Part shown: one piece after another, positions 1-63,027 of the stretch
Layout of the letters: every line of letters begins with the position of its first letter
How positions within the stretch are numbered: the first letter of the stretch is position 1
Assembly (NCBI GenBank): GCA_947311115.1
Contig: CAMZKE010000017.1
Coordinates: 1-63,027, forward strand
DNA length: 63,027 bases
Direction of reading: 5' to 3'
Origin: an uncultured Bacteroidales bacterium
Lineage (GTDB): Bacteria > Bacteroidota > Bacteroidia > Bacteroidales > JAFGXI01
The notes under the pieces: generated by a model
What the model saw: only the letters and a program-made list of their open reading frames with translations
Databases searched by the model: none
What the model was told of the DNA's origin: nothing
Translations under genes and position numbers: made by a program

Positions 1-132
1 GTCCGGCGAAAGAGGACAAGTATTGAATATATTAAACCATAAATTTCACAAATTAACACAAATATTTATATACAAATAGACGCAGATTTTAACTATTGTA
101 TATACTTATATATTGGGTGCGAAAGTTCAGTT

Positions 133-230
133 ATTTAATCTGTTTGGGTTTAATTCCCCATCCCTTGGAACGTATAAAAGAATAGTATTCCAAAACGATA
201 TCTCGTCCGCTTGCGGCGAGGAGATTCATT
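133..230 (-). repeat. Copy 1 of a ~97-nt dispersed GC-rich structured repeat (sense defined as AATGAATCTCCTCGCCGCAAGCGG...)
   Basis: Its reverse complement aligns end to end with 10960..11056, 43345..43442 and 61177..61273. It lies just downstream of the fba terminator, on the same strand as fba. Confidence 0.9.
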
Positions 231-232
231 AA

Positions 233-262
233 GCAAAAAAAAAGACCTCGATTTCGAGGTCT
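233..262 (-). terminator. Rho-independent terminator of fba
   Basis: The stem AGACCTCG/CGAGGTCT (243..250 / 255..262) has a 4-nt loop. On the minus strand it is followed by a run of 9 T (A-run 235..243 on plus). Confidence 0.7.
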
Positions 263-293
263 TCTTTGGTTATTCAATTTATCCTTAAAGAAA

Positions 294-1373
294 TTAATTC
301 CTATCAATACAATTCAAATCACTAAAAGCAATTTTTAATCGTTCAACCATCGATTTTTCACCTTCACGTAACCAAGCACGTGGGTCGTAATGCTTTTTAT
401 TTGGCTTATCTTCACCATCAGGGTTTCCTATCTGAGACTGAAGGTATGCCTCTTTCTTTTTGTAATTTTGTAGCACTCCATTCCAAAAAGCCCATTGAGT
501 ATCAGTGTCAATATTCATTTTAATTACACCATAACTAATTGCTTCTTTTATATCAGCTTCCGAGGAGCCTGAACCTCCATGAAACACAAGATTTACAGGA
601 TTCTTACCAGTATTATATTTTTCTTGAATATATTTTTGTGAATTATCTAAAATTTTAGGTGTTAGTTTTACATTTCCCGGCTTATATACACCATGTACAT
701 TACCAAACGAAGCTGCAATAGTAAATTTATCAGAAATCTGAATTAACTCATTATAAGCATAAGCAACTTCTTCAGGTTGAGTATATAATAATGAATTATC
801 AATACCTGTATTATCAACACCATCTTCTTCGCCACCTGTTACACCAAGCTCAATTTCAAGTGTCATATCAATAGCAGCCATTCGTTTTAAATACTCTTTA
901 CTTATTGCAATATTCTCTTCAATAGGCTCTTCTGACAAATCTAACATATGCGAACTATACAAAGGTTTGCCATATTCTTGATAAAATACTTCGCCAGCTT
1001 CTAACATACCATCAATCCATGGTAAAAGCTTTTTTGCAGCATGGTCGGTATGTAAAATTACAGCCACACCATACATTTCAGCCATTTGATGTATATGTTG
1101 CGCTCCTGATATTGCTCCGGCTATTGCAGCCTCTTGGTTTTCGTTAGATAAGGATTTACCTGCAAAAAAATGTGCACCACCATTTGAAAACTGAATTATT
1201 ACAGGCGAATTAACCTCTTTAGCTACTTCTAATACTGCATTTACAGAATTTGTTCCGATTACATTTACTGCCGGAATAGCAAAATTATTTTCCTTTGCAA
1301 TAGCAAAAACTTTTTGTACATCTTCGCCTGTAACCACTCCCGGCTTTATAACATCAAATATTTTAGTTGACAT
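294..1373 (-). CDS. fbaA: Class II fructose-1,6-bisphosphate aldolase
   Basis: This 359-aa ORF has a class II FBA-like N-terminus (VIKPGVVTGEDV..., NFAIPAVN) and the metal-site motifs HTDH and HGGSG. Confidence 0.9.
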   Translation of the reverse strand: MSTKIFDVIKPGVVTGEDVQKVFAIAKENNFAIPAVNVIGTNSVNAVLEVAKEVNSPVIIQFSNGGAHFFAGKSLSNENQEAAIAGAISGAQHIHQMAEMYGVAVILHTDHAAKKLLPWIDGMLEAGEVFYQEYGKPLYSSHMLDLSEEPIEENIAISKEYLKRMAAIDMTLEIELGVTGGEEDGVDNTGIDNSLLYTQPEEVAYAYNELIQISDKFTIAASFGNVHGVYKPGNVKLTPKILDNSQKYIQEKYNTGKNPVNLVFHGGSGSSEADIKEAISYGVIKMNIDTDTQWAFWNGVLQNYKKKEAYLQSQIGNPDGEDKPNKKHYDPRAWLREGEKSMVERLKIAFSDLNCIDRN

Positions 1374-1407
1374 ATTGTTGATTTAAATTAGTTTATTTTC
1401 TATCTTA

Positions 1408-1415
1408 CAAAGATA
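1408..1415 (-). promoter_or_regulatory. Bacteroidota-type -7 promoter box (TATCTTTG) for fba
   Basis: The minus strand reads TATCTTTG, which matches the TAnnTTTG consensus, about 35 nt upstream of the fba ATG. Confidence 0.5.
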
Positions 1416-1511
1416 TATAGCTTTTTATATATTATGAAATTAGTTATATACTTTATTTGTTTTTTACCTTAATTTATGATAAAAATTATAAAATGACATT
1501 AACAAATTAAC

Positions 1512-1519
1512 TATCTTTG
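1512..1519 (+). promoter_or_regulatory. Bacteroidota-type -7 promoter box (TATCTTTG) for aspA
   Basis: TATCTTTG lies 13 nt upstream of the ATG at 1533. It sits inside a 17-mer (1504..1520) that is identical to 9431..9447. Confidence 0.55.
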
Positions 1520-1532
1520 TAAAAAAAATATT

Positions 1533-2936
1533 ATGGCAACAAGAAAAGAACACGATTTTATAGGTGAATTAGAAATTTCTAACGAAAACTATTATGGAAT
1601 ACAAACTCACAGAGCATTAGAGAACTTTAATATAACAGGTTTTCCTATTTCAAACGAACCATTTATGATTGTTGGCTTAGCTTATGTAAAAAAAGCCGCC
1701 GCAATGGCAAATAAAGAATTAGGTGTTATTAAACCGGAAGTGGCCGATGCTATTTGTTTAGCTTGCGATAAACTTATTGATGGAGAATATCTTGAAGAGT
1801 TTTCAACCGATATGATACAAGGTGGTGCAGGTACATCGGTAAATATGAATGCAAACGAAGTTATTGCAAATATTGCTCTCGAAATAATGGGGCATAAAAA
1901 AGGTGAGTATGACTATTGTCACCCAAATAACGATGTAAACTGCTCACAATCAACAAACGATGCATATCCTACAGCTTTTAGAATTGGATTGCTTTTGCGT
2001 TTAAACTCTTACCGAGATTCGCTTGTTGACTTAAAAAAATCTTTTGAAAATAAAGCGGAAGAGTTTAAAAATGTGCTTAAAATGGGGCGTACTCAACTTC
2101 AAGATGCCGTACCTATGAGTTTAGGTAACGAGTTTAAAGGTTGGGCTGTTACTACAGGCGAAGAAATTGAGCGTTTACAATACGCAAAAGAAATGATACG
2201 CTCTATAAATATGGGAGCAACAGCTATCGGAACAAAAGTAAATGCTCCTGATGGTTACCCTGAATTAGTAACAAAAAAATTACGTGAAGTTAGTGGACTA
2301 AAACTATATTTAGCCGAAGACTTAATTGAAGCAACCTCTGATACAGGTGCTTATGTGCAACTTTCAGGAGTTGTTAAACGAACAGCATTAAAAGTATCTA
2401 AAATTTGTAACGATTTACGCTTATTATCATCAGGACCAAGAACTGGTTTTAACGAAATAAATTTACCAAAAATGCAGCCGGGCTCATCAATTATGCCGGG
2501 AAAAGTTAATCCTGTAATACCTGAGGTTGTAAATCAAACAGCATATTATGTTGTTGGTGCTGATATTACAATTGCGATGGCATCAGAGGCTGGTCAATTG
2601 CAATTAAATGTAATGGAACCTGTTATTGCGTTTAGCTTATTTAACTCAATACGCTGGATGGCAAATGCTTGTAATACATTACGTACAAAATGTATTGATG
2701 GAATTACCGCAAACGCCAAAAGAACTGAAGAAATGGTTATGAATAGTGTTGGTATTGTTACTCTATTAAATCCATTATTAGGCTATGAAATGTGTTCTTC
2801 AATTGCAAAAGAAGCTTTAAATCAAGATAAATCTATACATCAAATTGTTGTAACAGAAAGAAAACTTATTACTCAAGAAAAATGGGATGAAATATACTGT
2901 TTTGAAAATTTGATTAACCCTAAATTTTTTGATTAA
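1533..2936 (+). CDS. aspA: Aspartate ammonia-lyase (aspartase/fumarase superfamily)
   Basis: This 467-aa ORF carries the GSSIMPGKVNP signature loop. The N-terminal YYGIQTHRALENF pattern resembles aspartase more than class II fumarase. Confidence 0.8.
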   Translation: MATRKEHDFIGELEISNENYYGIQTHRALENFNITGFPISNEPFMIVGLAYVKKAAAMANKELGVIKPEVADAICLACDKLIDGEYLEEFSTDMIQGGAGTSVNMNANEVIANIALEIMGHKKGEYDYCHPNNDVNCSQSTNDAYPTAFRIGLLLRLNSYRDSLVDLKKSFENKAEEFKNVLKMGRTQLQDAVPMSLGNEFKGWAVTTGEEIERLQYAKEMIRSINMGATAIGTKVNAPDGYPELVTKKLREVSGLKLYLAEDLIEATSDTGAYVQLSGVVKRTALKVSKICNDLRLLSSGPRTGFNEINLPKMQPGSSIMPGKVNPVIPEVVNQTAYYVVGADITIAMASEAGQLQLNVMEPVIAFSLFNSIRWMANACNTLRTKCIDGITANAKRTEEMVMNSVGIVTLLNPLLGYEMCSSIAKEALNQDKSIHQIVVTERKLITQEKWDEIYCFENLINPKFFD

Positions 2937-3051
2937 AATTAATAAATTTCCTCTCCGTAAACGAATGAGGTATCATTATGTAATATAATATTTTACACCA
3001 CAAACTGTGTAGAATAAAATATAAACATATTAATAAAATAAATTAACAAAA

Positions 3052-3630
3052 ATGAAATTGACAAAAATGAAATGGTCAAATCTTGCAATTAATGGAGGTG
3101 TTGCACTAATAATAGGTTTGGTATTTATTTTCTTACCTCACACATTGAGTCTTACAATTGTAAAAATACTTGGAATAATATTGGGTATTACAGGAATAAC
3201 AATGCTTTTTGCAACATTTTTTAAACAAAAACACAATGGAGCAACTAACTTTTACTTTGTAATACAAGGAGTACTAAATCTGGGTTTAGGAGCTATAATG
3301 ATATTTAACCCTAAACTAATGATTAATTTTATTATGCTAGTTATTGGTATATGGTCTTTAGCAATAGGTCTATTCCAAATATTATATGCAATTAAAATTA
3401 GAAAAATAATTAATCAAGGTATATTTTTATTAATTAGTGGTGTTTTGTTTATAATAATTGGTATCACTATGATTATCTCTCCTGAATTAGTTATAGCAAC
3501 ACTACTTTCAATAATTGGAATTTTTGTTAGTATTCTTGGTGTTATTTTACTATATTTTAGCTACTTAATATATAAATATAATAAAGAAAATTACTCTAAA
3601 ATTATTGAAGATGCACAAATAATTGAATAA
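3052..3630 (+). CDS. HdeD/DUF308-like multi-pass membrane protein
   Basis: This 192-aa ORF has about 6 hydrophobic helices with repeated G-rich helix pairs, which is typical of the HdeD family. Confidence 0.55.
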   Translation: MKLTKMKWSNLAINGGVALIIGLVFIFLPHTLSLTIVKILGIILGITGITMLFATFFKQKHNGATNFYFVIQGVLNLGLGAIMIFNPKLMINFIMLVIGIWSLAIGLFQILYAIKIRKIINQGIFLLISGVLFIIIGITMIISPELVIATLLSIIGIFVSILGVILLYFSYLIYKYNKENYSKIIEDAQIIE

Positions 3631-3688
3631 TTGTTAATTACTCTTTGCAAATTATGAAATATTAATTATAAAATATTAATTAATAGTG

Positions 3689-3696
3689 TATTTTTG
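3689..3696 (+). promoter_or_regulatory. -7 promoter box (TATTTTTG) for kdsB
   Basis: It matches TAnnTTTG and overlaps the TTG start proposed by the ORF track (3694). That argues for the ATG at 3712 as the true start. Confidence 0.45.
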
Positions 3697-3711
3697 CAAA
3701 AACTTTTAAAA

Positions 3712-4458
3712 ATGGATATTTTAGGAGTAATTCCTGCAAGATACGGTTCGACAAGATTCCCCGGCAAACCATTGGTTAACATAGGTGGTAAACCCATGAT
3801 TCAGCATGTGTACGAACGTTCGATACAAGCATTAGAAAATGTTATTGTAGCAACAGATGATAAACGTATATTTAAAGCTGTTAATAGTTTTGGAGGTAAA
3901 GTTGTAATGACATCAAAAAAACACAAAAGTGGTACCGACCGCTGTGCTGAAGCTGTTGATGTATATATAAACGAAACATCTAATAATGTTGATGTTGTTA
4001 TTAACATACAAGGAGACGAACCTTTTATTTATCCAGAACAAATTAAAGCATTAGCAAAATTATTCTCAAAAAAACGTACACAAATTGGCACTTTAATTAA
4101 ACCAATTATTAACTCAACTGATATTTTTGATGAAAATAAGCCAAAAGTTGTATTTAACAAAAAACGGGAGGCAATTATGTTTAGTCGCTCACCTATTCCA
4201 TTTATCAGAGGAACTAAAAAAACAGAATGGGTAAAAAAGAATTTTTATAAACATATTGGTATTTACGGTTACAGATTAGATATTTTAAGAGAAATAACCA
4301 AATTAAAACCATCATATTTAGAATTACAAGAATCCTTAGAGCAATTACGTTGGTTAGAAAATGGTTATAAAATTAAAATTGATGAAACCGAATATGAGAG
4401 TATTTCAATTGATACCCGTAAAGACCTTAAAAAACTCACACAAGCAGGACTATTATAA
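3712..4458 (+). CDS. kdsB: 3-deoxy-manno-octulosonate cytidylyltransferase (CMP-KDO synthetase)
   Basis: MDILGVIPARYGSTRFPGKPL is the canonical KdsB N-terminus, and IQGDEP is also present. The start was trimmed from 3694 to the first ATG. Confidence 0.88.
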   Translation: MDILGVIPARYGSTRFPGKPLVNIGGKPMIQHVYERSIQALENVIVATDDKRIFKAVNSFGGKVVMTSKKHKSGTDRCAEAVDVYINETSNNVDVVINIQGDEPFIYPEQIKALAKLFSKKRTQIGTLIKPIINSTDIFDENKPKVVFNKKREAIMFSRSPIPFIRGTKKTEWVKKNFYKHIGIYGYRLDILREITKLKPSYLELQESLEQLRWLENGYKIKIDETEYESISIDTRKDLKKLTQAGLL

Positions 4459-4499
4459 ACTTAACAATAAATCACTTTAAGAATAGAACACTTTAACAA
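4459..4499 (+). repeat. 16-nt tandem repeat filling the kdsB-obg spacer (~2.5 units)
   Basis: The units are ACTTAACAATAAATCA / CTTTAAGAATAGAACA / CTTTAACAA, and they abut the obg ATG. The same unit family occurs at 5495..5542, 14967..15000 (minus) and 44352..44417 (minus). Confidence 0.8.
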
Positions 4500-5498
4500 A
4501 TGGCAGAAACAAACTTTGTAGATTACGTAAAAATATTTACCCATTCAGGAAATGGAGGGGCTGGTTCTGCTCATTTTTTTAGAGATAACAGAACTACTAC
4601 CGGAGGCCCTGATGGAGGCGATGGAGGACGTGGTGGACACGTAATACTAAAAGGTAATAAACAACTTTGGACATTACTACATCTTAAATACAATAAACAT
4701 CACAAAGCAAAAGATGGCGAAGCTGGTAGTGGTAGTAACAGTACAGGAAAACAAGGAACTGATGTAATTATTGAAGTTCCTTTAGGTACGGTTGCTAAAG
4801 ACGCTGAAACAGGCGAAATACTTTTTGAAATTACTAATCACGAAGAAACAAAAATACTTCGTAAAGCCGGACGTGGAGGACAAGGTAATTCACATTTTAA
4901 GTCAGCAACAAATCGCTCACCACACTATTCACAACCAGGCGAAGAAGGCGAAGAAGGTTGGAATATATTAGAGCTAAAAGTACTTGCCGATGTTGGATTA
5001 GTTGGTTTTCCCAATGCAGGAAAATCAACACTATTATCGGTAGTATCGGCAGCAAAACCTAAAATTGCCAATTATGCATTTACAACACTTGTTCCAAATT
5101 TAGGTATTGTACAATACCGCGATTTTAAATCGTTTGTAATGGCTGACATACCTGGTATTATTGAAGGTGCAAGCGAAGGAAAAGGTTTAGGGGTTAGATT
5201 TTTACGCCATATAGAACGTAACTCAATGTTACTTTTTATGGTTCCTGCCGATAGCGATAATATTCATAAAGAATATAAAATTTTACTTAACGAAGTAAAA
5301 ACTTACAATGCCGAATTAGCCGATAAAGCTCGTATATTAGCAATCACAAAAACTGATATGTTAGACGACGAACTAATTGCCGAAATTGAGCAGGATTTAC
5401 CTAATATTCCTCATATTTTTATATCATCAGTATCAAATATAAATATTGTACAATTAAAAGATATGATTTGGAAAGAACTTAATAAAGAAGACAAATAG
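4500..5498 (+). CDS. obg: GTPase Obg/CgtA
   Basis: This 332-aa ORF has the glycine-rich Obg fold ([12 protein letters not shown]) and the G motifs [13 protein letters not shown] and TKTD. Confidence 0.92.
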
Positions 5499-5542
5499 AA
5501 CACTTTAACAATAGAACACTTTAATAATAGAACACTTATAAT
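5495..5542 (+). repeat. 16-nt tandem repeat, three units, filling the obg-purC spacer
   Basis: The units are ATAGAACACTTTAACA / ATAGAACACTTTAATA / ATAGAACACTTATAAT. The obg TAG stop (5496..5498) lies inside unit 1, and the purC ATG is 2 nt after unit 3. Confidence 0.9.
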
Positions 5543-5544
5543 AT

Positions 5545-6489
5545 ATGAACGCAGTTTTAGAAACAAATTTTGAATTACCAAAACAGGTATCAAAATACAA
5601 AGGAAAAGTAAGAGAAGTTTTCAATATCGATAATAAAGAATTGGTAATGATTGTTACAGACCGTTTATCGGCTTTCGATGTTGTTTTACCAAAAGGAATA
5701 CCCTTTAAAGGACAAGTTTTAAATCAAATTGCTGATAAATTTTTAGATGCAACAGCAGATATTGTTCCTAATTGGAAAACTGCAACCCCTGATGCAAACG
5801 TAATGGTTGGAAAATATGCAGACTCCTTCCCTATCGAAATGATTGTACGTGGTTATTTAACAGGTAGTTCATGGAGAAGTTACAAAAACGGTTCTCGTAG
5901 TATTTGTGGTGTTGCAATTCCCGATGGAATGAAAGAACATCAAAAATTTCCAACACCAATTATTACTCCTACAACTAAAGCAGACCAGGGTTTTCACGAC
6001 GAGGATATATCTCGCGAAGAAATACTAAAACAAGGTTTAGTTTCAGAAGAAGACTATGTTTTACTTGAAAAATATTCTTTAGAGCTTTTTGAACGTGGCA
6101 CACAAATAGCTGCCGAAAAAGGTTTAATATTAGTTGATACAAAATACGAGTTTGGTAAATATAATGGCGAGATAATTTTAATAGACGAAATTCATACACC
6201 TGATTCATCACGTTATTTTTATGCCGATGGTTACCAAGAACGTTTTGATAAAGGAGAAAATCAACGTCAATTATCAAAAGAATTTGTGCGTGAATGGTTA
6301 ATGGAAAACGGATTTCAAGGCAAAGAAGGCCAAAGCATTCCGGAAATGACAGATAAAAAAGTTGAAGAAATTTCAGATAGATATATTGAACTTTACGAAG
6401 TAATTACAGGCGAAAAGTTTGTAAAGGCTGATACTAACAACGTAATTGACAGAATTGAAAAAAATATTTTAACATACTTAAATAAGTAG
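5545..6489 (+). CDS. purC: Phosphoribosylaminoimidazole-succinocarboxamide synthase (long form)
   Basis: This 314-aa ORF has SAICAR synthetase motifs ([24 protein letters not shown]). Confidence 0.88.
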
Positions 6490-6547
6490 TGTATAATTAA
6501 TTATTCAATACATAACTATTAATTTTCAACTTTTAAATAAAAGAAAA

Positions 6548-8302
6548 ATGTACAGAACACATACCTGCGGGCAATTAAATATAAGCAACTTAAACCAAGA
6601 AGTAATACTTAGTGGTTGGGTGCAAAAAGTAAGAAACAAGGGCGGAATGATTTGGGTTGATTTACGCGACCGTTATGGTATAACTCAACTTGTTTTTGAA
6701 GATGGTAAAACCAATTCAAATATCTTTGAAATAGCCAAAACACTTGGGCGTGAGTTTGTTATTCAAGCAACAGCAACGGTTATTGAGCGTGAAGCAAAAA
6801 ATAACAAAATACCAACTGGTGAAATTGAGTTATTTGTAAATGAATTACAAATATTAAACACATCAGAGGTACCACCATTTACAATTGAAGACGATACAGA
6901 TGGAGGCGATGAAATACGTATGAAATACCGTTATATGGATTTACGCCGTAATCCTGTAAAAAATAATCTTATTTTACGTCATAGAATTGGCCAAGAAGTA
7001 CGCCGTTACCTTGATGATATAGAGTTTATGGAAATTGAAACACCATACTTAATTAAATCGACGCCAGAAGGTGCAAGAGATTTTGTAGTACCTTCGCGTA
7101 TGCATCAAGGCGAGTTTTATGCACTTCCACAATCGCCACAAACATTTAAACAACTATTAATGATATCGGGCTACGACCGCTATTTTCAAATAGTAAAATG
7201 TTTCCGTGATGAAGACCTACGTGCCGACCGTCAACCTGAATTTACACAAATTGACTGCGAAATGGCTTTTGTTGAACAAGATGATATTCTAAATACTTTT
7301 GAAGGAATGGCAAAACATCTTTTCAAAAAAGTATTAAATTACAATTTGCCTGATTTTATTCGTATGCCATACTCTGAAGCCATGGAAAAATATGGTAACG
7401 ATAAACCTGATTTACGTTTCGATATGCAGATAAATGAAATTACAGAACTTGTAAAAGGACACAATTTTGTAGTTTTCGATTCGGTTGAATATATTGGAGG
7501 TATTTGTGCAAAAAACGCAGCATCATACTCGCGTAAGCAATTAGATGCTTTAACAAAATTTGTTCAAAAACCACAAGTTGGTGCAAAAGGCTTAGTATAT
7601 GTAAAATGTAACGATGATGGCACATACAAATCATCAGTAGATAAATTTTACAACCAAGACGAGCTTGCGAAATGGGCGAAAAAATTCAATGCAGAAAAAG
7701 GCGATTTGTTACTTATTTTAGCAGGCAATAAAAACAAAACTTTACCTGCTATCTCTGAATTAAGATTAGAAATGGCACGTCAGTTAAACCTTATGGACAA
7801 AAATAAATTTGTACCACTTTGGGTTGTTGATTTTCCTCTTTTAGAATGGGACGAAGAAAATAATCGTTTCCATGCCATGCACCACCCTTTTACATCGCCA
7901 AAAATTGAAGATATACCAATGCTTGACACTGAGCCGGGTAAAGTAAGAGCAAATGCTTACGATATGGTTATTAACGGTGTTGAAATTGGCGGAGGTAGTA
8001 TTCGTATTCACAATAAAGATATGCAAGCAACAATGTTTAAGCATTTAGGTTTCTCAAAAGAAGAAGCTGAAGAACAATTTGGTTTCTTAATGAATGCTTT
8101 TAAATACGGAGCTCCACCTCATGGCGGCATTGCTTTGGGGTTTGATCGTTTAGTTGCAATGTTTGCGGGTACCGATAGCATTAGAGATGTAATTGCATTC
8201 CCTAAAAATAATGCCGGTAGAGATGTTATGATTGATTCTCCTTCAAATGTAGCAACAACACAACTAGAAGAACTAGGTTTAAAAATTGATATTCAAAAAT
8301 AA
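6548..8302 (+). CDS. aspS: Aspartate--tRNA ligase
   Basis: This 584-aa ORF begins [10 protein letters not shown]. It carries class II aaRS motifs ([35 protein letters not shown]). Confidence 0.95.
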
Positions 8303-8464
8303 TTGATAATATATTCCAAAAAACGTCGATAATTTACTTAATCTGCGTTTTTTATGCCATAAATTTTACATTTAGTAAAAAAAATGGAACATTTGACAAT
8401 TATTATTAAAACAAATTGTTTTATTAGCGTATATTTACGAAACACAATCAAGCTTACCACTTTA

Positions 8465-9031
8465 ATGAAAATTTTAATTATTGACAATTTAGATAGTTTT
8501 ACATACAATATAAAACATTATATAGAACAATTTGCCGATATAGTAGATGTTATACGTATAGATGAGTTGGATTATAGAAAAGTTTTAGAATATGATAAAA
8601 TTGTAATATCACCCGGTCCCGGTTTACCCTCAGAGAAACCGGAATTAGGACATTTAGTAAATAATTTTCAAACAGCAAAACCAATTTTAGGTATTTGTTT
8701 AGGTCATCAAGCAATTGCAGAATACTATGGAGCAGAGCTGGAAAATAAAAAAAATGTTGACCACGGAGTATCAAAACAAACACATATTATTGAACATGAT
8801 GTTATTTTTACCGAAATTGACAAAAACTTTTTTTCAGGAAGATATCATTCGTGGGTTGTTAACCAAGAAACAATACCTGACGAAATAATTGTAACCGCTG
8901 TTGATGACGATGGTAAAATAATGGCATTTAAACACAAAAATCTAAATGTAAGAGGTGTTCAATTTCATCCGGAATCGATTCTTACACCACAAGGTTTAAA
9001 AATTATTGAAAATTGGGTAAAATTATCATAA
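8465..9031 (+). CDS. Glutamine amidotransferase subunit of anthranilate/aminodeoxychorismate synthase (TrpG/PabA type)
   Basis: MKILIIDNLDSFTYN, GICLGHQ (catalytic Cys) and VQFHPES are present. The start was trimmed from 8384 to the ATG that gives the canonical N-terminus. No component I gene is adjacent. Confidence 0.8.
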   Translation: MKILIIDNLDSFTYNIKHYIEQFADIVDVIRIDELDYRKVLEYDKIVISPGPGLPSEKPELGHLVNNFQTAKPILGICLGHQAIAEYYGAELENKKNVDHGVSKQTHIIEHDVIFTEIDKNFFSGRYHSWVVNQETIPDEIIVTAVDDDGKIMAFKHKNLNVRGVQFHPESILTPQGLKIIENWVKLS

Positions 9032-9132
9032 ATATATAATCGGTAATAATCTCTATATCTTCGCAATACAAATTAATTAAAAAAAAAGTTATTTTTTTCA
9101 TATTTCTAGTTTGTATTTTTAAAAATATGCTT

Positions 9133-9140
9133 TATATTTG
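9133..9140 (+). promoter_or_regulatory. -7 promoter box (TATATTTG) for the tRNA pair
   Basis: It matches TAnnTTTG and lies 12 nt upstream of tRNA-Gly position 1. Confidence 0.5.
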
Positions 9141-9151
9141 CAACCGCAAAA

Positions 9152-9224
<73 letters not shown>

Positions 9225-9250
9225 CTTTTTTATGTTCTTTAATTAGGGAT

Positions 9251-9335
9251 GCCCGAGTGGTGGAATTGGTAGACACGTTGGACTTAAAATCCAATGGACA
9301 TAGCGTCCGTGCCGGTTCGAGTCCGGCCTCGGGTA
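9251..9335 (+). tRNA. tRNA-Leu (anticodon TAA)
   Basis: The acceptor is GCCCGAG/CTCGGGT, with a G1-T72 wobble. The anticodon stem is TTGGA/TCCAA with loop CTTAAAA. There is a long variable arm, and the T-arm is GCCGG TTCGAGT CCGGC. The length is 85 nt. Confidence 0.88.
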
Positions 9336-9337
9336 CA

Positions 9338-9381
9338 AAAGCGGAATTCTTATTTAATATAAGTTTTCCGCTTTGTTTTTT
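9338..9381 (+). terminator. Terminator after the tRNA pair
   Basis: The stem AAAGCGGAA/TTCCGCTTT is followed by GTTTTTT. The loop is long (~19 nt). Confidence 0.5.
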
Positions 9382-9438
9382 ACTATAGATGAATTACCTC
9401 TCCAAACTTTATTTTCATTTTTTTTTATAAAAATTAAC

Positions 9439-9446
9439 TATCTTTG
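9439..9446 (+). promoter_or_regulatory. -7 promoter box (TATCTTTG) for the DUF1456 gene
   Basis: TATCTTTG lies 6 nt upstream of the ATG at 9453, in the same 17-mer context as the aspA promoter. Confidence 0.5.
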
Positions 9447-9452
9447 TGAACA

Positions 9453-9911
9453 ATGACAAACAATGATATAATAAGACGTTTAAGGTATTCTTTTGACCTT
9501 AACGATAGTACAATGATAAAGCTTTTTGATTTAGCAGGTTCAAAAGTTAATCGCGAACAAGTAAGCAATTGGTTAAAAAAAGATGACGACCCTCTATATA
9601 AAGAAATTTATGATGTAGAACTTGCAACATTTTTAAATGGGTTTATTATATACAAAAGAGGTGCTCAAGAAGGAAAAAAGCCAATAAACGAAAAAAAACT
9701 AAACAACAACACAATTCTACGTAAATTAAAAATTGCATTAAATTTGAAAGATATAGATATGATAGCAATTTTTGATTTAGCTGATATGAGAATTAGCAAA
9801 CCAGAACTTAGTGCATTTTTTAGAAAACCTACACAAAGCCAATATAGGCTATGTAAAGACCAGTTTTTACGAAATTTCATTCACGGATTACAAATAAAGT
9901 ATAGAAAATAA
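9453..9911 (+). CDS. DUF1456 (YehS-like) protein
   Basis: This 152-aa ORF contains two internal repeats of the DUF1456 pattern (IIRRLRYSFDLND..., ILRKLKIALNLKD...). Confidence 0.6.
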   Translation: MTNNDIIRRLRYSFDLNDSTMIKLFDLAGSKVNREQVSNWLKKDDDPLYKEIYDVELATFLNGFIIYKRGAQEGKKPINEKKLNNNTILRKLKIALNLKDIDMIAIFDLADMRISKPELSAFFRKPTQSQYRLCKDQFLRNFIHGLQIKYRK

Positions 9912-9912
9912 T

Positions 9913-10506
9913 ATGATTACCGAGCAAAAAATTGACGACTCAATAGTACGATTAAGTAAACTAACCGAAGAAGAATATATTTCGGAATATATGTCTGAAA
10001 TGAATAAACAAACAAATATTTCTAATTTTATGGCAGAAAGTGCCGACCATTTTATGTTAGAAAAAGATTCGGAAAATTCAATGTTAGAACTATGCTTTCA
10101 AATATTAAATATATATAAAGATAATTTCGCTGATAAATACACCATAATTTCATCGGATACATTAATGAGTTCGCTTAAAACTCGTAAAGAAATACAAGAT
10201 ACTCAAGCAAAAATATTAAATATTGATTTATCAAAAGACGGAGCTTCGTTGATTGAAAAAAAATATGAGGAAATAAAAAAGGATATTGCCGAAAATCCTG
10301 AAAAAATAAATAGCACATATAAAGAACTTTTTAAAGCAAAAGAAGAATTAGATAATCTTCGTTCGCAAAAAAACTTATTCGATTACTGTGCATATTTTAT
10401 TGAAAACGACAAATATACAATTGAACGCGACAAACCGGCAATTAGCTCAATTATAGATGTTTTATTAATTTCATTAGAAACTCAAATAAATGGAAATAAC
10501 AAATAA
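9913..10506 (+). CDS. Hypothetical protein (paralog of the next gene, with an inserted coiled-coil segment)
   Basis: This 197-aa ORF starts 1 nt after the upstream stop. Its N- and C-terminal thirds align by eye with the 10490..10906 product. Confidence 0.5.
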   Translation: MITEQKIDDSIVRLSKLTEEEYISEYMSEMNKQTNISNFMAESADHFMLEKDSENSMLELCFQILNIYKDNFADKYTIISSDTLMSSLKTRKEIQDTQAKILNIDLSKDGASLIEKKYEEIKKDIAENPEKINSTYKELFKAKEELDNLRSQKNLFDYCAYFIENDKYTIERDKPAISSIIDVLLISLETQINGNNK

Positions 10507-10906
10507 TAATATTGAAAAAGCTTTAAAATATTTCGATAAGTTAGACGATACTAAATACGAAACTCTTGTTGATAATATTATTGAAGAACAAGCATATTTA
10601 AGCACATTTATTCAACAGAATTTAGATGCTATTTTTGGTAAAAACGAGCAAATTAAAGACTTATCATACAACCTATATTTTACTATTTTGTATCTTTACA
10701 AAAACAAACTTGGAGATTCATACCCAATTATTGACAAAGAAAAATTGACAGCAATAATAGAAAATAATAATGGAGGCAATCATAAGCAAGAAGAATTAGG
10801 CGATTTTTTATTCACACAACTTGTTGATAGCAAATTTGGTAAAGAAGAAATTTTAAAAGTAATAGGGCTCTTAAATGTTGTAATTAATTGTGTTGATTTA
10901 AGTTAA
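10490..10906 (+). CDS. Hypothetical protein (tandem paralog)
   Basis: This 138-aa ORF overlaps the upstream gene by 17 nt. The shared pattern is KL..(E/D).Y...Q...S.F...IL.(I/L)YK......Y.II. Confidence 0.5.
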   Translation: MEITNNNIEKALKYFDKLDDTKYETLVDNIIEEQAYLSTFIQQNLDAIFGKNEQIKDLSYNLYFTILYLYKNKLGDSYPIIDKEKLTAIIENNNGGNHKQEELGDFLFTQLVDSKFGKEEILKVIGLLNVVINCVDLS

Positions 10907-10959
10907 CGGCATAAAATCAATCATTTGTTATTTTGAATTTGGTGAAAAATTTAAAAGAA

Positions 10960-11056
10960 AATGAATCTCCTCGCCGCAAGCGGACGAGGTATCGTTTTGG
11001 AATACTATTCTTTTATACGTCCCAAGGGACGGGGAATTAAACCCAAACAGATTAAA
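10960..11056 (+). repeat. Copy 2 (reference copy) of the ~97-nt structured repeat
   Basis: The sequence is AATGAATCTCCTCGCCGCAAGCGGACGAGGTATCGTTTTGGAATACTATTCTTTTATACGTCCCAAGGGACGGGGAATTAAACCCAAACAGATTAAA. It contains two hairpins, each with a CAAG loop. Confidence 0.9.
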
Positions 11057-11078
11057 GGAGTAATCAATATAATCTTTC

Positions 11079-13523
11079 TTATAATTTTATACCCATTACT
11101 AATATATCGTCAATTTGATTTAGATTGCCTTTCCAACTATAAAATGTTTCCTCTAAAATATTTTGTTGCTCACTCATTGGTTTTTGCGAAATGTTAAATA
11201 ATAATTGTTTAAACTTTTTATATTTAAACTTTTTACCTTTTACACCACCAAATTGGTCAGCAAACCCATCAGAAAATAAATATATTATATCGTTTTTTTG
11301 TAGTTTAATTTTATGATTTGTAAAATTATCCATTCGTGCATAAATAGATATTGGCATATTATCCGGTTTTACTTCGTAAAAACCATCTAAACTTAACTGA
11401 TTTTTAATGTTTGTTTGGCTTATTTTATTTTGAGAAATAATATAAAGCGAATTATTTGCACCTGCATACTCCATTTCATTTGTTTTTGTATTTACAGATA
11501 TTAACGAAATATCCATTCCGTCTTTTTGTTCAAAAAGTTTTCCTTCTTGTTTTAATGAACTTACTATTTCTTTTCGTAAACGATTTAAAATTAAATTTGG
11601 AGTAGTTATATTCTCTTTTTTTACAATTTCGTTAAGTAATGATATACCCAACATACTCATAAATGCACCAGGAACACCATGTCCCGTGCAATCAGCAGCA
11701 GCAATAACAATTTTATCGTTTATTTTTGTCCACCAATAAAAATCACCACTAACTACATCTTTAGGGATAAATGAAATAAATACATCTGTAAAATTTAGTT
11801 TTAATAATCCTATGTTTGGTAAAACCGAAGATTGAATATTCTGTGCATAATCTATACTTTCGGTTAAATGTAAATGTATTTTTTCTATATGTTGTTTTTG
11901 CGAACTTATTTCATCTCTTTGAGTAAGAATTTCTTCATTTTGTTGATTTAATTCTACATTTTTTTCAGCTATCTCATTTTTTTGTTGAGTTAACAATTTG
12001 TTTGCTTTTTTCTTGTTACGTAAGTTAATTAAAATAAGAACAACCACTCCTAAGGAAAGTATAAAGCCTATTATTAAGGCATTTCGCAGTAATTTCTGTT
12101 TTGCAGCTTCTGTTGCTTGTTGTTTAATTAATATTCTGTTTTTCTCTAATTGTTGAGTTTTCTTTTCGGTATCATATTTTGCTTCAAGTTGTTCTATTTC
12201 AGCCATTTTTTTTACATTAAAAATACTATCTTTAACCTGAATATATAATTTTAAATATTTATATGCATTGTTTAAATCGTTTAGCTTTGCATAAGAGTTT
12301 GATAGGCTTTCGTAAGCATTTTTTTTATCGGGATTGGTATTTATTTCTTTTGCAATTTCTAAACCATTCTTTCCATATCTAACAGCAAGATGATAAAAGT
12401 TATTATTCAATGTAGAATCACCAATTGCATTATATATGTGCGATAGTCGTATATAAATTACAGATTCACCTTCTTTATCATCAATTTCTTGTTTTATTTT
12501 AAGTGCTTTTTCGTAATAATATTTTGCTTCTCTTATTTTATTTTGTTCAAAATACAAATCGCCTAAATTTGAGTATAAATTTGCTAATTCAAAATTACTT
12601 TTAGCTTCTTCATAAATTTTCAAAGCTAAATTGTAATATTTATCAGCTTTTTCATAATTTTTAATTTCAATATAATCAAGCCCTAAATTGTTATATGCAT
12701 TTGCAACGCCTATTTTATTACCTAATTTTTCAAAACTATTTAGTGCCTTTGTGTGATATTTAATTGCCTTTTTATAATTATGTTGTTCGTAATGTACTAA
12801 TCCAATATTATTGTAGCACATTGACATTCCTTTTAAATTGTTTGTTTTTTCTTTAATTTTTAAAGTTTTCTGAAAATTTTTTATTGCTTCGGTATAATTT
12901 CCTTTCATATACTCAATTACACCAATTCCATTATAACTATTTGAGCCAATAACATCTTCATCTTCAGGCAACACATTTTTTACCGCTTTTTTGTAATATA
13001 TAATTGCATTATCGTAATCGCCTTTAATATTATAAATATTACCAATATTTACTTCAATATACGGTGCATAACCTTTATTATCGTCATATTTCAAAGCTTT
13101 TTTATAATATTCTATTGCTTTATCGTAGTCTGCTTGTACTTTATATAAAATACCAAATTGATTATATATTTTATTATAAAATGTTTTATTATTGAGCTTA
13201 TTATTTATTTTTAATGCTAAATCTAAATTTTGTTTTGCTAAATTATATTCTCCCTTATCTTTATATAGTTCACCTTTTTGTATATAAATCCTAGTAGTAT
13301 AAGTATTATTATTTATTTCTTTAGCAATATTTAAAGCCTTGTTGTAAAATGTTAAACTTGAATCATAATCTCTATTTTCGTATATATTACCAAAAGTAAT
13401 ATATGCATTTATTACAGCAGTATCGGTTCCGTAATTTATTATTTTGTTTAAACTATCAACATTTATTGGGTATAATACCTTTACAAATAGTAAAAAAAGT
13501 ACTAGAAAGGCGTTATTTTTCAT
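11079..13523 (-). CDS. TPR-repeat sensor with one TM helix, a coiled coil and a C-terminal PP2C (SpoIIE-type) phosphatase
   Basis: This 814-aa ORF has more than 10 TPR-like repeats (Y..A...Y.KAL), a TM helix LIIGFILSLGVVVLILINL, and the PP2C motifs KDVVSGDFYW and DCTGHGVPGA. The C-terminus is QIDDILVMGIKL. Confidence 0.8.
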   Translation of the reverse strand: MKNNAFLVLFLLFVKVLYPINVDSLNKIINYGTDTAVINAYITFGNIYENRDYDSSLTFYNKALNIAKEINNNTYTTRIYIQKGELYKDKGEYNLAKQNLDLALKINNKLNNKTFYNKIYNQFGILYKVQADYDKAIEYYKKALKYDDNKGYAPYIEVNIGNIYNIKGDYDNAIIYYKKAVKNVLPEDEDVIGSNSYNGIGVIEYMKGNYTEAIKNFQKTLKIKEKTNNLKGMSMCYNNIGLVHYEQHNYKKAIKYHTKALNSFEKLGNKIGVANAYNNLGLDYIEIKNYEKADKYYNLALKIYEEAKSNFELANLYSNLGDLYFEQNKIREAKYYYEKALKIKQEIDDKEGESVIYIRLSHIYNAIGDSTLNNNFYHLAVRYGKNGLEIAKEINTNPDKKNAYESLSNSYAKLNDLNNAYKYLKLYIQVKDSIFNVKKMAEIEQLEAKYDTEKKTQQLEKNRILIKQQATEAAKQKLLRNALIIGFILSLGVVVLILINLRNKKKANKLLTQQKNEIAEKNVELNQQNEEILTQRDEISSQKQHIEKIHLHLTESIDYAQNIQSSVLPNIGLLKLNFTDVFISFIPKDVVSGDFYWWTKINDKIVIAAADCTGHGVPGAFMSMLGISLLNEIVKKENITTPNLILNRLRKEIVSSLKQEGKLFEQKDGMDISLISVNTKTNEMEYAGANNSLYIISQNKISQTNIKNQLSLDGFYEVKPDNMPISIYARMDNFTNHKIKLQKNDIIYLFSDGFADQFGGVKGKKFKYKKFKQLLFNISQKPMSEQQNILEETFYSWKGNLNQIDDILVMGIKL

Positions 13524-13578
13524 TTTATAGTGTGTTTTGTATTAATTATCGCCTTCTAAAGTAACTATTTTTATTCAT

Positions 13579-14433
13579 TTACACAAACAAACTCAAAGCT
13601 TGTTTATATGCTTGTTTTAATAGTTTATTATCAATATTATTTATAATTTTTAATTGCTCGCAATAGTTTATAAAATCAAAAGTATTCAAATTAGCGGTAA
13701 GTTCTTTTCCGGTCATTGGGCAACCGCCTTTATCGTTAAGTACAGTATCGAAATTTAGGCAACCTGCTTTCAAAGCTGCATTTACTTTGGCTTGTGCCGA
13801 TGTATGTGTTGTATGTAAATGTATTCCAAAATCTATTTTAGGATAATTATTAATTAAATTATTATAAACATTATATATTAGTTCAGGAGTTGATTCACCT
13901 GTAATATCGGAAAGCGTAATTTTTGTTATACCTAAATTGTTAGCTTTATTAACCCAAGTATATATTTGATCTTCATTCCACACATCGCCATAAGGGTTAC
14001 CAAACGCCATTGTTAAATACAATAGTAGTTTTTTATTTTGCTTTTCGCAGATGTCTAAGAATTGCTTTGTAAGTTCGTGACCTTGTTCAACCGTTTTATT
14101 AATATTCTTAAGTAAAAAAGTCTCAGAAAATGAAAAAGGATAGCCCAAATAAGTTATTTCTGGGTATGATGCTGCTAACTCCCCTCCTTTTTTACTTGCT
14201 ACTATGGCAAGCAATTTTGTGTTAGTGTTTGTTAAATCTAGACCTGCAATAACTTGTGCAGTATCACTTAACTGAGGTATTGCTTTTGGCGAAACAAAAC
14301 TACCAAAATCTAAAGTATCAAAACCTACTTTTAAAAGTGTATTTATATATGCAATTTTTTGCTCGGTAGGAATAAACTTTGTTACACCTTGCATTGCATC
14401 ACGCGGACATTCGGTAATTTTTACTCTTTCCAC
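13579..14433 (-). CDS. Hydroxymethylglutaryl-CoA lyase family protein
   Basis: This 284-aa ORF has an HMGL-like N-terminus (ITECPRDAMQG) and a TIM-barrel pattern with HLHTTH. Confidence 0.75.
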   Translation of the reverse strand: MERVKITECPRDAMQGVTKFIPTEQKIAYINTLLKVGFDTLDFGSFVSPKAIPQLSDTAQVIAGLDLTNTNTKLLAIVASKKGGELAASYPEITYLGYPFSFSETFLLKNINKTVEQGHELTKQFLDICEKQNKKLLLYLTMAFGNPYGDVWNEDQIYTWVNKANNLGITKITLSDITGESTPELIYNVYNNLINNYPKIDFGIHLHTTHTSAQAKVNAALKAGCLNFDTVLNDKGGCPMTGKELTANLNTFDFINYCEQLKIINNIDNKLLKQAYKQALSLFV

Positions 14434-14966
14434 TCTACTTCTTCTGCGTTAACTTTAAGCGATACATATCTTGCCAAAGTAAATAAATAATCCGATAAGC
14501 GATTTAAATATTGTTGAGCTAATGGATTTACATATTCGTTACTAGCAACACGTATAACTAATCTTTCGGCTCTACGGCAAATTGTACGGGCAATATGGCA
14601 GTGCGAAACCATTATATGCCCTCCGGGAATAATAAATTTTGTTAAGGTGGGTAATTCCTCGTCCATTTTATCAATTTCTTTTTCGAGCAACTCAACATCA
14701 GCACCTTCTAACTTATAATTATCTTGCTTTATTTTATCTTCAGTTGCAAGAACAGATGAAACGGTCATTAATTTAGATTGTATTTTAATCAATTTTATTT
14801 TTGCTTCATCATTTCTAATCATATCTCGTAATAGCCCAACGTAAGATAACAATTCATCAATAGTTCCGTATGCTTCTATCCTATCGTCAAACTTTTTTAC
14901 ACGTTTACCTCCAACTAATGCTGTTGTTCCTTTATCTCCTGTTTTTGTATATACCTTAAATGCCAT
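14421..14966 (-). CDS. PduO-type ATP:cob(I)alamin adenosyltransferase
   Basis: This 181-aa ORF begins VYTKTGDKGTT and contains IEAYGTIDEL and the ICRRAER motif. It overlaps the downstream gene by 13 nt. Confidence 0.85.
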   Translation of the reverse strand: MAFKVYTKTGDKGTTALVGGKRVKKFDDRIEAYGTIDELLSYVGLLRDMIRNDEAKIKLIKIQSKLMTVSSVLATEDKIKQDNYKLEGADVELLEKEIDKMDEELPTLTKFIIPGGHIMVSHCHIARTICRRAERLVIRVASNEYVNPLAQQYLNRLSDYLFTLARYVSLKVNAEEVEWKE

Positions 14967-15000
14967 TTTATTCTATTGTTCTATTGTCAAAGTGTTATAA
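14967..15000 (-). repeat. 16-nt repeat family in the spacer upstream of the adenosyltransferase gene
   Basis: The minus strand reads ATAACACTTTGACAATAGAACAATAGAATAAA followed by the ATG. This is nearly identical to the folD leader at 44352..44380. Confidence 0.75.
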
Positions 15001-15016
15001 TTTGATGTTTTTAAAT

Positions 15017-15730
15017 TTATTGTTTTACGTTAACCATTTTACGGTTTTCATTATTCTTATCAACAACTATTTCCCCATCGCGTAAGCGAATAATACGCTC
15101 GGCATGCTCTGCAATTTCCTCTTCGTGTGTTACAACAATAATTGTATTACCCAAATTATGTATTTCTTCTAACAAACCCATTATTTCAATTGATGTTTTA
15201 GAATCGAGGTTACCTGTCGGTTCGTCGGCTAATATTATTGATGGTTTATTTACCAATGCACGAGCAACGGCAACACGCTGGCGTTGACCACCCGATAATT
15301 CATTGGGTTTGTGATGCATTCTGTCCTCTAATTTTACATTTATTAAAGTTTCTGTAGCTATTTTTTCACGTTCAGATTTAGATACACCTGCATAAACAAG
15401 TGGCAACATTACATTCTCTAATGCCGAATATTTTGGTAATAAATTAAATGTTTGGAAAACAAAACCTATTTCTTTATTCCTTATCTCTGCAAGTTGATTA
15501 TCAGTAAGTTTACTAACATCTTTATTGTTTAATATATATTCGCCAGACGATAATGTATCTAAGCAGCCTAAAATATTCATCATTGTAGATTTACCCGAAC
15601 CTGATGGTCCCATTAAAGCTACGTATTCATTTTCTTTAATATTAAGCGAAACATTTTTTAATGCTTCAACTACTATTGTTCCAATATTATAATTCTTAAC
15701 TATATTATTTAGTACTATTATGTCTCTCAT
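15017..15730 (-). CDS. ABC transporter ATP-binding protein (MacB/LolD-like)
   Basis: It has Walker [10 protein letters not shown], the signature LSGGQRQR and Walker [12 protein letters not shown]. Confidence 0.85.
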
Positions 15731-15793
15731 AAAATATATATTAATGTGCTAAGGTATTTAATTACCCAATAAAAATAAACAATTTACATTTTT

Positions 15794-16804
15794 TTATAAG
15801 TTAAAATCTAAATTATTTTCGTAAGCATTTAAAACAGTAATACAATTAAGTAAGTCGGGATTTACCCGTTTATTATGCTTTGTAGATTGTTCGATAGGCG
15901 TATATGCCGGTGTTTTATGAATAATACCTACCATTACATTAGTTTTACCTTCAAGCAATCCTTTTACAGCGTGTATGCCTAAATACGAAGCTAAGTTTCT
16001 ATCGAAAGCAGATGGCGAACCACCACGTTGAACATGACCTAAAACAGTTACCCTAATATCATCGTAATGCTTGTAATCTTTTTTCACAAGTTCTGCTATT
16101 TTATATGCACCTCCTGCATCATCGCCTTCGGCAACAATAATTATTCCACTCGATTTTTTTCTGGAATAATCTTCGTTAAGATATTTTTTTAATTCGTCAA
16201 TATGCGTTTCTGCTTCAGGAATAAGGACAGCCTCTGCCCCTGTTGCAATACCTGAACGTAATGCCAAAAAGCCGGAGTCACGTCCCATAACTTCAATAAA
16301 AAACAACCTGTTATGAGCACCTGCTGTATCTCTAATTTTATCAACAGCATCAACAACTGTATTTAATGCAGTATCGTAACCAATGCAATAATCGGTACCA
16401 TACATATCGTTATCAATAGTTCCGGGTATTCCAATAACCGGAATATCATATTCTTGGCTAAAAAAATCAGCACCTCTAAAACTACCGTCGCCACCAATAA
16501 TGATTAATGCATCAATATTATGCTTTTTAAGGTTTAAATATGCTTGTTTGCGTCCTTCTTCAGTTCTAAATCTGCTACTGCGAGCTGTTTTTAAGAATGT
16601 ACCCCCTCTGTGTAAAATATTTGCAACATCTCTTGATTTAAGTCTATGTATTTCATTATCAATCATACCTTTATAACCTTGATGTATTCCAAATACTTCT
16701 AGTCCATTATGTATTCCCGCTCTAACAACAGCTCTAATTGCAGCGTTCATACCGGGAGAATCGCCTCCGGATGTAAGTACACCTATTCTTTCTATTTTTT
16801 TCAT
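15794..16804 (-). CDS. pfkA: ATP-dependent 6-phosphofructokinase
   Basis: This 336-aa ORF has IGVLTSGGDSPGMNAAIR, GGDGS, PGTIDND and MGR motifs. Confidence 0.92.
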   Translation of the reverse strand: MKKIERIGVLTSGGDSPGMNAAIRAVVRAGIHNGLEVFGIHQGYKGMIDNEIHRLKSRDVANILHRGGTFLKTARSSRFRTEEGRKQAYLNLKKHNIDALIIIGGDGSFRGADFFSQEYDIPVIGIPGTIDNDMYGTDYCIGYDTALNTVVDAVDKIRDTAGAHNRLFFIEVMGRDSGFLALRSGIATGAEAVLIPEAETHIDELKKYLNEDYSRKKSSGIIIVAEGDDAGGAYKIAELVKKDYKHYDDIRVTVLGHVQRGGSPSAFDRNLASYLGIHAVKGLLEGKTNVMVGIIHKTPAYTPIEQSTKHNKRVNPDLLNCITVLNAYENNLDFNL

Positions 16805-16822
16805 TACAATATGTTTTTATAC

Positions 16823-16854
16823 AAAAAAAGTTGACCTCAATAAAGTCAACTTTT
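16823..16854 (-). terminator. Terminator closing the 27127->16875 operon
   Basis: The stem GTTGAC/GTCAAC is extended by A/T pairs. On the minus strand it is followed by TTTTTTTG. It lies 21 nt after the stop at 16875. Confidence 0.6.
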
Positions 16855-16874
16855 AATATTATTTTATTAACTTA

Positions 16875-17303
16875 CTAATCTATCATTGATAATATACCAA
16901 CAGCACAACCGGATTTACCTCCTTCAAAAGATATTAATACTTTATATACTGCTGTTTTTTTACAGATAAAATCAAATGCAGGATAATGTTTTTTACCCAT
17001 ATATGATGAGCCCATAAGTCTGTCCTTATCATAAAGCTGAACTATAGCTTTTCCGCTAAATTCTTTAGCATTACAAACACTAATTCTATAATGATTTCCT
17101 TTATTTAACATTAATGAATACCTAGCTATAGGAGCTTTTTTACCTGCTTCTTTTGCTTTAAGTTTTACTTTTAGCTCTTTAAGATACATTGCATTTTTTG
17201 CTAAACCACTTGAGCAAATAGTTACTAATGAACTATTGCATTGCGATTTAACTACAAAAACAAAAACAATTAAACTTATTAATATAATGACTATTTTTTT
17301 CAT
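16875..17303 (-). CDS. Small secreted Cys-containing protein, unknown function
   Basis: This 142-aa ORF has an N-terminal signal-like helix MKKIVIILISLIVFVFVV and several Cys residues. It starts 14 nt after the upstream gene. Confidence 0.5.
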   Translation of the reverse strand: MKKIVIILISLIVFVFVVKSQCNSSLVTICSSGLAKNAMYLKELKVKLKAKEAGKKAPIARYSLMLNKGNHYRISVCNAKEFSGKAIVQLYDKDRLMGSSYMGKKHYPAFDFICKKTAVYKVLISFEGGKSGCAVGILSMID

Positions 17304-17317
17304 AGTTTAAAATCTAA

Positions 17318-18238
17318 TTATTTAACAATAAAATTTCTAACATTCTCTACCTCTGTAGCAATACTATTTATTTGTTCATCAGTAATATTAACAATACTAG
17401 TTTCATTTTGTACAATTGTTAATATTCCATCAACTTCAACAGCTTCAGGTTCGCCAACTTCATAGGTAATAGTAACTTCTTTAAACAAATCTTTAATTTT
17501 ATTTATTTTTTCAATTAGTTCAAAAAACTTTTTGTTTCTTTTAAAATTATTAAGAATTAACAACAAATCGTTCATCATTAGTTTTTGTTCGCCAATTCTT
17601 TCTGCAATTTCCTTATTTGGAGTTTCTTTAACTACTTGTGTAGCCAAGTATAAACCTTCTAGCCAAACACCTGTTACAATTAAAGCACTTACATCGCTTC
17701 TATTGTTTTCTCGTAAAAACACATCCATTTGGTCGAAACTACTAACCGATATATACATTAGTGAATCTAAATTATCACTGTTTGTTGCCAAGCGTTTTAA
17801 TGTAGAAAAATCGAAAAATTGCCCAACCTTTAAATTATCTGATAATGTTTTAATCGATGTTATATAAGATAATACAGTACCAGTTTTATTATACATATTT
17901 AGATACCCTAAATCAGCACCATAAATACCTAAATTTAAAGCTTGTTCAAAACCTGTATTATACGAATCAATATTATCAGAAGAATTTAGGTACTTGTAAT
18001 TAAATTGAGCTCCACTTTCTTTTATTAATGATGCCATTTCTACGGGAGATGACATATTTGAAATAATTCCTTCCATTGCCTGTTCGGAAACAACTAAAGG
18101 TTCATCATCTGCCAATACCGAATCAGGTACTGAGAAATCGTCGAATCCATCAGATTCTGTATTTTCTGACGTGCCACCGCAAGAAAACAGAAGCGATAGT
18201 GCCACAACGAAAATAAAAAATTTACTAATTCTTATCAT
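17318..18238 (-). CDS. Lipoprotein, unknown function
   Basis: This 306-aa ORF has a lipobox LLFSC at residues 16-20, followed by an acidic linker. Confidence 0.55.
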   Translation of the reverse strand: MIRISKFFIFVVALSLLFSCGGTSENTESDGFDDFSVPDSVLADDEPLVVSEQAMEGIISNMSSPVEMASLIKESGAQFNYKYLNSSDNIDSYNTGFEQALNLGIYGADLGYLNMYNKTGTVLSYITSIKTLSDNLKVGQFFDFSTLKRLATNSDNLDSLMYISVSSFDQMDVFLRENNRSDVSALIVTGVWLEGLYLATQVVKETPNKEIAERIGEQKLMMNDLLLILNNFKRNKKFFELIEKINKIKDLFKEVTITYEVGEPEAVEVDGILTIVQNETSIVNITDEQINSIATEVENVRNFIVK

Positions 18239-18287
18239 ATTTTATTTATTTGATTGTAAAATTAAAAAAAAATCTTAGATAAAAGAA

Positions 18288-21200
18288 TTATTTCTTAAAT
18301 CTAAACTCTAAAACACGTTTAAATATATTGAAATACAAGAAAATATATAATATTAAAGTTAATATCCAAACAACTATTATATTAAAGTAATAAGTATCGA
18401 AAAATCTACCTGCAAAGTATTTTTGAGGTGCATAAAAGTGACTTCTAAAGTCTAAAAAGTGAGTTGGCGATGGGTCTAAATATATTAAATCAACTTGCTG
18501 TATTAATTTATCACCATCTTGAATAATTTTATGCTGTTCAAAAACCTTTTTTACAATATCTGAAATACTTTGATTATAGTAATTATCTTTATTTAATTTA
18601 TAAACATCACCTTTTTGTTCGGTATAATAATCTATCATTCGTTGCTTTTTATCGTAAGCTTTTTGAAACATTATACCGTAATACTTATTTAAGTCATCTA
18701 AATAACTATTTGCCATATATAGAATATAATCGTTTAGTGAGTCACGACTTATTGATTGAATTAAGTTATTACTCACTCCTTTCATTAATGGCTTTTGTTT
18801 GGTAAATTCGTGTCTTACCATAGCTAAATTAATATCAACTTTCGATACTATATCATCTCTTTTATTTTCAACATTATCGAAGCAATATTGTAATTTTTCT
18901 TTAACTTCAGGTATATAGTAAACTTGCATAAAGTTAGCTACACTCATTTTCTTTTCTACATCAAAAAACTGTCGTTCAAATTTATTATCTTTAAACTGAT
19001 GAACCATTAATGCTTCATACATCCATTTTGATGTCATAAACTCAGCTATAAGCGGTACTTTATCGATACTACTAACAGCTTTATTCAATTTTTCGAAGCT
19101 AAACATAGCTCCTCCTAATATCATTTGAGGAATTAGCACTAAAGGTATTATAATATAAATAGTTACAGCCGAATTAAATGTCGCAGATATATTTAATCCA
19201 AGCATATTAGAAAAGGCAGCCGTTGTAAACAAGGCCAGCCAATAATACATATTCATATCTCTAATACCTAAAATATAGTTACCAATAAGTACAAAAAAGC
19301 CTGTTTGTATTGCTGAAATTACAAATAATATAGTAACTTTTGAGAGCAAATAACTCGACCTGCTAAGATTTAAAAACGATTCTCGTTTAAGAATTTTGCG
19401 GTCTCTAAAAATTTCTTCGGCACTAACTGTTAGCCCTAAAAACATTGCTACCACAATACTCATAAAAATATATGGTGGTATATTTTCGTTTTCACGATAA
19501 ATATAGTGAGAAGAATTTGGGTCGGCTATATAACGTATAATAAATGAAAGAATTACCGATAATATAGGTGCTTCTAACATGTTTAATGCTATATACTGTG
19601 TATTACTTATTTTTGATAAAAAATCGCGAGTCAAATAAATATATATTTGGCTTAACCAACGTGGAATATTTAATGACTTTGGGGGTTGCTCGTCAACTTC
19701 CTCAAATGTATCTTCTATTTTGTTTTTTTCATATAAGTCTGACCACTCTTGCGGGTTTACTTTTCTATCTTCTTGATATACTCCATACTCATCAACTACA
19801 CGAGCCTCAATAATATTAAAAACGAGTTCAGGATTAACATTACCACAAAGCGAACACTCTCCTTCATCGCTATTAATTTGAGCATCTAATCGTTTAAAAT
19901 ACATTACCGACTCAATAGGATTACCGTAATAAACCTGATACCCACCGGTATCTAATACAATAACCTTATCAAACATTTTATAAATATCAGACGATGGTTG
20001 ATGTATTACTACATAAATTAGCTTTCCTTTTAATGCTAATTCACGAAGCAAATCCATAACATTTTCTGAATCGCGCGATGATAAACCTGAAGTAGGCTCA
20101 TCAACAAATAAAATTGAGGGTTCTCGTATTAATTCAAGTGCAATATTTAATCTTTTTCGTTGTCCACCACTAATTAATTTGTTTAAAGGGCTTCCTACTT
20201 TTAAATTTTTACGTTCTAAAAGTCCTAAATTTTTTAATGTTTTGTTAACAAGCTTAGTTAATTCTTCTTTATTTTTATCTCTAAAACAAAGCTTTGCACT
20301 ATAATATAGGTTCTGAAATACAGTAAGTTCTTCTATTAATAAATCATCTTGCGGAATAAAACCAATAACGCCTTCTGTTTTTTCTTTTTGCTCGTATAAA
20401 TTATAACCATTTATTTCAATGCTACCAGCCGAAGGTTTATTCATTCCGGAAAGCACATTTAGTAATGTAGTTTTACCTGCACCACTTGCCCCCATTATTG
20501 CAATAAGTTTACCTTGATTTTCGTTTATATTAATATTTCGTAAACCTAAGGCACCATTAGGAAATTTATATTCAATATTTTTGGCAACGTACGATATATT
20601 AACAAAATTGTTATCCTTTTTATATTGCGATATTACATCGCTATAATATATTGGTTTACCTTTCGAGAGTTTTAATGTACTTCCGTTTGCAAATACGTTA
20701 ATTCTTTTCCCATTAACTATTAAGCCGTTAAGATAAAATTCTAAATCGCCGGTATAACGAATAAAATATTGTTCTGTATTTTCTATTTGAAGAATTATTA
20801 ATTCACCTTCAATGCCTTTCATATTTATAGAAAGACAGCTTTTATTATTCGTTTCTTCTGATGATATTATTAATAAATCTTCAGAACATTTTAATTCCTC
20901 AATATTTTGAGAGAACACAAATGTTTCAATATTTTTTACATCTTTAACATCAATATTAAAAACTTCAGCAACGGTATGAATAATAGCCATTCGTTGCTCG
21001 GTAAATTTTCTGTCGGAATTTACCAATTCGAATAAACGAACTAACACAATAACTTTTTGTTTTTGTGTTAGTGTTTTATTAATTTTTTTTGATATTCCAA
21101 GAATTTTAACCGAATCGCCAACTGAGGTTAATTTACGTTTCTTTTTAGGTTTTACATCCTCAATATCAGTATTATCTAATTCTTTTTGTTTTTTAGAATA

Positions 21201-21368
21201 ACCTGACTTTTTATCGAAAAGCTGTAAATATTCTTCAACTTTTGAGCCAGAAACTTGCTGACGAAGAGTTAACATAACAAAGTCACGCTCACTATCTTCA
21301 ACACCATCATCTTGTTTTGCAATTATTGCATATAATTGCATCAAAGCTTTTAGAATTTCTTCACTCAT
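18288..21368 (-). CDS. ABCG-type fused ATPase-permease with an N-terminal TerB-like region and a possible FHA-like beta domain
   Basis: This 1026-aa ORF has two TerB-like half sites in aa 1-150 (IIAKQDDGVEDSERDF; LVNSDRKFTEQRMAIIHTVAEVFNI). Aa 160-250 are beta-rich (YLNGLIVNGKRI...GSTLKL). It has Walker A GASGAGKTT, signature ISGGQRKR and Walker B LFVDEPTSGLS. Multiple TM helices follow, then a ~230-aa tail with a final TM. Confidence 0.75.
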   Translation of the reverse strand: MSEEILKALMQLYAIIAKQDDGVEDSERDFVMLTLRQQVSGSKVEEYLQLFDKKSGYSKKQKELDNTDIEDVKPKKKRKLTSVGDSVKILGISKKINKTLTQKQKVIVLVRLFELVNSDRKFTEQRMAIIHTVAEVFNIDVKDVKNIETFVFSQNIEELKCSEDLLIISSEETNNKSCLSINMKGIEGELIILQIENTEQYFIRYTGDLEFYLNGLIVNGKRINVFANGSTLKLSKGKPIYYSDVISQYKKDNNFVNISYVAKNIEYKFPNGALGLRNININENQGKLIAIMGASGAGKTTLLNVLSGMNKPSAGSIEINGYNLYEQKEKTEGVIGFIPQDDLLIEELTVFQNLYYSAKLCFRDKNKEELTKLVNKTLKNLGLLERKNLKVGSPLNKLISGGQRKRLNIALELIREPSILFVDEPTSGLSSRDSENVMDLLRELALKGKLIYVVIHQPSSDIYKMFDKVIVLDTGGYQVYYGNPIESVMYFKRLDAQINSDEGECSLCGNVNPELVFNIIEARVVDEYGVYQEDRKVNPQEWSDLYEKNKIEDTFEEVDEQPPKSLNIPRWLSQIYIYLTRDFLSKISNTQYIALNMLEAPILSVILSFIIRYIADPNSSHYIYRENENIPPYIFMSIVVAMFLGLTVSAEEIFRDRKILKRESFLNLSRSSYLLSKVTILFVISAIQTGFFVLIGNYILGIRDMNMYYWLALFTTAAFSNMLGLNISATFNSAVTIYIIIPLVLIPQMILGGAMFSFEKLNKAVSSIDKVPLIAEFMTSKWMYEALMVHQFKDNKFERQFFDVEKKMSVANFMQVYYIPEVKEKLQYCFDNVENKRDDIVSKVDINLAMVRHEFTKQKPLMKGVSNNLIQSISRDSLNDYILYMANSYLDDLNKYYGIMFQKAYDKKQRMIDYYTEQKGDVYKLNKDNYYNQSISDIVKKVFEQHKIIQDGDKLIQQVDLIYLDPSPTHFLDFRSHFYAPQKYFAGRFFDTYYFNIIVVWILTLILYIFLYFNIFKRVLEFRFKK

Positions 21369-21411
21369 TTATTTAGTTGCTATTTTATTTATTATTTTAA
21401 GCTAAAGTTTA

Positions 21412-21792
21412 TTACGATTCGTAACTAACCAATTCAATTGGTACATCAACAATATCAGCATATTCTTCGCCAGCTTCTTCCATATCTTCATCATCATCAG
21501 GGAAGTACCATTTTACAAGAACTTCTTTATCGTCTTCGTGCATTTCTTCTAATTTCATTAATACATCTAAAAGTAATTTTGATGAAGCTGTATTGAAATA
21601 CTCTAATTTGAATTCAAAAACAATCTTTTTAGAGTATTCTTCGGCAAGCTCTTCAAGCCACTCTAAAATTGGATCATAAAAAGCTGTAACATCTTCAGGC
21701 ATTGAACGTCCTGATATTTGGAATATTCCATTTTCGGCATCTAATATTACGCTAGGGATATCATCTCCACCTTGTATTTTTATTGCTTCCAT
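21412..21792 (-). CDS. SiaC-like DUF1987 partner-switch phosphoprotein
   Basis: This 126-aa ORF has the motif LEYFNTASSKLLLDVLMKLEE, which matches the DUF1987/SiaC YLNTSS.K...D.L core. It also has an acidic C-terminus. Confidence 0.7.
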   Translation of the reverse strand: MEAIKIQGGDDIPSVILDAENGIFQISGRSMPEDVTAFYDPILEWLEELAEEYSKKIVFEFKLEYFNTASSKLLLDVLMKLEEMHEDDKEVLVKWYFPDDDEDMEEAGEEYADIVDVPIELVSYES

Positions 21793-21797
21793 AATAT

Positions 21798-22373
21798 TTA
21801 TTTTTTTCTTTGAATTACTGTGGTTAATATAAAAAATGATGTATTATCATCTACTTTCTTAAAACTAAAATCTAGTTGAGAACCTGTTTTTCTTGCTATA
21901 TCAATAAAACCAAGACCAGCTCCTTTTTTTTCTGACAGTTTTCCTTCTCTAATTTGTTGTTTATACAATGCTTTTAGTTCATCTTTATTCATGCCGTTTA
22001 ACATTTCTAAAGACTCTCTTAGCCCAACAACATTTTCTTCAGCAATTAAGTTGCCTGTAGTTATTTTATAAACTTCATCGGTTTTATGTACCATAAAAAT
22101 CCCCCTACCATCTTTTGAGTATGATTCTGAAGGATTCTCGGCATGTTTACTAATATTTTGTAAACATTCAACCATAACATGAAAAACTTTTCGCTGTGTA
22201 GCTCCTGATTCTTCATCATCATTCATTTTTTTTTCTGTAAGCGAAGTAAATGCTTTTGTAATACTATGAGTAATTTCGCCTTCGTAAACAAGGCTAATAT
22301 CATTATCCCTCATAGTTTTATGAAACTCCATTACTGCATCTAAAAATGACTTATTTATTTTATTACTTTCCAT
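21798..22373 (-). CDS. SiaB-like (anti-sigma/HATPase-like) protein kinase
   Basis: It has N-box-like ECLQNISKHA and G-box-like KGAGLGFIDIARKTG. I prefer the ATG at 22373, 10 nt after the upstream stop, over the TTG at 22400 in the ORF track. Confidence 0.65.
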   Translation of the reverse strand: MESNKINKSFLDAVMEFHKTMRDNDISLVYEGEITHSITKAFTSLTEKKMNDDEESGATQRKVFHVMVECLQNISKHAENPSESYSKDGRGIFMVHKTDEVYKITTGNLIAEENVVGLRESLEMLNGMNKDELKALYKQQIREGKLSEKKGAGLGFIDIARKTGSQLDFSFKKVDDNTSFFILTTVIQRKK

Positions 22374-22383
22374 AAAAAATATT

Positions 22384-25017
22384 TTAAAATTCAACACCAA
22401 TCATTAATATATCATCAATTTGTTTATTCTCAGCTTTCCAATTTACAAATTCTGTTTCAAAATATTCAGAATATTGCGACATTGAAAATTTATTATTTTT
22501 AACTATACCTTCTCTAATTTGTTTTGCTTGATATTTCTTTCTATTTGGACCTCCTATTTGATCTGGATAACCATCAGAAAAAATAAATATTTTATCTCCT
22601 TTTTTAATATCAATTATATAATTAGTAAAGTTCTTTTCTTTTTTCTTTTTGTGAGGAATTCCTCCAATTGCTTTTCTGTCTCCTTTAAACTCTTGTAATT
22701 CGCCATTTCGTAGTAAATATAATGGTCGGTGAGCACCGGCATAATATAATTTATTTTCGTTTAAATCGTAACGACAAAGTGCAACGTCCATACCATCTCT
22801 ACTATTAGCACCTTCTACATCTTGACGAAGTGTTTTACGTACTCCATGATGTAAATTATCAAGTATAACACCTGAGTCTAATACTTTTTTGTGGTCAACA
22901 ATATTATTTAACTGGAAATAACCGATAAATGATAATAATGCTCCCGGTACACCATGCCCTGTACAATCTACAGCTGCAAAATATATATTATTATCGCGTG
23001 TAAACATCCAAGGGAAATCACCACTTACTACATCTTTTGGTTTGTAGAATATAAAAGAATCTGAGAAGTAGCTTTGTAAGTTAGTAGTTTTTGGTAATAT
23101 AGAACCTTGAATACGTTTAGCGTAGTTTATACTCTCTGTTATTTTTTTATTTGTATTTTCAATCTCAATCTCAATTTCTTTACGTTCGGTAATATCATGT
23201 GCAACTATAAGTACAGTTTCTAAATCTTTATTTTCATTAAACTCAGGAATAGAATTTACCGACATATAACGCTTACCAAGGTTACTATCTAGTTCAAATT
23301 CATTTTCTTGAATAATAGGATTGTTAATCAGCAAATGTAAAGCATTAGTGAAAAAATTAACAATTTCCGTATCAACTTCAGAGTCTGTAATAAGTTTATT
23401 ATTTACAGTTTTTGCATCAACACCTGTATATTTCTCAAAAACAGGATTTACATAATAAATTTTACCCTCTAAACTTAATCGCATTATTAAATCTTGCGAA
23501 TTTTCTGATAAAGCTTGCATTTGACCTCTTCGTCGCTGCTCTTTTTCTGCTAACTTACGAAGAGTTATGTCTCTGGTATTAAATAATATACCGTTGATTA
23601 TTGGATTATCTATTAAATTTCTACAAGTAGCTTCTAACCATATTAGGCTTTCGTCTTTTTTATAATATTCAAATTCAACAGTAATAGGTGATAACGGATT
23701 TTTAATTATATTTTCGAAAGTTTCTTCTACAATTTTTCTTGTTGCTTCCGATACTCTATCTAAACCATTTGTTCCAACAGTTTCGGTATGTGAATAACCT
23801 AATATATTTTTAACCGAAGGACTTTCGTATTTTACAACTCCTTGTTCATCATATATTGTAATTACTTCCGATGCATTTTCTAAAAGAGTATGTTGTCTAA
23901 GCTGTGCATCTTGAACTTCTTTAATTTTTTGTTCTAAATCAATATTTGCTTTTTCAAGTTCTTCTTGAGTAGCAATCATTTCTTCTGCATTCTGCCTTAA
24001 TTCTTCTTCATTTTCTTGAAGTTCTTCGGTCATACGTTGCGATTCGTCTAACAGTTTTTGTGTTTTATAGTTTATTATTAAACTAAATAACGATTGACCA
24101 ATCATATCACTAATACCTTCAACAAAACTTATCACTTTTTTAGACATGCTGTCTTCAATAGCTGCAATTTCAATAACTCCACGTAATTTTTCGTCACTTA
24201 TAAGTGGCACTATTAAAATACTACCCGGCTTTTTTTCACCTAATATTCCTGATGTTATTGTAACATAGCCTTCAGGTATTTCTGTTCTATAAACTGTATC
24301 AAGTTCATAAGCTGCTTGACCAATAAGCCCTTCTCCTATTTTAAACTCTTGTTTTATAAACTTTTTTCTGTTATATGCATAAGATGCATAGTTTACAAGC
24401 ACTTTATTATCTTCGTCATAAATATAAAACGAGCCTTGTATTACATCAACATAATTTATAAGTACTTTTAGTACATTGTATGACAATTCATTAAGGTCGG
24501 TAAATTCCCTAAGTACATTTGATATTTTATCTCTTCCTTTAATTATCCAATTTTGCTCTTTTTCTTTTATTGAAGATGATAATAAATCATTCTTCATTTT
24601 TAATAATACCTTGAATAAGGGGTCTTTTTCATCAAGAGTGTCTTTTACTTCTATATCGTAATTTCCTTTTCCTACCTCTTTTGCAAAGCTGGAAACTTTT
24701 TCAATATATCTTTCTTGTTCTTCTATATATATATCAATTCTTGATTGGTCTTTTTGTATTTTTAAAGCTAATAAATAAGCTACAAAACCTAATATTAAAG
24801 GAGCCATATCAATAATAAAATGCATAGGGTTTTCCATGTGCATTTGCCATATCATATCAATACCATATCCTCTATAAACTAAATCAAAAATCCATGCAAT
24901 AATTGGAAACATAAGTCCAAAAAGCATGCCTCCGACAGGATACCTCCTTGTTTTACAAGAAAGCCCAAATGCTCCGCATTTATTGTTATTGTTATTATTT
25001 ATTTCGCTTGTTGTCAT
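22384..25017 (-). CDS. Membrane-anchored GAF / coiled-coil / 2xPAS / PP2C (SpoIIE, SiaA/RsbU-like) phosphatase
   Basis: This 877-aa ORF has 2 TM helices (aa ~30-85) and a GAF domain (aa ~175-310, GEGLIGQA...ILIVPLI). An EEL-rich coil spans aa 326-356, followed by two PAS-like blocks. The PP2C motifs are KDVVSGDFPW and DCTGHGVPGA, and the C-terminus is QIDDILMIGVEF. Confidence 0.8.
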   Translation of the reverse strand: MTTSEINNNNNNKCGAFGLSCKTRRYPVGGMLFGLMFPIIAWIFDLVYRGYGIDMIWQMHMENPMHFIIDMAPLILGFVAYLLALKIQKDQSRIDIYIEEQERYIEKVSSFAKEVGKGNYDIEVKDTLDEKDPLFKVLLKMKNDLLSSSIKEKEQNWIIKGRDKISNVLREFTDLNELSYNVLKVLINYVDVIQGSFYIYDEDNKVLVNYASYAYNRKKFIKQEFKIGEGLIGQAAYELDTVYRTEIPEGYVTITSGILGEKKPGSILIVPLISDEKLRGVIEIAAIEDSMSKKVISFVEGISDMIGQSLFSLIINYKTQKLLDESQRMTEELQENEEELRQNAEEMIATQEELEKANIDLEQKIKEVQDAQLRQHTLLENASEVITIYDEQGVVKYESPSVKNILGYSHTETVGTNGLDRVSEATRKIVEETFENIIKNPLSPITVEFEYYKKDESLIWLEATCRNLIDNPIINGILFNTRDITLRKLAEKEQRRRGQMQALSENSQDLIMRLSLEGKIYYVNPVFEKYTGVDAKTVNNKLITDSEVDTEIVNFFTNALHLLINNPIIQENEFELDSNLGKRYMSVNSIPEFNENKDLETVLIVAHDITERKEIEIEIENTNKKITESINYAKRIQGSILPKTTNLQSYFSDSFIFYKPKDVVSGDFPWMFTRDNNIYFAAVDCTGHGVPGALLSFIGYFQLNNIVDHKKVLDSGVILDNLHHGVRKTLRQDVEGANSRDGMDVALCRYDLNENKLYYAGAHRPLYLLRNGELQEFKGDRKAIGGIPHKKKKEKNFTNYIIDIKKGDKIFIFSDGYPDQIGGPNRKKYQAKQIREGIVKNNKFSMSQYSEYFETEFVNWKAENKQIDDILMIGVEF

Positions 25018-25031
25018 TCTTTATTTTTTTG

Positions 25032-25766
25032 TTAATGAACATTTATTATGTTCTCCGAAATTTTATTTACAGATTCATTAATAATATTCTTATCATTTTC
25101 GGTAAACTCGTTTAATGAAGCAATTTCGGCTACTGCTACAACACTATTATCTATTATTGCCGGTACTATAAGTAATGATTTAGGATTTCCTTTTCCCAAG
25201 CCTGATAATATTGTAATATAACCATCTGGTATATCATCAATACTTAACATTTTTTTATCTTTTATTGCTTGCCCGATTATGCCATCACCTTCTTCTACGT
25301 TACTTATTTCTTTTTCAGAATAGTAAGCATAGGTACTTATTGGCTTAAAGATATTGTCCTCGCTCTTTAAGTAAAAAACTGCTTGTGCTATATTTAATTG
25401 TTTAGCTAAATTTATTAATTGCTTTTCAACATAATTTTCTGAATTTTGCTCTTTATTTTTTGATGTTATTATTAATTCTTTTGTTTCTTCTTTATCTTCA
25501 ATCATTTCAAATATTTCAGTGTTATCAATACTTTCAACGCTATCATCATTAACATAAACCTCTTTAATAACTTCTACTTCTTTTACTATTGTTTTTCTTG
25601 AAAGTAAATTAATTACTAATAATAGAACTACTAATGCATCAATAATACCAATAAGTACAAACCCATTACTTTCTTTATCTATTGTATCAATTTCTAAATA
25701 CGACAAAATCAGTATTATTGATATTAATACAATATTAGCAATATTTCTAAAATTTAAAGCCTTCAT
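25032..25766 (-). CDS. Membrane-anchored stand-alone GAF-domain protein
   Basis: This 244-aa ORF has 2 N-terminal TM helices. Its GAF block (GDGIIGQA...IPDGYITILSGLGKGNPKSLLIVPAI) is a clear paralog of the GAF in 22384..25017. Its start overlaps the CheB stop by 1 nt. Confidence 0.7.
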   Translation of the reverse strand: MKALNFRNIANIVLISIILILSYLEIDTIDKESNGFVLIGIIDALVVLLLVINLLSRKTIVKEVEVIKEVYVNDDSVESIDNTEIFEMIEDKEETKELIITSKNKEQNSENYVEKQLINLAKQLNIAQAVFYLKSEDNIFKPISTYAYYSEKEISNVEEGDGIIGQAIKDKKMLSIDDIPDGYITILSGLGKGNPKSLLIVPAIIDNSVVAVAEIASLNEFTENDKNIINESVNKISENIINVH

Positions 25767-26323
25767 TATATATTGTTTAAAAAATTAATAATTCCCTGAG
25801 TTGTTAATACTTCATCAGGAGTTGTTATATCAATAGCTGAACTTGGCATTGTTTTTATTTGTGCTTCATTAGGGTCTTGAACTATTACTTTACCACCATA
25901 ATCTTTTATTCGTTTTATACCTTTTGCACCATCTTTATTTGCACCCGATAAAATAATTCCAATTACTTTATCGCGATATGATGTTGCTGCAGAATAAAAT
26001 GAAAGATCTATTGATGGTCTTGAATGATTTACAACCGGTTCGGTTGATAAACTAAATTTTTGACCATATTCTATATACATATGATAATTAGCCGGAGCTA
26101 AATAAACCATTCCTTTTTTTATTATATCTTTATCATACGGTTCAATAATTTGTAAATTAGACTTTAACGCAAGTGCTTCTACAAAACCTGAACGTATATG
26201 TTTTAATCTATGCAAACATAGGAATAATGGTAAATCAAAGTTTTTAGGTAACGAACTAAGTATTTTAGTTACTACCTGAAAACTACCGGCACTACCACCT
26301 ATTATTACAGCTTTATATTTCAT
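25766..26323 (-). CDS. cheB: CheB-type protein-glutamate methylesterase, catalytic domain only (no receiver domain)
   Basis: This 185-aa ORF has IIGGSAGS (Ser), CLHRL (His) and SGANKDGA (Asp) in the CheB catalytic-triad order. Confidence 0.75.
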   Translation of the reverse strand: MKYKAVIIGGSAGSFQVVTKILSSLPKNFDLPLFLCLHRLKHIRSGFVEALALKSNLQIIEPYDKDIIKKGMVYLAPANYHMYIEYGQKFSLSTEPVVNHSRPSIDLSFYSAATSYRDKVIGIILSGANKDGAKGIKRIKDYGGKVIVQDPNEAQIKTMPSSAIDITTPDEVLTTQGIINFLNNI

Positions 26324-26326
26324 TAA

Positions 26327-27127
26327 TTATTTCTTTTTATATATTCGTTCAGTATAACACTCCTCTATAAACTTATCGTTTACAGTTCTATTAATAAGAA
26401 TATTCTCTTTAATCCCGATTATTAGTTTTCCCCCTATTTTCAAACTATTGTATAAATTATTTAAAATAATATTTTGAGCATCATCTTTCAAATATATAAA
26501 TTTATTTCTAAATATTATCATATCTTGATTCTTTGGTAATTTACCGGTGAAAAGGTTCAAATTAATAAAACTTGTATTTTTTTGTAATGATTTTAATAAA
26601 CTATTTTCAAAATATTTGCTTAGTTCATCTTTACCTTCAAATCGTTTATAATTTGCTCTATTTAACTCTATTTGCTTAGGTGATATTTTAACTTCTTTTA
26701 TTAAATCAATAGTTTTGTTAGACCAACTTGATACAGTAATTCTTACATTATCAATTAAATTTAACTCGTTTAATAAAACTAAAAGTGTATAATACTCATC
26801 GCCTGTAGTACATGCCGGTATATATATTTTGTAGTCTTTAAAATCTTTTACTGTTGAAATAAGTTCAGTTTTTAACTTACGCCACATAGCAGGGTCTCGA
26901 AACATTTCGGTAAATGGAACAGCAAAAATTGATAAAAATTCATCTTTGTTAATATTTTCTTTGTTAAATTTTACTGCCAACTCATCTGCATTTCTATACT
27001 CAAACACCTCCATAGTATGAATAAGCCTACTTTTTAACGTAGTTGTTGAAAATACAGAAAAATCTACATTAATTGCAGTTTCTATTATTTTAACTATTTT
27101 TCTTTGTTCCGAAATTGTTAAATCCAT
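26327..27127 (-). CDS. cheR: CheR-type protein-glutamate O-methyltransferase
   Basis: This 266-aa ORF has TEMFRDP (CheR TxFFRD motif) and PACTTGDEYYTL in place of the SAM-site AGCSTGEEPYS. Confidence 0.7.
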   Translation of the reverse strand: MDLTISEQRKIVKIIETAINVDFSVFSTTTLKSRLIHTMEVFEYRNADELAVKFNKENINKDEFLSIFAVPFTEMFRDPAMWRKLKTELISTVKDFKDYKIYIPACTTGDEYYTLLVLLNELNLIDNVRITVSSWSNKTIDLIKEVKISPKQIELNRANYKRFEGKDELSKYFENSLLKSLQKNTSFINLNLFTGKLPKNQDMIIFRNKFIYLKDDAQNIILNNLYNSLKIGGKLIIGIKENILINRTVNDKFIEECYTERIYKKK

Positions 27128-27743
27128 TTAATAGTATTCAAAATTCAATTAATTGACAAAATAAAAAAAATATCTGAATAAAAACGAAAATACACATGTT
27201 TTTTTTACTTAATTAAGTATATTTTTGATTAATCACATTAATCAATTAGATAATTAGGATTAATGACTCTTAGTATTTGAAACGTAAACACCACATTTAT
27301 AAGCTATTATAGGTATTTGCAATAAATTCAAAACTACTTGGTAGTAAATAAATTAAATATTTATTAGCTATTAAATAAACACTTCAATAGATAAGTTTAA
27401 ATAACTAATTAATAAAGTGTTAAATAGAAAATATATGTAAAAGATATTCAACTTAAAATAACTAATGATAGTATAAAAATAAGCTAACAAGTTTTATTAA
27501 ATATATTACATTTAAACATAAATATTTAATATTTTTGTACAAGAATTTAAATACTATATAAATATTTTTAATTAGAATATAATAATAAATATTCCGCCAC
27601 AATCAGACGAGATATAAATTTTGAAATTCAGTTTTTTTTTACAAAATAATAGATAGTAATAAAATACAAACATCTAAAAATTAAAATATTAAGTATTTAA
27701 GATTAAAATATTTTGCTTACATATATTTACAGATAAATAACAT

Positions 27744-28880
27744 ATGAAATCTAAACTACCTAACACAAAAACAAGTATTTTTGCTGTAATGTCTCAATTA
27801 GCCAACGAGCATAATGCAATAAATTTATCTCAAGGCTTTCCCGATTTTGATGTATCTCCTAAATTAATAGAACTGGTAAATAAAAATATGAAATTGGGCT
27901 TTAACCAGTACGCTCCAATGCCCGGAGTAATGAAATTAAGAGAGATTATATCGGAAAAGACCGAGAAATTATATGGAAAATATTATAAGCCTGAAACAGA
28001 AATAACAATTACTTCAGGAGCTACGCAAGCCATTTATACTGCAATAACTACTATTATAAACGAAGGTGATGAAGTTATTGTTTTTGAACCGGTTTACGAT
28101 AGCTATGTACCTGCAATAGAATTATGCGGAGGTACTCCTATTTTTTTAACATTAAAAGGTAAAGATTATAAAATTGACTGGAAAGAAGTACAAAAAGTTA
28201 TAACTTCTAAAACAAGAATGATTATTATAAACTCACCTCACAACCCAACAGGATCAACACTTAACGAAAAAGATATTAAACAATTAGAAAAAATTGTTGC
28301 CGGCACAAATATTATTTTACTTAGCGACGAAGTTTACGAACATATTATTTTTGATGGAAAAACAAATTTAAGTTTTAGTAGCTCAAAAGAATTATCGAAA
28401 CGAAGTTTAATAGTTTCTTCTTTTGGTAAAACTTTTCATACTACCGGCTGGAAAACAGGTTATTGTGTAGCTCCTGAAGAAATAATGAAAGAATTTAGAA
28501 AGGTGCATCAATTTGTTGTTTATGCAGTTAATACACCTTTGCAATACGCTATTGCCGAATATTTAGAAGATGAAAACACATATCTTGAATTGAGCAGTAT
28601 GTACCAAGAAAGGCGTGATTATTTCATAAACTCAATTAAAGGTTCTAAGTTTGAATTAATACCAACATCTGGTACATATTTTCAGCTTTTAGATTATTCT
28701 AAAATTTCTGATGAAACAGATAGTGTTTATGCTGAATACCTTACAAAAGAACACAAAGTTGCTTCAATACCTGTTTCTGCATTTTATCACGATAAAGTAA
28801 AAAGTAAAGTTCTTCGCTTTTGTTTTGCAAAGGGCAATGATACTCTTGATAGAGCTGCCGAACACTTATTAAAATTATAA
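27744..28880 (+). CDS. PLP-dependent aminotransferase, class I/II (YbdL/methionine aminotransferase-like)
   Basis: This 378-aa ORF has INLSQGFPDF, NSPHNPTG and SFGKTFHTTGWK (Schiff-base Lys). Confidence 0.8.
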   Translation: MKSKLPNTKTSIFAVMSQLANEHNAINLSQGFPDFDVSPKLIELVNKNMKLGFNQYAPMPGVMKLREIISEKTEKLYGKYYKPETEITITSGATQAIYTAITTIINEGDEVIVFEPVYDSYVPAIELCGGTPIFLTLKGKDYKIDWKEVQKVITSKTRMIIINSPHNPTGSTLNEKDIKQLEKIVAGTNIILLSDEVYEHIIFDGKTNLSFSSSKELSKRSLIVSSFGKTFHTTGWKTGYCVAPEEIMKEFRKVHQFVVYAVNTPLQYAIAEYLEDENTYLELSSMYQERRDYFINSIKGSKFELIPTSGTYFQLLDYSKISDETDSVYAEYLTKEHKVASIPVSAFYHDKVKSKVLRFCFAKGNDTLDRAAEHLLKL

Positions 28881-28882
28881 TA

Positions 28883-29812
28883 ATGGAAAACGATATAAGA
28901 ATTATTTATTTTGGAACTCCCGATTTTGCCGTAGAAGGTTTAAAAGTTTTAATAGAAAACAATTATAATATTGTTGCTGTTGTAACAGCACCTGATAAAC
29001 CAGCAGGTAGAGGCAAAAAAATTACAGAGTCTGCTGTAAAAAAATACGCTACCAAAAAAGGTTTAAAAGTTTTACAACCAACTAATTTAAAGAGCATTGA
29101 ATTTATTAATGAAATAAGTTATTTAAGTGCTGATTTGCAAATTGTTGTTGCGTTTAGAATGCTTCCTGAAATTGTTTGGAATATGCCAAAACTTGGTACA
29201 TTTAATTTGCACGCATCTCTATTACCTCAATATAGAGGTGCAGCACCCATAAATTGGGCAATAATAAATGGTGAAACAAAAACAGGAGTAACTACTTTCT
29301 TTTTACAGCACAAAATTGACACAGGTAATATTATACTACAAGAAGAAATTGAGATAAGTGAAACTGATAACGCCGAAACTCTACACGATAAACTAATGAA
29401 ATTAGGAGGTTCTGTAATATTGAAAACGGTAAAACAAATAGAATCCGGTAATATTAATTCTACACCTCAAAATAATGATAGTGAACTAAAACTTGCACCA
29501 AAAATTTTTAAATCGGATACTAAAATAAATTGGTGTAATTCTACCGAATATGTTTATAATTTTATTCGTGGATTAAGCCCCTATCCTGCTTCATGGACAA
29601 AAATAAATGGTAAATTTTTGAAAATTTTTGAAACAGAAAAAGATTTTGATACAAATAGTACAGAAAATATAATTACCGATAATAATACCTATCTTAAAAT
29701 TAAAACTAATGACGGATACATATCATTATTATCGGTGCAATTAGAAGGAAAAAAACGAATAAAAATCTCTGATTTTTTACGTGGATATAACGAAGAAATA
29801 AATATTGAATAA
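28883..29812 (+). CDS. fmt: Methionyl-tRNA formyltransferase
   Basis: This 309-aa ORF has IIYFGTPDFA and NLHASLLPQYRGAAPI. Confidence 0.92.
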   Translation: MENDIRIIYFGTPDFAVEGLKVLIENNYNIVAVVTAPDKPAGRGKKITESAVKKYATKKGLKVLQPTNLKSIEFINEISYLSADLQIVVAFRMLPEIVWNMPKLGTFNLHASLLPQYRGAAPINWAIINGETKTGVTTFFLQHKIDTGNIILQEEIEISETDNAETLHDKLMKLGGSVILKTVKQIESGNINSTPQNNDSELKLAPKIFKSDTKINWCNSTEYVYNFIRGLSPYPASWTKINGKFLKIFETEKDFDTNSTENIITDNNTYLKIKTNDGYISLLSVQLEGKKRIKISDFLRGYNEEINIE

Positions 29813-29821
29813 AACTACCAA

Positions 29822-31180
29822 ATGAGAATTCTACTACTTTTTATAGGGCTACAATTAGGTTTATTTGCCCAAAACGACACAACTACAATAATTATAATGC
29901 ATACCAACGATATGCACGGCTATATTGACAAATATGCCAAAATGAAACCTATTATTGATAGTATAAGAAACAATAATAAAAATACCATTCTTGTTTCTGC
30001 CGGCGATTTATTTTCGGGAAATCCGTATGTTGATAAATACAAAGAACCTGGTTACCCGATGATTGATATTATGAATGACTTAAACTATAAAGTTTCTGCA
30101 TTAGGAAATCATGAGTTTGATTATGGGCAAGAAACAATGCAAAAACGCTTTACTGAAGCTAATTTCCCAATAATTTGTGCGAATATAAACACAAAAAACG
30201 GAATTGTTAAAAATATTATCCCTTATAAAATTATTAATGTAGGAAAAACTAAAATAGCATTTCTATCAGCTTTAAAAATAACAAAAAAAGGTTACCCTCA
30301 AACACTTCCAAGCAAATTAGAAGGTCTAAAATTTAAAAAACCTATTGAAACAATTAATAAATATAAGTTTCTAAAGGACAGTGCTGATATAATAATTGGA
30401 TTAACTCATTTGGGTATTAAAACAGACTCGTTACTTGCTAAAAAAAATAATTTTATTGACATTATTATTGGTGGTCATTCGCATACAATTATCGACTCAT
30501 CAATAATAATTAATAACATATTAATATGTCAAGCAGGTAGTTACAATAATTACTTAGGTGTTTTAACTATTAAAACACTTAATAATAAAATAGTTTACAA
30601 GCACGATACTTTGTATAGTATTATAAATAGAAAAGTTATTGATAATAAAATTGCAAACAAAATTAAGGAATACAATAATAACAAGAATGTAAATAAAGTA
30701 ATAGGTTATTTAAGTAAAACTTTGATATCGCCAAACGAAATTGCCGATTTATTTAATGCTGCTTTTGCTAATGCAACACATTCTGACATTGCATTTATGA
30801 ATTTTGGAGGCATAAGAATCGACACATTAAAAAAAGGAAAAGTTAGATATTTTGACATATACAGTGTTGACCCTTTTAACAACGAACTAATGACGGCAAA
30901 ATTAACTGCTGAAGAAATTAAAGGAATGATTAAATACTCGTATAGTTTTAGAAATAAGCCATCAATAAAAAGTAATTTAAAGTATAAAATTGAAGTAAAT
31001 AATGATGGAAGTTTTAAATCAGTTAATTTCAATAAACCATTAGATAACAGCAAACTATACAAAGTAGTTATAAACTCATATATGGCAACAGCATTTAAAT
31101 TTAATGGAAGTAAAAAATTTACAGATTCCGGTATTCACTCTAACGAAGCACTTGTAAAATTTATTGAAAAACAACGCTAA
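29822..31180 (+). CDS. Secreted bifunctional metallophosphatase/5'-nucleotidase (UshA-like)
   Basis: It has a signal peptide and the metallophosphatase motifs HTNDMHG, GDLFSG, GNHEFD and GGHSH. A C-terminal 5'-nucleotidase-like domain follows. Confidence 0.75.
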   Translation: MRILLLFIGLQLGLFAQNDTTTIIIMHTNDMHGYIDKYAKMKPIIDSIRNNNKNTILVSAGDLFSGNPYVDKYKEPGYPMIDIMNDLNYKVSALGNHEFDYGQETMQKRFTEANFPIICANINTKNGIVKNIIPYKIINVGKTKIAFLSALKITKKGYPQTLPSKLEGLKFKKPIETINKYKFLKDSADIIIGLTHLGIKTDSLLAKKNNFIDIIIGGHSHTIIDSSIIINNILICQAGSYNNYLGVLTIKTLNNKIVYKHDTLYSIINRKVIDNKIANKIKEYNNNKNVNKVIGYLSKTLISPNEIADLFNAAFANATHSDIAFMNFGGIRIDTLKKGKVRYFDIYSVDPFNNELMTAKLTAEEIKGMIKYSYSFRNKPSIKSNLKYKIEVNNDGSFKSVNFNKPLDNSKLYKVVINSYMATAFKFNGSKKFTDSGIHSNEALVKFIEKQR

Positions 31181-32082
31181 TAAAATACCGGTTCATTCAA
31201 ACCTAAATTAAAATATACAGTAGTAGGTTTTACCTTTTGGGCTTCTTTAAATAAATATTGAGAACCATCTTTCTGTAACATAGGTATATGATATTGCTCT
31301 ACACCTATCCATTTTACAGGAAACATATACTGGTCGTGCATTATTTTATTTTGTACCAAATGTCTTATTTTTTCTGAATTGACACCAATATTTACTCTCG
31401 CTACTTGATTGTATGGCAATAACTGTTCAATTTGTAAGCTTGTCAATGATGCTGAAAAATTTCCTAAAACAGATTTATTGGCACTTCTATAACCAAACCG
31501 TGCCGGGTAGTCAGAATCGGTAATTTTTATACTTTTAGAATAATCACCTGTCCAAAAAACAGACTTCACTCCTATTTTTGTATTATTGTATCTATACTCA
31601 AAAACAAATGCTCCGGTTCTATACCTATCTAAAGAACCTTGTTTTAACCAACTAAACAAATCGTTTTCGGTTGCAAAAGTAAATTTATCGATGTTAACAT
31701 TTATTACCCCAACAGCTTGCGATGTACCTTGCTTGTCAAAATAATAAAGAAATGAATAACCAAATGAATTTTTATAATTTGTATTATTCTCGGTTAAACC
31801 AATAAATCTATTTGTTATTATATCATCTTTATTCCAAGCCATTTGCAAGCCAACTCCCATTTGCAACTCGGGAGTTTTACAACTTAATGCTAAAGTTTTA
31901 AAATTATAATATGAATTTACTGATGCATTTACTTGAACAAAATTATATGCATAAAAAGCCGAAACATTAAGCCCTATTCTATTCACTTTATTTCCAAACG
32001 AAAAGCTTAAACCTCCACTTACACCATAGTTCACTATTTGCGAATACGTTGTAGTTGATATTATCATTAACACTTTAAACAT
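31177..32082 (-). CDS. Hypothetical beta-rich protein
   Basis: This 301-aa ORF has alternating aromatic/polar beta-strand patterns and no clear signal peptide. It overlaps the convergent upstream gene by 4 nt. Confidence 0.4.
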   Translation of the reverse strand: MFKVLMIISTTTYSQIVNYGVSGGLSFSFGNKVNRIGLNVSAFYAYNFVQVNASVNSYYNFKTLALSCKTPELQMGVGLQMAWNKDDIITNRFIGLTENNTNYKNSFGYSFLYYFDKQGTSQAVGVINVNIDKFTFATENDLFSWLKQGSLDRYRTGAFVFEYRYNNTKIGVKSVFWTGDYSKSIKITDSDYPARFGYRSANKSVLGNFSASLTSLQIEQLLPYNQVARVNIGVNSEKIRHLVQNKIMHDQYMFPVKWIGVEQYHIPMLQKDGSQYLFKEAQKVKPTTVYFNLGLNEPVFY

Positions 32083-32140
32083 TAAATGCTAAAGTAATAG
32101 ATATTATTTAAATTATTGATTAATATTATAAGCCTTTTTT

Positions 32141-32261
32141 TATTTTATTGCCAAGCCATAAATGGCACGGCTAATAAAATAATATCATTCTCATATTGCT
32201 TTTTCATTTGTTCTGCCATTTATGGCAGGTTTACAAATTACAACAAATTGGCTTTAGCCAA
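32141..32261. repeat. Cluster of three GC-containing palindromes/hairpins
   Basis: GCCATAAATGGCA (32155..32167) and TGCCATTTATGGC (32214..32226) are exact reverse complements of each other. Each is embedded in a longer imperfect hairpin. TTGGCTTTAGCCAA (32248..32261) is a 14-bp palindrome. Confidence 0.7.
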
Positions 32262-32285
32262 AACATTTATTTATATATTTTAATT

Positions 32286-32370
32286 AATGAATCTCCTCGC
32301 CGCAAGCTTTTGGAATACTATTCTTTTATACGTACCAAGGGACGGGGAATTAAACCCAAACAGATTCAAA
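32286..32370 (+). repeat. Copy 3 of the structured repeat, decayed (13-nt internal deletion)
   Basis: It matches the reference copy but lacks GGACGAGGTATCG, the 3' arm of hairpin 1. It also has C->A in hairpin 2 and ends ...CAGATTCAAA. Confidence 0.85.
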
Positions 32371-32434
32371 TAACAAAAAAAGAGCCAAAAGTAATTAAAC
32401 CTTTAGCTCTTTATATTAAATTTACTATTTTAAA

Positions 32435-34663
32435 TTAAATAGCATCAATAATTGCATTTAATGTAGTACTAGGACGCATAGCTTTAGCAACTAATTCTTT
32501 ATTAGGCTTATAGTAGCCCCCCATTTCTGTAGCTTTACCCTCTGCAGCAGCAATTTCAGAAAGAATTTTAGATTCGCTTTCTTTTAAATCGGCAGCAACT
32601 TGAGTAAATTTAGTTTTAAGTTCAGCATCTTCGTTTTGAGCAGAAAGAGCCTCAGCCCAATACATTGCTAAATAAAAATGTGTACCACGGTTATCTAACT
32701 CACCTGCTTTACGCGATGGAGCTTTACGATTAATTAAATATTGCGAAACACCCTCATCAAGAGTTTTACCAAGTAATGCAGCACGTTTGTTATCAGTAGT
32801 GTTAGCCATATGCTCTAACGAAACTGTTAATGCTAAAAACTCGCCTAATGAATCCCAACGTAAATGACCTTCTTTAATAAACTGTTGAACGTGTTTTGGA
32901 GCAGAACCGCCTGCACCTGTTTCAAATAATCCACCACCTTTTAATAAAGGAACAATAGATAACATTTTAGCAGAAGTTCCTAATTCAAGAATTGGAAAAA
33001 GGTCGGTTAAATAATCTCTTAAAGCGTTACCTGTTACTGAAATAGTATTTAAACCTGCTTTTGCACGAGGTAAAGTATATTTCATTGCTGAAACAGGGTC
33101 CATAATTTGAATATCTAAACCTTCAGTATCGTGGTCTTTAAGATATGTTTTTACTTTTTTAATCATTTGTGCATCGTGAGCTCTATTTTCATCTAACCAA
33201 AAAATTGCAGGATTACCTGTTGCTTTTGCACGGCTTACAGCTAATTTAACCCAATCTCTAATTGGTTCATCTTTTGCTTGACAGCCACGATAAACATCAC
33301 CCTCTTCAACATCGTGAGATAATAATACGTTTCCATCTTCATCAACAATGCGAATAGTTCCGTTAGCTTGAGCTTTAAAGGTTTTATCGTGCGAACCATA
33401 TTCTTCAGCTTTTTGAGCCATAAGTCCAACATTTGAAACATTACCCATTGTAGCAGGGTCGAAAGCACCATTTTTCTTACAAAAATCAATAGCTTCTTGA
33501 TACCAAGCAGAATAACATCTATCCGGAATAACTGCTTTTGTGTCTTGTAATTCTCCGGCAGGATTCCACATTTTTCCTGAATCACGAATAACAACCGGCA
33601 TAGAAGCATCAATAATAATATCGTTACTTGCATGTAAGTTTGTTATTCCTTTGTCAGAATCAACCATTGCTAATGCAGGACGTTTGTCGTAAACAGCTTT
33701 AATATCGGCTTCAATTTCAGCTTTTTTATCGGCAGGTAATTTTTCAAGTTTTAAATATAAATCGCCTAAACCTAAGTCAGGATTAACATCTAATTCTTTA
33801 AATGTATCAGCGTGTTTTTCAAAAACATCTTTAAAATATACAGAAACAAAATGACCAAAAATAATTGGGTCAGAAACCTTCATCATTGTAGCCTTCAAGT
33901 GAATTGAATAAAGAATATCTTTTTCTTTTGCATCTTCAATCCCTTCTTCAATAAACTTACGTAAAGCTTTTACACTCATGAATGTAGCGTCTAACACTTC
34001 ATCTTTAAGCAGATGTAATTTTTCTTTAAGAACGGTTACATTTCCGTTAGCATCAACATGCTCGAAACGTACATCTTGTTCTTTTTCAATTACTACAGAT
34101 TTTTCATTACCATAAAAATCGCCATCTGTCATCCAAGCTACGTGCGATTTAGAATCTTTAGACCACACACCTAATTTTTTAGGATTACGCTGAGCATCAG
34201 CTTTTACAGATGGTGCTACACGACGGTCGGAGTTTCCTTGACGTAATACAGGGTTTACAGCAGAACCTAAACATTTGGCATAACGTGCGTGAAGTTCTTT
34301 CTCTTCATCAGTTTTTGGCTCTTCAGGATAATCAGGTAATTTATATCCTTTTTCTTGCAATTCTTTTATAGCTGCTTTTAACTGAGGTATTGACGCACTT
34401 ACGTTAGGTAATTTAATTATATTTGCTTCCGGTCTTTCAACCAAATCTCCTAAAAAAGCTAACTCATCTGCTTGTTTCTGCTCGTCGGTTAAATAATCAG
34501 GAAAAGTAGAAATAATACGCCCTGAAAGAGAAATATCTCTTGTTTCAACTACTACACCGGCAGCGTTTGTAAAAGCATTTACAATTGGCAATAATGAATA
34601 GGTTGCCAAAGCAGGAGCTTCGTCAATCTCTGTCCAAATAATTTTTGAGGTTTCTTGTCCCAT
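32435..34663 (-). CDS. icd: Monomeric NADP-dependent isocitrate dehydrogenase
   Basis: The 742-aa length and the N-terminus [22 protein letters not shown] are characteristic of the monomeric IDH family. Confidence 0.92.
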
Positions 34664-34886
34664 AATATTACAATTAATTAAATATGATTAGTTTACAAAT
34701 TTTCAAACTGTTTTTTATTGAACTCCGAAAGTAATAAAATACATTAACCTATACAAATATTTAAAAACATATATTTGATAGTTTTATTTAAGATATAATA
34801 CTCTTATTATCTACATTATAAATACATTAACAAACAGAAATAAATATTATATCATTTTTTTATTTAAAATTAGATTATAACGAACA

Positions 34887-36713
34887 ATGAAAGAAAATTA
34901 TATATACATTTGCGCGTCAAAAAAATTAGCATTGAGAAATTTTGAACATATATTAAAAAAATTCCATAAGTGGCGACTTAAACATTTAAGTCAAACGCAA
35001 TTTATTTATATACTAAGTGTATTAATAGGCTTTAGTGCGGGAATTATTGCCGTAGTAATAAAAAAGATGGTGCATTTTGTACATAATGTATTAACAAATG
35101 GTTTTCCAAAAGATATTGAAAATTATTTATACTTTATATATCCTACTGTTGGTATTTTATTAGCTATACTCTTTATAAAATACATAATAAGAGGTAAAGT
35201 TGAACACGGAATACCAAGTGTTTTATATGCCATTTCCGAAACAAAAGGAAAAATTAAATCTCATAATTTATTTTCGTCAATTATTACCAGTGTATTAACA
35301 GTTGGCTTTGGTGGTTCTGTAGGTTTGGAGGGACCAACAGTAGCAACCGGTGCAGCAGTTGGTTCAAATTTAGGACAATTATTTCATTTTAATTATAAAC
35401 AAATTATTTTATTACTTGGGGCAGCTTCTGCAGGTGCAATGGCGGCTATTTTTAAAGCCCCAATTACTGCAATTGTGTTTGCTATGGAGGTTATTATGAT
35501 TGATCTTACCTCGGCATCATTAGTTCCAATAATATTAACATCAGTTACAGCATCATTAACCTCAATGGCATTTTTAGGTTTTGATGTACTTTATAAATTT
35601 AAAGTTACTGAAGATTTTAATATACAACAAGTTCCATATATAGTTGTACTTGGAATTTTTGCAGGATTACTCTCGGTATATTTTACCAGAATGTATATGT
35701 TTATAAATAATAGATTTGAAGCAACTACAAATATATGGAAACGCCTTGTTATTGGAGGTTTAATACTTGGAGTATTAATTTTCTTCTTTCCTTCACTTTT
35801 TGGAGAGGGTTACGAATCTATAAATAATGCATTAAAAGGAAGTTTTGACCATTTGTATAATAATAGTATATTTTTTGATTACAGACATAATATATATGTG
35901 ATTTTTGCATTATTTTTTGTTGTATTAATATTTAAAGTTATTGCTACTGCTACTACATTTGGTGCCGGTGGAGTTGGTGGAATTTTTGCACCATCATTAT
36001 TTTTAGGGAGTAATTTAGGATTGTTTTACGCATTTGTAGTTAAATATTTACATCTTGGAAATATTTCTGTATCTAACTTTGCATTTATTGGTATGGCTGG
36101 GGTTATTGCAGGAAACCTACACGCACCTTTAACGGCTATTTTCCTTATTGCAGAAATAACCGGAGGTTATCAGCTTTTTATTCCATTAATGATAGTTTCT
36201 GTTATTTCATATTTAACTGTTAAAATATTTCAACCTAACTCAGTTTATACTATTCAACTTGCTAAACGTGGCGAGCTAATGACACATCATCAAGATAAAA
36301 ATATTTTGAAAATGATGGATATTAAACCTTTAATTGAAACAAATTTTACTAAAATTAAAATAGATTATACACTTGGTGATTTAGTTAAAGTTATACCTGA
36401 TGCTGTAAGAAACGTATTTCCTGTTGTTGATGATAACGATACTTTTTTAGGTGTTGTTATTATGGATGATGTTAGACATATTATGTTTAAACCCGAATTA
36501 TACAATAAAGTAATGGTAAAAGACATTATGTTTACCCCATCTGCTTTTGCTGACATTAACAAAGATAACATGCAAGATGTTGCTGAAAAATTTCACAAAA
36601 GTTCTAATTATAATATGCCTGTATTACAAGGCGATAAATATCTTGGATTTATTTCTAAAGCAAATGTATTTTCTTCGTACAGACGAAAATTAAAGTATTT
36701 TTCTGAAGACTAA
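34887..36713 (+). CDS. ClC-type voltage-gated chloride channel/antiporter with C-terminal CBS pair
   Basis: It has GGSVGLEGP, GAAGVGGIFAP-like (GAGGVGGIFAPSL) and ClC helices, with two CBS-like blocks at the C-terminus. A TACATTTG -7 box at 34905..34912 lies inside the ORF. The true start may therefore be the in-frame TTG at 34932. Confidence 0.85.
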   Translation: MKENYIYICASKKLALRNFEHILKKFHKWRLKHLSQTQFIYILSVLIGFSAGIIAVVIKKMVHFVHNVLTNGFPKDIENYLYFIYPTVGILLAILFIKYIIRGKVEHGIPSVLYAISETKGKIKSHNLFSSIITSVLTVGFGGSVGLEGPTVATGAAVGSNLGQLFHFNYKQIILLLGAASAGAMAAIFKAPITAIVFAMEVIMIDLTSASLVPIILTSVTASLTSMAFLGFDVLYKFKVTEDFNIQQVPYIVVLGIFAGLLSVYFTRMYMFINNRFEATTNIWKRLVIGGLILGVLIFFFPSLFGEGYESINNALKGSFDHLYNNSIFFDYRHNIYVIFALFFVVLIFKVIATATTFGAGGVGGIFAPSLFLGSNLGLFYAFVVKYLHLGNISVSNFAFIGMAGVIAGNLHAPLTAIFLIAEITGGYQLFIPLMIVSVISYLTVKIFQPNSVYTIQLAKRGELMTHHQDKNILKMMDIKPLIETNFTKIKIDYTLGDLVKVIPDAVRNVFPVVDDNDTFLGVVIMDDVRHIMFKPELYNKVMVKDIMFTPSAFADINKDNMQDVAEKFHKSSNYNMPVLQGDKYLGFISKANVFSSYRRKLKYFSED

Positions 36714-36797
36714 ATTAATTTTGAATTGTAGATTCTAAATTCTAAATTGCATTAGTTTAATTACACATTACAAATTTTTAATTACTAATTAAATAAA

Positions 36798-37760
36798 GTG
36801 CAACATAAATTCGTAAATAAATATAATTTTTTATCGAATAAACTAAATATAAATACGCTAATAAAATTTAGCTGTATTAATATAATAATGCCTTTTTACC
36901 ACACAGTTAGCAATACATATTTACCTCATATTAAGCATTTATATAACTATCGTAACACTACTGATTTTAAAAATGAATTAGATTTTTATTTAAAGCACTT
37001 CACTCCTATTTCGCTTAGTGATTTAATAAACAAAAACTACAAGCAGAATAAAAATTATTTCTTTTTATCTTTTGATGATGGCTTGCGTGAGGTTAATGAT
37101 GTAATTGCCCCTATCCTAATAAAAAAAGGTATTCCTGCTACATTTTTTATAAATACAAGTTTTATCGATAATAAAGTTTTGTTTTATAAATTTAAAGCAA
37201 GTCTAATTTTAGATGCATATTTAAATAAGAATAAAATTAAAGATAATACAATAAACAAGCTTGATATATTTAATAATAAATACACTAACACAGAGCTTAA
37301 TAAATTAGCTGAAATGTTTAATATTAACTTCTCCGAGTTTTTACAAAAACAAAAACCATATTTAACTTTAGAACAAATAAATAAGTTAATAAAACAAGGT
37401 TTTGATATTGGTTCTCATAGCGTTAATCACATTGAATACAATAAATTAAGTATCGATAATCAAAAAGTAGAAACAATAGAATCTGTTAAATTCTTAAAAG
37501 AAAACTTTAATATTTTAAATACGGCCTTTTCGTTTCCATTTACCGATTATGGTATTAATTTAGAGTTTTTTAACCAAATTAATGATTATGTAGATATTAG
37601 TTTTGGTACAGCCGGAATAAAATTAGATAATGCACCAAACAACTACCAACGAATACCAATTGAAGAATTTAACTTAAATGCCGAAAAATCGGTAAAAGCC
37701 GAATATTTATATTTCATTTTATCTAAATTTGCAGGAAAACACAAAATTAACAGAATATAA
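36798..37760 (+). CDS. Polysaccharide deacetylase (NodB-homology) family protein
   Basis: This 320-aa ORF has LSFDDGLREV (the NodB DD motif), PATFFINT and GSHSVNH. It has a GTG start, and the start is uncertain. Confidence 0.65.
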   Translation: MQHKFVNKYNFLSNKLNINTLIKFSCINIIMPFYHTVSNTYLPHIKHLYNYRNTTDFKNELDFYLKHFTPISLSDLINKNYKQNKNYFFLSFDDGLREVNDVIAPILIKKGIPATFFINTSFIDNKVLFYKFKASLILDAYLNKNKIKDNTINKLDIFNNKYTNTELNKLAEMFNINFSEFLQKQKPYLTLEQINKLIKQGFDIGSHSVNHIEYNKLSIDNQKVETIESVKFLKENFNILNTAFSFPFTDYGINLEFFNQINDYVDISFGTAGIKLDNAPNNYQRIPIEEFNLNAEKSVKAEYLYFILSKFAGKHKINRI

Positions 37761-39245
37761 ATGCTTAATAAAACACTAAATTCTATATTAAAATTCTCAA
37801 GCAAAGAAGCTTTTGTTATTGATAAGATTAGTTATTCGTATTCCGATTTTGGCAAAAAGATTACATCAATTATTACCGAAATTAATAAGCATAAAACCTC
37901 AGATAATCAAATAATTGGAATTATTGCTGATAATACATTTGACACTTTTGCAAGTATCTATGCCGCATGGTTTTCAGGTTGTGCATTTGTTCCGCTAAGC
38001 GTAAATACGCCAATAGAACGCAATATAAACATTGCAAAACAGCTAAATTTAAAACTTATTATTGATACCAATGGCAAAACTAATATTAATAATATTCAAA
38101 CAATTAATTCAACTAAATTAACTACCGACAAAATTAGCATCTCAACTCCCACCCACAAACCTAATAATTTGAGTTATATACTATTTACATCAGGAAGTAC
38201 CGGAGTTCCAAAAGGAGTTCCAATATCTGTTAAAAATATTAATTCATACTTCAATAACTTCTTTAAAATTGGCTATAATATTGATGAAACAGATAGATTT
38301 ATTCAATCTTTTGAATTAACTTTTGATTACTCTATAACATCGTACATAATACCTTTATCGATAGGTGCAACACTTTATACACCAAAGAAAAAAGGTGTGA
38401 AATATTTGAATATAATAAAATGTATTATCAATAATAAAATTACATTCATAAATACAGTACCATCATCGATAAATTTATTGGCAAAGCAATTCAATAATAT
38501 TAATTTAACTTTTGTAAAATATATGATTTTTGCAGCTGAAGCAGCTAGCGAAACAATTATTAATAAATGGCAAAACTGCATACCAAACGCCGATATATAC
38601 AACTGCTATGGTACTACAGAAACAACTATTATAACAACTATTTATAAATGGAAACGAAATCATTTAAACCAATCGTATAATGACAACATATCAATTGGTA
38701 AGCCATACGGTGATAACGAAATACTAATTATAGACAAAAACAATATACCTATTTCAGACAACAGAAAAGGTGAAATATGCATAACAGGAACTCAAGTTTT
38801 TAACGGTTATTTTAAAATGCCAAAGAAAAATAAAACTTCATTTATTAATATTAAAGAAAAAAAATATTACCGAACAGGCGATATTGGATTTTACTCTGAA
38901 ACGGGTAATATAATGTATGTTGGCAGAGCCGATTCTCAAGTGCAAATACAAGGAAACAGAGTAGAGTTAGGCGAAATAAAAACTACTTTAAAGAAATTAC
39001 TTCAAAAAAATGAAATAGAAATTATTACATACAATATAAATGAAATAATGCATATTGTAGCTTTTGTTAAAAACCTACAAAAAAATACTGATTATATTAA
39101 AATTGAGATGGCAAAAATAGTTCCTCATTATATGATACCTTCATACATTATAAATATTAATGAGTTTACATATTCCACAAACGGAAAAACCGATAAACAT
39201 AAATTACAAGAGATTTTCAATAAATATTTAAGCAATGAACGATAA
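37761..39245 (+). CDS. Stand-alone adenylation (AMP-binding, NRPS A-domain/DltA-like) enzyme
   Basis: It has the A-domain cores LFTSGSTGVPKGV, YGTTE, YRTGDIG, GRADSQVQIQGNRVELGEI and NGKTDKHKL. It starts 1 nt after the upstream stop. No carrier-protein domain is present. Confidence 0.8.
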   Translation: MLNKTLNSILKFSSKEAFVIDKISYSYSDFGKKITSIITEINKHKTSDNQIIGIIADNTFDTFASIYAAWFSGCAFVPLSVNTPIERNINIAKQLNLKLIIDTNGKTNINNIQTINSTKLTTDKISISTPTHKPNNLSYILFTSGSTGVPKGVPISVKNINSYFNNFFKIGYNIDETDRFIQSFELTFDYSITSYIIPLSIGATLYTPKKKGVKYLNIIKCIINNKITFINTVPSSINLLAKQFNNINLTFVKYMIFAAEAASETIINKWQNCIPNADIYNCYGTTETTIITTIYKWKRNHLNQSYNDNISIGKPYGDNEILIIDKNNIPISDNRKGEICITGTQVFNGYFKMPKKNKTSFINIKEKKYYRTGDIGFYSETGNIMYVGRADSQVQIQGNRVELGEIKTTLKKLLQKNEIEIITYNINEIMHIVAFVKNLQKNTDYIKIEMAKIVPHYMIPSYIININEFTYSTNGKTDKHKLQEIFNKYLSNER

Positions 39246-39978
39246 ACATATAACTGATATTATTTTTATAAATTACTACGATTTTTTAGAATTATACGGT
39301 AAAATTAATGCTTGTAATTATACAGATTTAGATTTTTGTAAATCAATAACAAATAATAAAACTACTTGGCCAAATTTTTTATTTGACATTAAAATACTCA
39401 CTAAAAAAAATGTTAAGACAATAATAAAAAGTATAGAAAATAAGGAAATAGCCGATGTTCTATTAACAAACAACAATATTGCACAAAACGATAGTATTTT
39501 AATAAATAATAACTTTAAAAAAGTTGCTATATGGAATGCAATGGCATTAGATTTATCAGAATATAAGCAAACGGTAGTTGATTACAAATTAGATATAAAA
39601 ATTGTTAAATCAGAGCAACAAATAATAGATTGGATAAGTATTGTTAGGCAAGAATTAAAAATAAACTTTTCTATTAATGAAGTAATAAATCTAACTAACG
39701 AAGACAGTATTAATCTATATATCGGGTATTATAATGGCATAGCTGTTAGTACTGCTTTAACATATACAAATAAATATACAACAGGGCATTATATGATTGC
39801 CACTTTAAAAGATTACACAAAAAATGGTTTTGGATTTGAAATTATGCAGTTCTCATTAAATTATAGTAATGATAAAATAGCTGTACTTGCCTCTACGCCA
39901 CAAGGAATAAGCTTGTATACCAAATTAAATTACAGAAAAATTGACAGTTTCAATGTTTATTGGAAATTACCTAATTAA
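39235..39978 (+). CDS. GNAT-like acyltransferase (tentative)
   Basis: This 247-aa ORF overlaps the A-domain gene by 11 nt. Its C-terminal half has a GNAT motif-A-like segment (KNGFGFEIMQFSL). Confidence 0.4.
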   Translation: MNDKHITDIIFINYYDFLELYGKINACNYTDLDFCKSITNNKTTWPNFLFDIKILTKKNVKTIIKSIENKEIADVLLTNNNIAQNDSILINNNFKKVAIWNAMALDLSEYKQTVVDYKLDIKIVKSEQQIIDWISIVRQELKINFSINEVINLTNEDSINLYIGYYNGIAVSTALTYTNKYTTGHYMIATLKDYTKNGFGFEIMQFSLNYSNDKIAVLASTPQGISLYTKLNYRKIDSFNVYWKLPN

Positions 39979-39983
39979 TGTAT

Positions 39984-40012
39984 GCCTATAAAATACAAAG
40001 TACTTTATAGGC
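39984..40012. terminator. Bidirectional hairpin between convergent genes
   Basis: The perfect 9-bp stem GCCTATAAA/TTTATAGGC has an 11-nt loop. It sits between the stops at 39978 (+) and 40022 (-). Confidence 0.5.
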
Positions 40013-40021
40013 AAATACTTA

Positions 40022-40201
40022 CTACCCGTTTACTTCTTTTAATATTTTTTCAATATCTTCAACACACGAGCCACAAGCTGTACCAGCTTCGGTTTCGTCG
40101 CCAACTTCCATTACTGTTTGTAAACCTTTGTCTTTTATTGCATCAATAATTTCACCACGAGTTACTTGCATACAATTGCAAATTATTTCATTTCTATCCA
40201 T
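40022..40201 (-). CDS. Bfd-like [2Fe-2S]-binding domain protein (59 aa, absent from the ORF track)
   Basis: My translation is MDRNEIICNCMQVTRGEIIDAIKDKGLQTVMEVGDETEAGTACGSCVEDIEKILKEVNG. It has the C.C...C..C cysteine pattern of BFD-like domains, and a TATCTTTG box lies 30 nt upstream. Confidence 0.7.
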   Translation of the reverse strand: MDRNEIICNCMQVTRGEIIDAIKDKGLQTVMEVGDETEAGTACGSCVEDIEKILKEVNG

Positions 40202-40230
40202 AATTATTTATTTAGAATTGTTTTAAATAG

Positions 40231-40238
40231 CAAAGATA
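40231..40238 (-). promoter_or_regulatory. -7 promoter box (TATCTTTG) for the Bfd-like gene
   Basis: The minus strand reads TATCTTTG, 30 nt upstream of the ATG at 40201. Confidence 0.5.
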
Positions 40239-40266
40239 TTGTATTAGTTAAAATAAACAAAATATT

Positions 40267-41265
40267 TTAAGGATTATATTTTGCAGCATTTAAAATTGCT
40301 TGCAAATCATTATTAGCCATTAAGTCTTTAAGCTTTACATCAGGGTTTTGTTTCATATACTGTTTAATAATTTGCCAACCTACCCACACTCCAATTCTAC
40401 CGGGAGATTCTTTCGATAATTCAACAGTAAAAGGTGCTTCACCAATAAAATTACGAATTTCTTTATAATCAGTAACAAATAGTTTTTCATTATTTACCAA
40501 CCAAGTCCAAACTTCTTTTTCATTTTTATTACACCATTGTATTTGTTTATCTGTATATCCAATTTTTGTACTATCAGCTACATCAGGAAACATTTTATCG
40601 ATAAAATACTGTATTTTGCCCTCATAAATAATATTATTCAACAAGTTTTGCTCAACGTCAGGAAAATCTGACTTATTGTATGCTAAAGCTCTGATAATAT
40701 CGATAGGAATAAAACGTTTTTCTGCTCTGTATCTAACATAACGAGGTATTGTCATATCAATATAGTATGTACTATTTGCACCCAAATATTTATCTAAACC
40801 TATACCTATAAAGCCCTTACTTACTGTAATAGACTGGTTAAATCCTGAAATATAAGTATATATCTCAGGTATATTTTCTTTTGGAAAATAATATTTATAG
40901 TATTTTAATGCTGTTTCTATTTCTTGTTCAATATCGTTAAAATCTTTAAATCTATCAGCAACAGCTTTATCAATTTCAAATCCCTCTGTATATGAAATAA
41001 ACTCTTCAAATCGTTTTGAAAAATTCTTACTTCCGCTCGAACCCACCGATATAATTCCTGTTGTATAAACATCAATAAACTCAGGATAAGCACTCAAAAA
41101 ATCTGGCAACCAATTATCAATACTATCAACATTGTTAGCAAATAATATTGAATCGAATCTAATAATTTTAGTATCTACCTTAATATTTGAAATATCAGGA
41201 GTATTATTTTTGCAAGAATAAAATAATAAAAAACTAGTAAATGTTAATAACAATAATTTATGCAT
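40267..41265 (-). CDS. GldB-like gliding-motility lipoprotein (tentative)
   Basis: This 332-aa ORF has a lipobox LFYSC. Its size and N-terminal pattern (IKVDTKIIRFDSILF) resemble GldB as I remember it. This was not verified. Confidence 0.5.
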   Translation of the reverse strand: MHKLLLLTFTSFLLFYSCKNNTPDISNIKVDTKIIRFDSILFANNVDSIDNWLPDFLSAYPEFIDVYTTGIISVGSSGSKNFSKRFEEFISYTEGFEIDKAVADRFKDFNDIEQEIETALKYYKYYFPKENIPEIYTYISGFNQSITVSKGFIGIGLDKYLGANSTYYIDMTIPRYVRYRAEKRFIPIDIIRALAYNKSDFPDVEQNLLNNIIYEGKIQYFIDKMFPDVADSTKIGYTDKQIQWCNKNEKEVWTWLVNNEKLFVTDYKEIRNFIGEAPFTVELSKESPGRIGVWVGWQIIKQYMKQNPDVKLKDLMANNDLQAILNAAKYNP

Positions 41266-41322
41266 ATTGATTTAGATTTAAATCTTGATTAAATTTGTAC
41301 AAACTTATAAAAATATAGAACA

Positions 41323-42006
41323 ATGAAAAAGCTTTTAATAATATCAATTGCTTTAGTTTTTAGTTTTGGTGCTTTTGCACAAAAATTTTCAGGCGGATTA
41401 ATGATAGGTCCATCAATTGGATGGTTAAAATCGGACTCTAAAGACCTTACCAAAGACAAAGCTAGGTTTAGTTATACTTGGGGTGCTTTTATTGATAGAA
41501 ATTTAAACGATAATTTTGCCATTTCTACAGGTATATATATTAATGAAGTTGGTGGGAAAATAAAATACAATAACCCTACCGGTTTTGAATTTAATGATAG
41601 CACAACATTTTTTAAAGAAAGTATTGTTAAATACAAAGTTAGATATATTGAAATACCTATATCGTTAAAAGGTATGACAAACGAAATAGGTCATTTTAAA
41701 TATCACTTAAAAATTGGTTTAAGCCCTATGATTAAATGGAAAGCTAAAGCAAATATTGAAACTGTGGTAAGTGGAGTTCCATATTCACCTATAGATTTAA
41801 ATTTTACAGAAGAAGTAAATCCGTTTAACTTGGCATTTCATGTTGGTGGAGGAGCACAACTCTTGCTTGGTGGAAGCACTGCAATTATTGCAGAATTGGT
41901 TTATTACAATGGCATAACAGATATTACACCTGATAATACTGATAAAAATAATGACTATAATGTGTTATCACACCAAATAATGTTGAGAATTGGGGTTAAA
42001 TTTTAA
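41323..42006 (+). CDS. Outer-membrane beta-barrel (porin-family/OmpW-like) protein
   Basis: It has a signal peptide ending AFAQ and alternating beta-strand patterns. The C-terminus ends in aromatic F (LRIGVKF). Confidence 0.6.
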   Translation: MKKLLIISIALVFSFGAFAQKFSGGLMIGPSIGWLKSDSKDLTKDKARFSYTWGAFIDRNLNDNFAISTGIYINEVGGKIKYNNPTGFEFNDSTTFFKESIVKYKVRYIEIPISLKGMTNEIGHFKYHLKIGLSPMIKWKAKANIETVVSGVPYSPIDLNFTEEVNPFNLAFHVGGGAQLLLGGSTAIIAELVYYNGITDITPDNTDKNNDYNVLSHQIMLRIGVKF

Positions 42007-42355
42007 TTAACCCTTTTATCACCTCTATTAATTCATTCTTTTTAATTGGTTTAGGCATATATGCATCACAACCTGCAGCTTTTCCTTTTTCAATATCTGA
42101 TTGAAATGCGTAGGCTGTTTGAATTATTACCTTAATATTAGGGTACTTTTCTTTGACTATTTTAGTTAATTCGTAACCATTTTTTCCCGGTAGCCTGACG
42201 TCCATCAGTAATAAATCAGTATCGTTTTCTTCAATAGTTTTTAATAAGTCTTTACCAGATGCTAGAACTATAATATTAACATCTAACACCTTAAGCATTT
42301 CTTGTAACAACAAAGCATTTACTACTTCATCTTCAATAATAATAATTGTTTTCAT
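41996..42355 (-). CDS. Stand-alone response-regulator receiver (CheY-like)
   Basis: This 119-aa ORF has IIIEDE, LLLMDVRLPG (phospho-Asp) and the MPKP motif. Confidence 0.85.
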   Translation of the reverse strand: MKTIIIIEDEVVNALLLQEMLKVLDVNIIVLASGKDLLKTIEENDTDLLLMDVRLPGKNGYELTKIVKEKYPNIKVIIQTAYAFQSDIEKGKAAGCDAYMPKPIKKNELIEVIKGLIKI

Positions 42356-42474
42356 ATTTTCTTTGTAAAATATACTGTAAATGTATTACTTTTATCTAAT
42401 AAAAGCAATTAATAAACATAAATATGCATTTAACATAAGCTTTTAGCCATTTCGCCAACACCATAACTTGTTTA

Positions 42475-43227
42475 TTATGAAATAAATCGTTGCATTACTT
42501 CATTAAAAACATCTTTTTTCCTTCTAGAAATAGGTACTATAGAATCGTCTTTCATTTCAATATGTCCTCCATCTTTCAGCACATACTTTTTAACAAACTC
42601 TAAATTAATAAGATGTGAATTATGAGTTCTAAAAAAATTATTTTTTGATAACAATTCTTGAAATTCTTTTAGATTTTTTGAGATTAATAAAACCGGCTGG
42701 TCAACAATATAAACTTTTGAATAACTGCCCTCTCCTTCAAAACGAATAATTTTACTTATTTCGACATATTCAATACCTTCTGATGTAGATATTGATAATT
42801 TTTTATTTGTATTAACTTTAATATTTTCTAATAATGCTTGGTATTTATCTTCTGAAAAGCCTTTAGAGGATGAATTTTTTTCTACTTTATTTACGGCTTC
42901 AATTAATTCATCAATATCAATAGGTTTTAAAATATAATCAACAGCACTATACTTAAATGCTTTAATTGCCCAATTATTATATGCTGTAATAAATATTATA
43001 TCAAAATTTCGCTCAGGTAACATTTCTAATAAATCAAAGCCTGTACCTCTTGGCATTTCAATATCTAAAAAAATTAAATCAGGTTTTTTTTCAAGAATAA
43101 TATCTCTACCCTCAGTGGCAGAATTTGCTTTTCCAACAATTGATACATTAGAACAATACTCATTTATAATTAATTCTATAGAATATACGGCATCAACTTC
43201 ATCATCAATAATAACAGCTGTTAACAT
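42475..43227 (-). CDS. LytTR-family DNA-binding response regulator
   Basis: This 250-aa ORF has a receiver domain (IIDDE, LIFLDIEMP) and a C-terminal LytTR block (FFRTHNSHLINL). Confidence 0.85.
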   Translation of the reverse strand: MLTAVIIDDEVDAVYSIELIINEYCSNVSIVGKANSATEGRDIILEKKPDLIFLDIEMPRGTGFDLLEMLPERNFDIIFITAYNNWAIKAFKYSAVDYILKPIDIDELIEAVNKVEKNSSSKGFSEDKYQALLENIKVNTNKKLSISTSEGIEYVEISKIIRFEGEGSYSKVYIVDQPVLLISKNLKEFQELLSKNNFFRTHNSHLINLEFVKKYVLKDGGHIEMKDDSIVPISRRKKDVFNEVMQRFIS

Positions 43228-43344
43228 AGTAATGTTATTTTTGTTTGTTTTAAAATGCTAATTTACAATATTTTTAATTAAAATAAAAATATTTCAACAT
43301 TCGAGTAACTTAATACCTATAAAAATGAAATGATTCAAATACTA

Positions 43345-43442
43345 ATTTAATCTGTTTGGGTTTAATTCCCCGTCCCTTGGGACGTATAAAAGAATAGTTT
43401 TCCAAAACGATACCTCGTCCGCTTGCGGCGAGGAGATTCATT
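43345..43442 (-). repeat. Copy 4 of the structured repeat
   Basis: Its reverse complement differs from copy 2 at a single internal position (GGAAAACT vs GGAATACT). It starts 24 nt after the folD stop, on the same strand. Confidence 0.9.
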
Positions 43443-43466
43443 ACAAACAGTTAAATACTTTACGTG

Positions 43467-44351
43467 TTATTTTTTATAAACCTCTCCTTTGCCTGCAAGC
43501 AATGTATTTTTCATTAACGATACAATTGTCATTGGACCAACACCACCGGGAACAGGTGTAATAAATGAACATTTTGGTGCTACTTCATCAAATTTAACAT
43601 CGCCTTTTAATTTCCAACCTGATTTTGTTAGGTCAGATTTTACACGTGTAATCCCAACATCAATAACAGTTGCTCCCTCTTTAACCATATCTTCGGTAAC
43701 ATACTCAGGAATACCCAAAGCTGCTATTAAAATATCGGCTTGTTTTGTTATTTCTTTTAAGTTTTCGGTGCGACTATGACATAAAGTTACAGTACAATTT
43801 GCGTATTCGCTTTTTTGAGCCATTAAAATACTCATAGGTTTGCCAACAATATTACTTCTACCCAAAACCACGCAATGCTTTCCTTGAGTAGGTATTTTAT
43901 ATCGTTTTAAAAGCTCAACAATACCTGCAGGAGTTGCAGAAACAAACGAAGGTAAACCAATTACTAACCTACCTACATTAATTGGATGAAAACCATCTAC
44001 ATCTTTTTCCGGAGCAACTGCTTGTGTAATTTTATCTTCATCAATATGTTTTGGCAAAGGTAACTGAACAATAAATCCATCTATATCTGCATCATTATTT
44101 AAGCCATCAATAGCTTTTAACAAGTCAGCTTCCGATATTGTATTGTCAAAACGTAAAAGTGTTGATTTAAAACCAACCTCTTCACAAGATTTAACTTTAC
44201 TATTTACATAAGTTTCACTTGCACCGTCGTTACCAACTAATACAGCAGCTAAATGAGGACGCTTCCCTCCTTTTGCTATTATTTGCTTTACTTCTTCTGC
44301 AATTTCAAGTTTAATTTCTGCTGCTATTTTTTTACCTTCTATTAGTTTCAT
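43467..44351 (-). CDS. folD: Bifunctional methylenetetrahydrofolate dehydrogenase/methenyl-THF cyclohydrolase
   Basis: This 294-aa ORF has the motifs [14 protein letters not shown] and [10 protein letters not shown]. Confidence 0.92.
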
Positions 44352-44417
44352 TATTTTATATTGTTCTATTGTTAAAGTGTTATATTGTTAAAGTGTTATA
44401 TTGTTAAAGTGTGGTAG
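44352..44417 (-). repeat. 16-nt tandem repeat (3 full units plus partials) in the folD leader
   Basis: The plus strand has TGTTCTATTGTTAAAG / TGTTATATTGTTAAAG / TGTTATATTGTTAAAG at 44362..44409. The minus sense gives (ATAACACTTTAACAAT)x3, ending 10 nt before the ATG. Confidence 0.9.
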
Positions 44418-44477
44418 TTTAATCGTTAAATTTATTTTATTCGTGCATTCGTGGCAGTATATTTATTTTTAATTTTT

Positions 44478-45806
44478 CTACCTACGTGGCATATTGCGCA
44501 TCATCTTTTTCATATTTTTCCCACCGGAAAGCATTTTCATCATTTTTCTTGTTTCATCGAATTGTTTAATTAATCGATTTACCTCTTGTATATTAGTTCC
44601 ACTACCTCTGGCAATGCGTTTTCTGCGACTTCCATTAATAAGACTCGGAGTGCTTCTTTCTGCCGGAGTCATTGATTGAATAATTGCCTCAATTCCTTTA
44701 AAGGCATCATCATCTATATCAACATTTTTAAGAGCTTTACCAACTCCTGGAATCATTCCTGCCAAGTCTTTAAGATTACCCATTTTTTTAATCTGATTTA
44801 TTTGCGATAAGAAATCGTTAAAATCAAATTTATTTTTAGCTATTTTCTTTTGTAATTTGCGTGCTTCTTCTTCGTCGTATTGTTCTTGGGCTTTTTCTAC
44901 AAGCGAAACAATATCGCCCATACCCAAAATACGGTCGGCCATACGCTCAGGGTGAAATACATCTAATGCATCCATTTTTTCGCCCATACCAACAAACTTA
45001 ATCGGCTTATTTACTACCGAACGTATTGAAAGTGCAGCACCACCCCGAGTATCACCATCAAGTTTTGTAAGTACAACTCCGTCAAAATCTAACCTATCGT
45101 TAAATTCTTTTGCAGTATTTACAGCATCTTGACCAGTCATTGAATCAACAACAAAAAGAATTTCATCAGGATTTACAGCATCTTTAATTGCCTTAATTTC
45201 CTTCATCATTGCCTCATCAACAGCTAAACGACCGGCTGTATCAATAATTACAATATCTTTACCATCAGCTTTTGCTTGTTTTATACCATTTTTTGCAAGT
45301 GAAACAGGGTCTTTACTTCCATCTTCGGTATAAACAGGTACTCCAACTTGGTCTCCAAGTACTTTTAATTGCTCGATAGCAGCAGGACGATAAACGTCGC
45401 CAGCAACCAACAACGGATGCTTTCCTTTTTTTGATTTTAAATATGTTGCTAGTTTTCCTGTGAAGGTTGTTTTACCAGACCCCTGCAAACCTGCAATTAA
45501 AATAATTGATGGCGATGACTTTAAATTTATATCACTTTTTGTACCTCCCATTAATTCGGCAAGTTCGTCGTGAACAATTTTTGTCATCATTTGCCCCGGT
45601 TTAACCGATTTAAGTACGTCTTGACCAAGAGCTTTATCTTTAACTCGTTGAGTAAAATCTTTTGCTATTTTATAGTTTACATCGGCATCAAGTAGTGCAC
45701 GACGAATATCTTTAACGGTTTCTGCTATATTTATATCGGTTATTCTACCTTCACCTTTTAATATTTTAAAGGATTTCTCTAGTCTATCTGATAAATTATC
45801 GAACAT
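44478..45806 (-). CDS. ffh: Signal recognition particle protein
   Basis: This 442-aa ORF has an NG domain ([20 protein letters not shown]) and a Met-rich C-terminal M domain. Confidence 0.95.
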
Positions 45807-45829
45807 ATTCTATCTATTTGTATTTTTCA

Positions 45830-45837
45830 CAAAAATA
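45830..45837 (-). promoter_or_regulatory. -7 promoter box (TATTTTTG) for ffh
   Basis: The minus strand reads TATTTTTG, 24 nt upstream of the ATG at 45806. Confidence 0.45.
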
Positions 45838-45980
45838 GCTTTTTTTTAAAAATATCACTACATATTTTTCTTTATTTTATAAGAGGAGTTATAATATCTG
45901 ATATTTATCATTAAAAACAATCTGTTTCTTTACTAAATTTGCTTTTGAACAGATAATTATAAACTAATTTAGTATTCACT

Positions 45981-46562
45981 ATGGCACAATTTATTGCACA
46001 AAACAGTAATGTTGAAGTAAACAAACAAACTGTTTTATCTATTGTTAATTCAATGGAAAAAAGTAAAGATGTAAGATTAGACATCTTAATAAGAAACGGC
46101 ATAAATCCGGAAGAAAAAGAATGGTTTAACCAACAAAAATGGTTAAATGCCTTTAAAGATATTTCTGATAAATTAGGTCAAATGAATTTATTTCTTATTG
46201 GCAAAGCAATTATTGATAACGCACAATTTCCTCCTATAAATAATTTAGAAGAAGGTCTCCGCTCAATTGATGTTGCTTATCATATGAATCACAGAATAAA
46301 CGGTAAGCCAATGTTTGACCCTACTAATGGTAAAATGACCGAAGGTATAGGACATTACAAACTTACTGAATATAACGAGAAAAATAGAATGGCTGTAATG
46401 GTGTGTAATAATCCATACCCATCAAAATTTGATGAAGGAATTATTGTTCAGGTTGTAAGAAAATTCAAGCCAATGGGTTCTAGAGAAAGTGTTACACTTG
46501 ATATTACCAAAGAAACCCGAACACAAGGAGGCGAGAGTTGTACTTTTATTATTAAATGGTAA
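45981..46562 (+). CDS. Hypothetical protein
   Basis: This 193-aa ORF is well sized and non-overlapping. I recognise no motif in it. Confidence 0.45.
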   Translation: MAQFIAQNSNVEVNKQTVLSIVNSMEKSKDVRLDILIRNGINPEEKEWFNQQKWLNAFKDISDKLGQMNLFLIGKAIIDNAQFPPINNLEEGLRSIDVAYHMNHRINGKPMFDPTNGKMTEGIGHYKLTEYNEKNRMAVMVCNNPYPSKFDEGIIVQVVRKFKPMGSRESVTLDITKETRTQGGESCTFIIKW

Positions 46563-46621
46563 TATTCATTAGTAAATAAAGCATAAATTAATCAACTAAG
46601 GAATAAATCTGTTCAACAGAT

Positions 46622-47764
46622 TTATTCCTTATTGTATATTTGTTTGTAATAAACTAAAGTGCTATTATTTAACACCCCATTATGAAAAATGTTTATAAAA
46701 TCTTGCAGTTGTAATTCGGGGTGAATAACTCCTGATTCCCAATAATCGTTTCCACCTAAATGGTTTACCCTTTTGTTGTTTATGTATATATTATTTTTTT
46801 TGTATGCCTTAAACATTTTATAACGTTCGTCTGCACCCGAAAAATCGGCATTACCCGATGCAATCCAATAATCAGCATCTTTTGCTTTTGAATAAACAGT
46901 TTCAAAACTTAATGGCTGACTAGCTTTTAAATTATTATTGTTAAAAATATATGCAGCTCCTGCATCAGTAAATAGTTGCACTAAATAACTATTAGAGCCG
47001 GCTACATACCATGTTCCTGATATTGAATTACCATTAAAAACTGTTGGTTTGTTTTTCAAGCCTTCCACTTTAGTTTTAAGTTCTAAATATTTTTTTTCAA
47101 TTTTATTGAAATATGCATCAGCAACCTCTTCCTTATTGTAAAAACAAGCAATAAATTTTATCCATTCAGCACGTGCCAAAGGCGATTGTTCTTGCCAATC
47201 TAATGAATAAATTATAGGAATACCAAGCTCCGTTAGTTTTTTAAAATTATCACTTACTTTATCCCAACCTGTTGTAAAAACAGCATTAATATTTTTGGTA
47301 ATTAGTTTTTCGGTATTTAAATTTTGCTCGTTGCCTAATTCTATAATTTTTGAATTAGATAATATTTTTTTATTGTATAAATATTTTTTTTGTCCTACGG
47401 CTTTAATTTTACTTAACAAGCCCAATTCGACAAACATACTTACCTGTGTTCCTGATAATTGCAATACATTATCTAAACTACTATTTAACATATAAAATTT
47501 ACCATTTTTGTTTGGTTTTATTAGCAAAGAATCGTTAACAATAAAATATTGCCAATAAACTGAATTATTATCCCATGGATTAAAAACTGTTATTTTTTTA
47601 TAGTTTTTGTAATAATCTACAGCAAACCATTTAGCATATTTTAATTGCAGTGAGTTTATAACAATTGTATCATTATTAGTTGTATTTATATCGTTATTTT
47701 TTGAATTTGTACAAGCAAAAAGCGATAAAAATATTAAAACACAAATAACTTTCAACATTCTCAT
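46622..47764 (-). CDS. ABC-transporter periplasmic binding lipoprotein, iron-siderophore/cobalamin (BtuF/FhuD-like) class
   Basis: This 380-aa ORF has a lipobox LFAC. The two-lobe pattern with the ...PLARAEWIKF... linker helix is typical of this class. Confidence 0.6.
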   Translation of the reverse strand: MRMLKVICVLIFLSLFACTNSKNNDINTTNNDTIVINSLQLKYAKWFAVDYYKNYKKITVFNPWDNNSVYWQYFIVNDSLLIKPNKNGKFYMLNSSLDNVLQLSGTQVSMFVELGLLSKIKAVGQKKYLYNKKILSNSKIIELGNEQNLNTEKLITKNINAVFTTGWDKVSDNFKKLTELGIPIIYSLDWQEQSPLARAEWIKFIACFYNKEEVADAYFNKIEKKYLELKTKVEGLKNKPTVFNGNSISGTWYVAGSNSYLVQLFTDAGAAYIFNNNNLKASQPLSFETVYSKAKDADYWIASGNADFSGADERYKMFKAYKKNNIYINNKRVNHLGGNDYWESGVIHPELQLQDFINIFHNGVLNNSTLVYYKQIYNKE

Positions 47765-48489
47765 TTTTCGGGAATTAAATCACAAAACCAAAAGCCGAAA
47801 TTTTTAATTTCTACTTTATTGTCTTCATCTTTAAATTCTTTACAAGTACCGGCTTTATATTCTTTGTAAATAATTTCACCTTTAGTAAAATTTATAGGCT
47901 TTTTAAATATAGGTCCATCGTACACAAATGTATGAAACTCACCATTTTCGCCACAAGGGTCAACATTATCAGGTAAATCATCAATAAACTGTTTATCAAT
48001 TACTCTACCTACAAATTCTTTTCCGAGTTTACTTGCATCAACAGCTGTTACAATTGTTTTAAATCCAGCATCAATAAACTCGTTAATAAGCTCGGTTGTA
48101 TTGCGTTGCCACAAAGGGAAAACAGCTTTCATTCCTACTTTAGACAACTGTTTTTCGCGATATTCGCGTAAATCTTGCAAAAATATATCGCCAAAAATTG
48201 AATATTCTATATTTTGAAGTTTAAAATTATTCATTTGAGTTTGCATAATTTTATTATAAACTTCCATTGAAGTTTCTTTTGGTAAACTAATAGTTACCAG
48301 CGGCAAATCAATAAGTTCGGCTTGTTTATTAAGTAGTTCTGAACGTACTCCATGCATAGAAATACGCTTTGTTTCGTAGTTTATTGATGTAAATAATGAA
48401 ACTATTTCGTGCTCATTATTTTGCAAACATTTGTATAGTGCAAAAGCGGAATCTTTACCGCCACTCCAGTTAAAAATAGACTTTTTCAC
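47761..48489 (-). CDS. Dph6-related ATP pyrophosphatase (MJ0570/ATP_bind_4 family)
   Basis: This 242-aa ORF has the PP-loop WSGGKDSAF at its N-terminus. It overlaps the downstream gene by 4 nt. Confidence 0.6.
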   Translation of the reverse strand: MKKSIFNWSGGKDSAFALYKCLQNNEHEIVSLFTSINYETKRISMHGVRSELLNKQAELIDLPLVTISLPKETSMEVYNKIMQTQMNNFKLQNIEYSIFGDIFLQDLREYREKQLSKVGMKAVFPLWQRNTTELINEFIDAGFKTIVTAVDASKLGKEFVGRVIDKQFIDDLPDNVDPCGENGEFHTFVYDGPIFKKPINFTKGEIIYKEYKAGTCKEFKDEDNKVEIKNFGFWFCDLIPEK

Positions 48490-48490
48490 T

Positions 48491-49255
48491 TTATTTCTTT
48501 TTAAGAATAATATATATTGGATTATATGTTAAAGAAACTCCTTTTTCTGTCGAAAATTTATCTTCATATTCTGATATAAACTTTTTTGGATTAAATACAG
48601 AATCGTTTTTTATACTATTAACACCTGTATTTTTAATATGTTTCAATACATTAAGTGGCGACGAGAAAAACAGTTTTTCTTTACTACTATGAGAATATAT
48701 AACTTCGTATTTATCAGATACTTTTTCAATAATTTCTTTGGCAGATGTATATGCCAGGCTTATTTTCTGAATTTTATTTACTTCATAAAAATTATCAACA
48801 CCAAAAGTTGTAAATGCAATTACTCCATTATCGTCAATCGTATTATGAGTATTAAATAAAAATTCAACAACATCATCAAACCACTGAAAGGTTGCATTAG
48901 AAATTACTAAGTTATTATTTTCAGGAAAATCGAATATAAATTCGGCATCACCCTTAATAAACTCATAATTAAAATTAATGTCAGTAAAAATACCTTTAAT
49001 TATTCCTTCATAATCTGATGAAAAATCGTTTGTAATAAGTTTCTTAAAATTAAGCGATTCAACAATTTCTTTAGTTAAAAGCCCTGTCCCGCTACCTATT
49101 TCAAGAATATTATCAAAATTATTGCCTAGTTTTTCAATTAAAACACGTATTAGCTCTTTAGCCATACTTTTTTGAACAATAGCATTGTTATCATAGGTAT
49201 CAACACTATTCAAAAATTTATCTTTAACAAGCTGTTTATCAATCTTTAACTGCAT
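48491..49255 (-). CDS. bioC: SAM-dependent methyltransferase, probably malonyl-ACP O-methyltransferase
   Basis: It has the SAM motif ILEIGSGTGLLT. The N-terminus (F..S..TYDNNAIVQ) is BioC-like, and the gene is adjacent to a DUF452/BioG-like gene. Confidence 0.6.
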   Translation of the reverse strand: MQLKIDKQLVKDKFLNSVDTYDNNAIVQKSMAKELIRVLIEKLGNNFDNILEIGSGTGLLTKEIVESLNFKKLITNDFSSDYEGIIKGIFTDINFNYEFIKGDAEFIFDFPENNNLVISNATFQWFDDVVEFLFNTHNTIDDNGVIAFTTFGVDNFYEVNKIQKISLAYTSAKEIIEKVSDKYEVIYSHSSKEKLFFSSPLNVLKHIKNTGVNSIKNDSVFNPKKFISEYEDKFSTEKGVSLTYNPIYIILKKK

Positions 49256-49916
49256 ACTCCACTATTTCTTCCCATTTTCGCCAAAGATAAAATATAAAAT
49301 GACTTGAATCTATACTTTTATAATTATTTTTTTCTGACCAAAAGTTTTGTTGATTCTTAGTTGGACAAATTAAATCGTTATCAGCAATAATAACATTTTT
49401 AAATATATTTTTCGGTTCAGGAAGTTCGTTAATTTTATCACGCAAGAAAATTAATTCGGCTTTCTGTTCATCTAATTCTCTATGTGTTTTGTGCGAAATA
49501 AATCTTTCAGGAATTATGGTATTATTCCACATTCGTTTAAAAAATTTTGCTCGTCCAATTTTTGAAAAGTTATCGATTGTAGCTTGGTAAACTTTAGTGT
49601 TTATACCAAACTCATCGTCAATAGGTTTTAATGTGCCATTTATCGCAATTTTATGCTTAAATTTATTTTTATACTTATTCATTATTATAGAGCTATACCA
49701 CACTCCCATTGACCATGATATTAAATTTACTTCTTTGTATTTAGTAAAATATTCGTCTAAATTTATATCTGTATTTATTTCGGTGTAATGATAAAATATC
49801 AAAACATCGTATTCGTCAGATTCTAATCCATAAAACGGCGTGTAATCCATACCCCAGCCACAAAAAAACATTATTAGTTTTTCTCTATTTTCTGATATTA
49901 AATTATATTTATGCAT
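49239..49916 (-). CDS. bioG: DUF452 family esterase, probably pimeloyl-ACP methyl ester esterase
   Basis: This 225-aa ORF has LIMFFCGWGMD and a nucleophile-elbow-like SWSMG. It overlaps bioC by 17 nt. Confidence 0.55.
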   Translation of the reverse strand: MHKYNLISENREKLIMFFCGWGMDYTPFYGLESDEYDVLIFYHYTEINTDINLDEYFTKYKEVNLISWSMGVWYSSIIMNKYKNKFKHKIAINGTLKPIDDEFGINTKVYQATIDNFSKIGRAKFFKRMWNNTIIPERFISHKTHRELDEQKAELIFLRDKINELPEPKNIFKNVIIADNDLICPTKNQQNFWSEKNNYKSIDSSHFIFYLWRKWEEIVEYAVKD

Positions 49917-49917
49917 T

Positions 49918-52900
49918 TTATTTTACAATTTCAATTTCATCAATTAAAACATACCAAATGTATGATTTTATATTTTTATATCCCATTTGAGAAATTAATT
50001 TTGAGTATTCTTTTAATTGCTTATGATATTTTTGTTCTTTTTTCTGTCCAAATTTATAATCAACAATAATTACTTCATCGTTTTTTAGCATTAATCTATC
50101 TGGCCGTTTAATGGTTTCCGAACTTTGAATTGTTGCTTCATTTTTTACTTTATATGTACCATCAAACCACTGCTTAACTGTATTTTTACTTATTAAAGTA
50201 TTTATTTCAGTAATATATCCATTTACATTATTATTAGGTATATATCCTTCGTTTGACAATTTAATTACTGCATTTTTTACATCATCTATATATTTTATAT
50301 TTTCAAAAATTTTATGATAAAGAATTCCTTTTTTTATTTCAGAATTTTCAAAACTTTTAATATAATCGGTTGAAGTTATTTTTATACTTTCACTATGTTT
50401 AAAATTTCCGGATATATATTTTTTTAATATATTTCCATCGTTTTGTGTTTCTACAATTTCCTTTTTACTTAACGAACCAATTTCATATACATTATTAACT
50501 ACTTTATTTCCAAGAGTATTTCTTAATAGTACGCCTGTGTTATTAATTGCATCATCTTTTGGTTCAGAGTGTTCTGCAAAAATTATAAGATTTTCTTCGG
50601 CTCTTGTAAATGCAACATACAGCATATTTATATTATCTACATAGTTATGCAGTTTTTCCTCGTAATAATCTTTATAAAAAAAGGTTTTCTGTATAGTATC
50701 TGTATCTTTTAAAGGCAATATTTTTAATTCATTAAAATTTGGCTCGGTACTCGAACACCAGAATATTTGCCCCTTTATTGGTTTAAATTCCCAGCTGGCA
50801 AAAGGTATTAATACCGTTTTAAATTCTAATCCTTTCGATTTATGAATAGTAATAATTTTTACTGCGTCTTGCTCTTGGTTAATACTCACCGATTTTTTTA
50901 TTCCGTTACTCTCCCACCACTCTATAAAGCTATCTATATCAATATTATTGGTTTCGGAATACTCACGCAAAGCATCTTTAAAAGCTTGTAAATAAATAAA
51001 ATTATTTTCGTTTTCGTTTAGTTTAAAAATTCTGATTAAATTCTCTGCTATTTCGTATAATGACAATTTGCTTAACTTCTGTTTTTCAGATAAATAATTT
51101 TCAGGTAATAGAACATTATCTTTATTAAATATTTGAGTTAATTCTATATCTTCGTTATTAATTACCGAGTTGTATTCGTATTTAATGTATGCATAATTTA
51201 TGTCATCATCAGACACAAAAACATCTTTAATAAGTGCGACTAACAACTTAATTGCCGGTGAATTACCAATTAGTAAAGCTTCGTTTGATATAATATCGTA
51301 TTTATAATTTGGATTAGCATATTCCGAATTTTTGTACTCCATTATATAATTTACAATTTCGGCACCTTCTTTTTTCCCACGAACCAATATTGCTATATCT
51401 TTTAGTGCAATATTTGCATCTTGCATTTGCTCTAAAAAAGTAGGTATTCGCTCTAAAACCTTTAATTTTACCTCTGCAACGGTTTCTCCCTTTTGTTTTT
51501 CAACAAATTCAACCCTTGCATAACCACTATCTTTTGTGTTTTTTTGCGATGGATATTGTTGCGTTATATCGCTGTATGCCTTGTTAATAGTATTTCTAAG
51601 ATAATCAATTTCAATTGAGTGGTCGTCGTAAATATTATTATTAAAATTCTGTTGCAAAATATTTGCCATATCTTTAAAAGTGCTGTTATTGAAATCGATA
51701 ATGTTTTTTTTGCTTCGCCAATTATACTCAAGAGTTTCGTACTTTACAGCTCCTTTGTAAAACGATTTTTCAACACCTTCTGCAAGTAATTTCCAATCGC
51801 CGTTTCGCCATCTGTAAATAGATTGTTTTACATCGCCAACAATTATTGATGAGTATTTATTTGCCAAACTCTCTTCAATTAAGGGTTTAAAATTATCCCA
51901 CTGTATTGTTGAAGTATCTTGAAACTCATCAATCATAAAATATTTATATTTATTACCTATTTTTTCGTATAAAAACGGAGTATCGGTATCGGCAATAATT
52001 GATTTTATAAATGGTCCGGCAAACGATAGCAAAAATATGTTTTCTTCTTTTGAAATACTATGTGCATTTTTAGATACATCATCAATAATAGCAAGCGAAT
52101 TTATTAATTTAAGAACCTCATTTGCTGAAAAGTATAACTCTTTGTTTATGTTATATGTTTCTACAGCCAATATAAGTAAATCGCTACCACCATCGTTATA
52201 AAACTGTTCTATTTCGTCAATTTTATTACTTGATTTTGTGTACCACTTTTTTATATCGCCAACAGCAGCTAATACTCGCTTTCCGGGTTCTTCAAAAATA
52301 CCATTTTTACATTTAACAAAATAACTTGCAAAACTTGTTTTCTTGTATGGAAAATCATCAAGACTCAAATCGTTAACTTGCATTAATTCAATAGTATTAG
52401 CTCCTATTTTTTTAATATCAGTAATTGTATCATTTTTAATTTTATTAAGCTTGTACTTGTATTTTAAAATAAAATCTTTCTCTTTTAGTTTTTCTGCTAT
52501 TTTTTTACTGTTTATAGTATATTCTTCTTTAAATATTTCTTTTCCAATTTTTAAAATTTCATCTTTAAAATTCCACGATTTACCATCTCTCATTCTATCG
52601 GCAGCAAACAACATAAGCCAATTTCGCAAATTATAATCATCATCAATTTGTGTTATTAATTTATCAACAGCTTTTTCTAAAATTTCTTCTTGATTTAACT
52701 CTAATTGAAAACCGTTTTGCAAACCTATTTCCTTTGCAAACGAACGAATTATTTGCTGAAAAAAACTATCGATAGTACCTACAGAGAAATGCGAATAGTC
52801 GTGTAATAACAGATTTAATATAGCTTTCGCTTTATCAACTATCTGAGAATCTGTAAACTTAAATTCATTCTTTAAAAAGCCGGAATGGTCTGATTTATCG

Positions 52901-53088
52901 CTTTTTATTGAAATTAAATATACTTCTTTTATTATACGCGATTTCATTTCTTCTGCTGCCTTATTAGTAAAGGTTACAGCTAAAATACTCTTATAATTAT
53001 ATTTGTTTTTAAATATAATTTTTAAGTATTCACGTGTTAAAGTATATGTTTTTCCCGAGCCTGCCGATGCTTTATAAATCGTAATCAT
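49918..53088 (-). CDS. UvrD/Rep-type helicase fused to a C-terminal PD-(D/E)XK (RecB-like) nuclease (AddA/RecB-like)
   Basis: This 1056-aa ORF has Walker A SAGSGKTY, the motifs DEFQDTS and VGDVKQSIYRWR, and the C-terminal nuclease motif RPDRL...IVDYK. Confidence 0.8.
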   Translation of the reverse strand: MITIYKASAGSGKTYTLTREYLKIIFKNKYNYKSILAVTFTNKAAEEMKSRIIKEVYLISIKSDKSDHSGFLKNEFKFTDSQIVDKAKAILNLLLHDYSHFSVGTIDSFFQQIIRSFAKEIGLQNGFQLELNQEEILEKAVDKLITQIDDDYNLRNWLMLFAADRMRDGKSWNFKDEILKIGKEIFKEEYTINSKKIAEKLKEKDFILKYKYKLNKIKNDTITDIKKIGANTIELMQVNDLSLDDFPYKKTSFASYFVKCKNGIFEEPGKRVLAAVGDIKKWYTKSSNKIDEIEQFYNDGGSDLLILAVETYNINKELYFSANEVLKLINSLAIIDDVSKNAHSISKEENIFLLSFAGPFIKSIIADTDTPFLYEKIGNKYKYFMIDEFQDTSTIQWDNFKPLIEESLANKYSSIIVGDVKQSIYRWRNGDWKLLAEGVEKSFYKGAVKYETLEYNWRSKKNIIDFNNSTFKDMANILQQNFNNNIYDDHSIEIDYLRNTINKAYSDITQQYPSQKNTKDSGYARVEFVEKQKGETVAEVKLKVLERIPTFLEQMQDANIALKDIAILVRGKKEGAEIVNYIMEYKNSEYANPNYKYDIISNEALLIGNSPAIKLLVALIKDVFVSDDDINYAYIKYEYNSVINNEDIELTQIFNKDNVLLPENYLSEKQKLSKLSLYEIAENLIRIFKLNENENNFIYLQAFKDALREYSETNNIDIDSFIEWWESNGIKKSVSINQEQDAVKIITIHKSKGLEFKTVLIPFASWEFKPIKGQIFWCSSTEPNFNELKILPLKDTDTIQKTFFYKDYYEEKLHNYVDNINMLYVAFTRAEENLIIFAEHSEPKDDAINNTGVLLRNTLGNKVVNNVYEIGSLSKKEIVETQNDGNILKKYISGNFKHSESIKITSTDYIKSFENSEIKKGILYHKIFENIKYIDDVKNAVIKLSNEGYIPNNNVNGYITEINTLISKNTVKQWFDGTYKVKNEATIQSSETIKRPDRLMLKNDEVIIVDYKFGQKKEQKYHKQLKEYSKLISQMGYKNIKSYIWYVLIDEIEIVK

Positions 53089-53182
53089 TACACAAATTGT
53101 TAACTATATATATCAAATTGTTAATTAATTATTATTAATTACTTATTGATATGTATTAATTTTACACAAAAATACAATAACA

Positions 53183-54271
53183 ATGAAAAAAATATTTGTT
53201 TTACTCGGAATAGTTATTATTATTTTTCAAAGTTGCGACCCTTTCAACAATATTATTGAAAATGATAGCGAAACCGATGCCGCTTTTTATTACACAACTG
53301 ATAACATTGTTACACCTGTAATAAAAGATACACTAACCATTGCATCGTGGAATATAAAATTTGGTGGTGGAAGAATAGATTTTTTCTTCGATTGCTATGG
53401 AGACCGTGTTTTAATGACAAAAGACGAAGTTATCTCAAATTTAAAAAATATTGTTGATGAAATTGCAATGATTAGTCCGGATATTTTATATTTACAAGAA
53501 GTAGATATTGACTCAAAACGTTCGGCTTATGTTGATGAATTACAATGGATTCTTGATAATACAAATCTAAACTATGCATATTACGGTTCGCAATGGAAAT
53601 CAGACTATGTGCCAAGCGACGGTATTGGCAGAATGAACTCAGGAAGTGCTATTTTAAGTAAATACCCTCTTAAAGATGCTAAAAGAATACCTCTACCTCT
53701 TATTGAAGAACAAAGCGGTATTGTACAATATTTTTACTTACGCAGAAATATTTTAAGAGCAACTGTTACTATTAACAATAAAAATATTGTTGCTCTAACA
53801 ACACATACTTCGGCATATTCAAGCGACGGGACACGGCTAAAACAGCTTAACCAAATTAAAACAGAAATAGATAATATAAATTCTGCCGGACAAAAATTTA
53901 TTCTTGGTGGCGATTTTAACACTATACCACCAAATTCTACAGTTTACGAAAATTTTGATGACGATGCCTGTAAAGATGATCCTGATTTTGCAGCACAATC
54001 GTTTAAAGACCAGCTTGATTATATGAAAATGTTTATTGATAGTTACGAACCTGCAATAACTCAAGCTAATTACGATAACGATAATAGTTTATACTATTCA
54101 TTTACATCTGATAAAAAAGGATTCTGGAATAGAAAGCTAGATTACATATTTACAAATGGCGATTTTGTAGATAATTCAGGAGTAGTTATTCAAGACATTA
54201 ACACCGGCGGAATGGAAACAATGCCATTTTCAGACCATGCTCCTATAACTGTTAAGTACATTTTAAAATAA
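53183..54271 (+). CDS. Secreted endonuclease/exonuclease/phosphatase (EEP) family protein
   Basis: It has a signal/lipobox-like IFQSC and the EEP motifs WNIKFG, LQEVD, GDFN and SDHAP. Confidence 0.75.
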   Translation: MKKIFVLLGIVIIIFQSCDPFNNIIENDSETDAAFYYTTDNIVTPVIKDTLTIASWNIKFGGGRIDFFFDCYGDRVLMTKDEVISNLKNIVDEIAMISPDILYLQEVDIDSKRSAYVDELQWILDNTNLNYAYYGSQWKSDYVPSDGIGRMNSGSAILSKYPLKDAKRIPLPLIEEQSGIVQYFYLRRNILRATVTINNKNIVALTTHTSAYSSDGTRLKQLNQIKTEIDNINSAGQKFILGGDFNTIPPNSTVYENFDDDACKDDPDFAAQSFKDQLDYMKMFIDSYEPAITQANYDNDNSLYYSFTSDKKGFWNRKLDYIFTNGDFVDNSGVVIQDINTGGMETMPFSDHAPITVKYILK

Positions 54272-54290
54272 CTTTTAAACAAAATTTAAG

Positions 54291-55085
54291 ATGAAAAACA
54301 ATTTAATAATATCAATAATACTACTTTTTACATTTACTTTAAAAGCACAAGACTCTGTAAATATAAAAAATTCGCAAAAAGATACTGTTTTACTTTGGTC
54401 TAATAACACAGCTAAAACCATAAAAAAAGGCAGAAAAGAAATTGGATTATTTGCTCCATTAAAAATTGGTTTGAAAGATTCTATGGAAATATCGATACAC
54501 CCAATATTTTTCTTTATTATACCTAATATTGAATTAAAAAAATACTGGACATCATTTGGCATTTTCGATTTAGCATCGAAGCATCGTTTTTCGTATCCAA
54601 CACTACTATACAATGTAATTTCTAAACGTGGTATTGGTGGCTTATTGCCGTCAACATCAACTATACCTCAAATGTTTAAATTTGATAATTCAATACTTTT
54701 AGGAACTACAATTAACGAATACATAACAACTACAATTAATGTAGGAGTTGACCTAACTCTATCGTTTGGCGAAAGTAATTTTCCTGATATTGAATATCAT
54801 ATAATTTATCCTAGAACTTATTCGCTAAATAATTTATTTACACCGTATTTTGGCATTAATTTTACCGGTAAATTTTTCGCAAACGTATATTACGAATATA
54901 AATTTACTGCATTTTTTATGACTAACACAAACCAAGGAAGTATTTTAGAAAACAAACTTAAATTCCAATGGAATATTTCTAATAAGTTTGCCATAAGCGG
55001 TGGTGCATTACTAACTTACGGACAATATCCTTACGGACAAGATGGTGGCTTATTTCCTGTTTTTGATTTAATGTACGGATTTTAA
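54291..55085 (+). CDS. Hypothetical outer-membrane-like protein
   Basis: This 264-aa ORF has a signal peptide ending LKAQ. It is beta-rich with an aromatic C-terminus (MYGF). Confidence 0.45.
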   Translation: MKNNLIISIILLFTFTLKAQDSVNIKNSQKDTVLLWSNNTAKTIKKGRKEIGLFAPLKIGLKDSMEISIHPIFFFIIPNIELKKYWTSFGIFDLASKHRFSYPTLLYNVISKRGIGGLLPSTSTIPQMFKFDNSILLGTTINEYITTTINVGVDLTLSFGESNFPDIEYHIIYPRTYSLNNLFTPYFGINFTGKFFANVYYEYKFTAFFMTNTNQGSILENKLKFQWNISNKFAISGGALLTYGQYPYGQDGGLFPVFDLMYGF

Positions 55086-55086
55086 G

Positions 55087-56172
55087 GTGCAAAAAAACAA
55101 AACAGTAATATTATCGGTTACAAACGATTTGGTTGGCGACCAGCGAGTGCATAAGCTAGCCACTACCCTACTAAATAATAATTTTACAGTTATTCTCGTT
55201 GGGCGAAAATTAAAAAACAGTTTAGAAATAAACAGAAAATATAATACTGTAAGGTTTAATTTACTATTTAACAAAGGATTTTTATTTTATGCAAATTACA
55301 ATATTAGATTATTTATTTTTTTACTTTTCACAAAATTCGACATTCTTAACGCAAACGATTTAGATTCGCTTTTAGCAAATTATTTAGCAGCAAGAATTAA
55401 GGGTAAAAAAATAGTTTACGATAGTCACGAATTTTTCACACAAGTACCGGAGCTTGTAAATCGCCCATTAGTACAAAATATCTGGTTAAAACTTGAGAAA
55501 TGGATTTTACCAAAACTTAAATATACATACACAGTTTCGCCTGCAATAGCCAAAGGATACAAAAGCTTATATAATATTGATATAAAACTAATTAGAAACT
55601 TACCGTTTTATACTAAAATAAACAATACTTATGTTAAAAAAGAAAAATACATTATTTATCAAGGAGCATTAAATATTGGTCGTGGCATAGAGAATATGAT
55701 TATAGCAATGAAAAATATTAACGCAAAATTAATGATTATTGGTGGTGGAGATATAGAAATAGAACTTAAACAATTAGTGAAAAATAACAATTTAGAAGAT
55801 AAAGTTATTTTCAAAGGAAAACTAGCATTTAACAAGCTTTCGGAATATACACAAAAAGCTACAATTGGAATATCATTAGAAGAGCCAGAAGGACTTAACT
55901 ACAAATACGCCTTACCAAACAAAATTTTTGATTATATTAATGCTGAAATTCCAGTAGTAGTTTCAAATTTACCAGAGATGGCAAAAATTGTTAAACAATA
56001 TAATGTAGGCGAAATTTTAAAAGAAAATACTAGCAATGCAATAGCCAAACAAATAAATAATTTACTTAATAACACCGAAGTTTACAATAATTATGTAATA
56101 AATACAAAAAAAGCAAAGCAAGAACTTTGCTGGGAAACTCAAGAAAGAGAGTTATTAGAATTATATAAATAA
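55087..56172 (+). CDS. Glycosyltransferase (GT-B fold, family 4-like)
   Basis: This 361-aa ORF has a GTG start 2 nt after the upstream stop. It carries a C-terminal E(X7)E-like region (LEEPEGLNYKYALPNKIFDY). Confidence 0.7.
   Translation: MQKNKTVILSVTNDLVGDQRVHKLATTLLNNNFTVILVGRKLKNSLEINRKYNTVRFNLLFNKGFLFYANYNIRLFIFLLFTKFDILNANDLDSLLANYLAARIKGKKIVYDSHEFFTQVPELVNRPLVQNIWLKLEKWILPKLKYTYTVSPAIAKGYKSLYNIDIKLIRNLPFYTKINNTYVKKEKYIIYQGALNIGRGIENMIIAMKNINAKLMIIGGGDIEIELKQLVKNNNLEDKVIFKGKLAFNKLSEYTQKATIGISLEEPEGLNYKYALPNKIFDYINAEIPVVVSNLPEMAKIVKQYNVGEILKENTSNAIAKQINNLLNNTEVYNNYVINTKKAKQELCWETQERELLELYK
56121..56172 (+). repeat. Direct repeat, copy A (last 52 nt of the glycosyltransferase CDS, including the stop)
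   Basis: The sequence AGAACTTTGCTGGGAAACTCAAGAAAGAGAGTTATTAGAATTATATAAATAA is identical to 56275..56326. Confidence 0.95.
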
Positions 56173-56221
56173 TTTTATCGTAATAAATTAGAATCTTCGC
56201 CTTGCTTATAAAAGGCTTGAG

Positions 56222-56254
56222 ACCTAACAGGTTTTAGAAACCTGTTAGGTTTTT
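56222..56254 (+). terminator. Rho-independent terminator of the glycosyltransferase gene
   Basis: The perfect 12-bp stem ACCTAACAGGTT/AACCTGTTAGGT has a 5-nt loop and is followed by TTTT. Confidence 0.75.
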
Positions 56255-56274
56255 ATAAATTTAATTAATACGTT

Positions 56275-56326
56275 AGAACTTTGCTGGGAAACTCAAGAAA
56301 GAGAGTTATTAGAATTATATAAATAA
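56275..56326 (+). repeat. Direct repeat, copy B (non-coding duplicate of the gene's 3' end)
   Basis: It is a perfect 52-nt match to 56121..56172, offset by 154 bp. Confidence 0.95.
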
Positions 56327-56590
56327 CAGAAGTTAGTTTTTCAACTCTAGCATTCTAATTTAATTAGATACTTCGCTATGCCCAGTACACCGATGACAAT
56401 GTTGATATTGGGTTTATTGCATAAAACTCAGGCATTTGTAACAAATTTCTATAACCTGTCGGTTTAATAGAAATAATAAAAATTTGTAGTTAAATTTATA
56501 TGTAGTATAAAAAAGTTACTTACAATTTTAAGCAAAAAACAAATTAAAGCAAATATACTAGATGCCAATATATTAAGAATCATAAAACAA

Positions 56591-56618
56591 AAAAGCCTGA
56601 GATAAATCTCAGGCTTTT
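56591..56618 (-). terminator. Terminator of the thioredoxin gene
   Basis: The stem AAAAGCCTGAGA/TCTCAGGCTTTT has a 4-nt loop. On the minus strand it is followed by TTTTTTGTTTT. It lies 20 nt after the stop. Confidence 0.7.
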
Positions 56619-56637
56619 AGGTATAAATTTAAAAATA

Positions 56638-56997
56638 CTATTCAGTTACTTTTAAAACATCAGCAATAGCTTTTTTGAAAGTTTCTTTAGGTAATGCACC
56701 TTGTGCCATTTGTGGTTGCCCTTCAGCAGGAACAAATAATAAAGATGGAATACTTTGTACACCAAAAACTGCAGCTAACTCTTGTTGCTCTTCAGTATTA
56801 ACTTTATAAATTATAATTTTATCACCATACTCAGCTTGTAACTCTTCTAAAATTGGAGCTACCATTTTACAAGGCTGACACCAATCAGCATAAAAATCAA
56901 TCATACAAGGTGTTTTTCCTTCGTATTTCCACTCTTTGTTATCTACGTAGTTAAATACTTTCGATTTAAACGTATCAACCGTTAAATGCTCTAACAT
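56638..56997 (-). CDS. trxA: Thioredoxin
   Basis: This 119-aa ORF has the active site WCQPCK and the cis-Pro context QSIPSLLF. Confidence 0.85.
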   Translation of the reverse strand: MLEHLTVDTFKSKVFNYVDNKEWKYEGKTPCMIDFYADWCQPCKMVAPILEELQAEYGDKIIIYKVNTEEQQELAAVFGVQSIPSLLFVPAEGQPQMAQGALPKETFKKAIADVLKVTE

Positions 56998-57232
56998 ATT
57001 ATATTTATTTAATTATTAATTCAATTTATTTTCCACTCTTTTATCAAAACACATACCAAAATATTAATAAAACTCACAATTAATTAACAATTAACACATT
57101 ATCAGTAATATAGATATTTAAATATTTTAAGAGTTGGCAAAAATAAAAAAAACAAATAACATTTTAGCATAATAATGCTTAAATTAATGTTAATATGGCA
57201 GTCAATTGTTAGAATTATTAAAACATATAGAT

Positions 57233-57240
57233 TAATTTTG
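57233..57240 (+). promoter_or_regulatory. -7 promoter box (TAATTTTG) for the cca-dtd-mazG-deoC string
   Basis: It matches TAnnTTTG and lies 16 nt upstream of the TTG start at 57256. Confidence 0.45.
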
Positions 57241-57255
57241 TAGAAAAGAATAAAA

Positions 57256-58659
57256 TTGAACGAAATAAATAAAATATTAGAACAAAATATATTTAGAGTA
57301 ATTTCAGATGTTGCTAATAAAAACAACACTGAAACTTATGTTATAGGAGGTTTTGTTAGAGACATTTTTTTACAACGTACTTCAAAAGATATTGATATAC
57401 TTGTAATTGGTAGTGGTATAGATTTTTCGCTAAAAGTAGCAAAAAAACTAGGCATTAAAAAGGTATCTACATACAAAAACTATGGCACATCAATGTTTAA
57501 ATACAAAGGTATGGATATTGAATTTGTTGGTGCCAGAAAAGAATCATATCATCGCGAATCACGTAATCCTATTGTTGAAAACGGCACACTAGACGACGAC
57601 CAAAAACGCCGTGATTTTACCATAAATGCAATGGCATTTAGCTTAAACAAAAATAATTATGGTGAACTTTTAGATCCATTTAATGGGATTAAAGATATAG
57701 AAGACAAAATTATACGAACTCCTTTAAACCCAGATATTACATTTTCTGACGACCCATTACGAATGTTGCGTGCAGTACGTTTTGCCACACAGCTAAATTT
57801 TGAGTTAGACAAAATTGTTTTTGATGCAATAAGCACCAACAAACAACGAATAAATATAATATCGAAAGAGCGAATTATTGACGAACTAAATAAAATATTA
57901 CTCTCGCCCTACCCTTCTGTTGGACTTAGTTTACTCGAAGAAACAGGACTTTTAAACGAATTTTTTCCTGAGCTTACAAAACTTAAAGGAACAGAAACAA
58001 TTAATGGTGTTTCGCATAAAGATAACTTTTATCACACCCTAGAAGTAGTTGACAATTTGGCAACAAAAACAGATAATTTATGGCTTTTATGGGCAGGGTT
58101 GCTTCACGATATTGGTAAACCTCGCTCAAAAAGATTTAATAAAAAACAAGGTTTTACTTTTCACGGACACGAAGTTATTGGCGGACGCATGGTTACCGAT
58201 ATATTTAAAAAATTTAAAATGCCACTTAACGAAAAACTAAGTTATGTAAAGAAACTTGTTGAACTACACCTCCGCCCTATTGCTATTGTTAAAGATGTTA
58301 CCGATTCAGCAATACGTCGCTTACTTTTCGATGCAGGCGATGATATCGATGACTTAATGTCGCTTGCCGAATCTGATATTACATCAAAAAACGAATATAA
58401 AGTTCAAAAATTTTTGAATAACTTTGTTATTGTACGCCAAAAACTTATCGAAATAGAAGAAAAAGATAAGATTAGAAATTGGCAACCACCAATTACAGGC
58501 GAAGAAATAATGCAACATCTTAATATACAACCATCACGCGAAGTAGGAATAATAAAAAATAATATTAAAGATGCAATTTTAGATGGTGAAATTGAAAACT
58601 CAAAAGATGCTGCTTTTGCATTTATGGATAAAATTGCTAACAAACTAGGATTAAAATAA
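57256..58659 (+). CDS. cca: CCA-adding tRNA nucleotidyltransferase with HD domain
   Basis: This 467-aa ORF has GGFVRD, DIDIL, RRDFTINA and HD (LLHDIGKP). It has a TTG start. Confidence 0.8.
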   Translation: MNEINKILEQNIFRVISDVANKNNTETYVIGGFVRDIFLQRTSKDIDILVIGSGIDFSLKVAKKLGIKKVSTYKNYGTSMFKYKGMDIEFVGARKESYHRESRNPIVENGTLDDDQKRRDFTINAMAFSLNKNNYGELLDPFNGIKDIEDKIIRTPLNPDITFSDDPLRMLRAVRFATQLNFELDKIVFDAISTNKQRINIISKERIIDELNKILLSPYPSVGLSLLEETGLLNEFFPELTKLKGTETINGVSHKDNFYHTLEVVDNLATKTDNLWLLWAGLLHDIGKPRSKRFNKKQGFTFHGHEVIGGRMVTDIFKKFKMPLNEKLSYVKKLVELHLRPIAIVKDVTDSAIRRLLFDAGDDIDDLMSLAESDITSKNEYKVQKFLNNFVIVRQKLIEIEEKDKIRNWQPPITGEEIMQHLNIQPSREVGIIKNNIKDAILDGEIENSKDAAFAFMDKIANKLGLK

Positions 58660-58661
58660 TT

Positions 58662-59117
58662 ATGAGAGTTGTTATACAAAGAGTAACAAATGCTAAAGTA
58701 GAAATTGAAGGCAAATTACATTCAAAAATAGGTATAGGTTTAATGATACTTGCAAGTTTTGAAAATAACGATACTCAAGATGATATTAATTGGATTTGCA
58801 AAAAAATAAATCAACTCCGAATTTTTGATGATAGTAATGGCGTTATGAATATATCTTTTTCAGAAATTGATAATGCCGAATTACTTGTAGTAAGCCAATT
58901 TACACTCCATGCAAAAGTAAAAAAAGGTAATCGCCCGTCATATATTCACGCCGCTAAACCCAATATTTCAATACCTCTTTACGAAATGTTTATAAAAACA
59001 CTAAAAGAAGTAACACAAAAATCGGTAAAAACAGGTAAATTTGGAGCAAATATGCAAGTAAGTTTAACAAATAACGGTCCGGTAACTATTATTATAGATA
59101 CCAAAAACAAAGAATAA
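58662..59117 (+). CDS. dtd: D-aminoacyl-tRNA deacylase
   Basis: This 151-aa ORF begins MRVVIQRV and contains SQFTL and NNGPVT. Confidence 0.9.
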   Translation: MRVVIQRVTNAKVEIEGKLHSKIGIGLMILASFENNDTQDDINWICKKINQLRIFDDSNGVMNISFSEIDNAELLVVSQFTLHAKVKKGNRPSYIHAAKPNISIPLYEMFIKTLKEVTQKSVKTGKFGANMQVSLTNNGPVTIIIDTKNKE

Positions 59118-59440
59118 TGACTATTAAAGAAGCTCAAAAAACTGTTGATAATTGGATAACTACTACGGGAGTACGTTATTTTAACGAACTTACAAATATG
59201 GCAATTTTAACCGAAGAGGTTGGCGAAGTTGCACGAATTATGGCACGTAAATATGGAGAACAATCGTTTAAAGAAACAGACAAAAGCAACCTTGCCGATG
59301 AATTAGCAGATGTTTTGTGGGTAGTAATGGCAATAGCAAATCAAACAGGAGTTGATTTAACCGATGCTTTCAATAAAAATATAGAAAAGAAAAATAAAAG
59401 AGATAAAAACAGACATAAAGAAAATATTAAATTAAAATAG
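59117..59440 (+). CDS. MazG-like nucleotide pyrophosphohydrolase
   Basis: This 107-aa ORF has the EE..E...E/D pattern (LTEEVGEVAR ... ELADVLW). It overlaps the dtd stop by 1 nt. Confidence 0.75.
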   Translation: MTIKEAQKTVDNWITTTGVRYFNELTNMAILTEEVGEVARIMARKYGEQSFKETDKSNLADELADVLWVVMAIANQTGVDLTDAFNKNIEKKNKRDKNRHKENIKLK

Positions 59441-59447
59441 TTGTACA

Positions 59448-60299
59448 ATGGAAGAAATTAAAAAAATGACAGTTGATAATAAACAAGTAAGTAGTGCTTT
59501 AGCAACAATACAAAACGAATTAAAGTTAAACACATCAGTACTTGAAACAGCTTTAAATTGTATCGATTTAACATCGTTAAACACTCACGACGACGATAGC
59601 AACATTATTAAAATGATTGAAAAAGTTAATAATTACAAATCTAATTTCGATTATAAAAATGTAGCTGCAGTTTGTGTTTATCCTAATTTTGCTAAAACAG
59701 TAAAAGAAACTTTAACCGACCAAAATATTAATATTGCAGTAGTTGCAGCAAGTTTCCCTTCGTCGCAAACATTTTTTTCTGTAAAACTTGCCGAGTGTGA
59801 ACTTGCTGTATCTAAAGGTGCAAACGAGGTAGATATAGTTATACCCGTAGGTAAATTCCTTAACGAAAAGTATCAAGATGTTTTTAACGAAATATTTTTA
59901 ATTAAAAAAACTATTGGCGATGCACATTTAAAAGTGATTTTAGAAACAGGAATATTAAAAAATAACGAAAACATATATAAAGCATCGTATATTGCAATGG
60001 AAGCCGGTGCCGATTTTATTAAAACAAGTACAGGTAAATTAGAACCTGCAGCTACTCCTGATGCTGTTTTTGTAATGACAAAAGCAATTAAGGATTATTA
60101 CACAAAAACAGGAAGAAAAGTAGGAATAAAACCCGCAGGAGGAATAGCTACCCCTGAAGATGCTACACTTTATTACAATATTGTAAAATATAATCTTGGC
60201 AAAGAATGGCTTAATAATAAATTATTTAGAATTGGAGCAAGTCGATTAGCCAATAATATTTTAACAATATTAGAAAGAAAAGAAGTTAAATACTTTTAA
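59448..60299 (+). CDS. deoC: Deoxyribose-phosphate aldolase (long form)
   Basis: This 283-aa ORF has the Schiff-base context DFIKTSTGK and the IKPAGGI motif. Confidence 0.8.
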   Translation: MEEIKKMTVDNKQVSSALATIQNELKLNTSVLETALNCIDLTSLNTHDDDSNIIKMIEKVNNYKSNFDYKNVAAVCVYPNFAKTVKETLTDQNINIAVVAASFPSSQTFFSVKLAECELAVSKGANEVDIVIPVGKFLNEKYQDVFNEIFLIKKTIGDAHLKVILETGILKNNENIYKASYIAMEAGADFIKTSTGKLEPAATPDAVFVMTKAIKDYYTKTGRKVGIKPAGGIATPEDATLYYNIVKYNLGKEWLNNKLFRIGASRLANNILTILERKEVKYF

Positions 60300-60446
60300 A
60301 ATAACAATATATTTAAAATATAAATCATAAAATAACACTGTATTATTAATAAATAGCCTTGCTAAAAGCAGACTATACATCATTTTGTAACCATATTTTA
60401 TACATTCAAAAAACAAGGAATAAAACCAAATTAGATTAAAAAAAAA

Positions 60447-60977
60447 TTGAGTAATAATAGCATGAAAAATATTACAAGAAATAAAAAATGGCATGTATTA
60501 ATAACAAAATCTAGATTTGAAAAAAAAATTGCTAATGAATTAGAAAAAAATGGATTTGAAATTTGTTTTCCTATAAGAAAAGAGTTAAGGTTTTGGAGCG
60601 ACCGAAAAAAATGGATTGATGTACCAATTTTCAAATCATATATTTTCATTAACATAGAAACTCATAATAAACATAAGGTTTTTGGCCCCGTAGGTTTATT
60701 AAAATACTTAGCTATAGGAAAAGAAACAGCTATACTTAAACCAAACGATATTGAAAATATAAAGTTGCTAAATGAGTCATCGGAACCTATAGAATTATCA
60801 TACAAAGATTACGAAAAAGGAGAAAAAGTTCAAATTTTATCAGGTAATTTTAGAGGTTTACAAGGTGAATTAATAGAAAATGGAAGAAAAAACAGAATAA
60901 AAATAAGAATTGAAGGATTAGATTGTTATGCAAACATATTTATTGAAAAAAGTGTTGTAACTAGGATTTTATCATAA
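60447..60977 (+). CDS. UpxY-family (NusG-like) transcription antiterminator
   Basis: This 176-aa ORF has an NGN domain (WHVLITKSRFEKK...IPIFKSYIFI) and a KOW-like C-terminus (GEKVQILSGNFRGLQGEL). Confidence 0.75.
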   Translation: MSNNSMKNITRNKKWHVLITKSRFEKKIANELEKNGFEICFPIRKELRFWSDRKKWIDVPIFKSYIFINIETHNKHKVFGPVGLLKYLAIGKETAILKPNDIENIKLLNESSEPIELSYKDYEKGEKVQILSGNFRGLQGELIENGRKNRIKIRIEGLDCYANIFIEKSVVTRILS

Positions 60978-61176
60978 TTATTATTAAGTTTGTAATACTA
61001 AATAGTAAGTTAGTATATGGGACTGACAATGGCGAAGCCGTATTAATACACATGGCAGAATATCTCTTCGTATTATTCTTAATTATTTACAAATAAAGTA
61101 TTTACAAAGATATTAATGTATTGTATAAATCTATTTAAACAAAATAAATTACAATAGAAAAATATATAAATAGACA

Positions 61177-61273
61177 AATGAATCTCCTCGCCGCAAGCGG
61201 ACGAGGTATCGTTTTGGAATACTATTCTTTTATACATCCCAAGGGACGGGGAATTAAACCCAAACAGATTAAA
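61177..61273 (+). repeat. Copy 5 of the structured repeat
   Basis: It is full length and identical to copy 2, except for G->A in hairpin 2 (ACATCCC) and the 3'-most bases. Confidence 0.9.
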
Positions 61274-61291
61274 ATCTACCTGTACTAACTT

Positions 61292-61645
61292 TTATTTTTT
61301 ATGTACAATTAATACTTCGTCATTAGAAAATTCCATCCAAGCAAAATCGTAAACATAAAAATAAGTTTTACCCTTGCTATTAACATTAAAATGAGTATGA
61401 TATTTAAAATTAAACTTTTTATTTTCTAAATCAATTCGGTTAACTTTCTTTTGCACTTTGTGTTTTCCCATTATTTCTAACATAATACTTCTATTTCGAT
61501 GAAGTATTTTATTTATATCAGTTACCGCAAAATTAGTAACCCGTCTTAAATTGGTATGATAATAATTTTTACACTTTACTGAACAAAATTTTTTATCGCT
61601 CCTTCCAATTATAATATTACTACATATTTTACATTTATTTGCCAT
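61292..61645 (-). CDS. Hypothetical protein with an N-terminal CxxC...CxxC zinc ribbon
   Basis: This 117-aa ORF has CKICSN...CSVKCKNYYH. It is divergent from the recombinase gene. Confidence 0.5.
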   Translation of the reverse strand: MANKCKICSNIIIGRSDKKFCSVKCKNYYHTNLRRVTNFAVTDINKILHRNRSIMLEIMGKHKVQKKVNRIDLENKKFNFKYHTHFNVNSKGKTYFYVYDFAWMEFSNDEVLIVHKK

Positions 61646-61767
61646 AAACTATATAATTATCAACATAATAAATTTATTCGTTTCTAACGGTTAAGATACG
61701 AATATTTTTTAATTAAACAATATTTGATTAGTATTTTCCGTATTTTTATAACAAATTAATTAAAGGT

Positions 61768-62874
61768 ATGGGAATTATTATATACAAGCCAAAACCTATG
61801 GCTAAAAGAATTAAGGTATTTATACCTTACGAAATGGCTAATGAAAGGGAATCGTTTAAAAAAATTGAAGGTAAGTTTTATCACAGTCAGCAAAAGCTTT
61901 GGAGTATATTAAATACGCATGATAATTTCAATTTATTAAAACGTATTTTTGATAATAAATATTCCGTTATAGATGAAGAAAACAATGCGGTAATTCCAAA
62001 ATTTACACTTAACTCAGAATCGTTAGATATACTTGCAAAATTTGAAAAAAAATTGATTTTGAAATCATATAGTCTAAGTACCATTTCCAGTTATAAATCT
62101 GAGTTTAGTTATTTTCTTCGATATTTTGAAAAGTTTGATTTAAATACAATAACAAAAGAACAAATTGAGAGTTATGTATATTACATGATAACGAAATACA
62201 AAATTAGTGAAAGCAAACAAAATTTATCAATAAATTCAATAAAATTCTATTACGAACACGTATTAAATAAACCACGTGAGTATTACGATATACAGCGTCC
62301 TAAAATGGCGAAAACACTACCAAATGTTTTAAGCATGGGAGAGGTATTAGATTTAATAAATTCGCCTACAAATATTAAACACAAAGCTATATTACATACT
62401 ATATATAGTGGTGGGTTAAGAGTTAGTGAGCTTATAAATTTAAGGATAATAGATATTAGAACTGATGATAATTACATATTTATTAAAGGAGCTAAAGGCA
62501 AAAAAGATAGACAAACTTTATTATCTGATAATTTACTTATAGTTTTAAGAGAATATTACAAAGAGTATAAACCATCATATTGGTTATTTGAAGGACAATC
62601 AGGAGGTAAATACAGTGCAAAAAGCATTCAAAATATTTTTAGAAAAGCCCAGCAAAAATCTGGTGCAAACCCTTGGGCAACACCACATACACTCAGACAC
62701 AGTTTTGCTACACATTTATTAGAAAATGGTGAAAATTTACGCAATATTCAAGCATTATTAGGCCATTCAAGTAGTAAAACAACAGAAATATATACTCATT
62801 TAGTTAATTTATCAAATAAAAAAATACAAAACCCTTTGGATTTGATTATTAGAAATAGTAAATTTGATAGATAA
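61768..62874 (+). CDS. Tyrosine-type site-specific recombinase/integrase
   Basis: This 368-aa ORF has an N-terminal SAM-like core-binding domain. The catalytic residues appear in GLRVSE (Arg), HTLRHSFATHLL (His-x-x-Arg) and LLGHSSSKTTEIYTH (His...Tyr). Confidence 0.88.
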   Translation: MGIIIYKPKPMAKRIKVFIPYEMANERESFKKIEGKFYHSQQKLWSILNTHDNFNLLKRIFDNKYSVIDEENNAVIPKFTLNSESLDILAKFEKKLILKSYSLSTISSYKSEFSYFLRYFEKFDLNTITKEQIESYVYYMITKYKISESKQNLSINSIKFYYEHVLNKPREYYDIQRPKMAKTLPNVLSMGEVLDLINSPTNIKHKAILHTIYSGGLRVSELINLRIIDIRTDDNYIFIKGAKGKKDRQTLLSDNLLIVLREYYKEYKPSYWLFEGQSGGKYSAKSIQNIFRKAQQKSGANPWATPHTLRHSFATHLLENGENLRNIQALLGHSSSKTTEIYTHLVNLSNKKIQNPLDLIIRNSKFDR

Positions 62875-62931
62875 AACTAATAATATAACAAATGTAAATA
62901 CAAACATAAAAGATATAAACGAAATAGTTGG

Positions 62932-62939
62932 TATCTTTG
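62932..62939 (+). promoter_or_regulatory. Consensus -7 box (TATCTTTG) with no gene visible before the window end
   Basis: It is an exact TAnnTTTG match 58 nt after the recombinase stop. Only an ATG followed by 3 further codons and then TAA is visible downstream before the window ends. Confidence 0.3.
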
Positions 62940-63027
62940 TTCGTATATACAATTGTTGTACATAATGCAAGAAGCATAACACGATATAACACTTTACCTA
63001 AAATTAAAAATCTAGCTAATGGAAACA

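Follow-up and report, generated by a model that had tools for sequence, protein, structure and literature searches.

The cyanobacterial STRR heptamers are dispersed, mostly intergenic repeats that form genome-specific unit families and have no assigned function. Classical contingency loci are built of 1–5-nt units and involve surface or restriction genes. Beggiatoaceae, Cyanobacteria, and five Bacteroidetes have intergenic direct repeats of the heptamer TAACTGA just before start codons (MacGregor, 2015; PMC4679880). The GGGAATC repeats of Xanthomonas belong to the long simple-sequence repeats with units of 6–9 nt, and in a comparison of two Xanthomonas genomes, 90% of the repeats were flanked by the same ORFs in both (Rehm et al., 2015; PMC4692102). 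ORF-bearing intervening sequences (IVS) of 23S rRNA encode an S23p/PF05635 protein in Coxiella burnetii, Leptospira, and Brucella; the Coxiella IVS carries tandem GACAGAT heptamers directly upstream of the ORF, in two or three copies depending on the strain, and the element has been suggested to be selfish or mobile, with no function assigned to its protein (Warrier et al., 2016; PMC4990558).

Here, four tandem arrays were analyzed in a 63,027-nt stretch of DNA from an uncultured Bacteroidales bacterium (contig CAMZKE010000017.1), hereafter called the window. The arrays and their neighboring genes are given below, where family A denotes the octamer family ATAGAACA / nTTTAACA.

3712..4458, + strand: kdsB (NCBIfam NF003952; E value, 4.3e-93), ATG at 3712, first gene of the kdsB-obg-purC run and upstream neighbor of array 1
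4459..4499, + strand: array 1, kdsB-obg spacer, sequence ACTTAACAATAAATCACTTTAAGAATAGAACACTTTAACAA, with the obg ATG (4500) immediately after it
4500..5498, + strand: obg, GTPase ObgE/CgtA (NCBIfam NF008956; E value, 3.8e-126), after array 1
5495..5544, + strand: array 2, obg-purC spacer, sequence ATAGAACACTTTAACA ATAGAACACTTTAATA ATAGAACACTTATAATAT, up to the purC ATG (5545)
5545..6489, + strand: purC, SAICAR synthase (NCBIfam NF009251; E value, 4.9e-146), after array 2
14421..14966, − strand: PduO-type cob(I)yrinic acid a,c-diamide adenosyltransferase gene (NCBIfam TIGR00636; E value, 3.1e-54), after array 3
14967..15016, − strand: spacer from the ABC-ATPase gene to the PduO-type adenosyltransferase gene, with array 3 at 15000-14967
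15017..15730, − strand: ABC transporter ATP-binding protein gene, LolD/MacB-like (NCBIfam), upstream neighbor of array 3
43467..44351, − strand: folD (NCBIfam NF010782; E value, 4e-154), after array 4
44352..44477, − strand: ffh-folD spacer, with array 4 (family A) at 44417-44352 adjoining the folD ATG (44351)
44478..45806, − strand: ffh, signal recognition particle protein (NCBIfam TIGR00959; E value, 2.9e-188), upstream neighbor of array 4

At all four spacers, ATAGAACA and CTTTAACA are repeated head-to-tail in the sense of the downstream gene, and the array ends 0–11 nt before the ATG. The first-pass annotation of this DNA, which had reported four such loci with gaps of 0–12 nt, was accurate on this point, and also in placing every array in an intercistronic spacer between co-directional genes, as the NCBIfam identities agree with the order kdsB>obg>purC, ABC-ATPase>PduO, and ffh>folD. 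The 16-nt basic period that it proposed had to be replaced: the real period is 8 nt, the 16-mer consists of two alternating octamers, ATAGAACA and CTTTAACA, and each of these half-units is able to form an array alone. Tandem Repeats Finder called period 16 at three loci (2.4, 2.8, and 3.2 copies; 82–97% matches) and additionally period 8 at folD and the PduO gene. When up to three mismatches were tolerated, the 16-mer occurred 12 times in the window compared to 2.77 ± 1.8 times in shuffled sequences, and 12 or more occurrences were reached in 0 of 100 shuffles.

The individual arrays differ in composition. Array 1 fills the whole kdsB-obg spacer with approximately five octamer slots, in sense only (ACTTAACA ATAAATCA CTTTAAGA ATAGAACA CTTTAACA A). 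Array 2 begins inside the obg stop codon (A-TAG, 5496-5498), which is provided by its first unit, and comprises three 16-mers, the last of which is degenerate. The earlier description of these two spacers as nearly all repeat, with the obg stop inside unit 1, is thus borne out. Array 3 reads TTATAACACTTTGACA ATAGAACA ATAGAATA AA and is followed by the ATG (14966; gap of 0–3 nt); it is made of one full 16-mer (TTATAACACTTTGACA) and two ATAGAACA (ATAGAAnA) half-units, so that the count of two to three 16-mers per locus fails for PduO. Array 4 consists of three 16-mers (3.2 × 16 nt) and ATAGAACAATATAAAATA, followed by the ATG, and the 60 nt upstream of it retain a decayed 8-nt register (CACGAATG CACGAATA ...). 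The PduO and folD leaders do share the block CACTTT(G/A)ACAATAGAACAATA(G/T)AA that had been pointed out. The four spacers measure 41, 46, 50, and 126 nt and contain no ORF.

No TAnnTTTG −7 motif was found by direct reading of the four spacers; the PduO spacer contains TAACACTTTG, the spacing of which is wrong for TAnnTTTG. According to Rfam 15 cmscan analysis of the window and five cassette loci (described below), only two tRNAs were detected, and the arrays had no match at the gathering score of a family. The previous suggestion of internal promoters was not supported, as the four spacers lack a canonical TAnnTTTG.

The genome-wide motif search that the first-pass annotation had recommended showed that all sense family-A arrays of this genome (10 of 10) end 0–11 nt before the ATG of a gene in the same sense. 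The ten genes led by an array (obg, purC, PduO, folD, murG, bioA, and those for an MBL hydrolase, an FAH-family protein, an epimerase, and a large FeS oxidoreductase) have unrelated functions. Array length spans approximately 4 to over 22 octamers, none of the counts being favored, and antisense family-A copies also exist, at locus C116 and in the 5' arm of the cassette on contig C12. Among intergenic arrays of four or more copies in this genome, period 7 (47 rows) and period 8 (20 rows) predominate. Period-8n arrays avoid divergent, promoter-bearing spacers, where 2 of 23 were found and approximately 25% were expected.

The orthologous spacers of related genomes were compared. In the closest relative (L001), the kdsB-obg spacer is 33 nt long and repeat-free, and the obg-purC spacer is repeat-free as well; in G001, a member of the same genus, neither the PduO spacer (19 nt) nor the folD spacer (35 nt) contains an array. 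A sister species (approximately 85% nucleotide identity), located by a metagenome scan for two exact units, has arrays of the identical unit at three spacers that are repeat-free in this genome. The genes led by arrays in relatives include atpD, aspS, yidC, metG, pheS, ppdK, and others, and none of the downstream genes is common to this genome and the relatives sampled. No other contig in the collection encodes an identical Obg, and the obg/array junction had no exact match among the metagenome contigs. The closest Obg match belongs to a MAG labelled Paludibacter propionicigenes, a name that is also among the five Bacteroidetes with TAACTGA repeats (PMC4679880). From one species to the next, family-A arrays are rapidly acquired and lost.

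A specific operator or regulon behind the arrays is unlikely, and phased DNA operators for a transcription factor of purine/one-carbon and other genes, as proposed earlier from the period and the identity of two targets, are highly improbable. Fixed-period direct repeats do adjoin genes, including purC and folD, but the targets are functionally unrelated here and other genes in relatives, the orthologous sites of the nearest relatives are array-free, and three of the operon-internal spacers span only 41–50 nt with no canonical TAnnTTTG. The strict strand bias and the flush contact with the ATG are features of the RNA level, and the avoidance of divergent promoter-bearing spacers also speaks against operators. 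The arrays are part of a dispersed, fast-turnover repeat system and not of a purine/folate control circuit.

The turnover could also be attributed to neutral microsatellites arising by independent replication slippage in AT-rich spacers and unrelated to any cassette. Copy number varies among loci, close relatives lack the arrays, and unrelated 7/8-mers occupy the same junctions elsewhere (the folD leader of G006, the PduO leader of G004, and the obg leaders of L047, L057, and L063). Nevertheless, this explanation is strongly disfavored and very improbable. The same 16-mer is present at approximately 10 loci, and the family 23-mer was found in 16 of 401 genomes of the order (12 of 236 genera) while the reversed control pattern was found in none, which is impossible by independent slippage; position and orientation are constant in 10 of 10 cases, and the family maps to a single protein clade, as shown below. 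The leader role of family-A arrays is not universal in relatives, as G002 and G205 have many arrays away from start codons and G160 has two upstream of a promoter-like TAnnTTTG.

The main explanatory fact, which the first-pass annotation missed together with the octamer basis, is a link to cassettes carrying genes of PF05635 (23S-rRNA-IVS / Avd-like). This genome has seven PF05635 genes, none of them on the window contig, and all are located within approximately 100 nt of arrays with a 7/8-nt period. Nine of its 85 intergenic arrays lie within 250 nt of a PF05635 gene, compared to 0.14 expected. In six other genomes, 19 of 25 PF05635 genes had a 7/8-nt array within 250 nt, and the array density was 1.53 per kb near these genes and 0.175 per kb farther off. 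No 16S or 23S gene is present in this assembly. Our literature searches returned no paper tying PF05635 genes to operon-internal tandem arrays. The cassette gene most relevant to family A is the following.

C12:9607-9984: PF05635 gene, C12 copy (E value, 3.7e-24)

The 5' arm of the C12 gene is of the antisense type (AAGTGTTAAATGA...), and its 3' arm (TAACAATAGAACACTTTAAC...) consists of family-A units, with the unit and the CACTTT variant identical to those of the window arrays. The 3' arm reaches the end of the contig, and contig C1 opens with the same array, leading into murG. In the predicted fold, the two arms form a duplex (−26.9 kcal/mol). C12 orthologues of 50–55% identity were found in 11 genomes, which represent several families of the order; in every case, antisense TTGTT(A/C)(A/T)AT units precede the gene and sense AACAAT(A/T)(G/T)AAC / AATTTAAC units follow it, the 3' arm usually being flush with the ATG of the next gene. 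C12 paralogues at 48% identity or less have unrelated arm units.

In a tree of 57 PF05635-type proteins, those with family-A arms formed one clade of 11 (SH-aLRT 99), and the family-A label required 2 changes compared to a mean of 9.4 in shuffles, none of 500 of which was as low. A C12 orthologue of at least 50% identity was present in 10 of 15 genomes with family-A arrays and in 1 of 15 without, and this sole "array-free" genome turned out to have short family-A arms after all. The variant of the unit in solo arrays is also that of the cassette arms of the same genome: CACTTT in this genome and the sister species, CAATTT in G015, G160, and G276, and CAATTG in G227. PF05635 copy number was rejected as a predictor of family-A presence, since 34 of 41 relatives have multiple copies of the family; only the C12-type clade correlates with it. 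No close C12 orthologue was found in the array-rich genomes G002, G205, and G048; this absence might be an artefact of assembly, as contigs break at arrays.

Single-linkage clustering of all arrays by common 7-mers, intended to link solo families individually to the seven four-helix-bundle genes, placed 62 AT-rich arrays in one cluster. By eye, GAGACTT resembles the C145 arm, AATGAT the C23 arms, and AATTCAA the C39 arm.

At the four window loci, an inverted partner arm and a long stem are absent. Both were found at C12, C116, and the sister-species locus L132, and the stem-forming loci C116 and L132 had fold z scores of −3.4 and −3.2, respectively. Because no PF05635 ORF stands between arms at the window loci, these are solo arms and not cassettes. 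Their descent from cassettes is suggested by the unit and the genome-specific variant that they have in common, and by nothing else.

The conservation of the unit across families, despite protein identities of 50–55%, argues for active constraint and against pure passivity; such constraint may consist, for example, in recognition by a factor. A C12-type protein might bind every copy of its octamer units, either in RNA or in DNA; the protein would then regulate the solo arrays in trans, through translation or the processing of mRNA, or it would seed or maintain them. The unit is conserved along with one protein clade, where arm pairing alone would permit compensatory drift, and the solo arrays match the variant of their own cassette arms. 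In addition, the C12-type protein is basic (pI 9.3), its PDB relative 2rld was deposited with five chains, and relatives in the family have been reported to be pentameric, Avd acting with a reverse transcriptase and RNA (PMC4990558; PMC10053308). On the other hand, no array length is preferred, the targets differ in every genome, unlike those of a useful regulon, and G002, G205, and G048 have arrays with no close orthologue. We consider this network unlikely. The general proposition that PF05635 clades and 7–8-nt arrays are cognate pairs, each clade recognizing its own unit, with the solo arrays bound, processed, or generated in trans by the C12-type protein, appears unlikely. If it were true, a single undescribed system at the junctions of transcribed genes would comprise both the rRNA intervening sequences and the dispersed heptamer/octamer repeats of Bacteroidota, and the TAACTGA and STRR repeats may perhaps belong to it too.

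The window arrays were then considered as parts of mRNA. In this genome, a Shine-Dalgarno (SD)-like motif at −20 to −4 was present in 3% of genes compared to 4% in the control window, and start regions are enriched in A at −3 and at −11 to −13. All ten array leaders were below the genome median in structure. The predicted RNA folds of arrays 1, 2, and 3 had MFEs of −1.6, −0.9, and −1.1 kcal/mol (z +0.86, +0.82, and +1.08, respectively), and the 147-nt folD leader had an MFE of −0.6 kcal/mol (z +1.71), with 194 of 200 shuffles folding at least as well. On the mRNA strand, the window arrays are A-rich, G-poor, and AUG-free, with stops in all frames. Being nearly structure-free as well, they would permit ribosome loading. 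Because the arm fills the spacer in a genome where SD pairing is lacking, the arm itself serves as the initiation region of the downstream cistron. Of the three roles suggested at first, translation initiation is hence the best, given the lack of SD sequences, the position, and the absence of structure, but the term "enhancer" is not supported: the start-context PWM scores of the array leaders are average (percentiles 36–81), and the initiation sites are not unusually good.

It is quite unlikely that the units were selected gene by gene as positive translational enhancers that raise SD-less initiation, for instance as landing pads for ribosomal protein S1. At all 10 loci, sense arrays cover the ribosome-binding region, and their unstructured, AUG-free character agrees with the initiation determinants of Flavobacterium johnsoniae (PMC6847099); such a role has also been suggested for the TAACTGA repeats of Beggiatoaceae (MacGregor, 2015; PMC4679880). 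Apart from the average start context, close relatives have short repeat-free spacers before the same essential genes, and enhancement leaves unexplained why the units bracket one gene clade and why antisense copies occur (C116 and the C12 5' arm).

Taken together, we lean toward the interpretation that the four arrays are solo sense arms of PF05635 cassettes that act as passive, operon-internal translation-initiation regions. In a complete cassette such as C12, a small basic four-helix-bundle gene lies between two host genes of an operon, with an antisense array after the upstream stop codon and a sense array running up to the next ATG, and the two arms may pair to enclose the ORF in a long stem, as they do in the ORF-bearing IVS of 23S rRNA. 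At the window loci, the sense arm alone is present, perhaps through loss of the rest of the cassette or through separate seeding, and takes the place of the full stop-to-start spacer as the initiation region of the downstream cistron. Changes in array length probably occur by slipped-strand mispairing. The common unit of solo arrays and cassette arms, the clade-specific pairing of protein and unit, the strict position and orientation, the absence at orthologous sites, the lack of predicted structure, and the targets without a common function are all observed. We infer that the arrays are transcribed within operons and functionally passive, that slippage drives their change in length, and that the route leads from cassette to solo arm.

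Start-proximal arrays with 7–8-nt units have been catalogued in cyanobacteria, Beggiatoaceae, and Bacteroidetes with no associated gene or mechanism, and no function is known for the S23p/four-helix-bundle proteins that rRNA intervening sequences encode. Family A joins both puzzles, as its start-proximal repeat also forms the arms of one conserved four-helix-bundle clade. The resulting hypothesis is that the protein binds its cognate unit, with an effect on the translation or processing of array-led genes. Two cautions follow: downstream genes alone are no ground for calling such arrays the operators of a regulon, and arrays break short-read assemblies, here between contigs C12 and C1.

Compared to the IVS of 23S rRNA, the C12 cassette likewise has a PF05635 protein and an ORF whose flanking arms are predicted to pair into a long stem, and short tandem repeats stand beside the PF05635 ORF as in Coxiella. 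Unlike in the IVS, the host site is an operon junction in mRNA and not an rRNA helix, the cassette arms are long octamer arrays, and the 3' arm doubles as the initiation region of the next gene. The window loci have arms with neither an ORF nor a partner arm, and therefore form no stem that would make them obvious substrates of RNase III.

The arrays resemble the phase-variable contingency loci in that short tandem repeats stand beside a start codon and are expected to slip in replication, but the units here are 8 nt long and the genes are housekeeping genes. With the STRR and Xanthomonas repeats they share the dispersed, intergenic 7–8-nt tandem arrays and the genome-specific families. Those repeats are G-rich and partly quadruplex-forming, whereas family A is A-rich and G-poor, and family-A arrays turn over between sister species, unlike the Xanthomonas repeats.

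The arrays also resemble the TAACTGA repeats: both are forward, a few nucleotides from the start codon, in place of a recognizable ribosome-binding site, and operon-internal, with downstream genes that have no common function and with a patchy phylogeny, being missing from the spacers of the closest relatives. The unit of family A differs in being 8 nt long (16 nt as a compound), with the octamers ATAGAACA and CTTTAACA. Furthermore, the TAACTGA report names no gene and does not mention IVS or S23 proteins (PMC4679880), whereas family A is tied to one PF05635 clade.

The four loci in the window were found by direct reading to be as the first-pass annotation had described them, including the obg stop codon inside the first unit and a longer block, CACTTT(G/A)ACAATAGAACAATA(G/T)AA, common to the PduO and folD leaders. 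The arrays, which belong to one repeat family (family A), are as follows:

4459-4499, plus strand: kdsB-obg spacer, nearly all repeat
5495-5544, plus strand: obg-purC spacer, nearly all repeat, with the obg stop codon TAG (5496-5498) within unit 1
15000-14967, minus strand: PduO leader array, ending 0-3 nt from the ATG
44417-44352, minus strand: folD leader array, ending 0 nt from the ATG

The gene order according to NCBIfam was kdsB>obg>purC, ABC-ATPase>PduO adenosyltransferase, and ffh>folD. The repeat is real and non-random; the 16-mer occurred 12 times in the window (≤3 mismatches) compared with 2.77 ± 1.8 times in shuffled sequences, none of 100 of which reached 12. The proposed 16-nt unit stood in part: the 16-mer is present and Tandem Repeats Finder (TRF) reported period 16 at three loci, but period 8 was returned at folD and the PduO gene, and the true unit is an octamer, the 16-mer consisting of alternating ATAGAACA and CTTTAACA. 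Each octamer is able to build arrays alone, examples being the 18 copies of (A/C)ATAGAAC that precede bioA on contig C78 and, at the PduO gene, a pair of ATAGAAnA half-units. As had been noted, the units match neither TAnnTTTG nor a known riboswitch; the canonical TAnnTTTG was absent from all four spacers, and the Rfam search gave no match to the arrays at the gathering threshold.

Elsewhere in the window, a TAnnTTTG match (TATTTTTG, 3689-3696, plus strand) precedes the kdsB ATG (3712) by 16 nt; on the strength of this motif match only, the kdsB-obg-purC run may have its promoter here. A 15-nt repeat (AAAATGAAATTAACA, approximately three copies) at 3029-3080 (plus strand) extends across the annotated ATG at 3052, resulting in three in-register candidate ATG starts for a 192-aa ORF. 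Two short heptamer runs (AATTCTA, then AATTACA-like) at 36724-36791 (plus strand) fill the spacer before a GTG-start ORF at 36798 and are another small start-proximal array with a different unit. Two tRNA genes at 9152-9224 and 9251-9335 (plus strand; Rfam RF00005, 66 and 60.5 bits) sit in the gap between an ORF ending at 9031 and one starting at 9453.

The source assembly (3.53 Mb, 29.8% G+C, 163 contigs, with the window as contig C17) contains no rRNA genes, and the closest match to its Obg (82% identity) came from a metagenome-assembled genome of an uncultured Bacteroidales bacterium that bears the label Paludibacter propionicigenes. With genes outside the window called by our own ORF caller, family A amounted to approximately 11 arrays genome-wide. 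All 10 sense arrays lead into a gene of the same orientation, with 0-11 nt left to its ATG, and the sole antisense block (C116:9194-9217) has a sense block immediately downstream. The array-led genes are obg, purC, PduO, folD, murG, bioA, and those for an MBL-fold hydrolase, an FAH-family protein, an NAD-dependent epimerase and a large FeS oxidoreductase, and no pathway is common to these ten. Therefore, the genome-wide motif search that had been proposed bore out the rule of position and strand but not an enrichment in particular pathways, and the suggested tie to purine and one-carbon metabolism is unsupported.

Family A is one of many such families. Intergenic tandem repeats with at least four copies were mostly of period 7 (47 TRF rows) and period 8 (20 rows); of the period-8n arrays, 21/23 were in co-directional spacers, and 19/21 were flush (≤12 nt) with a start or stop codon. 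A second, commoner family consists of the heptamers GAGACTT/GAGATGT (TCTCAAG/TCTCACA on the opposite strand), a 14-mer being repeated up to approximately 25 times, at C29:1272-3786, C29:68586-68731, C39:1-165, C84:3857-4209, C50:1-90, C24:8324-8389, C61:28477-28558 and C102:7332-7406. Its direct and inverted blocks are often neighbours (e.g., C29:3632-3746, then 3751-3786), and its unit resembles the arm beside a PF05635 gene at C145:4832-5146.

The longest family-A array (at least 22 octamers) runs past the end of contig C12 (10010-10128), and contig C1 begins with the same array (1-75), leading into murG. It is inferred that C12 and C1 join, which would probably place directly upstream of murG the gene that precedes the array on C12. 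This gene encodes a basic protein of 125 aa (pI 9.3) of the 23S rRNA-intervening-sequence protein family (PF05635; E value, 3.7e-24), and is itself preceded by an antisense-type array, AAGTGTTAAATGA... In the predicted fold of the cassette RNA across this inferred join, the arms pair with each other and enclose the ORF (arm duplex, -26.9 kcal/mol). All seven PF05635 genes of the source genome have 7/8-nt arrays no more than approximately 100 nt away, in many cases on each side, and nine of 85 intergenic arrays lie within 250 nt of such a gene (0.14 expected). In six other genomes, an array was found within 250 nt of 19/25 PF05635 genes, with a density of 1.53 arrays per kb near these genes versus 0.175 per kb in the remaining DNA sampled.

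The family-A unit is specific to one protein clade. Orthologues of the C12 protein (50-55% identity) were present in 11 genomes from several families, all with antisense TTGTT(A/C)(A/T)AT units upstream and sense AACAAT(A/T)(G/T)AAC / AATTTAAC downstream, the downstream arm in most cases extending to the ATG of the host gene that follows; PF05635 paralogues with at most 48% identity had unrelated arm units. A maximum-likelihood tree of 57 PF05635 proteins placed those with family-A arms in one clade of 11 (SH-aLRT 99), including one member that was missed by the family-A label threshold and carries a AATATAAC variant. The label required two changes on the tree versus a shuffle mean of 9.4 (0/500 shuffles as low). 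The orthologue was present in 10/15 genomes with family-A arrays versus 1/15 without, and short family-A arms were found on closer look in that single genome (G031). A close orthologue was absent from three array-rich genomes (G002, G205 and G048); since arrays break contigs, a draft assembly could miss a gene of approximately 400 nt that is flanked by two long arrays. Two more clades with apparent arm units of their own across genera were seen in the tree, AATTCAAAATTC (C39:22331 of the source genome and L175 of G002) and GTTACAAG/GTTTAAG with complement (C100:8032 and L174/L141 of G003/G005), and the pairing of clade and unit may be general.

The unit and genome-specific variant of the window arrays match the 3' arm of the C12 cassette, and no PF05635 ORF or antisense arm was found with them; therefore, they were classed as solo sense arms. 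Intermediate forms, with both arms and no ORF, occur at C116 in the source genome and at L132 in a sister species. These are predicted to form strong hairpins (z -3.4 and -3.2) in which the start-proximal sense units are unpaired. The four window leaders are predicted to be nearly structure-free (MFE -0.6 to -1.6 kcal/mol; z +0.8 to +1.7), and 194/200 shuffles of the 147-nt folD leader folded at least as well. In all 10 array-led genes, the region from -40 to +20 was less structured than the genome median (percentiles 64-95). The units contain no AUG, one G per 16 nt, and both TAG and TAA; because each 16-nt unit moves the reading frame on by one position, three units close all three frames. 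Shine-Dalgarno (SD) signal is absent genome-wide, with an SD-like motif in 3% of genes at -20..-4 versus 4% in a control window, and A is enriched at -3 and -11..-13, the Bacteroidota pattern; the published start context of Flavobacterium johnsoniae agrees with this (PMC6847099). The suggestion of a role in SD-less translation initiation is partly right, with arrays that are predicted to be unstructured and abut the ATG; their start-context score was only ordinary (percentiles 36-81).

The arrays turn over between relatives. All four orthologous spacers are short and repeat-free in the nearest relatives: the kdsB-obg (33 nt) and obg-purC spacers in L001, the closest relative, and the ffh-folD (35 nt) and ABC-PduO (19 nt) spacers in the same-genus genome G001. 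The metagenome-derived sister species (approximately 85% nucleotide identity) shares the CACTTT variant of the source genome and has family-A arrays at three spacers whose source-genome orthologues are array-free (C78 near 61098, C107 near 21118 and C18 near 3063). The family-A 23-mer ATAGAACANTTTAACAATAGAAC (≤1 mismatch) was found in 16/401 genomes of the order (12/236 genera), and its reversed control in none of the 401. Other genomes carry their own variants: CAGTTT in G002; CAATTT in G015, G160 and G276; and CAATTG or CATTTG in G227, G205 and G048. Genes led by arrays in relatives include atpD, aspS, yidC, metG, pheS, thiL and ppdK, and the sampled ones include no orthologue of any gene that follows an array in the source genome. 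Unrelated 7/8-mers occupy the same junctions elsewhere, in front of folD in G006, PduO in G004 and obg in three distant Bacteroidota metagenome-assembled genomes, which shows that the obg junction was colonised independently:

L047, approximately 2413-2483: octamer array, type ATTGCCTC
L057, 250-291: octamer array, type ATCATCAA
L063, upstream of 2501: octamer array, type ATTCACTA

This pattern argues against both a conserved regulon and independent origins by slippage. The idea of operator sites is likewise unsupported, with targets that are unrelated and differ in relatives, and repeat-free spacers in the nearest of these. In G002, several family-A arrays (L093, L096 and L098) are followed by an identical unique sequence of approximately 40 nt, AATTTAAACTAAACCATATAAGGAATATAAGAGCATATAAG, which suggests a larger composite repeated element. 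In G160, two arrays (L111 and L116) are followed by a near-identical promoter-like sequence (…TTTG…GCGTAATTTTGC…); thus, not all G160 arrays form leaders, some being placed ahead of a putative promoter.

The main alternative is recognition of the repeat by its cognate protein. We consider it unlikely, and it is retained because conservation of the unit extends to lineages with only 50-55% identity between their cognate proteins and solo arrays track the arm variant of their own genome, both of which sit badly with pure passivity. The best-supported reading takes the window arrays as solo arms from a family of IVS-like four-helix-bundle cassettes. The route would lead from cassette to solo arm, with the sense arm replacing the entire stop-to-start spacer and thereby becoming the translation-initiation region of an operon-internal cistron. 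The reason for tolerance of such an arm would be an mRNA strand with the features that SD-independent initiation requires. The arrays would be co-transcribed with the flanking genes and functionally passive, with units gained and lost, and array length changed, probably by slippage. These results link repeat arrays next to start codons with one particular protein clade.

Our literature search found no paper connecting PF05635 genes with tandem arrays at operon junctions. The TAACTGA repeats resemble family A in position, orientation, operon-internal site and unrelated targets, as well as in a patchy distribution in which they are missing from close relatives; the paper makes no mention of an IVS or S23 protein (MacGregor 2015, PMC4679880). 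The closest known system is the ORF-bearing 23S rRNA intervening sequences, with which the PF05635 family is shared. In Coxiella burnetii, the S23p ORF lies inside a stem excised by RNase III, and tandem heptamers of strain-dependent copy number are located upstream of it (PMC4990558).

Follow-up and report, generated by a model that had tools for sequence, protein, structure and literature searches.

A CheR/CheB-associated, SiaABC-like gene cluster of Bacteroidota that may control an adjacent ABC exporter

Partner switches of the RsbU/V/W and HsbA type share a common logic, in which a PP2C phosphatase and a GHKL-type kinase oppose each other on a small phosphoprotein that changes partners. 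In the SiaABCD system of Pseudomonas aeruginosa, SiaC whose residue T68 is not phosphorylated binds to a helical stalk in the neighbouring gene's product (PMC8457831), and the output is the diguanylate cyclase SiaD. In the RsbK-RsbM-RsbY pathway of Bacillus cereus, which ends in a sigma factor, the CheR-like protein RsbM acts upstream of a PP2C partner switch by methylating the signalling helix that follows the RsbK GAF domain (PMC4574943). The chemosensory pathways Che, Wsp and Frz pair CheR with CheB and signal by His-Asp phosphotransfer; a CheB without a receiver domain has precedent in their F3 class (PMC9239204). Finally, the FHA-bearing ABC exporter Rv1747 of Mycobacterium tuberculosis is regulated by Ser/Thr phosphorylation (PMC3138270).

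The nine-gene cluster described here (Table 1) shares features with each of these systems, but we found no paper on the combination of CheR/CheB, a SiaA/B/C-type switch and an ABC exporter, for which the precedents are partial only. As in SiaABCD, a PP2C phosphatase with a membrane or sensory N-terminal part, a SiaB-family kinase and a DUF1987/SiaC protein with a conserved N67-T68 pair are encoded in the same order, and the next gene would specify the output. This next gene encodes an ABCG-type exporter instead of SiaD, which is absent, and the phosphatase differs from SiaA by its GAF-coil-PAS-PAS input and the associated CheR/CheB module. Since the scores fall below the NCBIfam equivalog cutoffs (SiaA 155 vs 700, SiaB 91.5 vs 225, SiaC 86.8 vs 150), these proteins are family members, not orthologues. 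The phosphoprotein also differs from the canonical STAS proteins of the RsbU/V/W and HsbA switches, and the locus encodes no sigma or anti-sigma factor. In the RsbK pathway, too, a CheR-type enzyme is encoded next to a non-MCP sensor that feeds into a PP2C partner switch (PMC4574943), and the methylated helix directly follows a (HAMP-)GAF unit, as does the coil considered below. However, RsbM is an orphan without a cognate esterase, whereas the dedicated CheB here would make the modification reversible; the proposed methyl-accepting helix lies within the phosphatase itself, and the proposed output is a transporter. With Che, Wsp and Frz the locus shares the CheR and CheB pair and the look of the candidate sites (heptad-spaced Glu-Glu on a coiled coil, with one EExxA(S/T)), and with F3-class systems the receiver-less CheB (PMC9239204), but it lacks an MCP signalling domain, CheA, CheW and a response regulator. 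Instead of an MCP, a GAF-PAS phosphatase or sensor would be the substrate, and the signal would leave through Ser/Thr phosphorylation. Rv1747 is likewise an exporter of ABCG-like layout, in which the NBD precedes the TMD and FHA-type domains occupy the N-terminus, and it is encoded with the Ser/Thr phosphorylation system of PknF (PMC3138270). A Hanks-type kinase phosphorylates Rv1747 itself, whose two FHA domains are both canonical, whereas the transporter described here has one FHA-like fold, preceded by a TerB-like bundle, and would receive its signal through a SiaC-type phosphoprotein.

Table 1. Features of the gene cluster and its flanks, with the evidence for each assignment
Feature	Coordinates	Strand	Evidence
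CheR-type protein-glutamate O-methyltransferase, 266 aa	26327..27127	-	PF01739, 80.5 bits
CheB methylesterase catalytic domain alone, 185 aa	25766..26323	-	PF01339 (CheB_methylest), 164.9 bits
Membrane GAF protein, 244 aa, 2 TM segments + GAF	25032..25766	-	GAF_2 match; TM prediction
Sensor phosphatase, 877 aa: 2 TM, HAMP-like linker, GAF, coiled-coil, PAS, PAS, PP2C (SpoIIE/SiaA-like)	22384..25017	-	Pfam + NCBIfam
Candidate methyl-accepting coil, aa 329-358, MTEELQENEEELRQNAEEMIATQEELEKAN	23944..24033	-	Alignment of 66 orthologues
SiaB-family Ser/Thr protein kinase (DUF6272), 191 aa from ATG 22373	21798..22373	-	NF038262, 185.7 bits (cutoff 85); PF19788, 149.7 bits
SiaC-family (DUF1987) phosphoprotein, 126 aa	21412..21792	-	PF09345, 136.7 bits
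ABCG/ABC-2 type half-transporter, 1026 aa	18288..21368	-	ABC_tran, 107 bits; ABC2_membrane, 75 bits; TIGR00955, 258 bits
Transporter cytoplasmic N-terminal module, aa 1-255	20604..21368	-	TerB HMM; AF2 model; Foldseek
Lipoprotein, unnamed family, 306 aa, helical bundle + small C-terminal alpha/beta domain	17318..18238	-	Lipobox
Small secreted Cys-containing protein, unnamed family, 142 aa	16875..17303	-	Hydrophobic N-terminal segment 4-22
Intrinsic terminator	16816..16854	-	Terminator scan: 13-bp stem at 16854..16826, then T-run
AT-rich intergenic region 5' of cheR, 616 nt, presumed promoter region	27128..27743	-	Sequence read

An ORF check of the window (the whole 63-kb stretch of DNA that was analysed) located nine co-oriented ORFs at 27127..16875 (-), in the order CheR, receiver-less CheB, membrane GAF protein, PP2C phosphatase, SiaB-family protein, SiaC-family protein, ABCG-type transporter, lipoprotein and small secreted protein. 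Apart from the phosphatase/SiaB junction, the junctions in gene order measure 3, -1, 14, 5, 43, 49 and 14 nt. The SiaB-family ORF can alternatively be read from a TTG at 22400, which sets that junction at -17 nt; with the ATG at 22373 it is +10 nt, and this start agrees with orthologue lengths of 189-193 aa. Together with the terminator scan, these data confirm the nine packed minus-strand genes and the terminator after the last of them that a sequence-only reading had described, and all nine genes are probably co-transcribed as one operon. The region 5' of cheR contains a single candidate for a Bacteroidetes-type -7 element (TAGTTTTG at 27329-27336), which is weak evidence since a scan with TANNTTTG found the pattern barely enriched across the window. 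An Rfam search of this region returned no match, and it contains no notable repeats. The same reading had noted that MCP, CheA, CheW and CheY genes are missing. None was found among the 29 window ORFs scanned with Pfam, a crude MCP-tip regex, run on six-frame translations of the window and of ~1.4 Mb of related loci, had no match, and no MCP, CheA or CheW gene occurs in any of ~80 related loci. The description "MCP-less" therefore holds at the level of the locus only.

The neighbourhood is conserved across Bacteroidota, a point that the sequence-only reading had named as a check. The same gene order recurs in ~80 species-level genomes with differing flanking genes, and it is kept across Bacteroidales, Marinilabiliales and Cytophagales, including cultured Fulvivirga maritima (Cytophagales). 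Because of this recurrence between different flanks, the arrangement is far beyond chance. Its nearly invariant core comprises the genes for the phosphatase, SiaB, SiaC, the ABC transporter, the lipoprotein (gene 8) and the small protein (gene 9). Among non-redundant species-level loci, synteny was kept for the phosphatase in 67/67, SiaC in 79/79, the ABC transporter in 64/65, gene 8 in 62/63 and gene 9 in 59/60; siaC is followed directly by the transporter gene in 64/65 loci, gene 9 follows gene 8 in 59 of 60, and the median gaps within the core are 2, 13, 45, 66 and 6 nt. In contrast to this core, the CheR-CheB-GAF genes are present in 45/65 loci and absent from 20/65, and thus form an accessory module.

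Profile-HMM searches supported the protein assignments made from the letters alone (CheR, CheB, GAF, PAS, SpoIIE, SiaB, SiaC, TerB and ABC), with NF038262 and PF09345 carrying those of the kinase and the phosphoprotein. The proposed TM-GAF-coil-PAS-PAS-PP2C architecture of the phosphatase was reproduced by matches to GAF, two PAS and SpoIIE models and by two predicted TM segments; the HAMP-like linker was called from sequence reading and a weak match in the Fulvivirga orthologue. Several Asp-containing motifs are shared between the PP2C domain and P. aeruginosa SiaA, to which it aligns at 108 bits (6K4E). The SiaB-family protein aligns to P. aeruginosa SiaB (6KKO_A), and its N-box and G-box residues are invariant across 26 homologues. 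On alignment to SiaC (6KKO_C), N67-T68 of the SiaC-family protein falls on N67-T68 of the P. aeruginosa protein, where the role of T68 is known (PMC8457831). The putative acceptor Thr68 lies within the mostly invariant segment YFNTASSKLLLD, and its surroundings are conserved in 82 sequences. The catalytic and acceptor residues of the system thus appear to be intact.

The top PDB relative of the CheR-type protein is Bacillus subtilis CheR (5FTW, 71 bits), and the alignment covers the SAM-binding motif region. The CheB protein can be aligned to Thermotoga maritima CheB (3SFT), and its residues Ser11, His42 and Asp150 occupy what we take to be the catalytic triad motifs. That it lacks a receiver domain, as originally read, follows from its length of 185 aa and its start 3 nt past cheR, which leave no room for one. 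The GAF domain of the membrane GAF protein is a paralogue of the phosphatase GAF domain. Conservation of this protein is limited to that domain, and no conserved Glu-rich motif was found in its homologues. Its gene accompanies cheB in all CheB-positive loci and is always gained or lost with CheR/CheB.

The coil after the phosphatase GAF domain contains Glu-Glu pairs spaced seven residues apart in a clean heptad (ENEEELRQNAEEMIATQEEL), at 331/332, 338/339, 345/346 and 352/353, corresponding to heptad positions f and g. The segment EEMIAT matches the classical MCP site pattern EExxA(S/T). Of the modern 10-residue consensus for MCP methylation, the coil motif fits no more than the C-terminal half. 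In the 45 loci with CheR-CheB-GAF the motif ENEE(E/Q)LRQNAEEMRATQEEL is nearly invariant, whereas in the 20 loci without this module it reads like KNEDELRKNAEDMKKAQLEL. Alignment of 66 orthologues gave a motif identity of 0.88 in CheB-positive and 0.65 in CheB-negative loci, compared to 0.65 and 0.63 for the whole phosphatase; the motif is therefore hyper-conserved beside CheR/CheB and decayed to background where they are absent. Residues 346 and 352 are both Glu in 42/46 CheB-positive but 3/20 CheB-negative sequences (Fisher p = 2e-9, not phylogeny-corrected). Most relatives also encode a second CheR and an upstream output-less GAF-(coil-PAS)n sensor (S2 type) bearing the same Glu-Glu motif, which is intact in 34/34 loci with CheR/CheB and in 1/18 without. 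Since the motif is constrained only beside CheR/CheB, and in both proteins, the post-GAF coil of the phosphatase is likely a methyl-accepting site; this comparison lends support to the suggestion that phosphatase activity is tuned by glutamate methylation. Relatives that carry the S2-type sensor may use it as their main methyl-acceptor. Because the CheB-negative loci form about two clades, the correlation may rest on 2-3 independent events. Exceptions were also observed: three loci keep the motif with no CheR/CheB within 7 kb (L035, L048, L073), one combines CheR/CheB with a degenerate phosphatase motif (L082), and a rumen clade has kept a CheR-like gene but no CheB, and its motif is degraded.

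The transporter consists of an N-terminal regulatory module, an NBD, a 6-TM ABC2 membrane domain, an extension of ~200 aa and a seventh TM segment. Its top PDB relatives are PDR and ABCG1/2/5, and Walker A, signature, Walker B and H-loop are conserved across 66 orthologues. The N-terminal module, which begins with a near-invariant tip (MSEEIL) and is the best-conserved non-catalytic portion of the protein, had been read as TerB-like and FHA-like. HMM searches confirmed ABC and, barely, TerB (25.2 bits, cutoff 24.4), but gave no FHA match; the FHA-like fold emerged from an AlphaFold (AF2) model of residues 1-264 (pLDDT 86). In this model a TerB-like helical bundle (1-152) precedes a beta sandwich (165-250), for which every top match in the PDB is an FHA domain (E ~0.01-0.1, probability ~1.0), and Foldseek on the N-terminus returned FHA domains and the TerB-like protein PG1108 (2H5N). 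G188, S197 and N214-G215 of the FHA-like domain are conserved, but by alignment and structure comparison the canonical phosphothreonine-binding Arg and His are missing. Binding of phospho-SiaC in the FHA mode is therefore doubtful.

The best explanation for these observations, to which we assign a probability of about 0.55, is a methylation-tuned phosphatase switch that controls the adjacent ABC exporter. The membrane sensor phosphatase and the SiaB-family kinase would set the phosphorylation of the SiaC-family protein at Thr68. If it behaves as SiaC does towards SiaD in P. aeruginosa, this protein would bind the product of the next gene, the exporter with its dedicated TerB-like/FHA-like module, in one of its phosphorylation states, most likely when unphosphorylated, and thereby switch ATPase activity and transport. 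The exporter would cooperate with the two extracytoplasmic proteins encoded downstream. Where present, the optional CheR/CheB/GAF module would reversibly methylate the Glu-Glu pairs between the phosphatase GAF and PAS domains, and possibly the same motif in the output-less sensor of most relatives; by biasing signal passage along the coil helix, methylation would tune or adapt the output of the phosphatase. Coil methylation, direct contact between SiaC and transporter and the direction of every effect are what we infer from this comparison. All computational checks suggested with the initial interpretation gave results in its favour. It is thus supported with narrowing caveats, and the operon points to an undescribed form of transporter control in bacteria whose locus lacks the classical chemotaxis partners.

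It is unlikely, though worth considering, that CheR and CheB act elsewhere, on classical MCPs or S2-type sensors, and that the phosphatase coil is a structural signalling helix of one subfamily. Chemoreceptors do occur in some Bacteroidetes (PMC7390727), and in most relatives the dedicated CheR adjoins the S2 sensor, not the phosphatase. The same linker motif, in up to 9 copies per protein, is found in GAF-(coil-PAS)n proteins that do not adjoin CheR/CheB (3/4 sampled; L089, L090, L091), so that a purely structural role or service in trans is possible, and the three exceptional loci that retain the motif point the same way. On the other hand, the window contains no S2-type sensor and within these 63 kb the motif occurs once, in the phosphatase; no MCP, CheA or CheW accompanies any of the ~80 loci, and only in CheR/CheB-bearing loci is the phosphatase motif under additional constraint. 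A structural role also leaves unexplained why the second Glu of each pair is specifically lost upon loss of CheR/CheB. Similarly improbable is a switch whose target is encoded elsewhere (a diguanylate cyclase, an anti-sigma factor or a transcription factor), or a transporter that acts upstream by reporting substrate load, with the genes co-transcribed for one response. Partner-switch outputs known so far are sigma factors, cyclases and secretion regulators, which would favour this alternative, as would the missing phosphothreonine pocket of the FHA-like domain. It fits poorly with a transporter gene that follows siaC so regularly between varying flanks in Bacteroidales and Marinilabiliales and in a cultured Cytophagales genome, with a conserved cytoplasmic module that has no other evident purpose, with a cluster that encodes no other cytoplasmic candidate target, and with the precedent that P. 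aeruginosa SiaC regulates the product of the adjacent gene (PMC8457831). That unrelated genes were packed by chance in one genome, making their juxtaposition meaningless, is next to inconceivable: order, orientation and short gaps persist in ~80 species-level genomes with unrelated flanks, and this synteny effectively refutes it.

The last two genes encode the lipoprotein and the small secreted protein that had been proposed, as judged from a lipobox and a signal-like N-terminal segment, respectively. Neither protein matches a Pfam or NCBIfam model, and an AF2 model of the lipoprotein (pLDDT 78.5) gave no significant fold match in the PDB. The lipoprotein has 3225 homologues, of which all with a source name are labelled "hypothetical", and Cys20 of its lipobox (LFSC) is invariant across 38 homologues. 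The cysteines of the small secreted protein are conserved across 60 orthologues.

The nine minus-strand genes proposed in the sequence-only reading were recovered as open reading frames at exactly the same coordinates, and a terminator scan likewise found the predicted termination signal behind the last gene (a 13-bp hairpin followed by a T-run). Apart from the phosphatase/siaB junction, the distances between consecutive genes are, in gene order, 3, -1, 14, 5, 43, 49 and 14 nt. The phosphatase/siaB junction measures -17 nt if siaB starts at a TTG codon and +10 nt if it starts at an ATG codon, and the latter start agrees with the length of the orthologues (189–193 aa). The cluster is flanked by housekeeping genes, namely phosphofructokinase downstream and, past an AT-rich spacer, a divergent aminotransferase upstream. 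Elsewhere, the window carries ordinary chromosomal genes (aldolase, fumarase, AspRS, Ffh, a UvrD-like helicase and two tRNAs), and the G+C content is about 29%.

Coordinates of the features discussed, in nucleotides of the window
Feature	Position	Strand	Description
Nine-gene cluster	16875-27127	-	cheR, cheB, membrane GAF, phosphatase, siaB, siaC, ABC transporter, gene 8, gene 9
Spacer upstream of cheR	27128-27743		616 nt
siaB start, TTG	22400	-	
siaB start, ATG	22373	-	
Cys motif of the transporter	19843-19866	-	aa 502-509
Gene 8	17318-18238	-	lipoprotein
Gene 9	16875-17303	-	small secreted protein
Terminator	16854-16826	-	
TPR + SpoIIE phosphatase	11079-13523	-	814 aa
Ntox23 protein	31177-32082	-	301 aa
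Integrase	61768-62874	+	tyrosine recombinase / phage integrase, right window end

A profile search with SiaB homologues identified relatives in at least 582 species-representative genomes. We compared the 80 closest loci, which include rumen, gut, sediment and marine Bacteroidota, together with loci retrieved by exact protein match. Nearly all of these belong to Bacteroidota (Bacteroidales, Marinilabiliales, Cytophagales), with a few metagenome-assembled genomes (MAGs) labelled Chlorobiota. The closest named relative is a MAG labelled Paludibacter propionicigenes, and Fulvivirga maritima, a cultured species whose genome is complete, carries the cluster as well. To count synteny, the nine proteins of the window were compared with six-frame ORFs of each locus, allowing for contig ends. 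The phosphatase precedes siaB in 67 of 67 assessable loci, siaC follows it in 79 of 79, and the gene adjacent to siaC encodes the ABC transporter in 64 of 65; gene 8 (62/63) and gene 9 (59/60) complete the series. The median gaps along this core are 2, 13, 45, 66 and 6 nt, in order, and the flanking genes vary between loci. Hence, the gene order expected to extend beyond the genome of the window is indeed kept across Bacteroidota for a six-gene core, and since this order is near-invariant, the gaps short and the flanks variable, we conclude that the core is a selected unit. The cluster very likely functions as a unit. The only locus without transporter, lipoprotein and small protein after siaC (L066:5714-12123) also contains a split phosphatase ORF, which suggests that this copy is decaying or misassembled.

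The CheR-CheB-GAF trio is accessory: it lies directly upstream of the core in 45 loci (divergently in one) and is absent in 20. Most loci contain a further CheR together with a sensor that lacks any enzymatic domain and is built from a periplasmic or 4HB_MCP module, a GAF domain, a coil and at least one PAS domain. This output-less sensor (S2) is absent from the window.

Profile searches bear out the identity of the trio. CheR matches PF01739 with 80.5 bits and aligns to 5FTW with 71 bits; CheB matches the methylesterase domain PF01339 with 164.9 bits. In an alignment with T. maritima CheB (3SFT), residues Ser11, His42 and Asp150, which we take to be the catalytic triad, fall on the catalytic motifs of that enzyme. 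At 185 aa, with a start 3 nt after cheR, CheB leaves out the receiver domain as proposed, and its orthologues in annotated related loci are of similar length (175–197 aa). No MCP, CheA or CheW came up in a Pfam scan of 29 window ORFs or in those related loci that were annotated, and a regular expression for the MCP hairpin tip found no match in the window or in approximately 1.4 Mb of related loci. The third gene encodes a GAF protein of 244 aa with two transmembrane helices. We considered this protein as the main methyl-acceptor and ruled it out: conservation is confined to the GAF domain, with no conserved Glu-rich segment, for which reason a role as partner or scaffold is more likely than a role as substrate.

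The phosphatase (877 aa, two transmembrane helices) has the predicted architecture of GAF, two PAS and SpoIIE/PP2C domains by profile HMMs, with a SpoIIE match of 49.7 bits. Its PP2C domain aligns to P. aeruginosa SiaA (6K4E) with 108 bits, and the two have the Asp-containing motifs GDF, VDC.GHG, DG.D, SDG and DDI in common. The next gene encodes a kinase of the SiaB family (NF038262, 185.7 bits, cutoff 85; PF19788, 149.7 bits), with N-box and G-box invariant in 26 homologues, and the one thereafter a DUF1987/SiaC-like protein (PF09345, 136.7 bits). Asn67-Thr68 of this protein aligns on Asn67-Thr68 of P. aeruginosa SiaC and is conserved in 82 sequences; in P. aeruginosa, Thr68 accepts the phosphate and also belongs to the surface that binds SiaD (PMC8457831). 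All three proteins score below the NCBIfam equivalog cutoffs for SiaA, SiaB and SiaC and are therefore family members, not orthologues. Specifically, the phosphatase scores 155 bits against NF038263 (cutoff 700), over the C-terminal 258 residues only, and the kinase 91.5 bits against NF038264 (cutoff 225). The catalytic and acceptor residues across the cluster are apparently intact, and SiaABC-type phospho-switch chemistry likely operates. In line with the earlier remark that a diguanylate cyclase is absent, no GGDEF protein was found in the scanned window ORFs or the annotated related loci.

CheR/CheB methylation is the textbook mechanism of chemoreceptor adaptation. A candidate methyl-accepting segment is the predicted coil between the GAF and first PAS domain of the phosphatase (aa 329–358, MTEELQENEEELRQNAEEMIATQEELEKAN). 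Four Glu-Glu pairs (331/332, 338/339, 345/346 and 352/353) recur at a spacing of exactly seven residues and occupy heptad positions f and g, with L333, L340, M347, L354, L361 and V368 at position a. The classical MCP methylation site reads Glu-Glu-x-x-Ala-Ser/Thr, and the EEMIAT sequence of the coil agrees with it. Against the longer consensus [ASTG][ASTG]xx[EQ][EQ]xx[ASTG][ASTG], E345-E346 is followed by xxAT, and the N-terminal pair of small residues is missing (RQ instead).

We compared this motif among 66 phosphatase orthologues, 46 from loci with and 20 from loci without CheR/CheB. Residue 346 is Glu in 44/46 of the former versus 5/20 of the latter, and residue 352 in 44/46 versus 3/20; residue 335 is Glu in 45/46 proteins beside CheR/CheB and Lys in 14/20 of the others. 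Both residues 346 and 352 are Glu in 42/46 versus 3/20, a difference with a Fisher p of 2e-9, kinship ignored. Mean pairwise identity over aa 332–354 is 0.88 with and 0.65 without CheR/CheB, whereas that of the whole phosphatase is about equal (0.65 and 0.63), so that the extra constraint on the motif exists only beside CheR/CheB. The S2 sensors independently repeat this pattern: all 34 cases from CheB-bearing loci, versus 1 of 18 from others, have their motif QEEEMRQNMEELxATQEE intact, and in loci without CheB it typically reads REVELRKTMDEMTVARDE. This co-variation supports a functional role, and we regard the coil as the rather probable substrate of CheR and CheB.

Several observations qualify this assignment. 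In a crude tree, the loci without CheB fall into about two clusters and thus represent few independent events, which the p-values, ignoring kinship, do not take into account. In three loci (L035, L048, L073) the motif persists and no CheR/CheB gene lies within 7 kb; since their nearest relative (L030) carries the CheR-CheB-GAF module in divergent orientation, their CheR/CheB may be encoded elsewhere. One locus (L082) has CheR/CheB and a degenerate phosphatase motif. Furthermore, when 1.84 billion representatives were searched by phmmer with the 55 residues of the coil, 209 proteins matched at E ≤ 0.001; the top matches are proteins of the GAF-(coil-PAS)n type, which contain as many as nine copies of the linker and almost never an output domain. 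The neighbors of four sampled multi-motif proteins gave a mixed outcome: one lies beside CheR-CheR-CheB-phosphatase, two beside separate histidine kinases and one alone. Therefore, the motif is not exclusive to CheR/CheB neighborhoods; such linkers may be served in trans, as are scattered MCP genes, or the motif may have an additional structural role.

A further qualification comes from a clade of rumen and gut MAGs (L038, L039, L041, L051, L061, L062, L074) that lacks CheB and the membrane GAF gene. A divergent CheR-like gene is kept on the opposite strand upstream of S2, and where other loci have Glu-Glu pairs, these have Asp-Glu or a single Glu. The output-less GAF-(coil-PAS)n proteins form a large family of up to approximately 2400 aa with the linker EEELRQNMEELxATQEE, some with a 4HB_MCP periplasmic module (examples are the ORFs L005:2449-5127, L038:4662-7253 and L031:489-7322 and proteins P0361-P0400). 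Since these sensors adjoin separate output enzymes (the SiaA-like phosphatase in the present cluster, and HisKA/HATPase kinases that stand alone in the loci L089 and L091), they suggest "split" sensors that signal via a partner protein.

The gene after siaC encodes, as annotated earlier, an ABCG-type transporter (1026 aa; ABC_tran 107 bits, ABC2_membrane 75 bits, TIGR00955 258 bits) with the nucleotide-binding domain N-terminal to the ABC2 membrane domain. The Walker A/B, signature and H-loop sequences (GASGAGKT, SGGQRKR, LFVDEPTSGL, IHQPS) are conserved in 66 orthologues. Its N-terminal module had been called TerB-like and FHA-like. The TerB assignment holds, although marginally by score (PF05099, 25.2 bits, cutoff 24.4); most homologues carry a precomputed TerB match. 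In an AlphaFold model of residues 1–264 (pLDDT 86), a helical bundle (1–152) matches the fold of TerB-like PG1108 (2H5N, TMt 0.61) and precedes a beta domain (165–250). The FHA-like assignment is suggested by fold and not by HMM: the top 16 Foldseek PDB matches of the beta domain are all FHA domains, with weak E-values of 0.013–0.06 and TM scores of about 0.45–0.56 on the target, and Pfam FHA does not match residues 157–264 even at E ≤ 10. According to our reading of the alignment, only Gly188, Ser197 and Asn214-Gly215 are conserved from the canonical Gly-Arg, Ser-x-x-His, Asn set, residue 197 being Asn in the transporter of the window. The Arg and His of the canonical phosphothreonine pocket map to variable or hydrophobic positions in 37 sequences.

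The N-terminal sequence MSEEIL of the transporter was ruled out as a methyl-acceptor because it is conserved with or without CheR/CheB. A Cys motif (EGEC..CG) just past the nucleotide-binding domain is well conserved in the 66 orthologues, possibly as an element through which the exporter responds to metals or redox state. In F. maritima (CP089980.1, L088:10001-13082) the transporter is annotated as two overlapping ORFs, one of 402 aa for TerB and the nucleotide-binding domain and one of 629 aa for the membrane domain; the gene there is either split by nature or frameshifted, and the transporter is likewise fragmented in two further loci (L046, L084).

Gene 8 encodes a lipoprotein with an invariant lipobox Cys20. 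None of its 3225 homologues is informatively named, and those listed with a source name are all "hypothetical". The protein matches no Pfam or NCBIfam family, and no PDB fold significantly resembles its AF2 model (pLDDT 78.5); the top-ranked ones, EfeO-like Algp7 and PII, were rejected at a probability of ≤ 0.2. Gene 9 matches no Pfam or NCBIfam family either.

The observed components, their conserved order and the co-variation of the motif can be combined in the following scheme. All nine genes would be co-transcribed. The phosphatase and the SiaB-like kinase would set the phosphorylation state of Thr68 in the SiaC-like protein, and one state of this protein, probably the unphosphorylated one, would bind the TerB/FHA-like module and thereby switch the exporter. 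This proposal follows P. aeruginosa, where unphosphorylated SiaC binds the helical stalk of SiaD (PMC8457831). Direct gating of the transporter has about even odds. The lipoprotein and the small secreted protein would be partners of the exporter. Methylation of the coil by CheR and demethylation by CheB would alter helix packing and hence the transmission of the signal from the transmembrane/GAF input to PP2C, which amounts to tuning or adaptation. In chemoreceptors, a receiver-less CheB can support adaptation if modification rates follow the signaling conformation of the substrate, and the same may apply here. We assign this chain, in its main lines, a probability of roughly 0.55. The more specific combination of an MCP-independent methyl-accepting system (dedicated CheR and receiver-less CheB acting on the Glu-Glu linkers that GAF-PAS sensors share with a PP2C phosphatase) in largely non-flagellated Bacteroidota with a SiaC-type protein that directly gates an ABC exporter through its TerB/FHA-like module is a tentative proposal, with the odds somewhat against it.

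Partial counterparts of this scheme are known. The cluster has phosphatase, kinase, phosphoprotein and acceptor site in common with SiaABCD of P. aeruginosa, which differs in its input domains and in its output SiaD, absent here. With RsbK/RsbM of B. cereus it would have in common a signaling helix behind the GAF domain that a CheR-type enzyme methylates and that acts ahead of a PP2C partner switch, and in both cases a CheR-like gene lies beside a sensor with a coiled-coil directly after GAF; however, the B. cereus sensor is a histidine kinase, no esterase is paired with RsbM, and sigma-B is the output (PMC4574943). Chemosensory pathways likewise contain a CheR/CheB pair and heptad Glu pairs, but also the MCP, CheA and CheW that are absent from this locus; receiver-less CheB occurs in F3 chemosensory systems as well (PMC9239204). 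Rv1747/PknF of M. tuberculosis provides an FHA-type ABCG-like exporter under Ser/Thr phosphorylation control, as would be the case here, although in Rv1747 the FHA domains are canonical and a Hanks-type kinase phosphorylates the exporter directly (PMC3138270).

In the literature, we found no paper in which DUF6272 or SiaB/SiaC-like systems appear in such a setting, and RsbK/RsbM was the only relevant precedent found for CheR/CheB, partner switching and a signaling helix. The orphan methyltransferase RsbM acting on RsbK was also the only studied CheR-type case found outside MCPs. SiaC-type phosphoproteins are widespread, and we found a described output for one only, the cyclase SiaD. The cluster is real and conserved, with no describing paper found, and is a new combination of known signaling modules rather than a categorically new kind. 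It offers a candidate new class of CheR/CheB substrates, marked by a sharply defined, mutable Glu-Glu motif that the phosphatase and output-less GAF-PAS sensors have in common. It also offers a candidate new partner-switch output in the post-translational control of an ABC exporter, and two protein families without any annotation (genes 8 and 9). If true, the scheme would amount to chemotaxis-style adaptation of a Ser/Thr partner switch, so that methylation-based adaptation would be a portable module attachable to Ser/Thr signaling, and it would identify sensory-controlled export cargo of these abundant bacteria. Since F. maritima is cultured and its genome complete, these hypotheses are directly testable.

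The spacer upstream of cheR is unusually long and very AT-rich for a compact genome. It contains only unremarkable, low-complexity inverted repeats, and an Rfam scan of positions 16500–28000, spacer included, gave no match. A scan for sigma-70-type promoters returned 99 matches, not above the shuffled expectation of 84 ± 10, and the Bacteroidetes -7 motif is barely enriched (157 versus 126). A second PP2C sensor phosphatase, with TPR repeats and a SpoIIE domain, is encoded 3.4 kb downstream of the cluster. Since no cognate kinase or phosphoprotein gene adjoins it, this enzyme might feed into the same SiaC-like protein; in one related locus (L009) a gene for a TPR-PAS-SpoIIE protein lies directly upstream of cheR. 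Amid otherwise housekeeping genes, the window also encodes a protein with a polymorphic-toxin type domain (Bacterial toxin 23, Ntox23, 113 bits). Finally, the integrase gene at the right end may lie at the border of a mobile element reaching past the window.

Follow-up and report, generated by a model that had tools for sequence, protein, structure and literature searches.

Which proteins do CheR and CheB modify in bacteria that have no chemoreceptors? The accepted substrates of these enzymes are chemoreceptors, and many non-motile or MCP-less bacteria retain CheR/CheB. The question is raised by an operon of an uncultured Bacteroidales bacterium, which lies in the window (the whole stretch of DNA that we analysed, 63,027 nucleotides) and encodes CheR and CheB upstream of a sensor-phosphatase (Table 1). 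The first-pass annotation had noted that the operon has no MCP. This is correct and extends to the whole genome: the 99%-complete assembly has no MCPsignal domain (PF00015), whether in the phosphatase or elsewhere, no CheW domain, and no CheA. Comparative evidence from sequences strongly supports the suggestion that a Glu-rich coil within the phosphatase is a candidate methylation site, and the coil is the most likely candidate for a target of the CheR and CheB that are encoded upstream. With modest confidence, based on sequence comparisons and on analogy, we propose that the coil accepts methyl groups as a signalling helix and tunes the phosphatase, which would belong to a partner switch of the SiaB/SiaC type.

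Table 1. Features of the operon, of the sensor-phosphatase's coil, and of a second phosphatase in the window.
Feature	Position	Strand	Description
CheR-type methyltransferase, 266 aa	26327..27127	-	First gene of the operon; Pfam CheR, 1.4e-22
CheB methylesterase catalytic domain, 185 aa, without receiver domain	25766..26323	-	Pfam CheB_methylest, 1.9e-48
Membrane GAF protein, 244 aa	25032..25766	-	Pfam GAF_2, 6e-10; paralog of the phosphatase's sensor part
Sensor-phosphatase, 877 aa	22384..25017	-	Membrane helices, HAMP-like region, GAF (173-310), coil, PAS (385-485), PAS (499-614), PP2C/SpoIIE (675-876); from Pfam
Continuous signalling helix (predicted)	23878..24141	-	Residues 293-380; includes the last GAF helix and the ladder and ends at PAS1's N-cap
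Glu-pair ladder	23956..24027	-	Residues 331-354; four E-E-(L/M) units with exact heptad spacing
DUF6272 protein	21798..22400	-	Pfam DUF6272, 4.8e-44; kept in orthologous operons
SiaC-family regulatory phosphoprotein	21412..21792	-	Pfam SiaC, 3.9e-40; kept in orthologous operons
TerB-ABC transporter fusion (1026 aa) and lipoprotein-like protein (306 aa)	17318..21368	-	Downstream operon members; from Pfam
Weak variant coil of the TPR-PP2C phosphatase	11907..11984	-	Residues 514-539, just past a membrane helix (482-501)

The operon and its enzymes

The CheR and CheB enzymes look intact, judging from their alignments. CheR is similar to CheR from B. subtilis (5ftw; 1e-18) and retains the SAM motif ACTTGDEYYTL. 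CheB is the sole CheB match in the genome and is similar to CheB from T. maritima (3sft; 3e-27); the residues that we take to be the Ser/His/Asp catalytic triad are conserved in this alignment. By phmmer, both enzymes are closer to the type found in kinase operons (1e-25 to 1e-50) than to the type found in Che clusters (1e-9 to 1e-25). In contrast, a quick tree of CheR placed the CheRs from PP2C operons in a clade of their own. The CheR of this operon is the most divergent member of that clade: it has a long branch, is 36% identical to its orthologs, and scores 80 bits with Pfam's CheR model, with no match to CheR_N. It might be under relaxed selection.

The output of the sensor-phosphatase is PAS-PAS-SpoIIE/PP2C (SpoIIE match 5e-13), and Pfam finds no HisKA or HATPase domain. 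Its homologs number over 2000; the best are Bacteroidales proteins that are named only "PAS domain S-box protein." As in the SiaA/SiaB/SiaC(/SiaD) system of P. aeruginosa, genes for a PP2C phosphatase, a small kinase-like DUF6272 protein, and a SiaC-family phosphoprotein lie in a row. We read the DUF6272 protein as the SiaB-like kinase of a partner switch, and the SiaC-family protein is presumably the substrate of the phosphatase. However, the C-terminus of the phosphatase matches NCBIfam's SiaA (2.6e-45) below the equivalog cut-off and over the PP2C part alone, so that the GAF-coil-PAS-PAS part and the CheR/CheB input lie outside the match. Also, instead of a diguanylate cyclase such as SiaD, a TerB-ABC transporter lies downstream of SiaC, as it does in the orthologous operons.

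The gene order cheR'-cheR-cheB-GAF-phosphatase-DUF6272-SiaC is kept in all five orthologous loci that have enough flanking sequence, including the position of the 244-amino-acid GAF protein. After SiaC, the transporter and the lipoprotein-like gene are kept in four loci (L121-L124), and the transporter is also present in L125, where it is truncated at the end of the locus. (The second CheR of this genome has been relocated to contig C161.)

The Glu-pair ladder of the phosphatase

The minus-strand translation of 23950-24042 is SQRMTEELQENEEELRQNAEEMIATQEELEK, which is residues 326-356 of the 877-amino-acid ORF at 22384..25017. (The first-pass annotation's string for these residues was one residue off from the translation.) The Glu-rich EEL segment that it described between GAF and PAS is real, and is flanked by Pfam's GAF (173-310) and PAS (385-485) domains. 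The four EE(L/M) repeats are also present, as E331-E332-L333, E338-E339-L340, E345-E346-M347, and E352-E353-L354, but their spacing is exactly 7 residues, not 7-11.

Could this be a chance low-complexity acidic stretch of an AT-rich genome? The genome's G+C content is just 29.8%, which favors codons for Glu, Lys, and Asn. But when we searched the window with a DNA pattern that encodes EE[LMIF] in three strict heptads, it matched only at the ladder, with two overlapping matches, and it had no matches in 100 dinucleotide-preserving shuffles of the window. A reversed-pattern control gave zero matches in almost all of 301 genomes, versus up to 49 matches for the forward pattern. And the segment is near-invariant across 114 orthologs. 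The shuffles, the reversed-pattern control, and the conservation refute this explanation, to which we give practically no weight.

Across those 114 orthologs, the column conservation of residues 328-358 is 0.89, versus 0.71 for the whole protein, and in the phosphatase only the PP2C active site is more conserved than the coil. Four glutamates (E332, E338, E346, and E353) are 100% conserved, and so are L333, L340, M347, and L354; the exposed Glu pairs match the core Leu in invariance. The E331 column is E47/Q36, and the E339 column is E90/Q9. (Some of the orthologs carry the precomputed Pfam family PF28175.)

We modelled the whole phosphatase as a monomer with AlphaFold2 (49-sequence alignment, mean pLDDT 80). 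In the model, residues 293-380 form one helix with pLDDT of 80-91 up to residue 340 and under 50 beyond residue 351, and this drop is expected from a monomer model of a dimeric coil. Together, the sequence and the model suggest that two copies of the helix pair in parallel as a coil between the GAF and PAS domains. The core of this coil would be weak, with Leu or Met at position d and the invariant Asn, Asn, and Thr at position a, and the Glu pairs would be exposed, at positions b and c. A sequence search of the PDB found no relative for the GAF-plus-coil region, and NCBIfam has no model for RsbK, for CfcA, or for the coil. The motif strings NEELQS, EELRQN, and EEMRQN were absent from the literature that we searched.

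In MCPs, the methylation sites have the consensus Glx-Glx-x-x-Ala-Ser/Thr and the methylation helices are in antiparallel four-helix bundles. The coil resembles these sites in having heptad-spaced Glx pairs on the exposed face of a helix and in the interchange of E and Q at the pairs. One heptad, E345-E346-M-I-A349-T350, fits the consensus fully. The others read EELQEN, EELRQN, and EELEKA: the small residues (Ala, Thr) of the consensus are present in one of the four heptads, and the others have Q, E, N, or K. The corresponding sites of an MCP from this order, in matching register, are SSEEMATS and SMEQMVAN. Unlike an MCP, the phosphatase lacks MCPsignal and the hairpin of a four-helix bundle, as AlphaFold2 predicts one continuous helix without a hairpin. 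So if the operon's CheR acts on the coil, it would have to recognize a scaffold that is unlike the MCP bundle.

We also considered that the coil might be a purely structural S-helix that passes the signal from GAF to PAS or to a kinase, while CheR and CheB, although co-inherited, modify something else, such as the small GAF protein, a target that is not linked, or the phosphatase's own HAMP-like region. Helices that link GAF or PAS domains to outputs are common and are often conserved; the model has a single helix that runs from GAF into PAS; and only one of the four heptads has the small residues that the MCP consensus calls for. However, linkers conserve their core and vary at the exposed b and c positions, while the exposed Glu pairs of this coil are invariant. 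We consider the purely structural role unlikely, and the linkage of the coil to CheR and CheB also bears on it.

Linkage of the coil to CheR and CheB

The module of GAF plus EEL coil is widespread, and the phosphatase carries one copy of it. The coil is tied to CheR/CheB in four architectures: fusions of CheB-CheR-coil-PAS_10; operons of the form [GAF-coil-kinase]-cheR-cheB; clusters of cheA/W/R/D/B that end in a GAF-coil-PAS gene; and the operon described here. All nine of the CheB-CheR fusions that we sampled have 5-6 heptads of EEL-x-(S/A)-(S/T)-N between CheR and PAS_10, so the first-pass annotation was right that (N/Q)EEL repeats occur in such fusions. At the threshold that we used, neither GAF nor HAMP was matched in these fusions. 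(L010 was rejected as a CheB-CheR fusion; it is actually a gene for REC-CheB and then, in the same frame, a gene for an outer-membrane protein.) As for loci within the order with a receiver-less CheB, a GAF-coil hybrid kinase adjoins cheR-cheB in 16 of 20, and the GAF-plus-coil region of these kinases is homologous to the phosphatase's (phmmer 1e-13 to 1e-37). Clusters of the form CheY-CheA-CheW-CheR-CheD-CheB have a GAF-coil-PAS gene directly after cheB in 7 of 10 cases within the order.

We examined 80 GAF-coil loci, which come from at least 12 phyla: 55 of them include cheR, and 44 of these also have a cheB of about 190 amino acids directly downstream. Where no cheR was adjacent, the genome encoded CheR elsewhere (10 of 10 cases checked). 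The literature that we searched on CheR fusions and on CheR substrates contained only mentions of KEGG names and work on MCPs.

The coil is the only element that we saw in all four architectures, since the fusions retain it without a GAF or HAMP match; this counts against the reading in which CheR and CheB modify another site. Also against that reading, the small GAF protein, whose C-terminus we inspected, stops directly past the GAF domain, before any coil.

Coil and CheB are also linked phyletically. Across 301 genomes of the order, co-occurrence of the coil pattern with CheB is almost perfect (145 genomes have both, 20 have CheB only, 9 have the coil only, and 127 have neither), with much of this co-occurrence being non-independent, because fusions and operons carry the enzyme and the coil jointly and because related genomes share history. 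By family, the counts are 77 with both, 14 with CheB only, 1 with the coil only, and 45 with neither. Within the 24 families in which CheB is variable, the coil tracks CheB in 16 and does the opposite in 2. We inspected five of the nine coil-only genomes individually; the remaining four are single-hit genomes. In one (G136), the coil is from a fusion gene that is truncated at the end of a contig. Another (G202) has CheR and lacks CheB. At least one genome, G287, is a true exception, with real coils and no detectable CheR or CheB, in an assembly that is 93% complete and in 330 contigs. The last two (G197 and G283) have one isolated match each, which is unlike the coil motif.

Besides the phosphatase, this genome encodes at least four output-less receptors (dCache-HAMP-GAF-coil-PAS) and two hybrid kinases with a near-identical coil. 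Six other coil proteins of this genome do not adjoin cheR or cheB, which would fit a purely structural coil. The sharing of the coil also led us to consider that it is a docking or assembly surface, which either tethers CheR or CheB (as the C-terminal pentapeptide of MCPs does) or forms mixed oligomers of coil-bearing sensors, with any methylation occurring elsewhere. Output-less receptors need a signalling partner, and a shared coil could mediate this. But an invariant Asn at position a of a coiled coil usually favors in-register homodimers, and the interchange of E and Q at the pairs looks more like sites of methylation and deamidation than like a binding surface. We view the docking role as improbable, and we still favor methylation of the coil itself.

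The first-pass annotation had suggested the coil of the TPR-PP2C phosphatase (11079..13523) as another possible substrate. Residues 514-539 of this protein are QKNEIAEKNVELNQQNEEILTQRDEI, with four heptad-spaced units of x-E-(I/L). The heptad spacing is there, but there is a single EE pair, which makes it a much weaker candidate. No cheR or cheB is adjacent to its gene.

A proposed role for the coil

There is an experimental precedent for methylation of such a helix. In Bacillus cereus, RsbM methylates the signalling helix that RsbK, a kinase, has after its GAF domain, as shown by a 14C-SAM assay (PMC4574943, citing Chen et al. 2012, Environ Microbiol 14:2788). The methylated element of RsbK is precisely an S-helix (PMC4574943), which is another argument against a purely structural role for ours. 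Like RsbK, the phosphatase is a membrane sensor in which a GAF domain (residues 173-310) leads directly into a signalling helix (293-380) and on to the output. In both systems, a dedicated methyltransferase gene lies in the sensor's operon (as it does in 5/5 of our orthologous operons), and a partner switch is driven by a PP2C phosphatase at the end of the pathway. The methylated residues of RsbK (bc1008) are reportedly two glutamates that are seven residues apart, and RsbM has a CheR-type fold.

The two systems also differ. The output of RsbK is histidine kinase activity on another protein, the REC-PP2C protein RsbY, whereas here GAF-coil-PAS is fused to PP2C; the switch is RsbV/RsbW/sigma-B there and SiaB/SiaC-like here. 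Furthermore, RsbM has no paired esterase. Since CheB is present here, the methyl mark should be reversible. We draw the link to the S-helix of RsbK by analogy, from the shared architecture and from homology to an RsbK-like protein and to cfcA-like kinases. The RsbK-like protein is a Bacillus homolog (L076; 4HB-HAMP-GAF-coil-HK-REC with cheR only) that carries the EEL coil; the 120 best matches in a search with L076 were all its close orthologs.

Non-chemotaxis pairs of CheR and CheB are also found beside GAF-containing sensors in pseudomonads. In the cfcABCDE genes of Pseudomonas putida, CfcA is a CHASE3/GAF hybrid kinase and CfcB and CfcC are CheR and CheB (PMC4951495); the bmsA cluster of P. 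brassicacearum/alkylphenolica is similar in this respect (PMC8175716). Our operon, with its adjacent CheR and receiver-less CheB, shares this arrangement, and versions of the cfc-type cassette from Bacteroidales, Clostridium, and Alcanivorax carry a GAF-plus-coil that is homologous to the phosphatase's. Cultivable carriers of the kinase cassette include Marinifilum flexuosum DSM 21950 (L104) and Clostridium puniceum DSM 2619 (L044). But in the cfc and bmsA systems a hybrid kinase (CHASE3/HAMP/GAF in the cfc type) feeds a diguanylate-cyclase response regulator, instead of a PP2C phosphatase feeding SiaB/SiaC. The methylation substrate of CfcB/CfcC was stated nowhere in the literature that we searched.

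We propose that the operon's CheR, probably assisted by the relocated CheR on contig C161, would methyl-esterify E332, E339, E346, and E353, which are the second glutamates of the four pairs. CheB would remove the methyl esters, and would also deamidate Gln where orthologs have Gln. E. coli CheB is constitutively active when reduced to its catalytic domain, and by analogy we take the receiver-less CheB to be constitutively active as well. Neutralizing the charges would alter the packing of the coil and hence the GAF signal to the PAS-PP2C output, which would set the phosphorylation state of SiaC via the SiaB-like kinase. Since the action of each enzyme would depend on substrate conformation, this could provide adaptation or memory in a non-chemotaxis pathway.

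If the EEL coil is the acceptor, then it would be one general answer to the puzzle of "orphan" CheR/CheB pairs. A portable helix of some 30 residues, linked to GAF, would give kinases, phosphatases, and fused enzymes a reversible memory by methylation; the single experimental case of RsbK/RsbM would extend to many phyla; and a partner switch of PP2C, SiaB, and SiaC that controls an ABC transporter operon would be a new output. More tentatively, and with rather less confidence than we would need to assert it, coil-bearing proteins might form a second class of methyl-accepting receptors that is independent of MCPs, with a single CheB and two or three CheRs acting in trans on a family of sensors, and with methylation-based adaptation being general in non-chemotaxis signalling, both in Bacteroidota and in 11 or more further phyla. 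The family in this genome may comprise the phosphatase, the four output-less receptors, and the two hybrid kinases. In relatives with cheA/cheW clusters, the GAF-coil-PAS protein encoded after cheB could even feed the chemosensory array. In the coils of these Che-cluster proteins, one pair has either E or Q as its second residue, apart from one K.

The Glu-pair helix of the sensor-phosphatase

Residues 326-356 of the sensor-phosphatase read SQRMTEELQENEEELRQNAEEMIATQEELEK (translation of 23950-24042, minus strand). Translation and Pfam confirm that a Glu-rich EEL heptad segment lies between the GAF and PAS domains, as the first-pass annotation proposed. The four EE(L/M) repeats are there as well, but they are spaced by exactly 7 residues throughout (E331-E332-L333, E338-E339-L340, E345-E346-M347, E352-E353-L354) and not by about 7-11. 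When the 63-kb window was searched at the DNA level for three strict EE[LMIF] heptads, the coil was the only match, and 100 shuffles gave none. We consider it extremely improbable that the coil is due to chance.

In an AlphaFold2 model (built from 49 orthologs; mean pLDDT 80), all of the Glu pairs are on one unbroken helix, 293-380, whose first part is the last GAF helix and which runs as far as the first PAS domain. Within the heptads, Leu/Met is at position d, the invariant N336, N343, and T350 are at position a, and the Glu pairs are at the exposed positions b and c. The coil might be a docking or hetero-oligomerisation surface, which we think quite unlikely.

We compared 114 orthologs of the phosphatase, mostly proteins from Bacteroidales MAGs that are annotated merely as "PAS domain S-box protein". 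Column conservation was 0.89 at residues 328-358 versus 0.71 for the whole protein; among 31-residue stretches, only the PP2C active-site region ranked higher. E332, E338, E346, and E353 are invariant, while position 331 is Glu in 47% of orthologs and Gln in 36%, and position 339 is Gln in 9%. Methylation sites in chemoreceptors have the consensus Glx-Glx-x-x-Ala-Ser/Thr. The third heptad of the coil fits this exactly, through A349 (85% conserved) and T350 (100%). In the matching register, a genuine MCP from the same order (locus L137) has SSEEMATS and SMEQMVAN.

Features of the phosphatase operon and other proteins with coil-like segments (window coordinates, or contig of the same genome)
Feature	Location	Strand	Remarks
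CheR-type methyltransferase	26327..27127	-	upstream of phosphatase
CheB catalytic domain, without receiver	25766..26323	-	upstream of phosphatase
Membrane GAF protein, without coil	25032..25766	-	upstream of phosphatase
Sensor-phosphatase, 877 aa	22384..25017	-	GAF 173-310, PAS 385-485, PAS 499-614, SpoIIE/PP2C 675-876 (Pfam)
TPR-PP2C protein	11079..13523		heptad run at residues 514-539, after membrane helix: NEIAEKN-VELNQQN-EEILTQR-DEI
Output-less receptors, dCache-TM-HAMP-GAF-EEM coil-PAS (L001-L004)	C78:84469-86946, C69:10354-12657, C66:27401-29674, C14:39918-42746		

Association of the coil with CheR and CheB

In alignments to solved structures, CheR retains the SAM motif and the presumed Ser/His/Asp residues of CheB are conserved; we take these aligned positions to be the catalytic triad. 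The phosphatase is followed by genes for a DUF6272 (SiaB-like) protein, a SiaC-family protein, a TerB-ABC transporter, and a lipoprotein-like protein. (The DUF6272 ORF as listed starts with a TTG, which gives an overlap with the end of the phosphatase gene, at 22373-22400; the ATG nine codons downstream is more likely to be the start.) All five other genomes with enough flanking sequence have cheR'-cheR-cheB-GAF-phosphatase-DUF6272-SiaC, then the ABC transporter and lipoprotein genes, and their coil is MTEEL(Q/K/R)ENEEELRQNAEEM(R/I)(S/A/V)T(Q/H)(E/D)ELEK. In one of these orthologous operons (L124:5789-8384, genome G264), the phosphatase is divided between a 377-aa and a 530-aa ORF that overlap; a frameshift or an assembly error is the probable cause.

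We found the coil with CheR and CheB in four contexts, the fourth being this operon. Thirteen GAF-plus-coil segments align as a single homologous module with invariant EE pairs. First, CheB-CheR fusions do have (N/Q)EEL repeats, as the first-pass annotation stated: in all nine fusions sampled, CheR and PAS_10 are separated by a coil with five to six heptads of the form EEL-x-(S/A)-(S/T)-N. The fusions gave no match to GAF or HAMP at the threshold used, so the coil is the sole element seen in all four contexts. Second, a GAF-coil-HisKA hybrid kinase (1320-1476 aa) adjoins cheR-cheB at 16 of 20 same-order loci around receiver-less CheB genes. Across at least 12 phyla, loci with related GAF-coil segments have cheR directly 3' in 55 of 80 cases, and a ~190-aa cheB as well in 44 of 80; many of the loci that lack them are interrupted by contig ends. 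Third, of 10 CheY-CheA-CheW-CheR-CheD-CheB clusters, 7 have a TM-GAF-coil-PAS-PAS gene after cheB, and one pair position of its coil is E or Q (K once). In relatives, a full Che cluster (L129:3809-12389 and equivalents in L130-L136) encodes, in this order, CheY, CheA, CheW, CheR, a HATPase protein of 291 aa, CheD, and REC-CheB, with an output-less TM-GAF-coil-PAS-PAS protein (~760 aa) directly after it. These genomes also encode ordinary MCPs.

Among 301 same-order genomes, each at least 90% complete, the strict coil pattern and CheB were both present in 145, with CheB only in 20, the coil only in 9, and neither in 127 (per family: 77, 14, 1, and 45), but these counts overstate independence because related genomes share history and because fusions and operons move the enzyme and the coil together. 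At least four of the 20 "CheB only" genomes carry the coil in a form that the strict pattern missed, and the "coil only" genomes that we examined come down to a single real exception, with a fragmented assembly. In the 24 families with variable CheB, the coil tracks CheB in 16 and runs opposite in 2.

A candidate methyl-accepting helix

The conservation, the four contexts, and the phyletic co-occurrence support the original suggestion of a CheR/CheB site, at the candidate level. We lean towards a methyl-accepting signalling helix as the most likely explanation for the coil. Methyl esters would be placed by CheR on the second Glu of each pair and cleaved by the receiver-less CheB. The resulting shift in charge would affect how this deliberately weak coil (Asn/Thr at position a) packs and, through the packing, how GAF is coupled to the PAS-PP2C output, which would set the phosphorylation of SiaC. 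This proposal is directly testable through the second Glu residues of the four pairs, E332, E339, E346, and E353.

Three observations count against methylation: only one heptad of the coil has the full MCP consensus, the scaffold differs from the MCP-type bundle, and the CheR in the window has diverged unusually far (36% identical to its orthologs, versus 50-60% for the phosphatase). We also considered that the coil might be a purely structural S-helix, with the true target of CheR and CheB elsewhere; this is possible but rather less probable. The coil of the TPR-PP2C protein had been suggested as a further substrate. It does have a heptad run, but with a single EE pair and no adjoining cheR or cheB, which makes it a weak candidate.

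The principle is already known from one published precedent. In Bacillus cereus, a methyltransferase, RsbM, adds methyl groups to the S-helix of RsbK, a hybrid kinase (CHASE3-HAMP-GAF-S-helix-HK-REC), which leads to repression of sigma-B; RsbY, a partner-switch PP2C phosphatase, relays the action of RsbK (PMC4574943; PMC9912610; PMC12848376). In Pseudomonas putida, cfcB/cfcC are a CheR/CheB pair without a role in chemotaxis and adjoin the CHASE3/GAF kinase CfcA (PMC4951495), and P. brassicacearum has a similar cluster (PMC8175716). The Clostridium and Bacillus loci in our set have the same layouts as the cfc and RsbK systems and contain the EEL coil. This shared architecture suggests a link between the coil and the biochemically proven helix of RsbK. 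Unlike in RsbK/RsbM, the putatively methylatable helix here is fused to a PP2C/SiaBC switch, and it is paired with CheB in a genome without MCPs. In the literature that we searched, we found no description of the EEL coil motif or of its breadth (four architectures, at least 12 phyla).

Coil proteins and CheR genes elsewhere in the genome

The assembly (3.53 Mb, 29.8% G+C, 99% complete) encodes one CheB, three to four CheR-like proteins, and no MCPsignal or CheW domains. Thus, the earlier remark that the operon lacks an MCP extends to the whole genome. There are at least seven more coil proteins, including two hybrid kinases and four output-less dCache-HAMP-GAF-coil-PAS receptors, one with a C-terminal hemerythrin domain. 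These receptors are chemoreceptor-like in logic, although the genome lacks MCPs, CheA, and CheW. Small, putative hemerythrin-like genes (called from N-terminal sequence only) are directly 3' of the C14 receptor (L004:5495-5914) and of the C108 hybrid kinase (L006:5575-5982). An in-frame TAG (L002:8302-8304; C69:12655-12657) lies in the C69 receptor's second coil where paralogs have Gln (EEMKS*EEEMRQN versus EEMKAQEEEMRQN), and the frame runs on into an extra coil-PAS unit of 134 aa. A nonsense mutation, read-through, or an error in sequencing may explain the TAG.

In a quick tree of CheR proteins, each of the four contexts forms a separate clade, and the fusion and Che-cluster clades are sisters. 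A very long branch leads to the window's CheR, which has no match to CheR_N in Pfam; selection may be relaxed, or the specificity may have changed. The orthologous operons begin with a tandem cheR pair (280 and 275 aa), of which the window keeps only the second, with a 616-bp spacer ahead of it (27128-27743). A stand-alone 280-aa CheR (C161:15064-15669; L008:5794-6636) belongs to the same clade as the missing first gene; its sister is another copy (C49:17515-18111; L007:5974-6810). It seems that the first tandem cheR was relocated within this genome.
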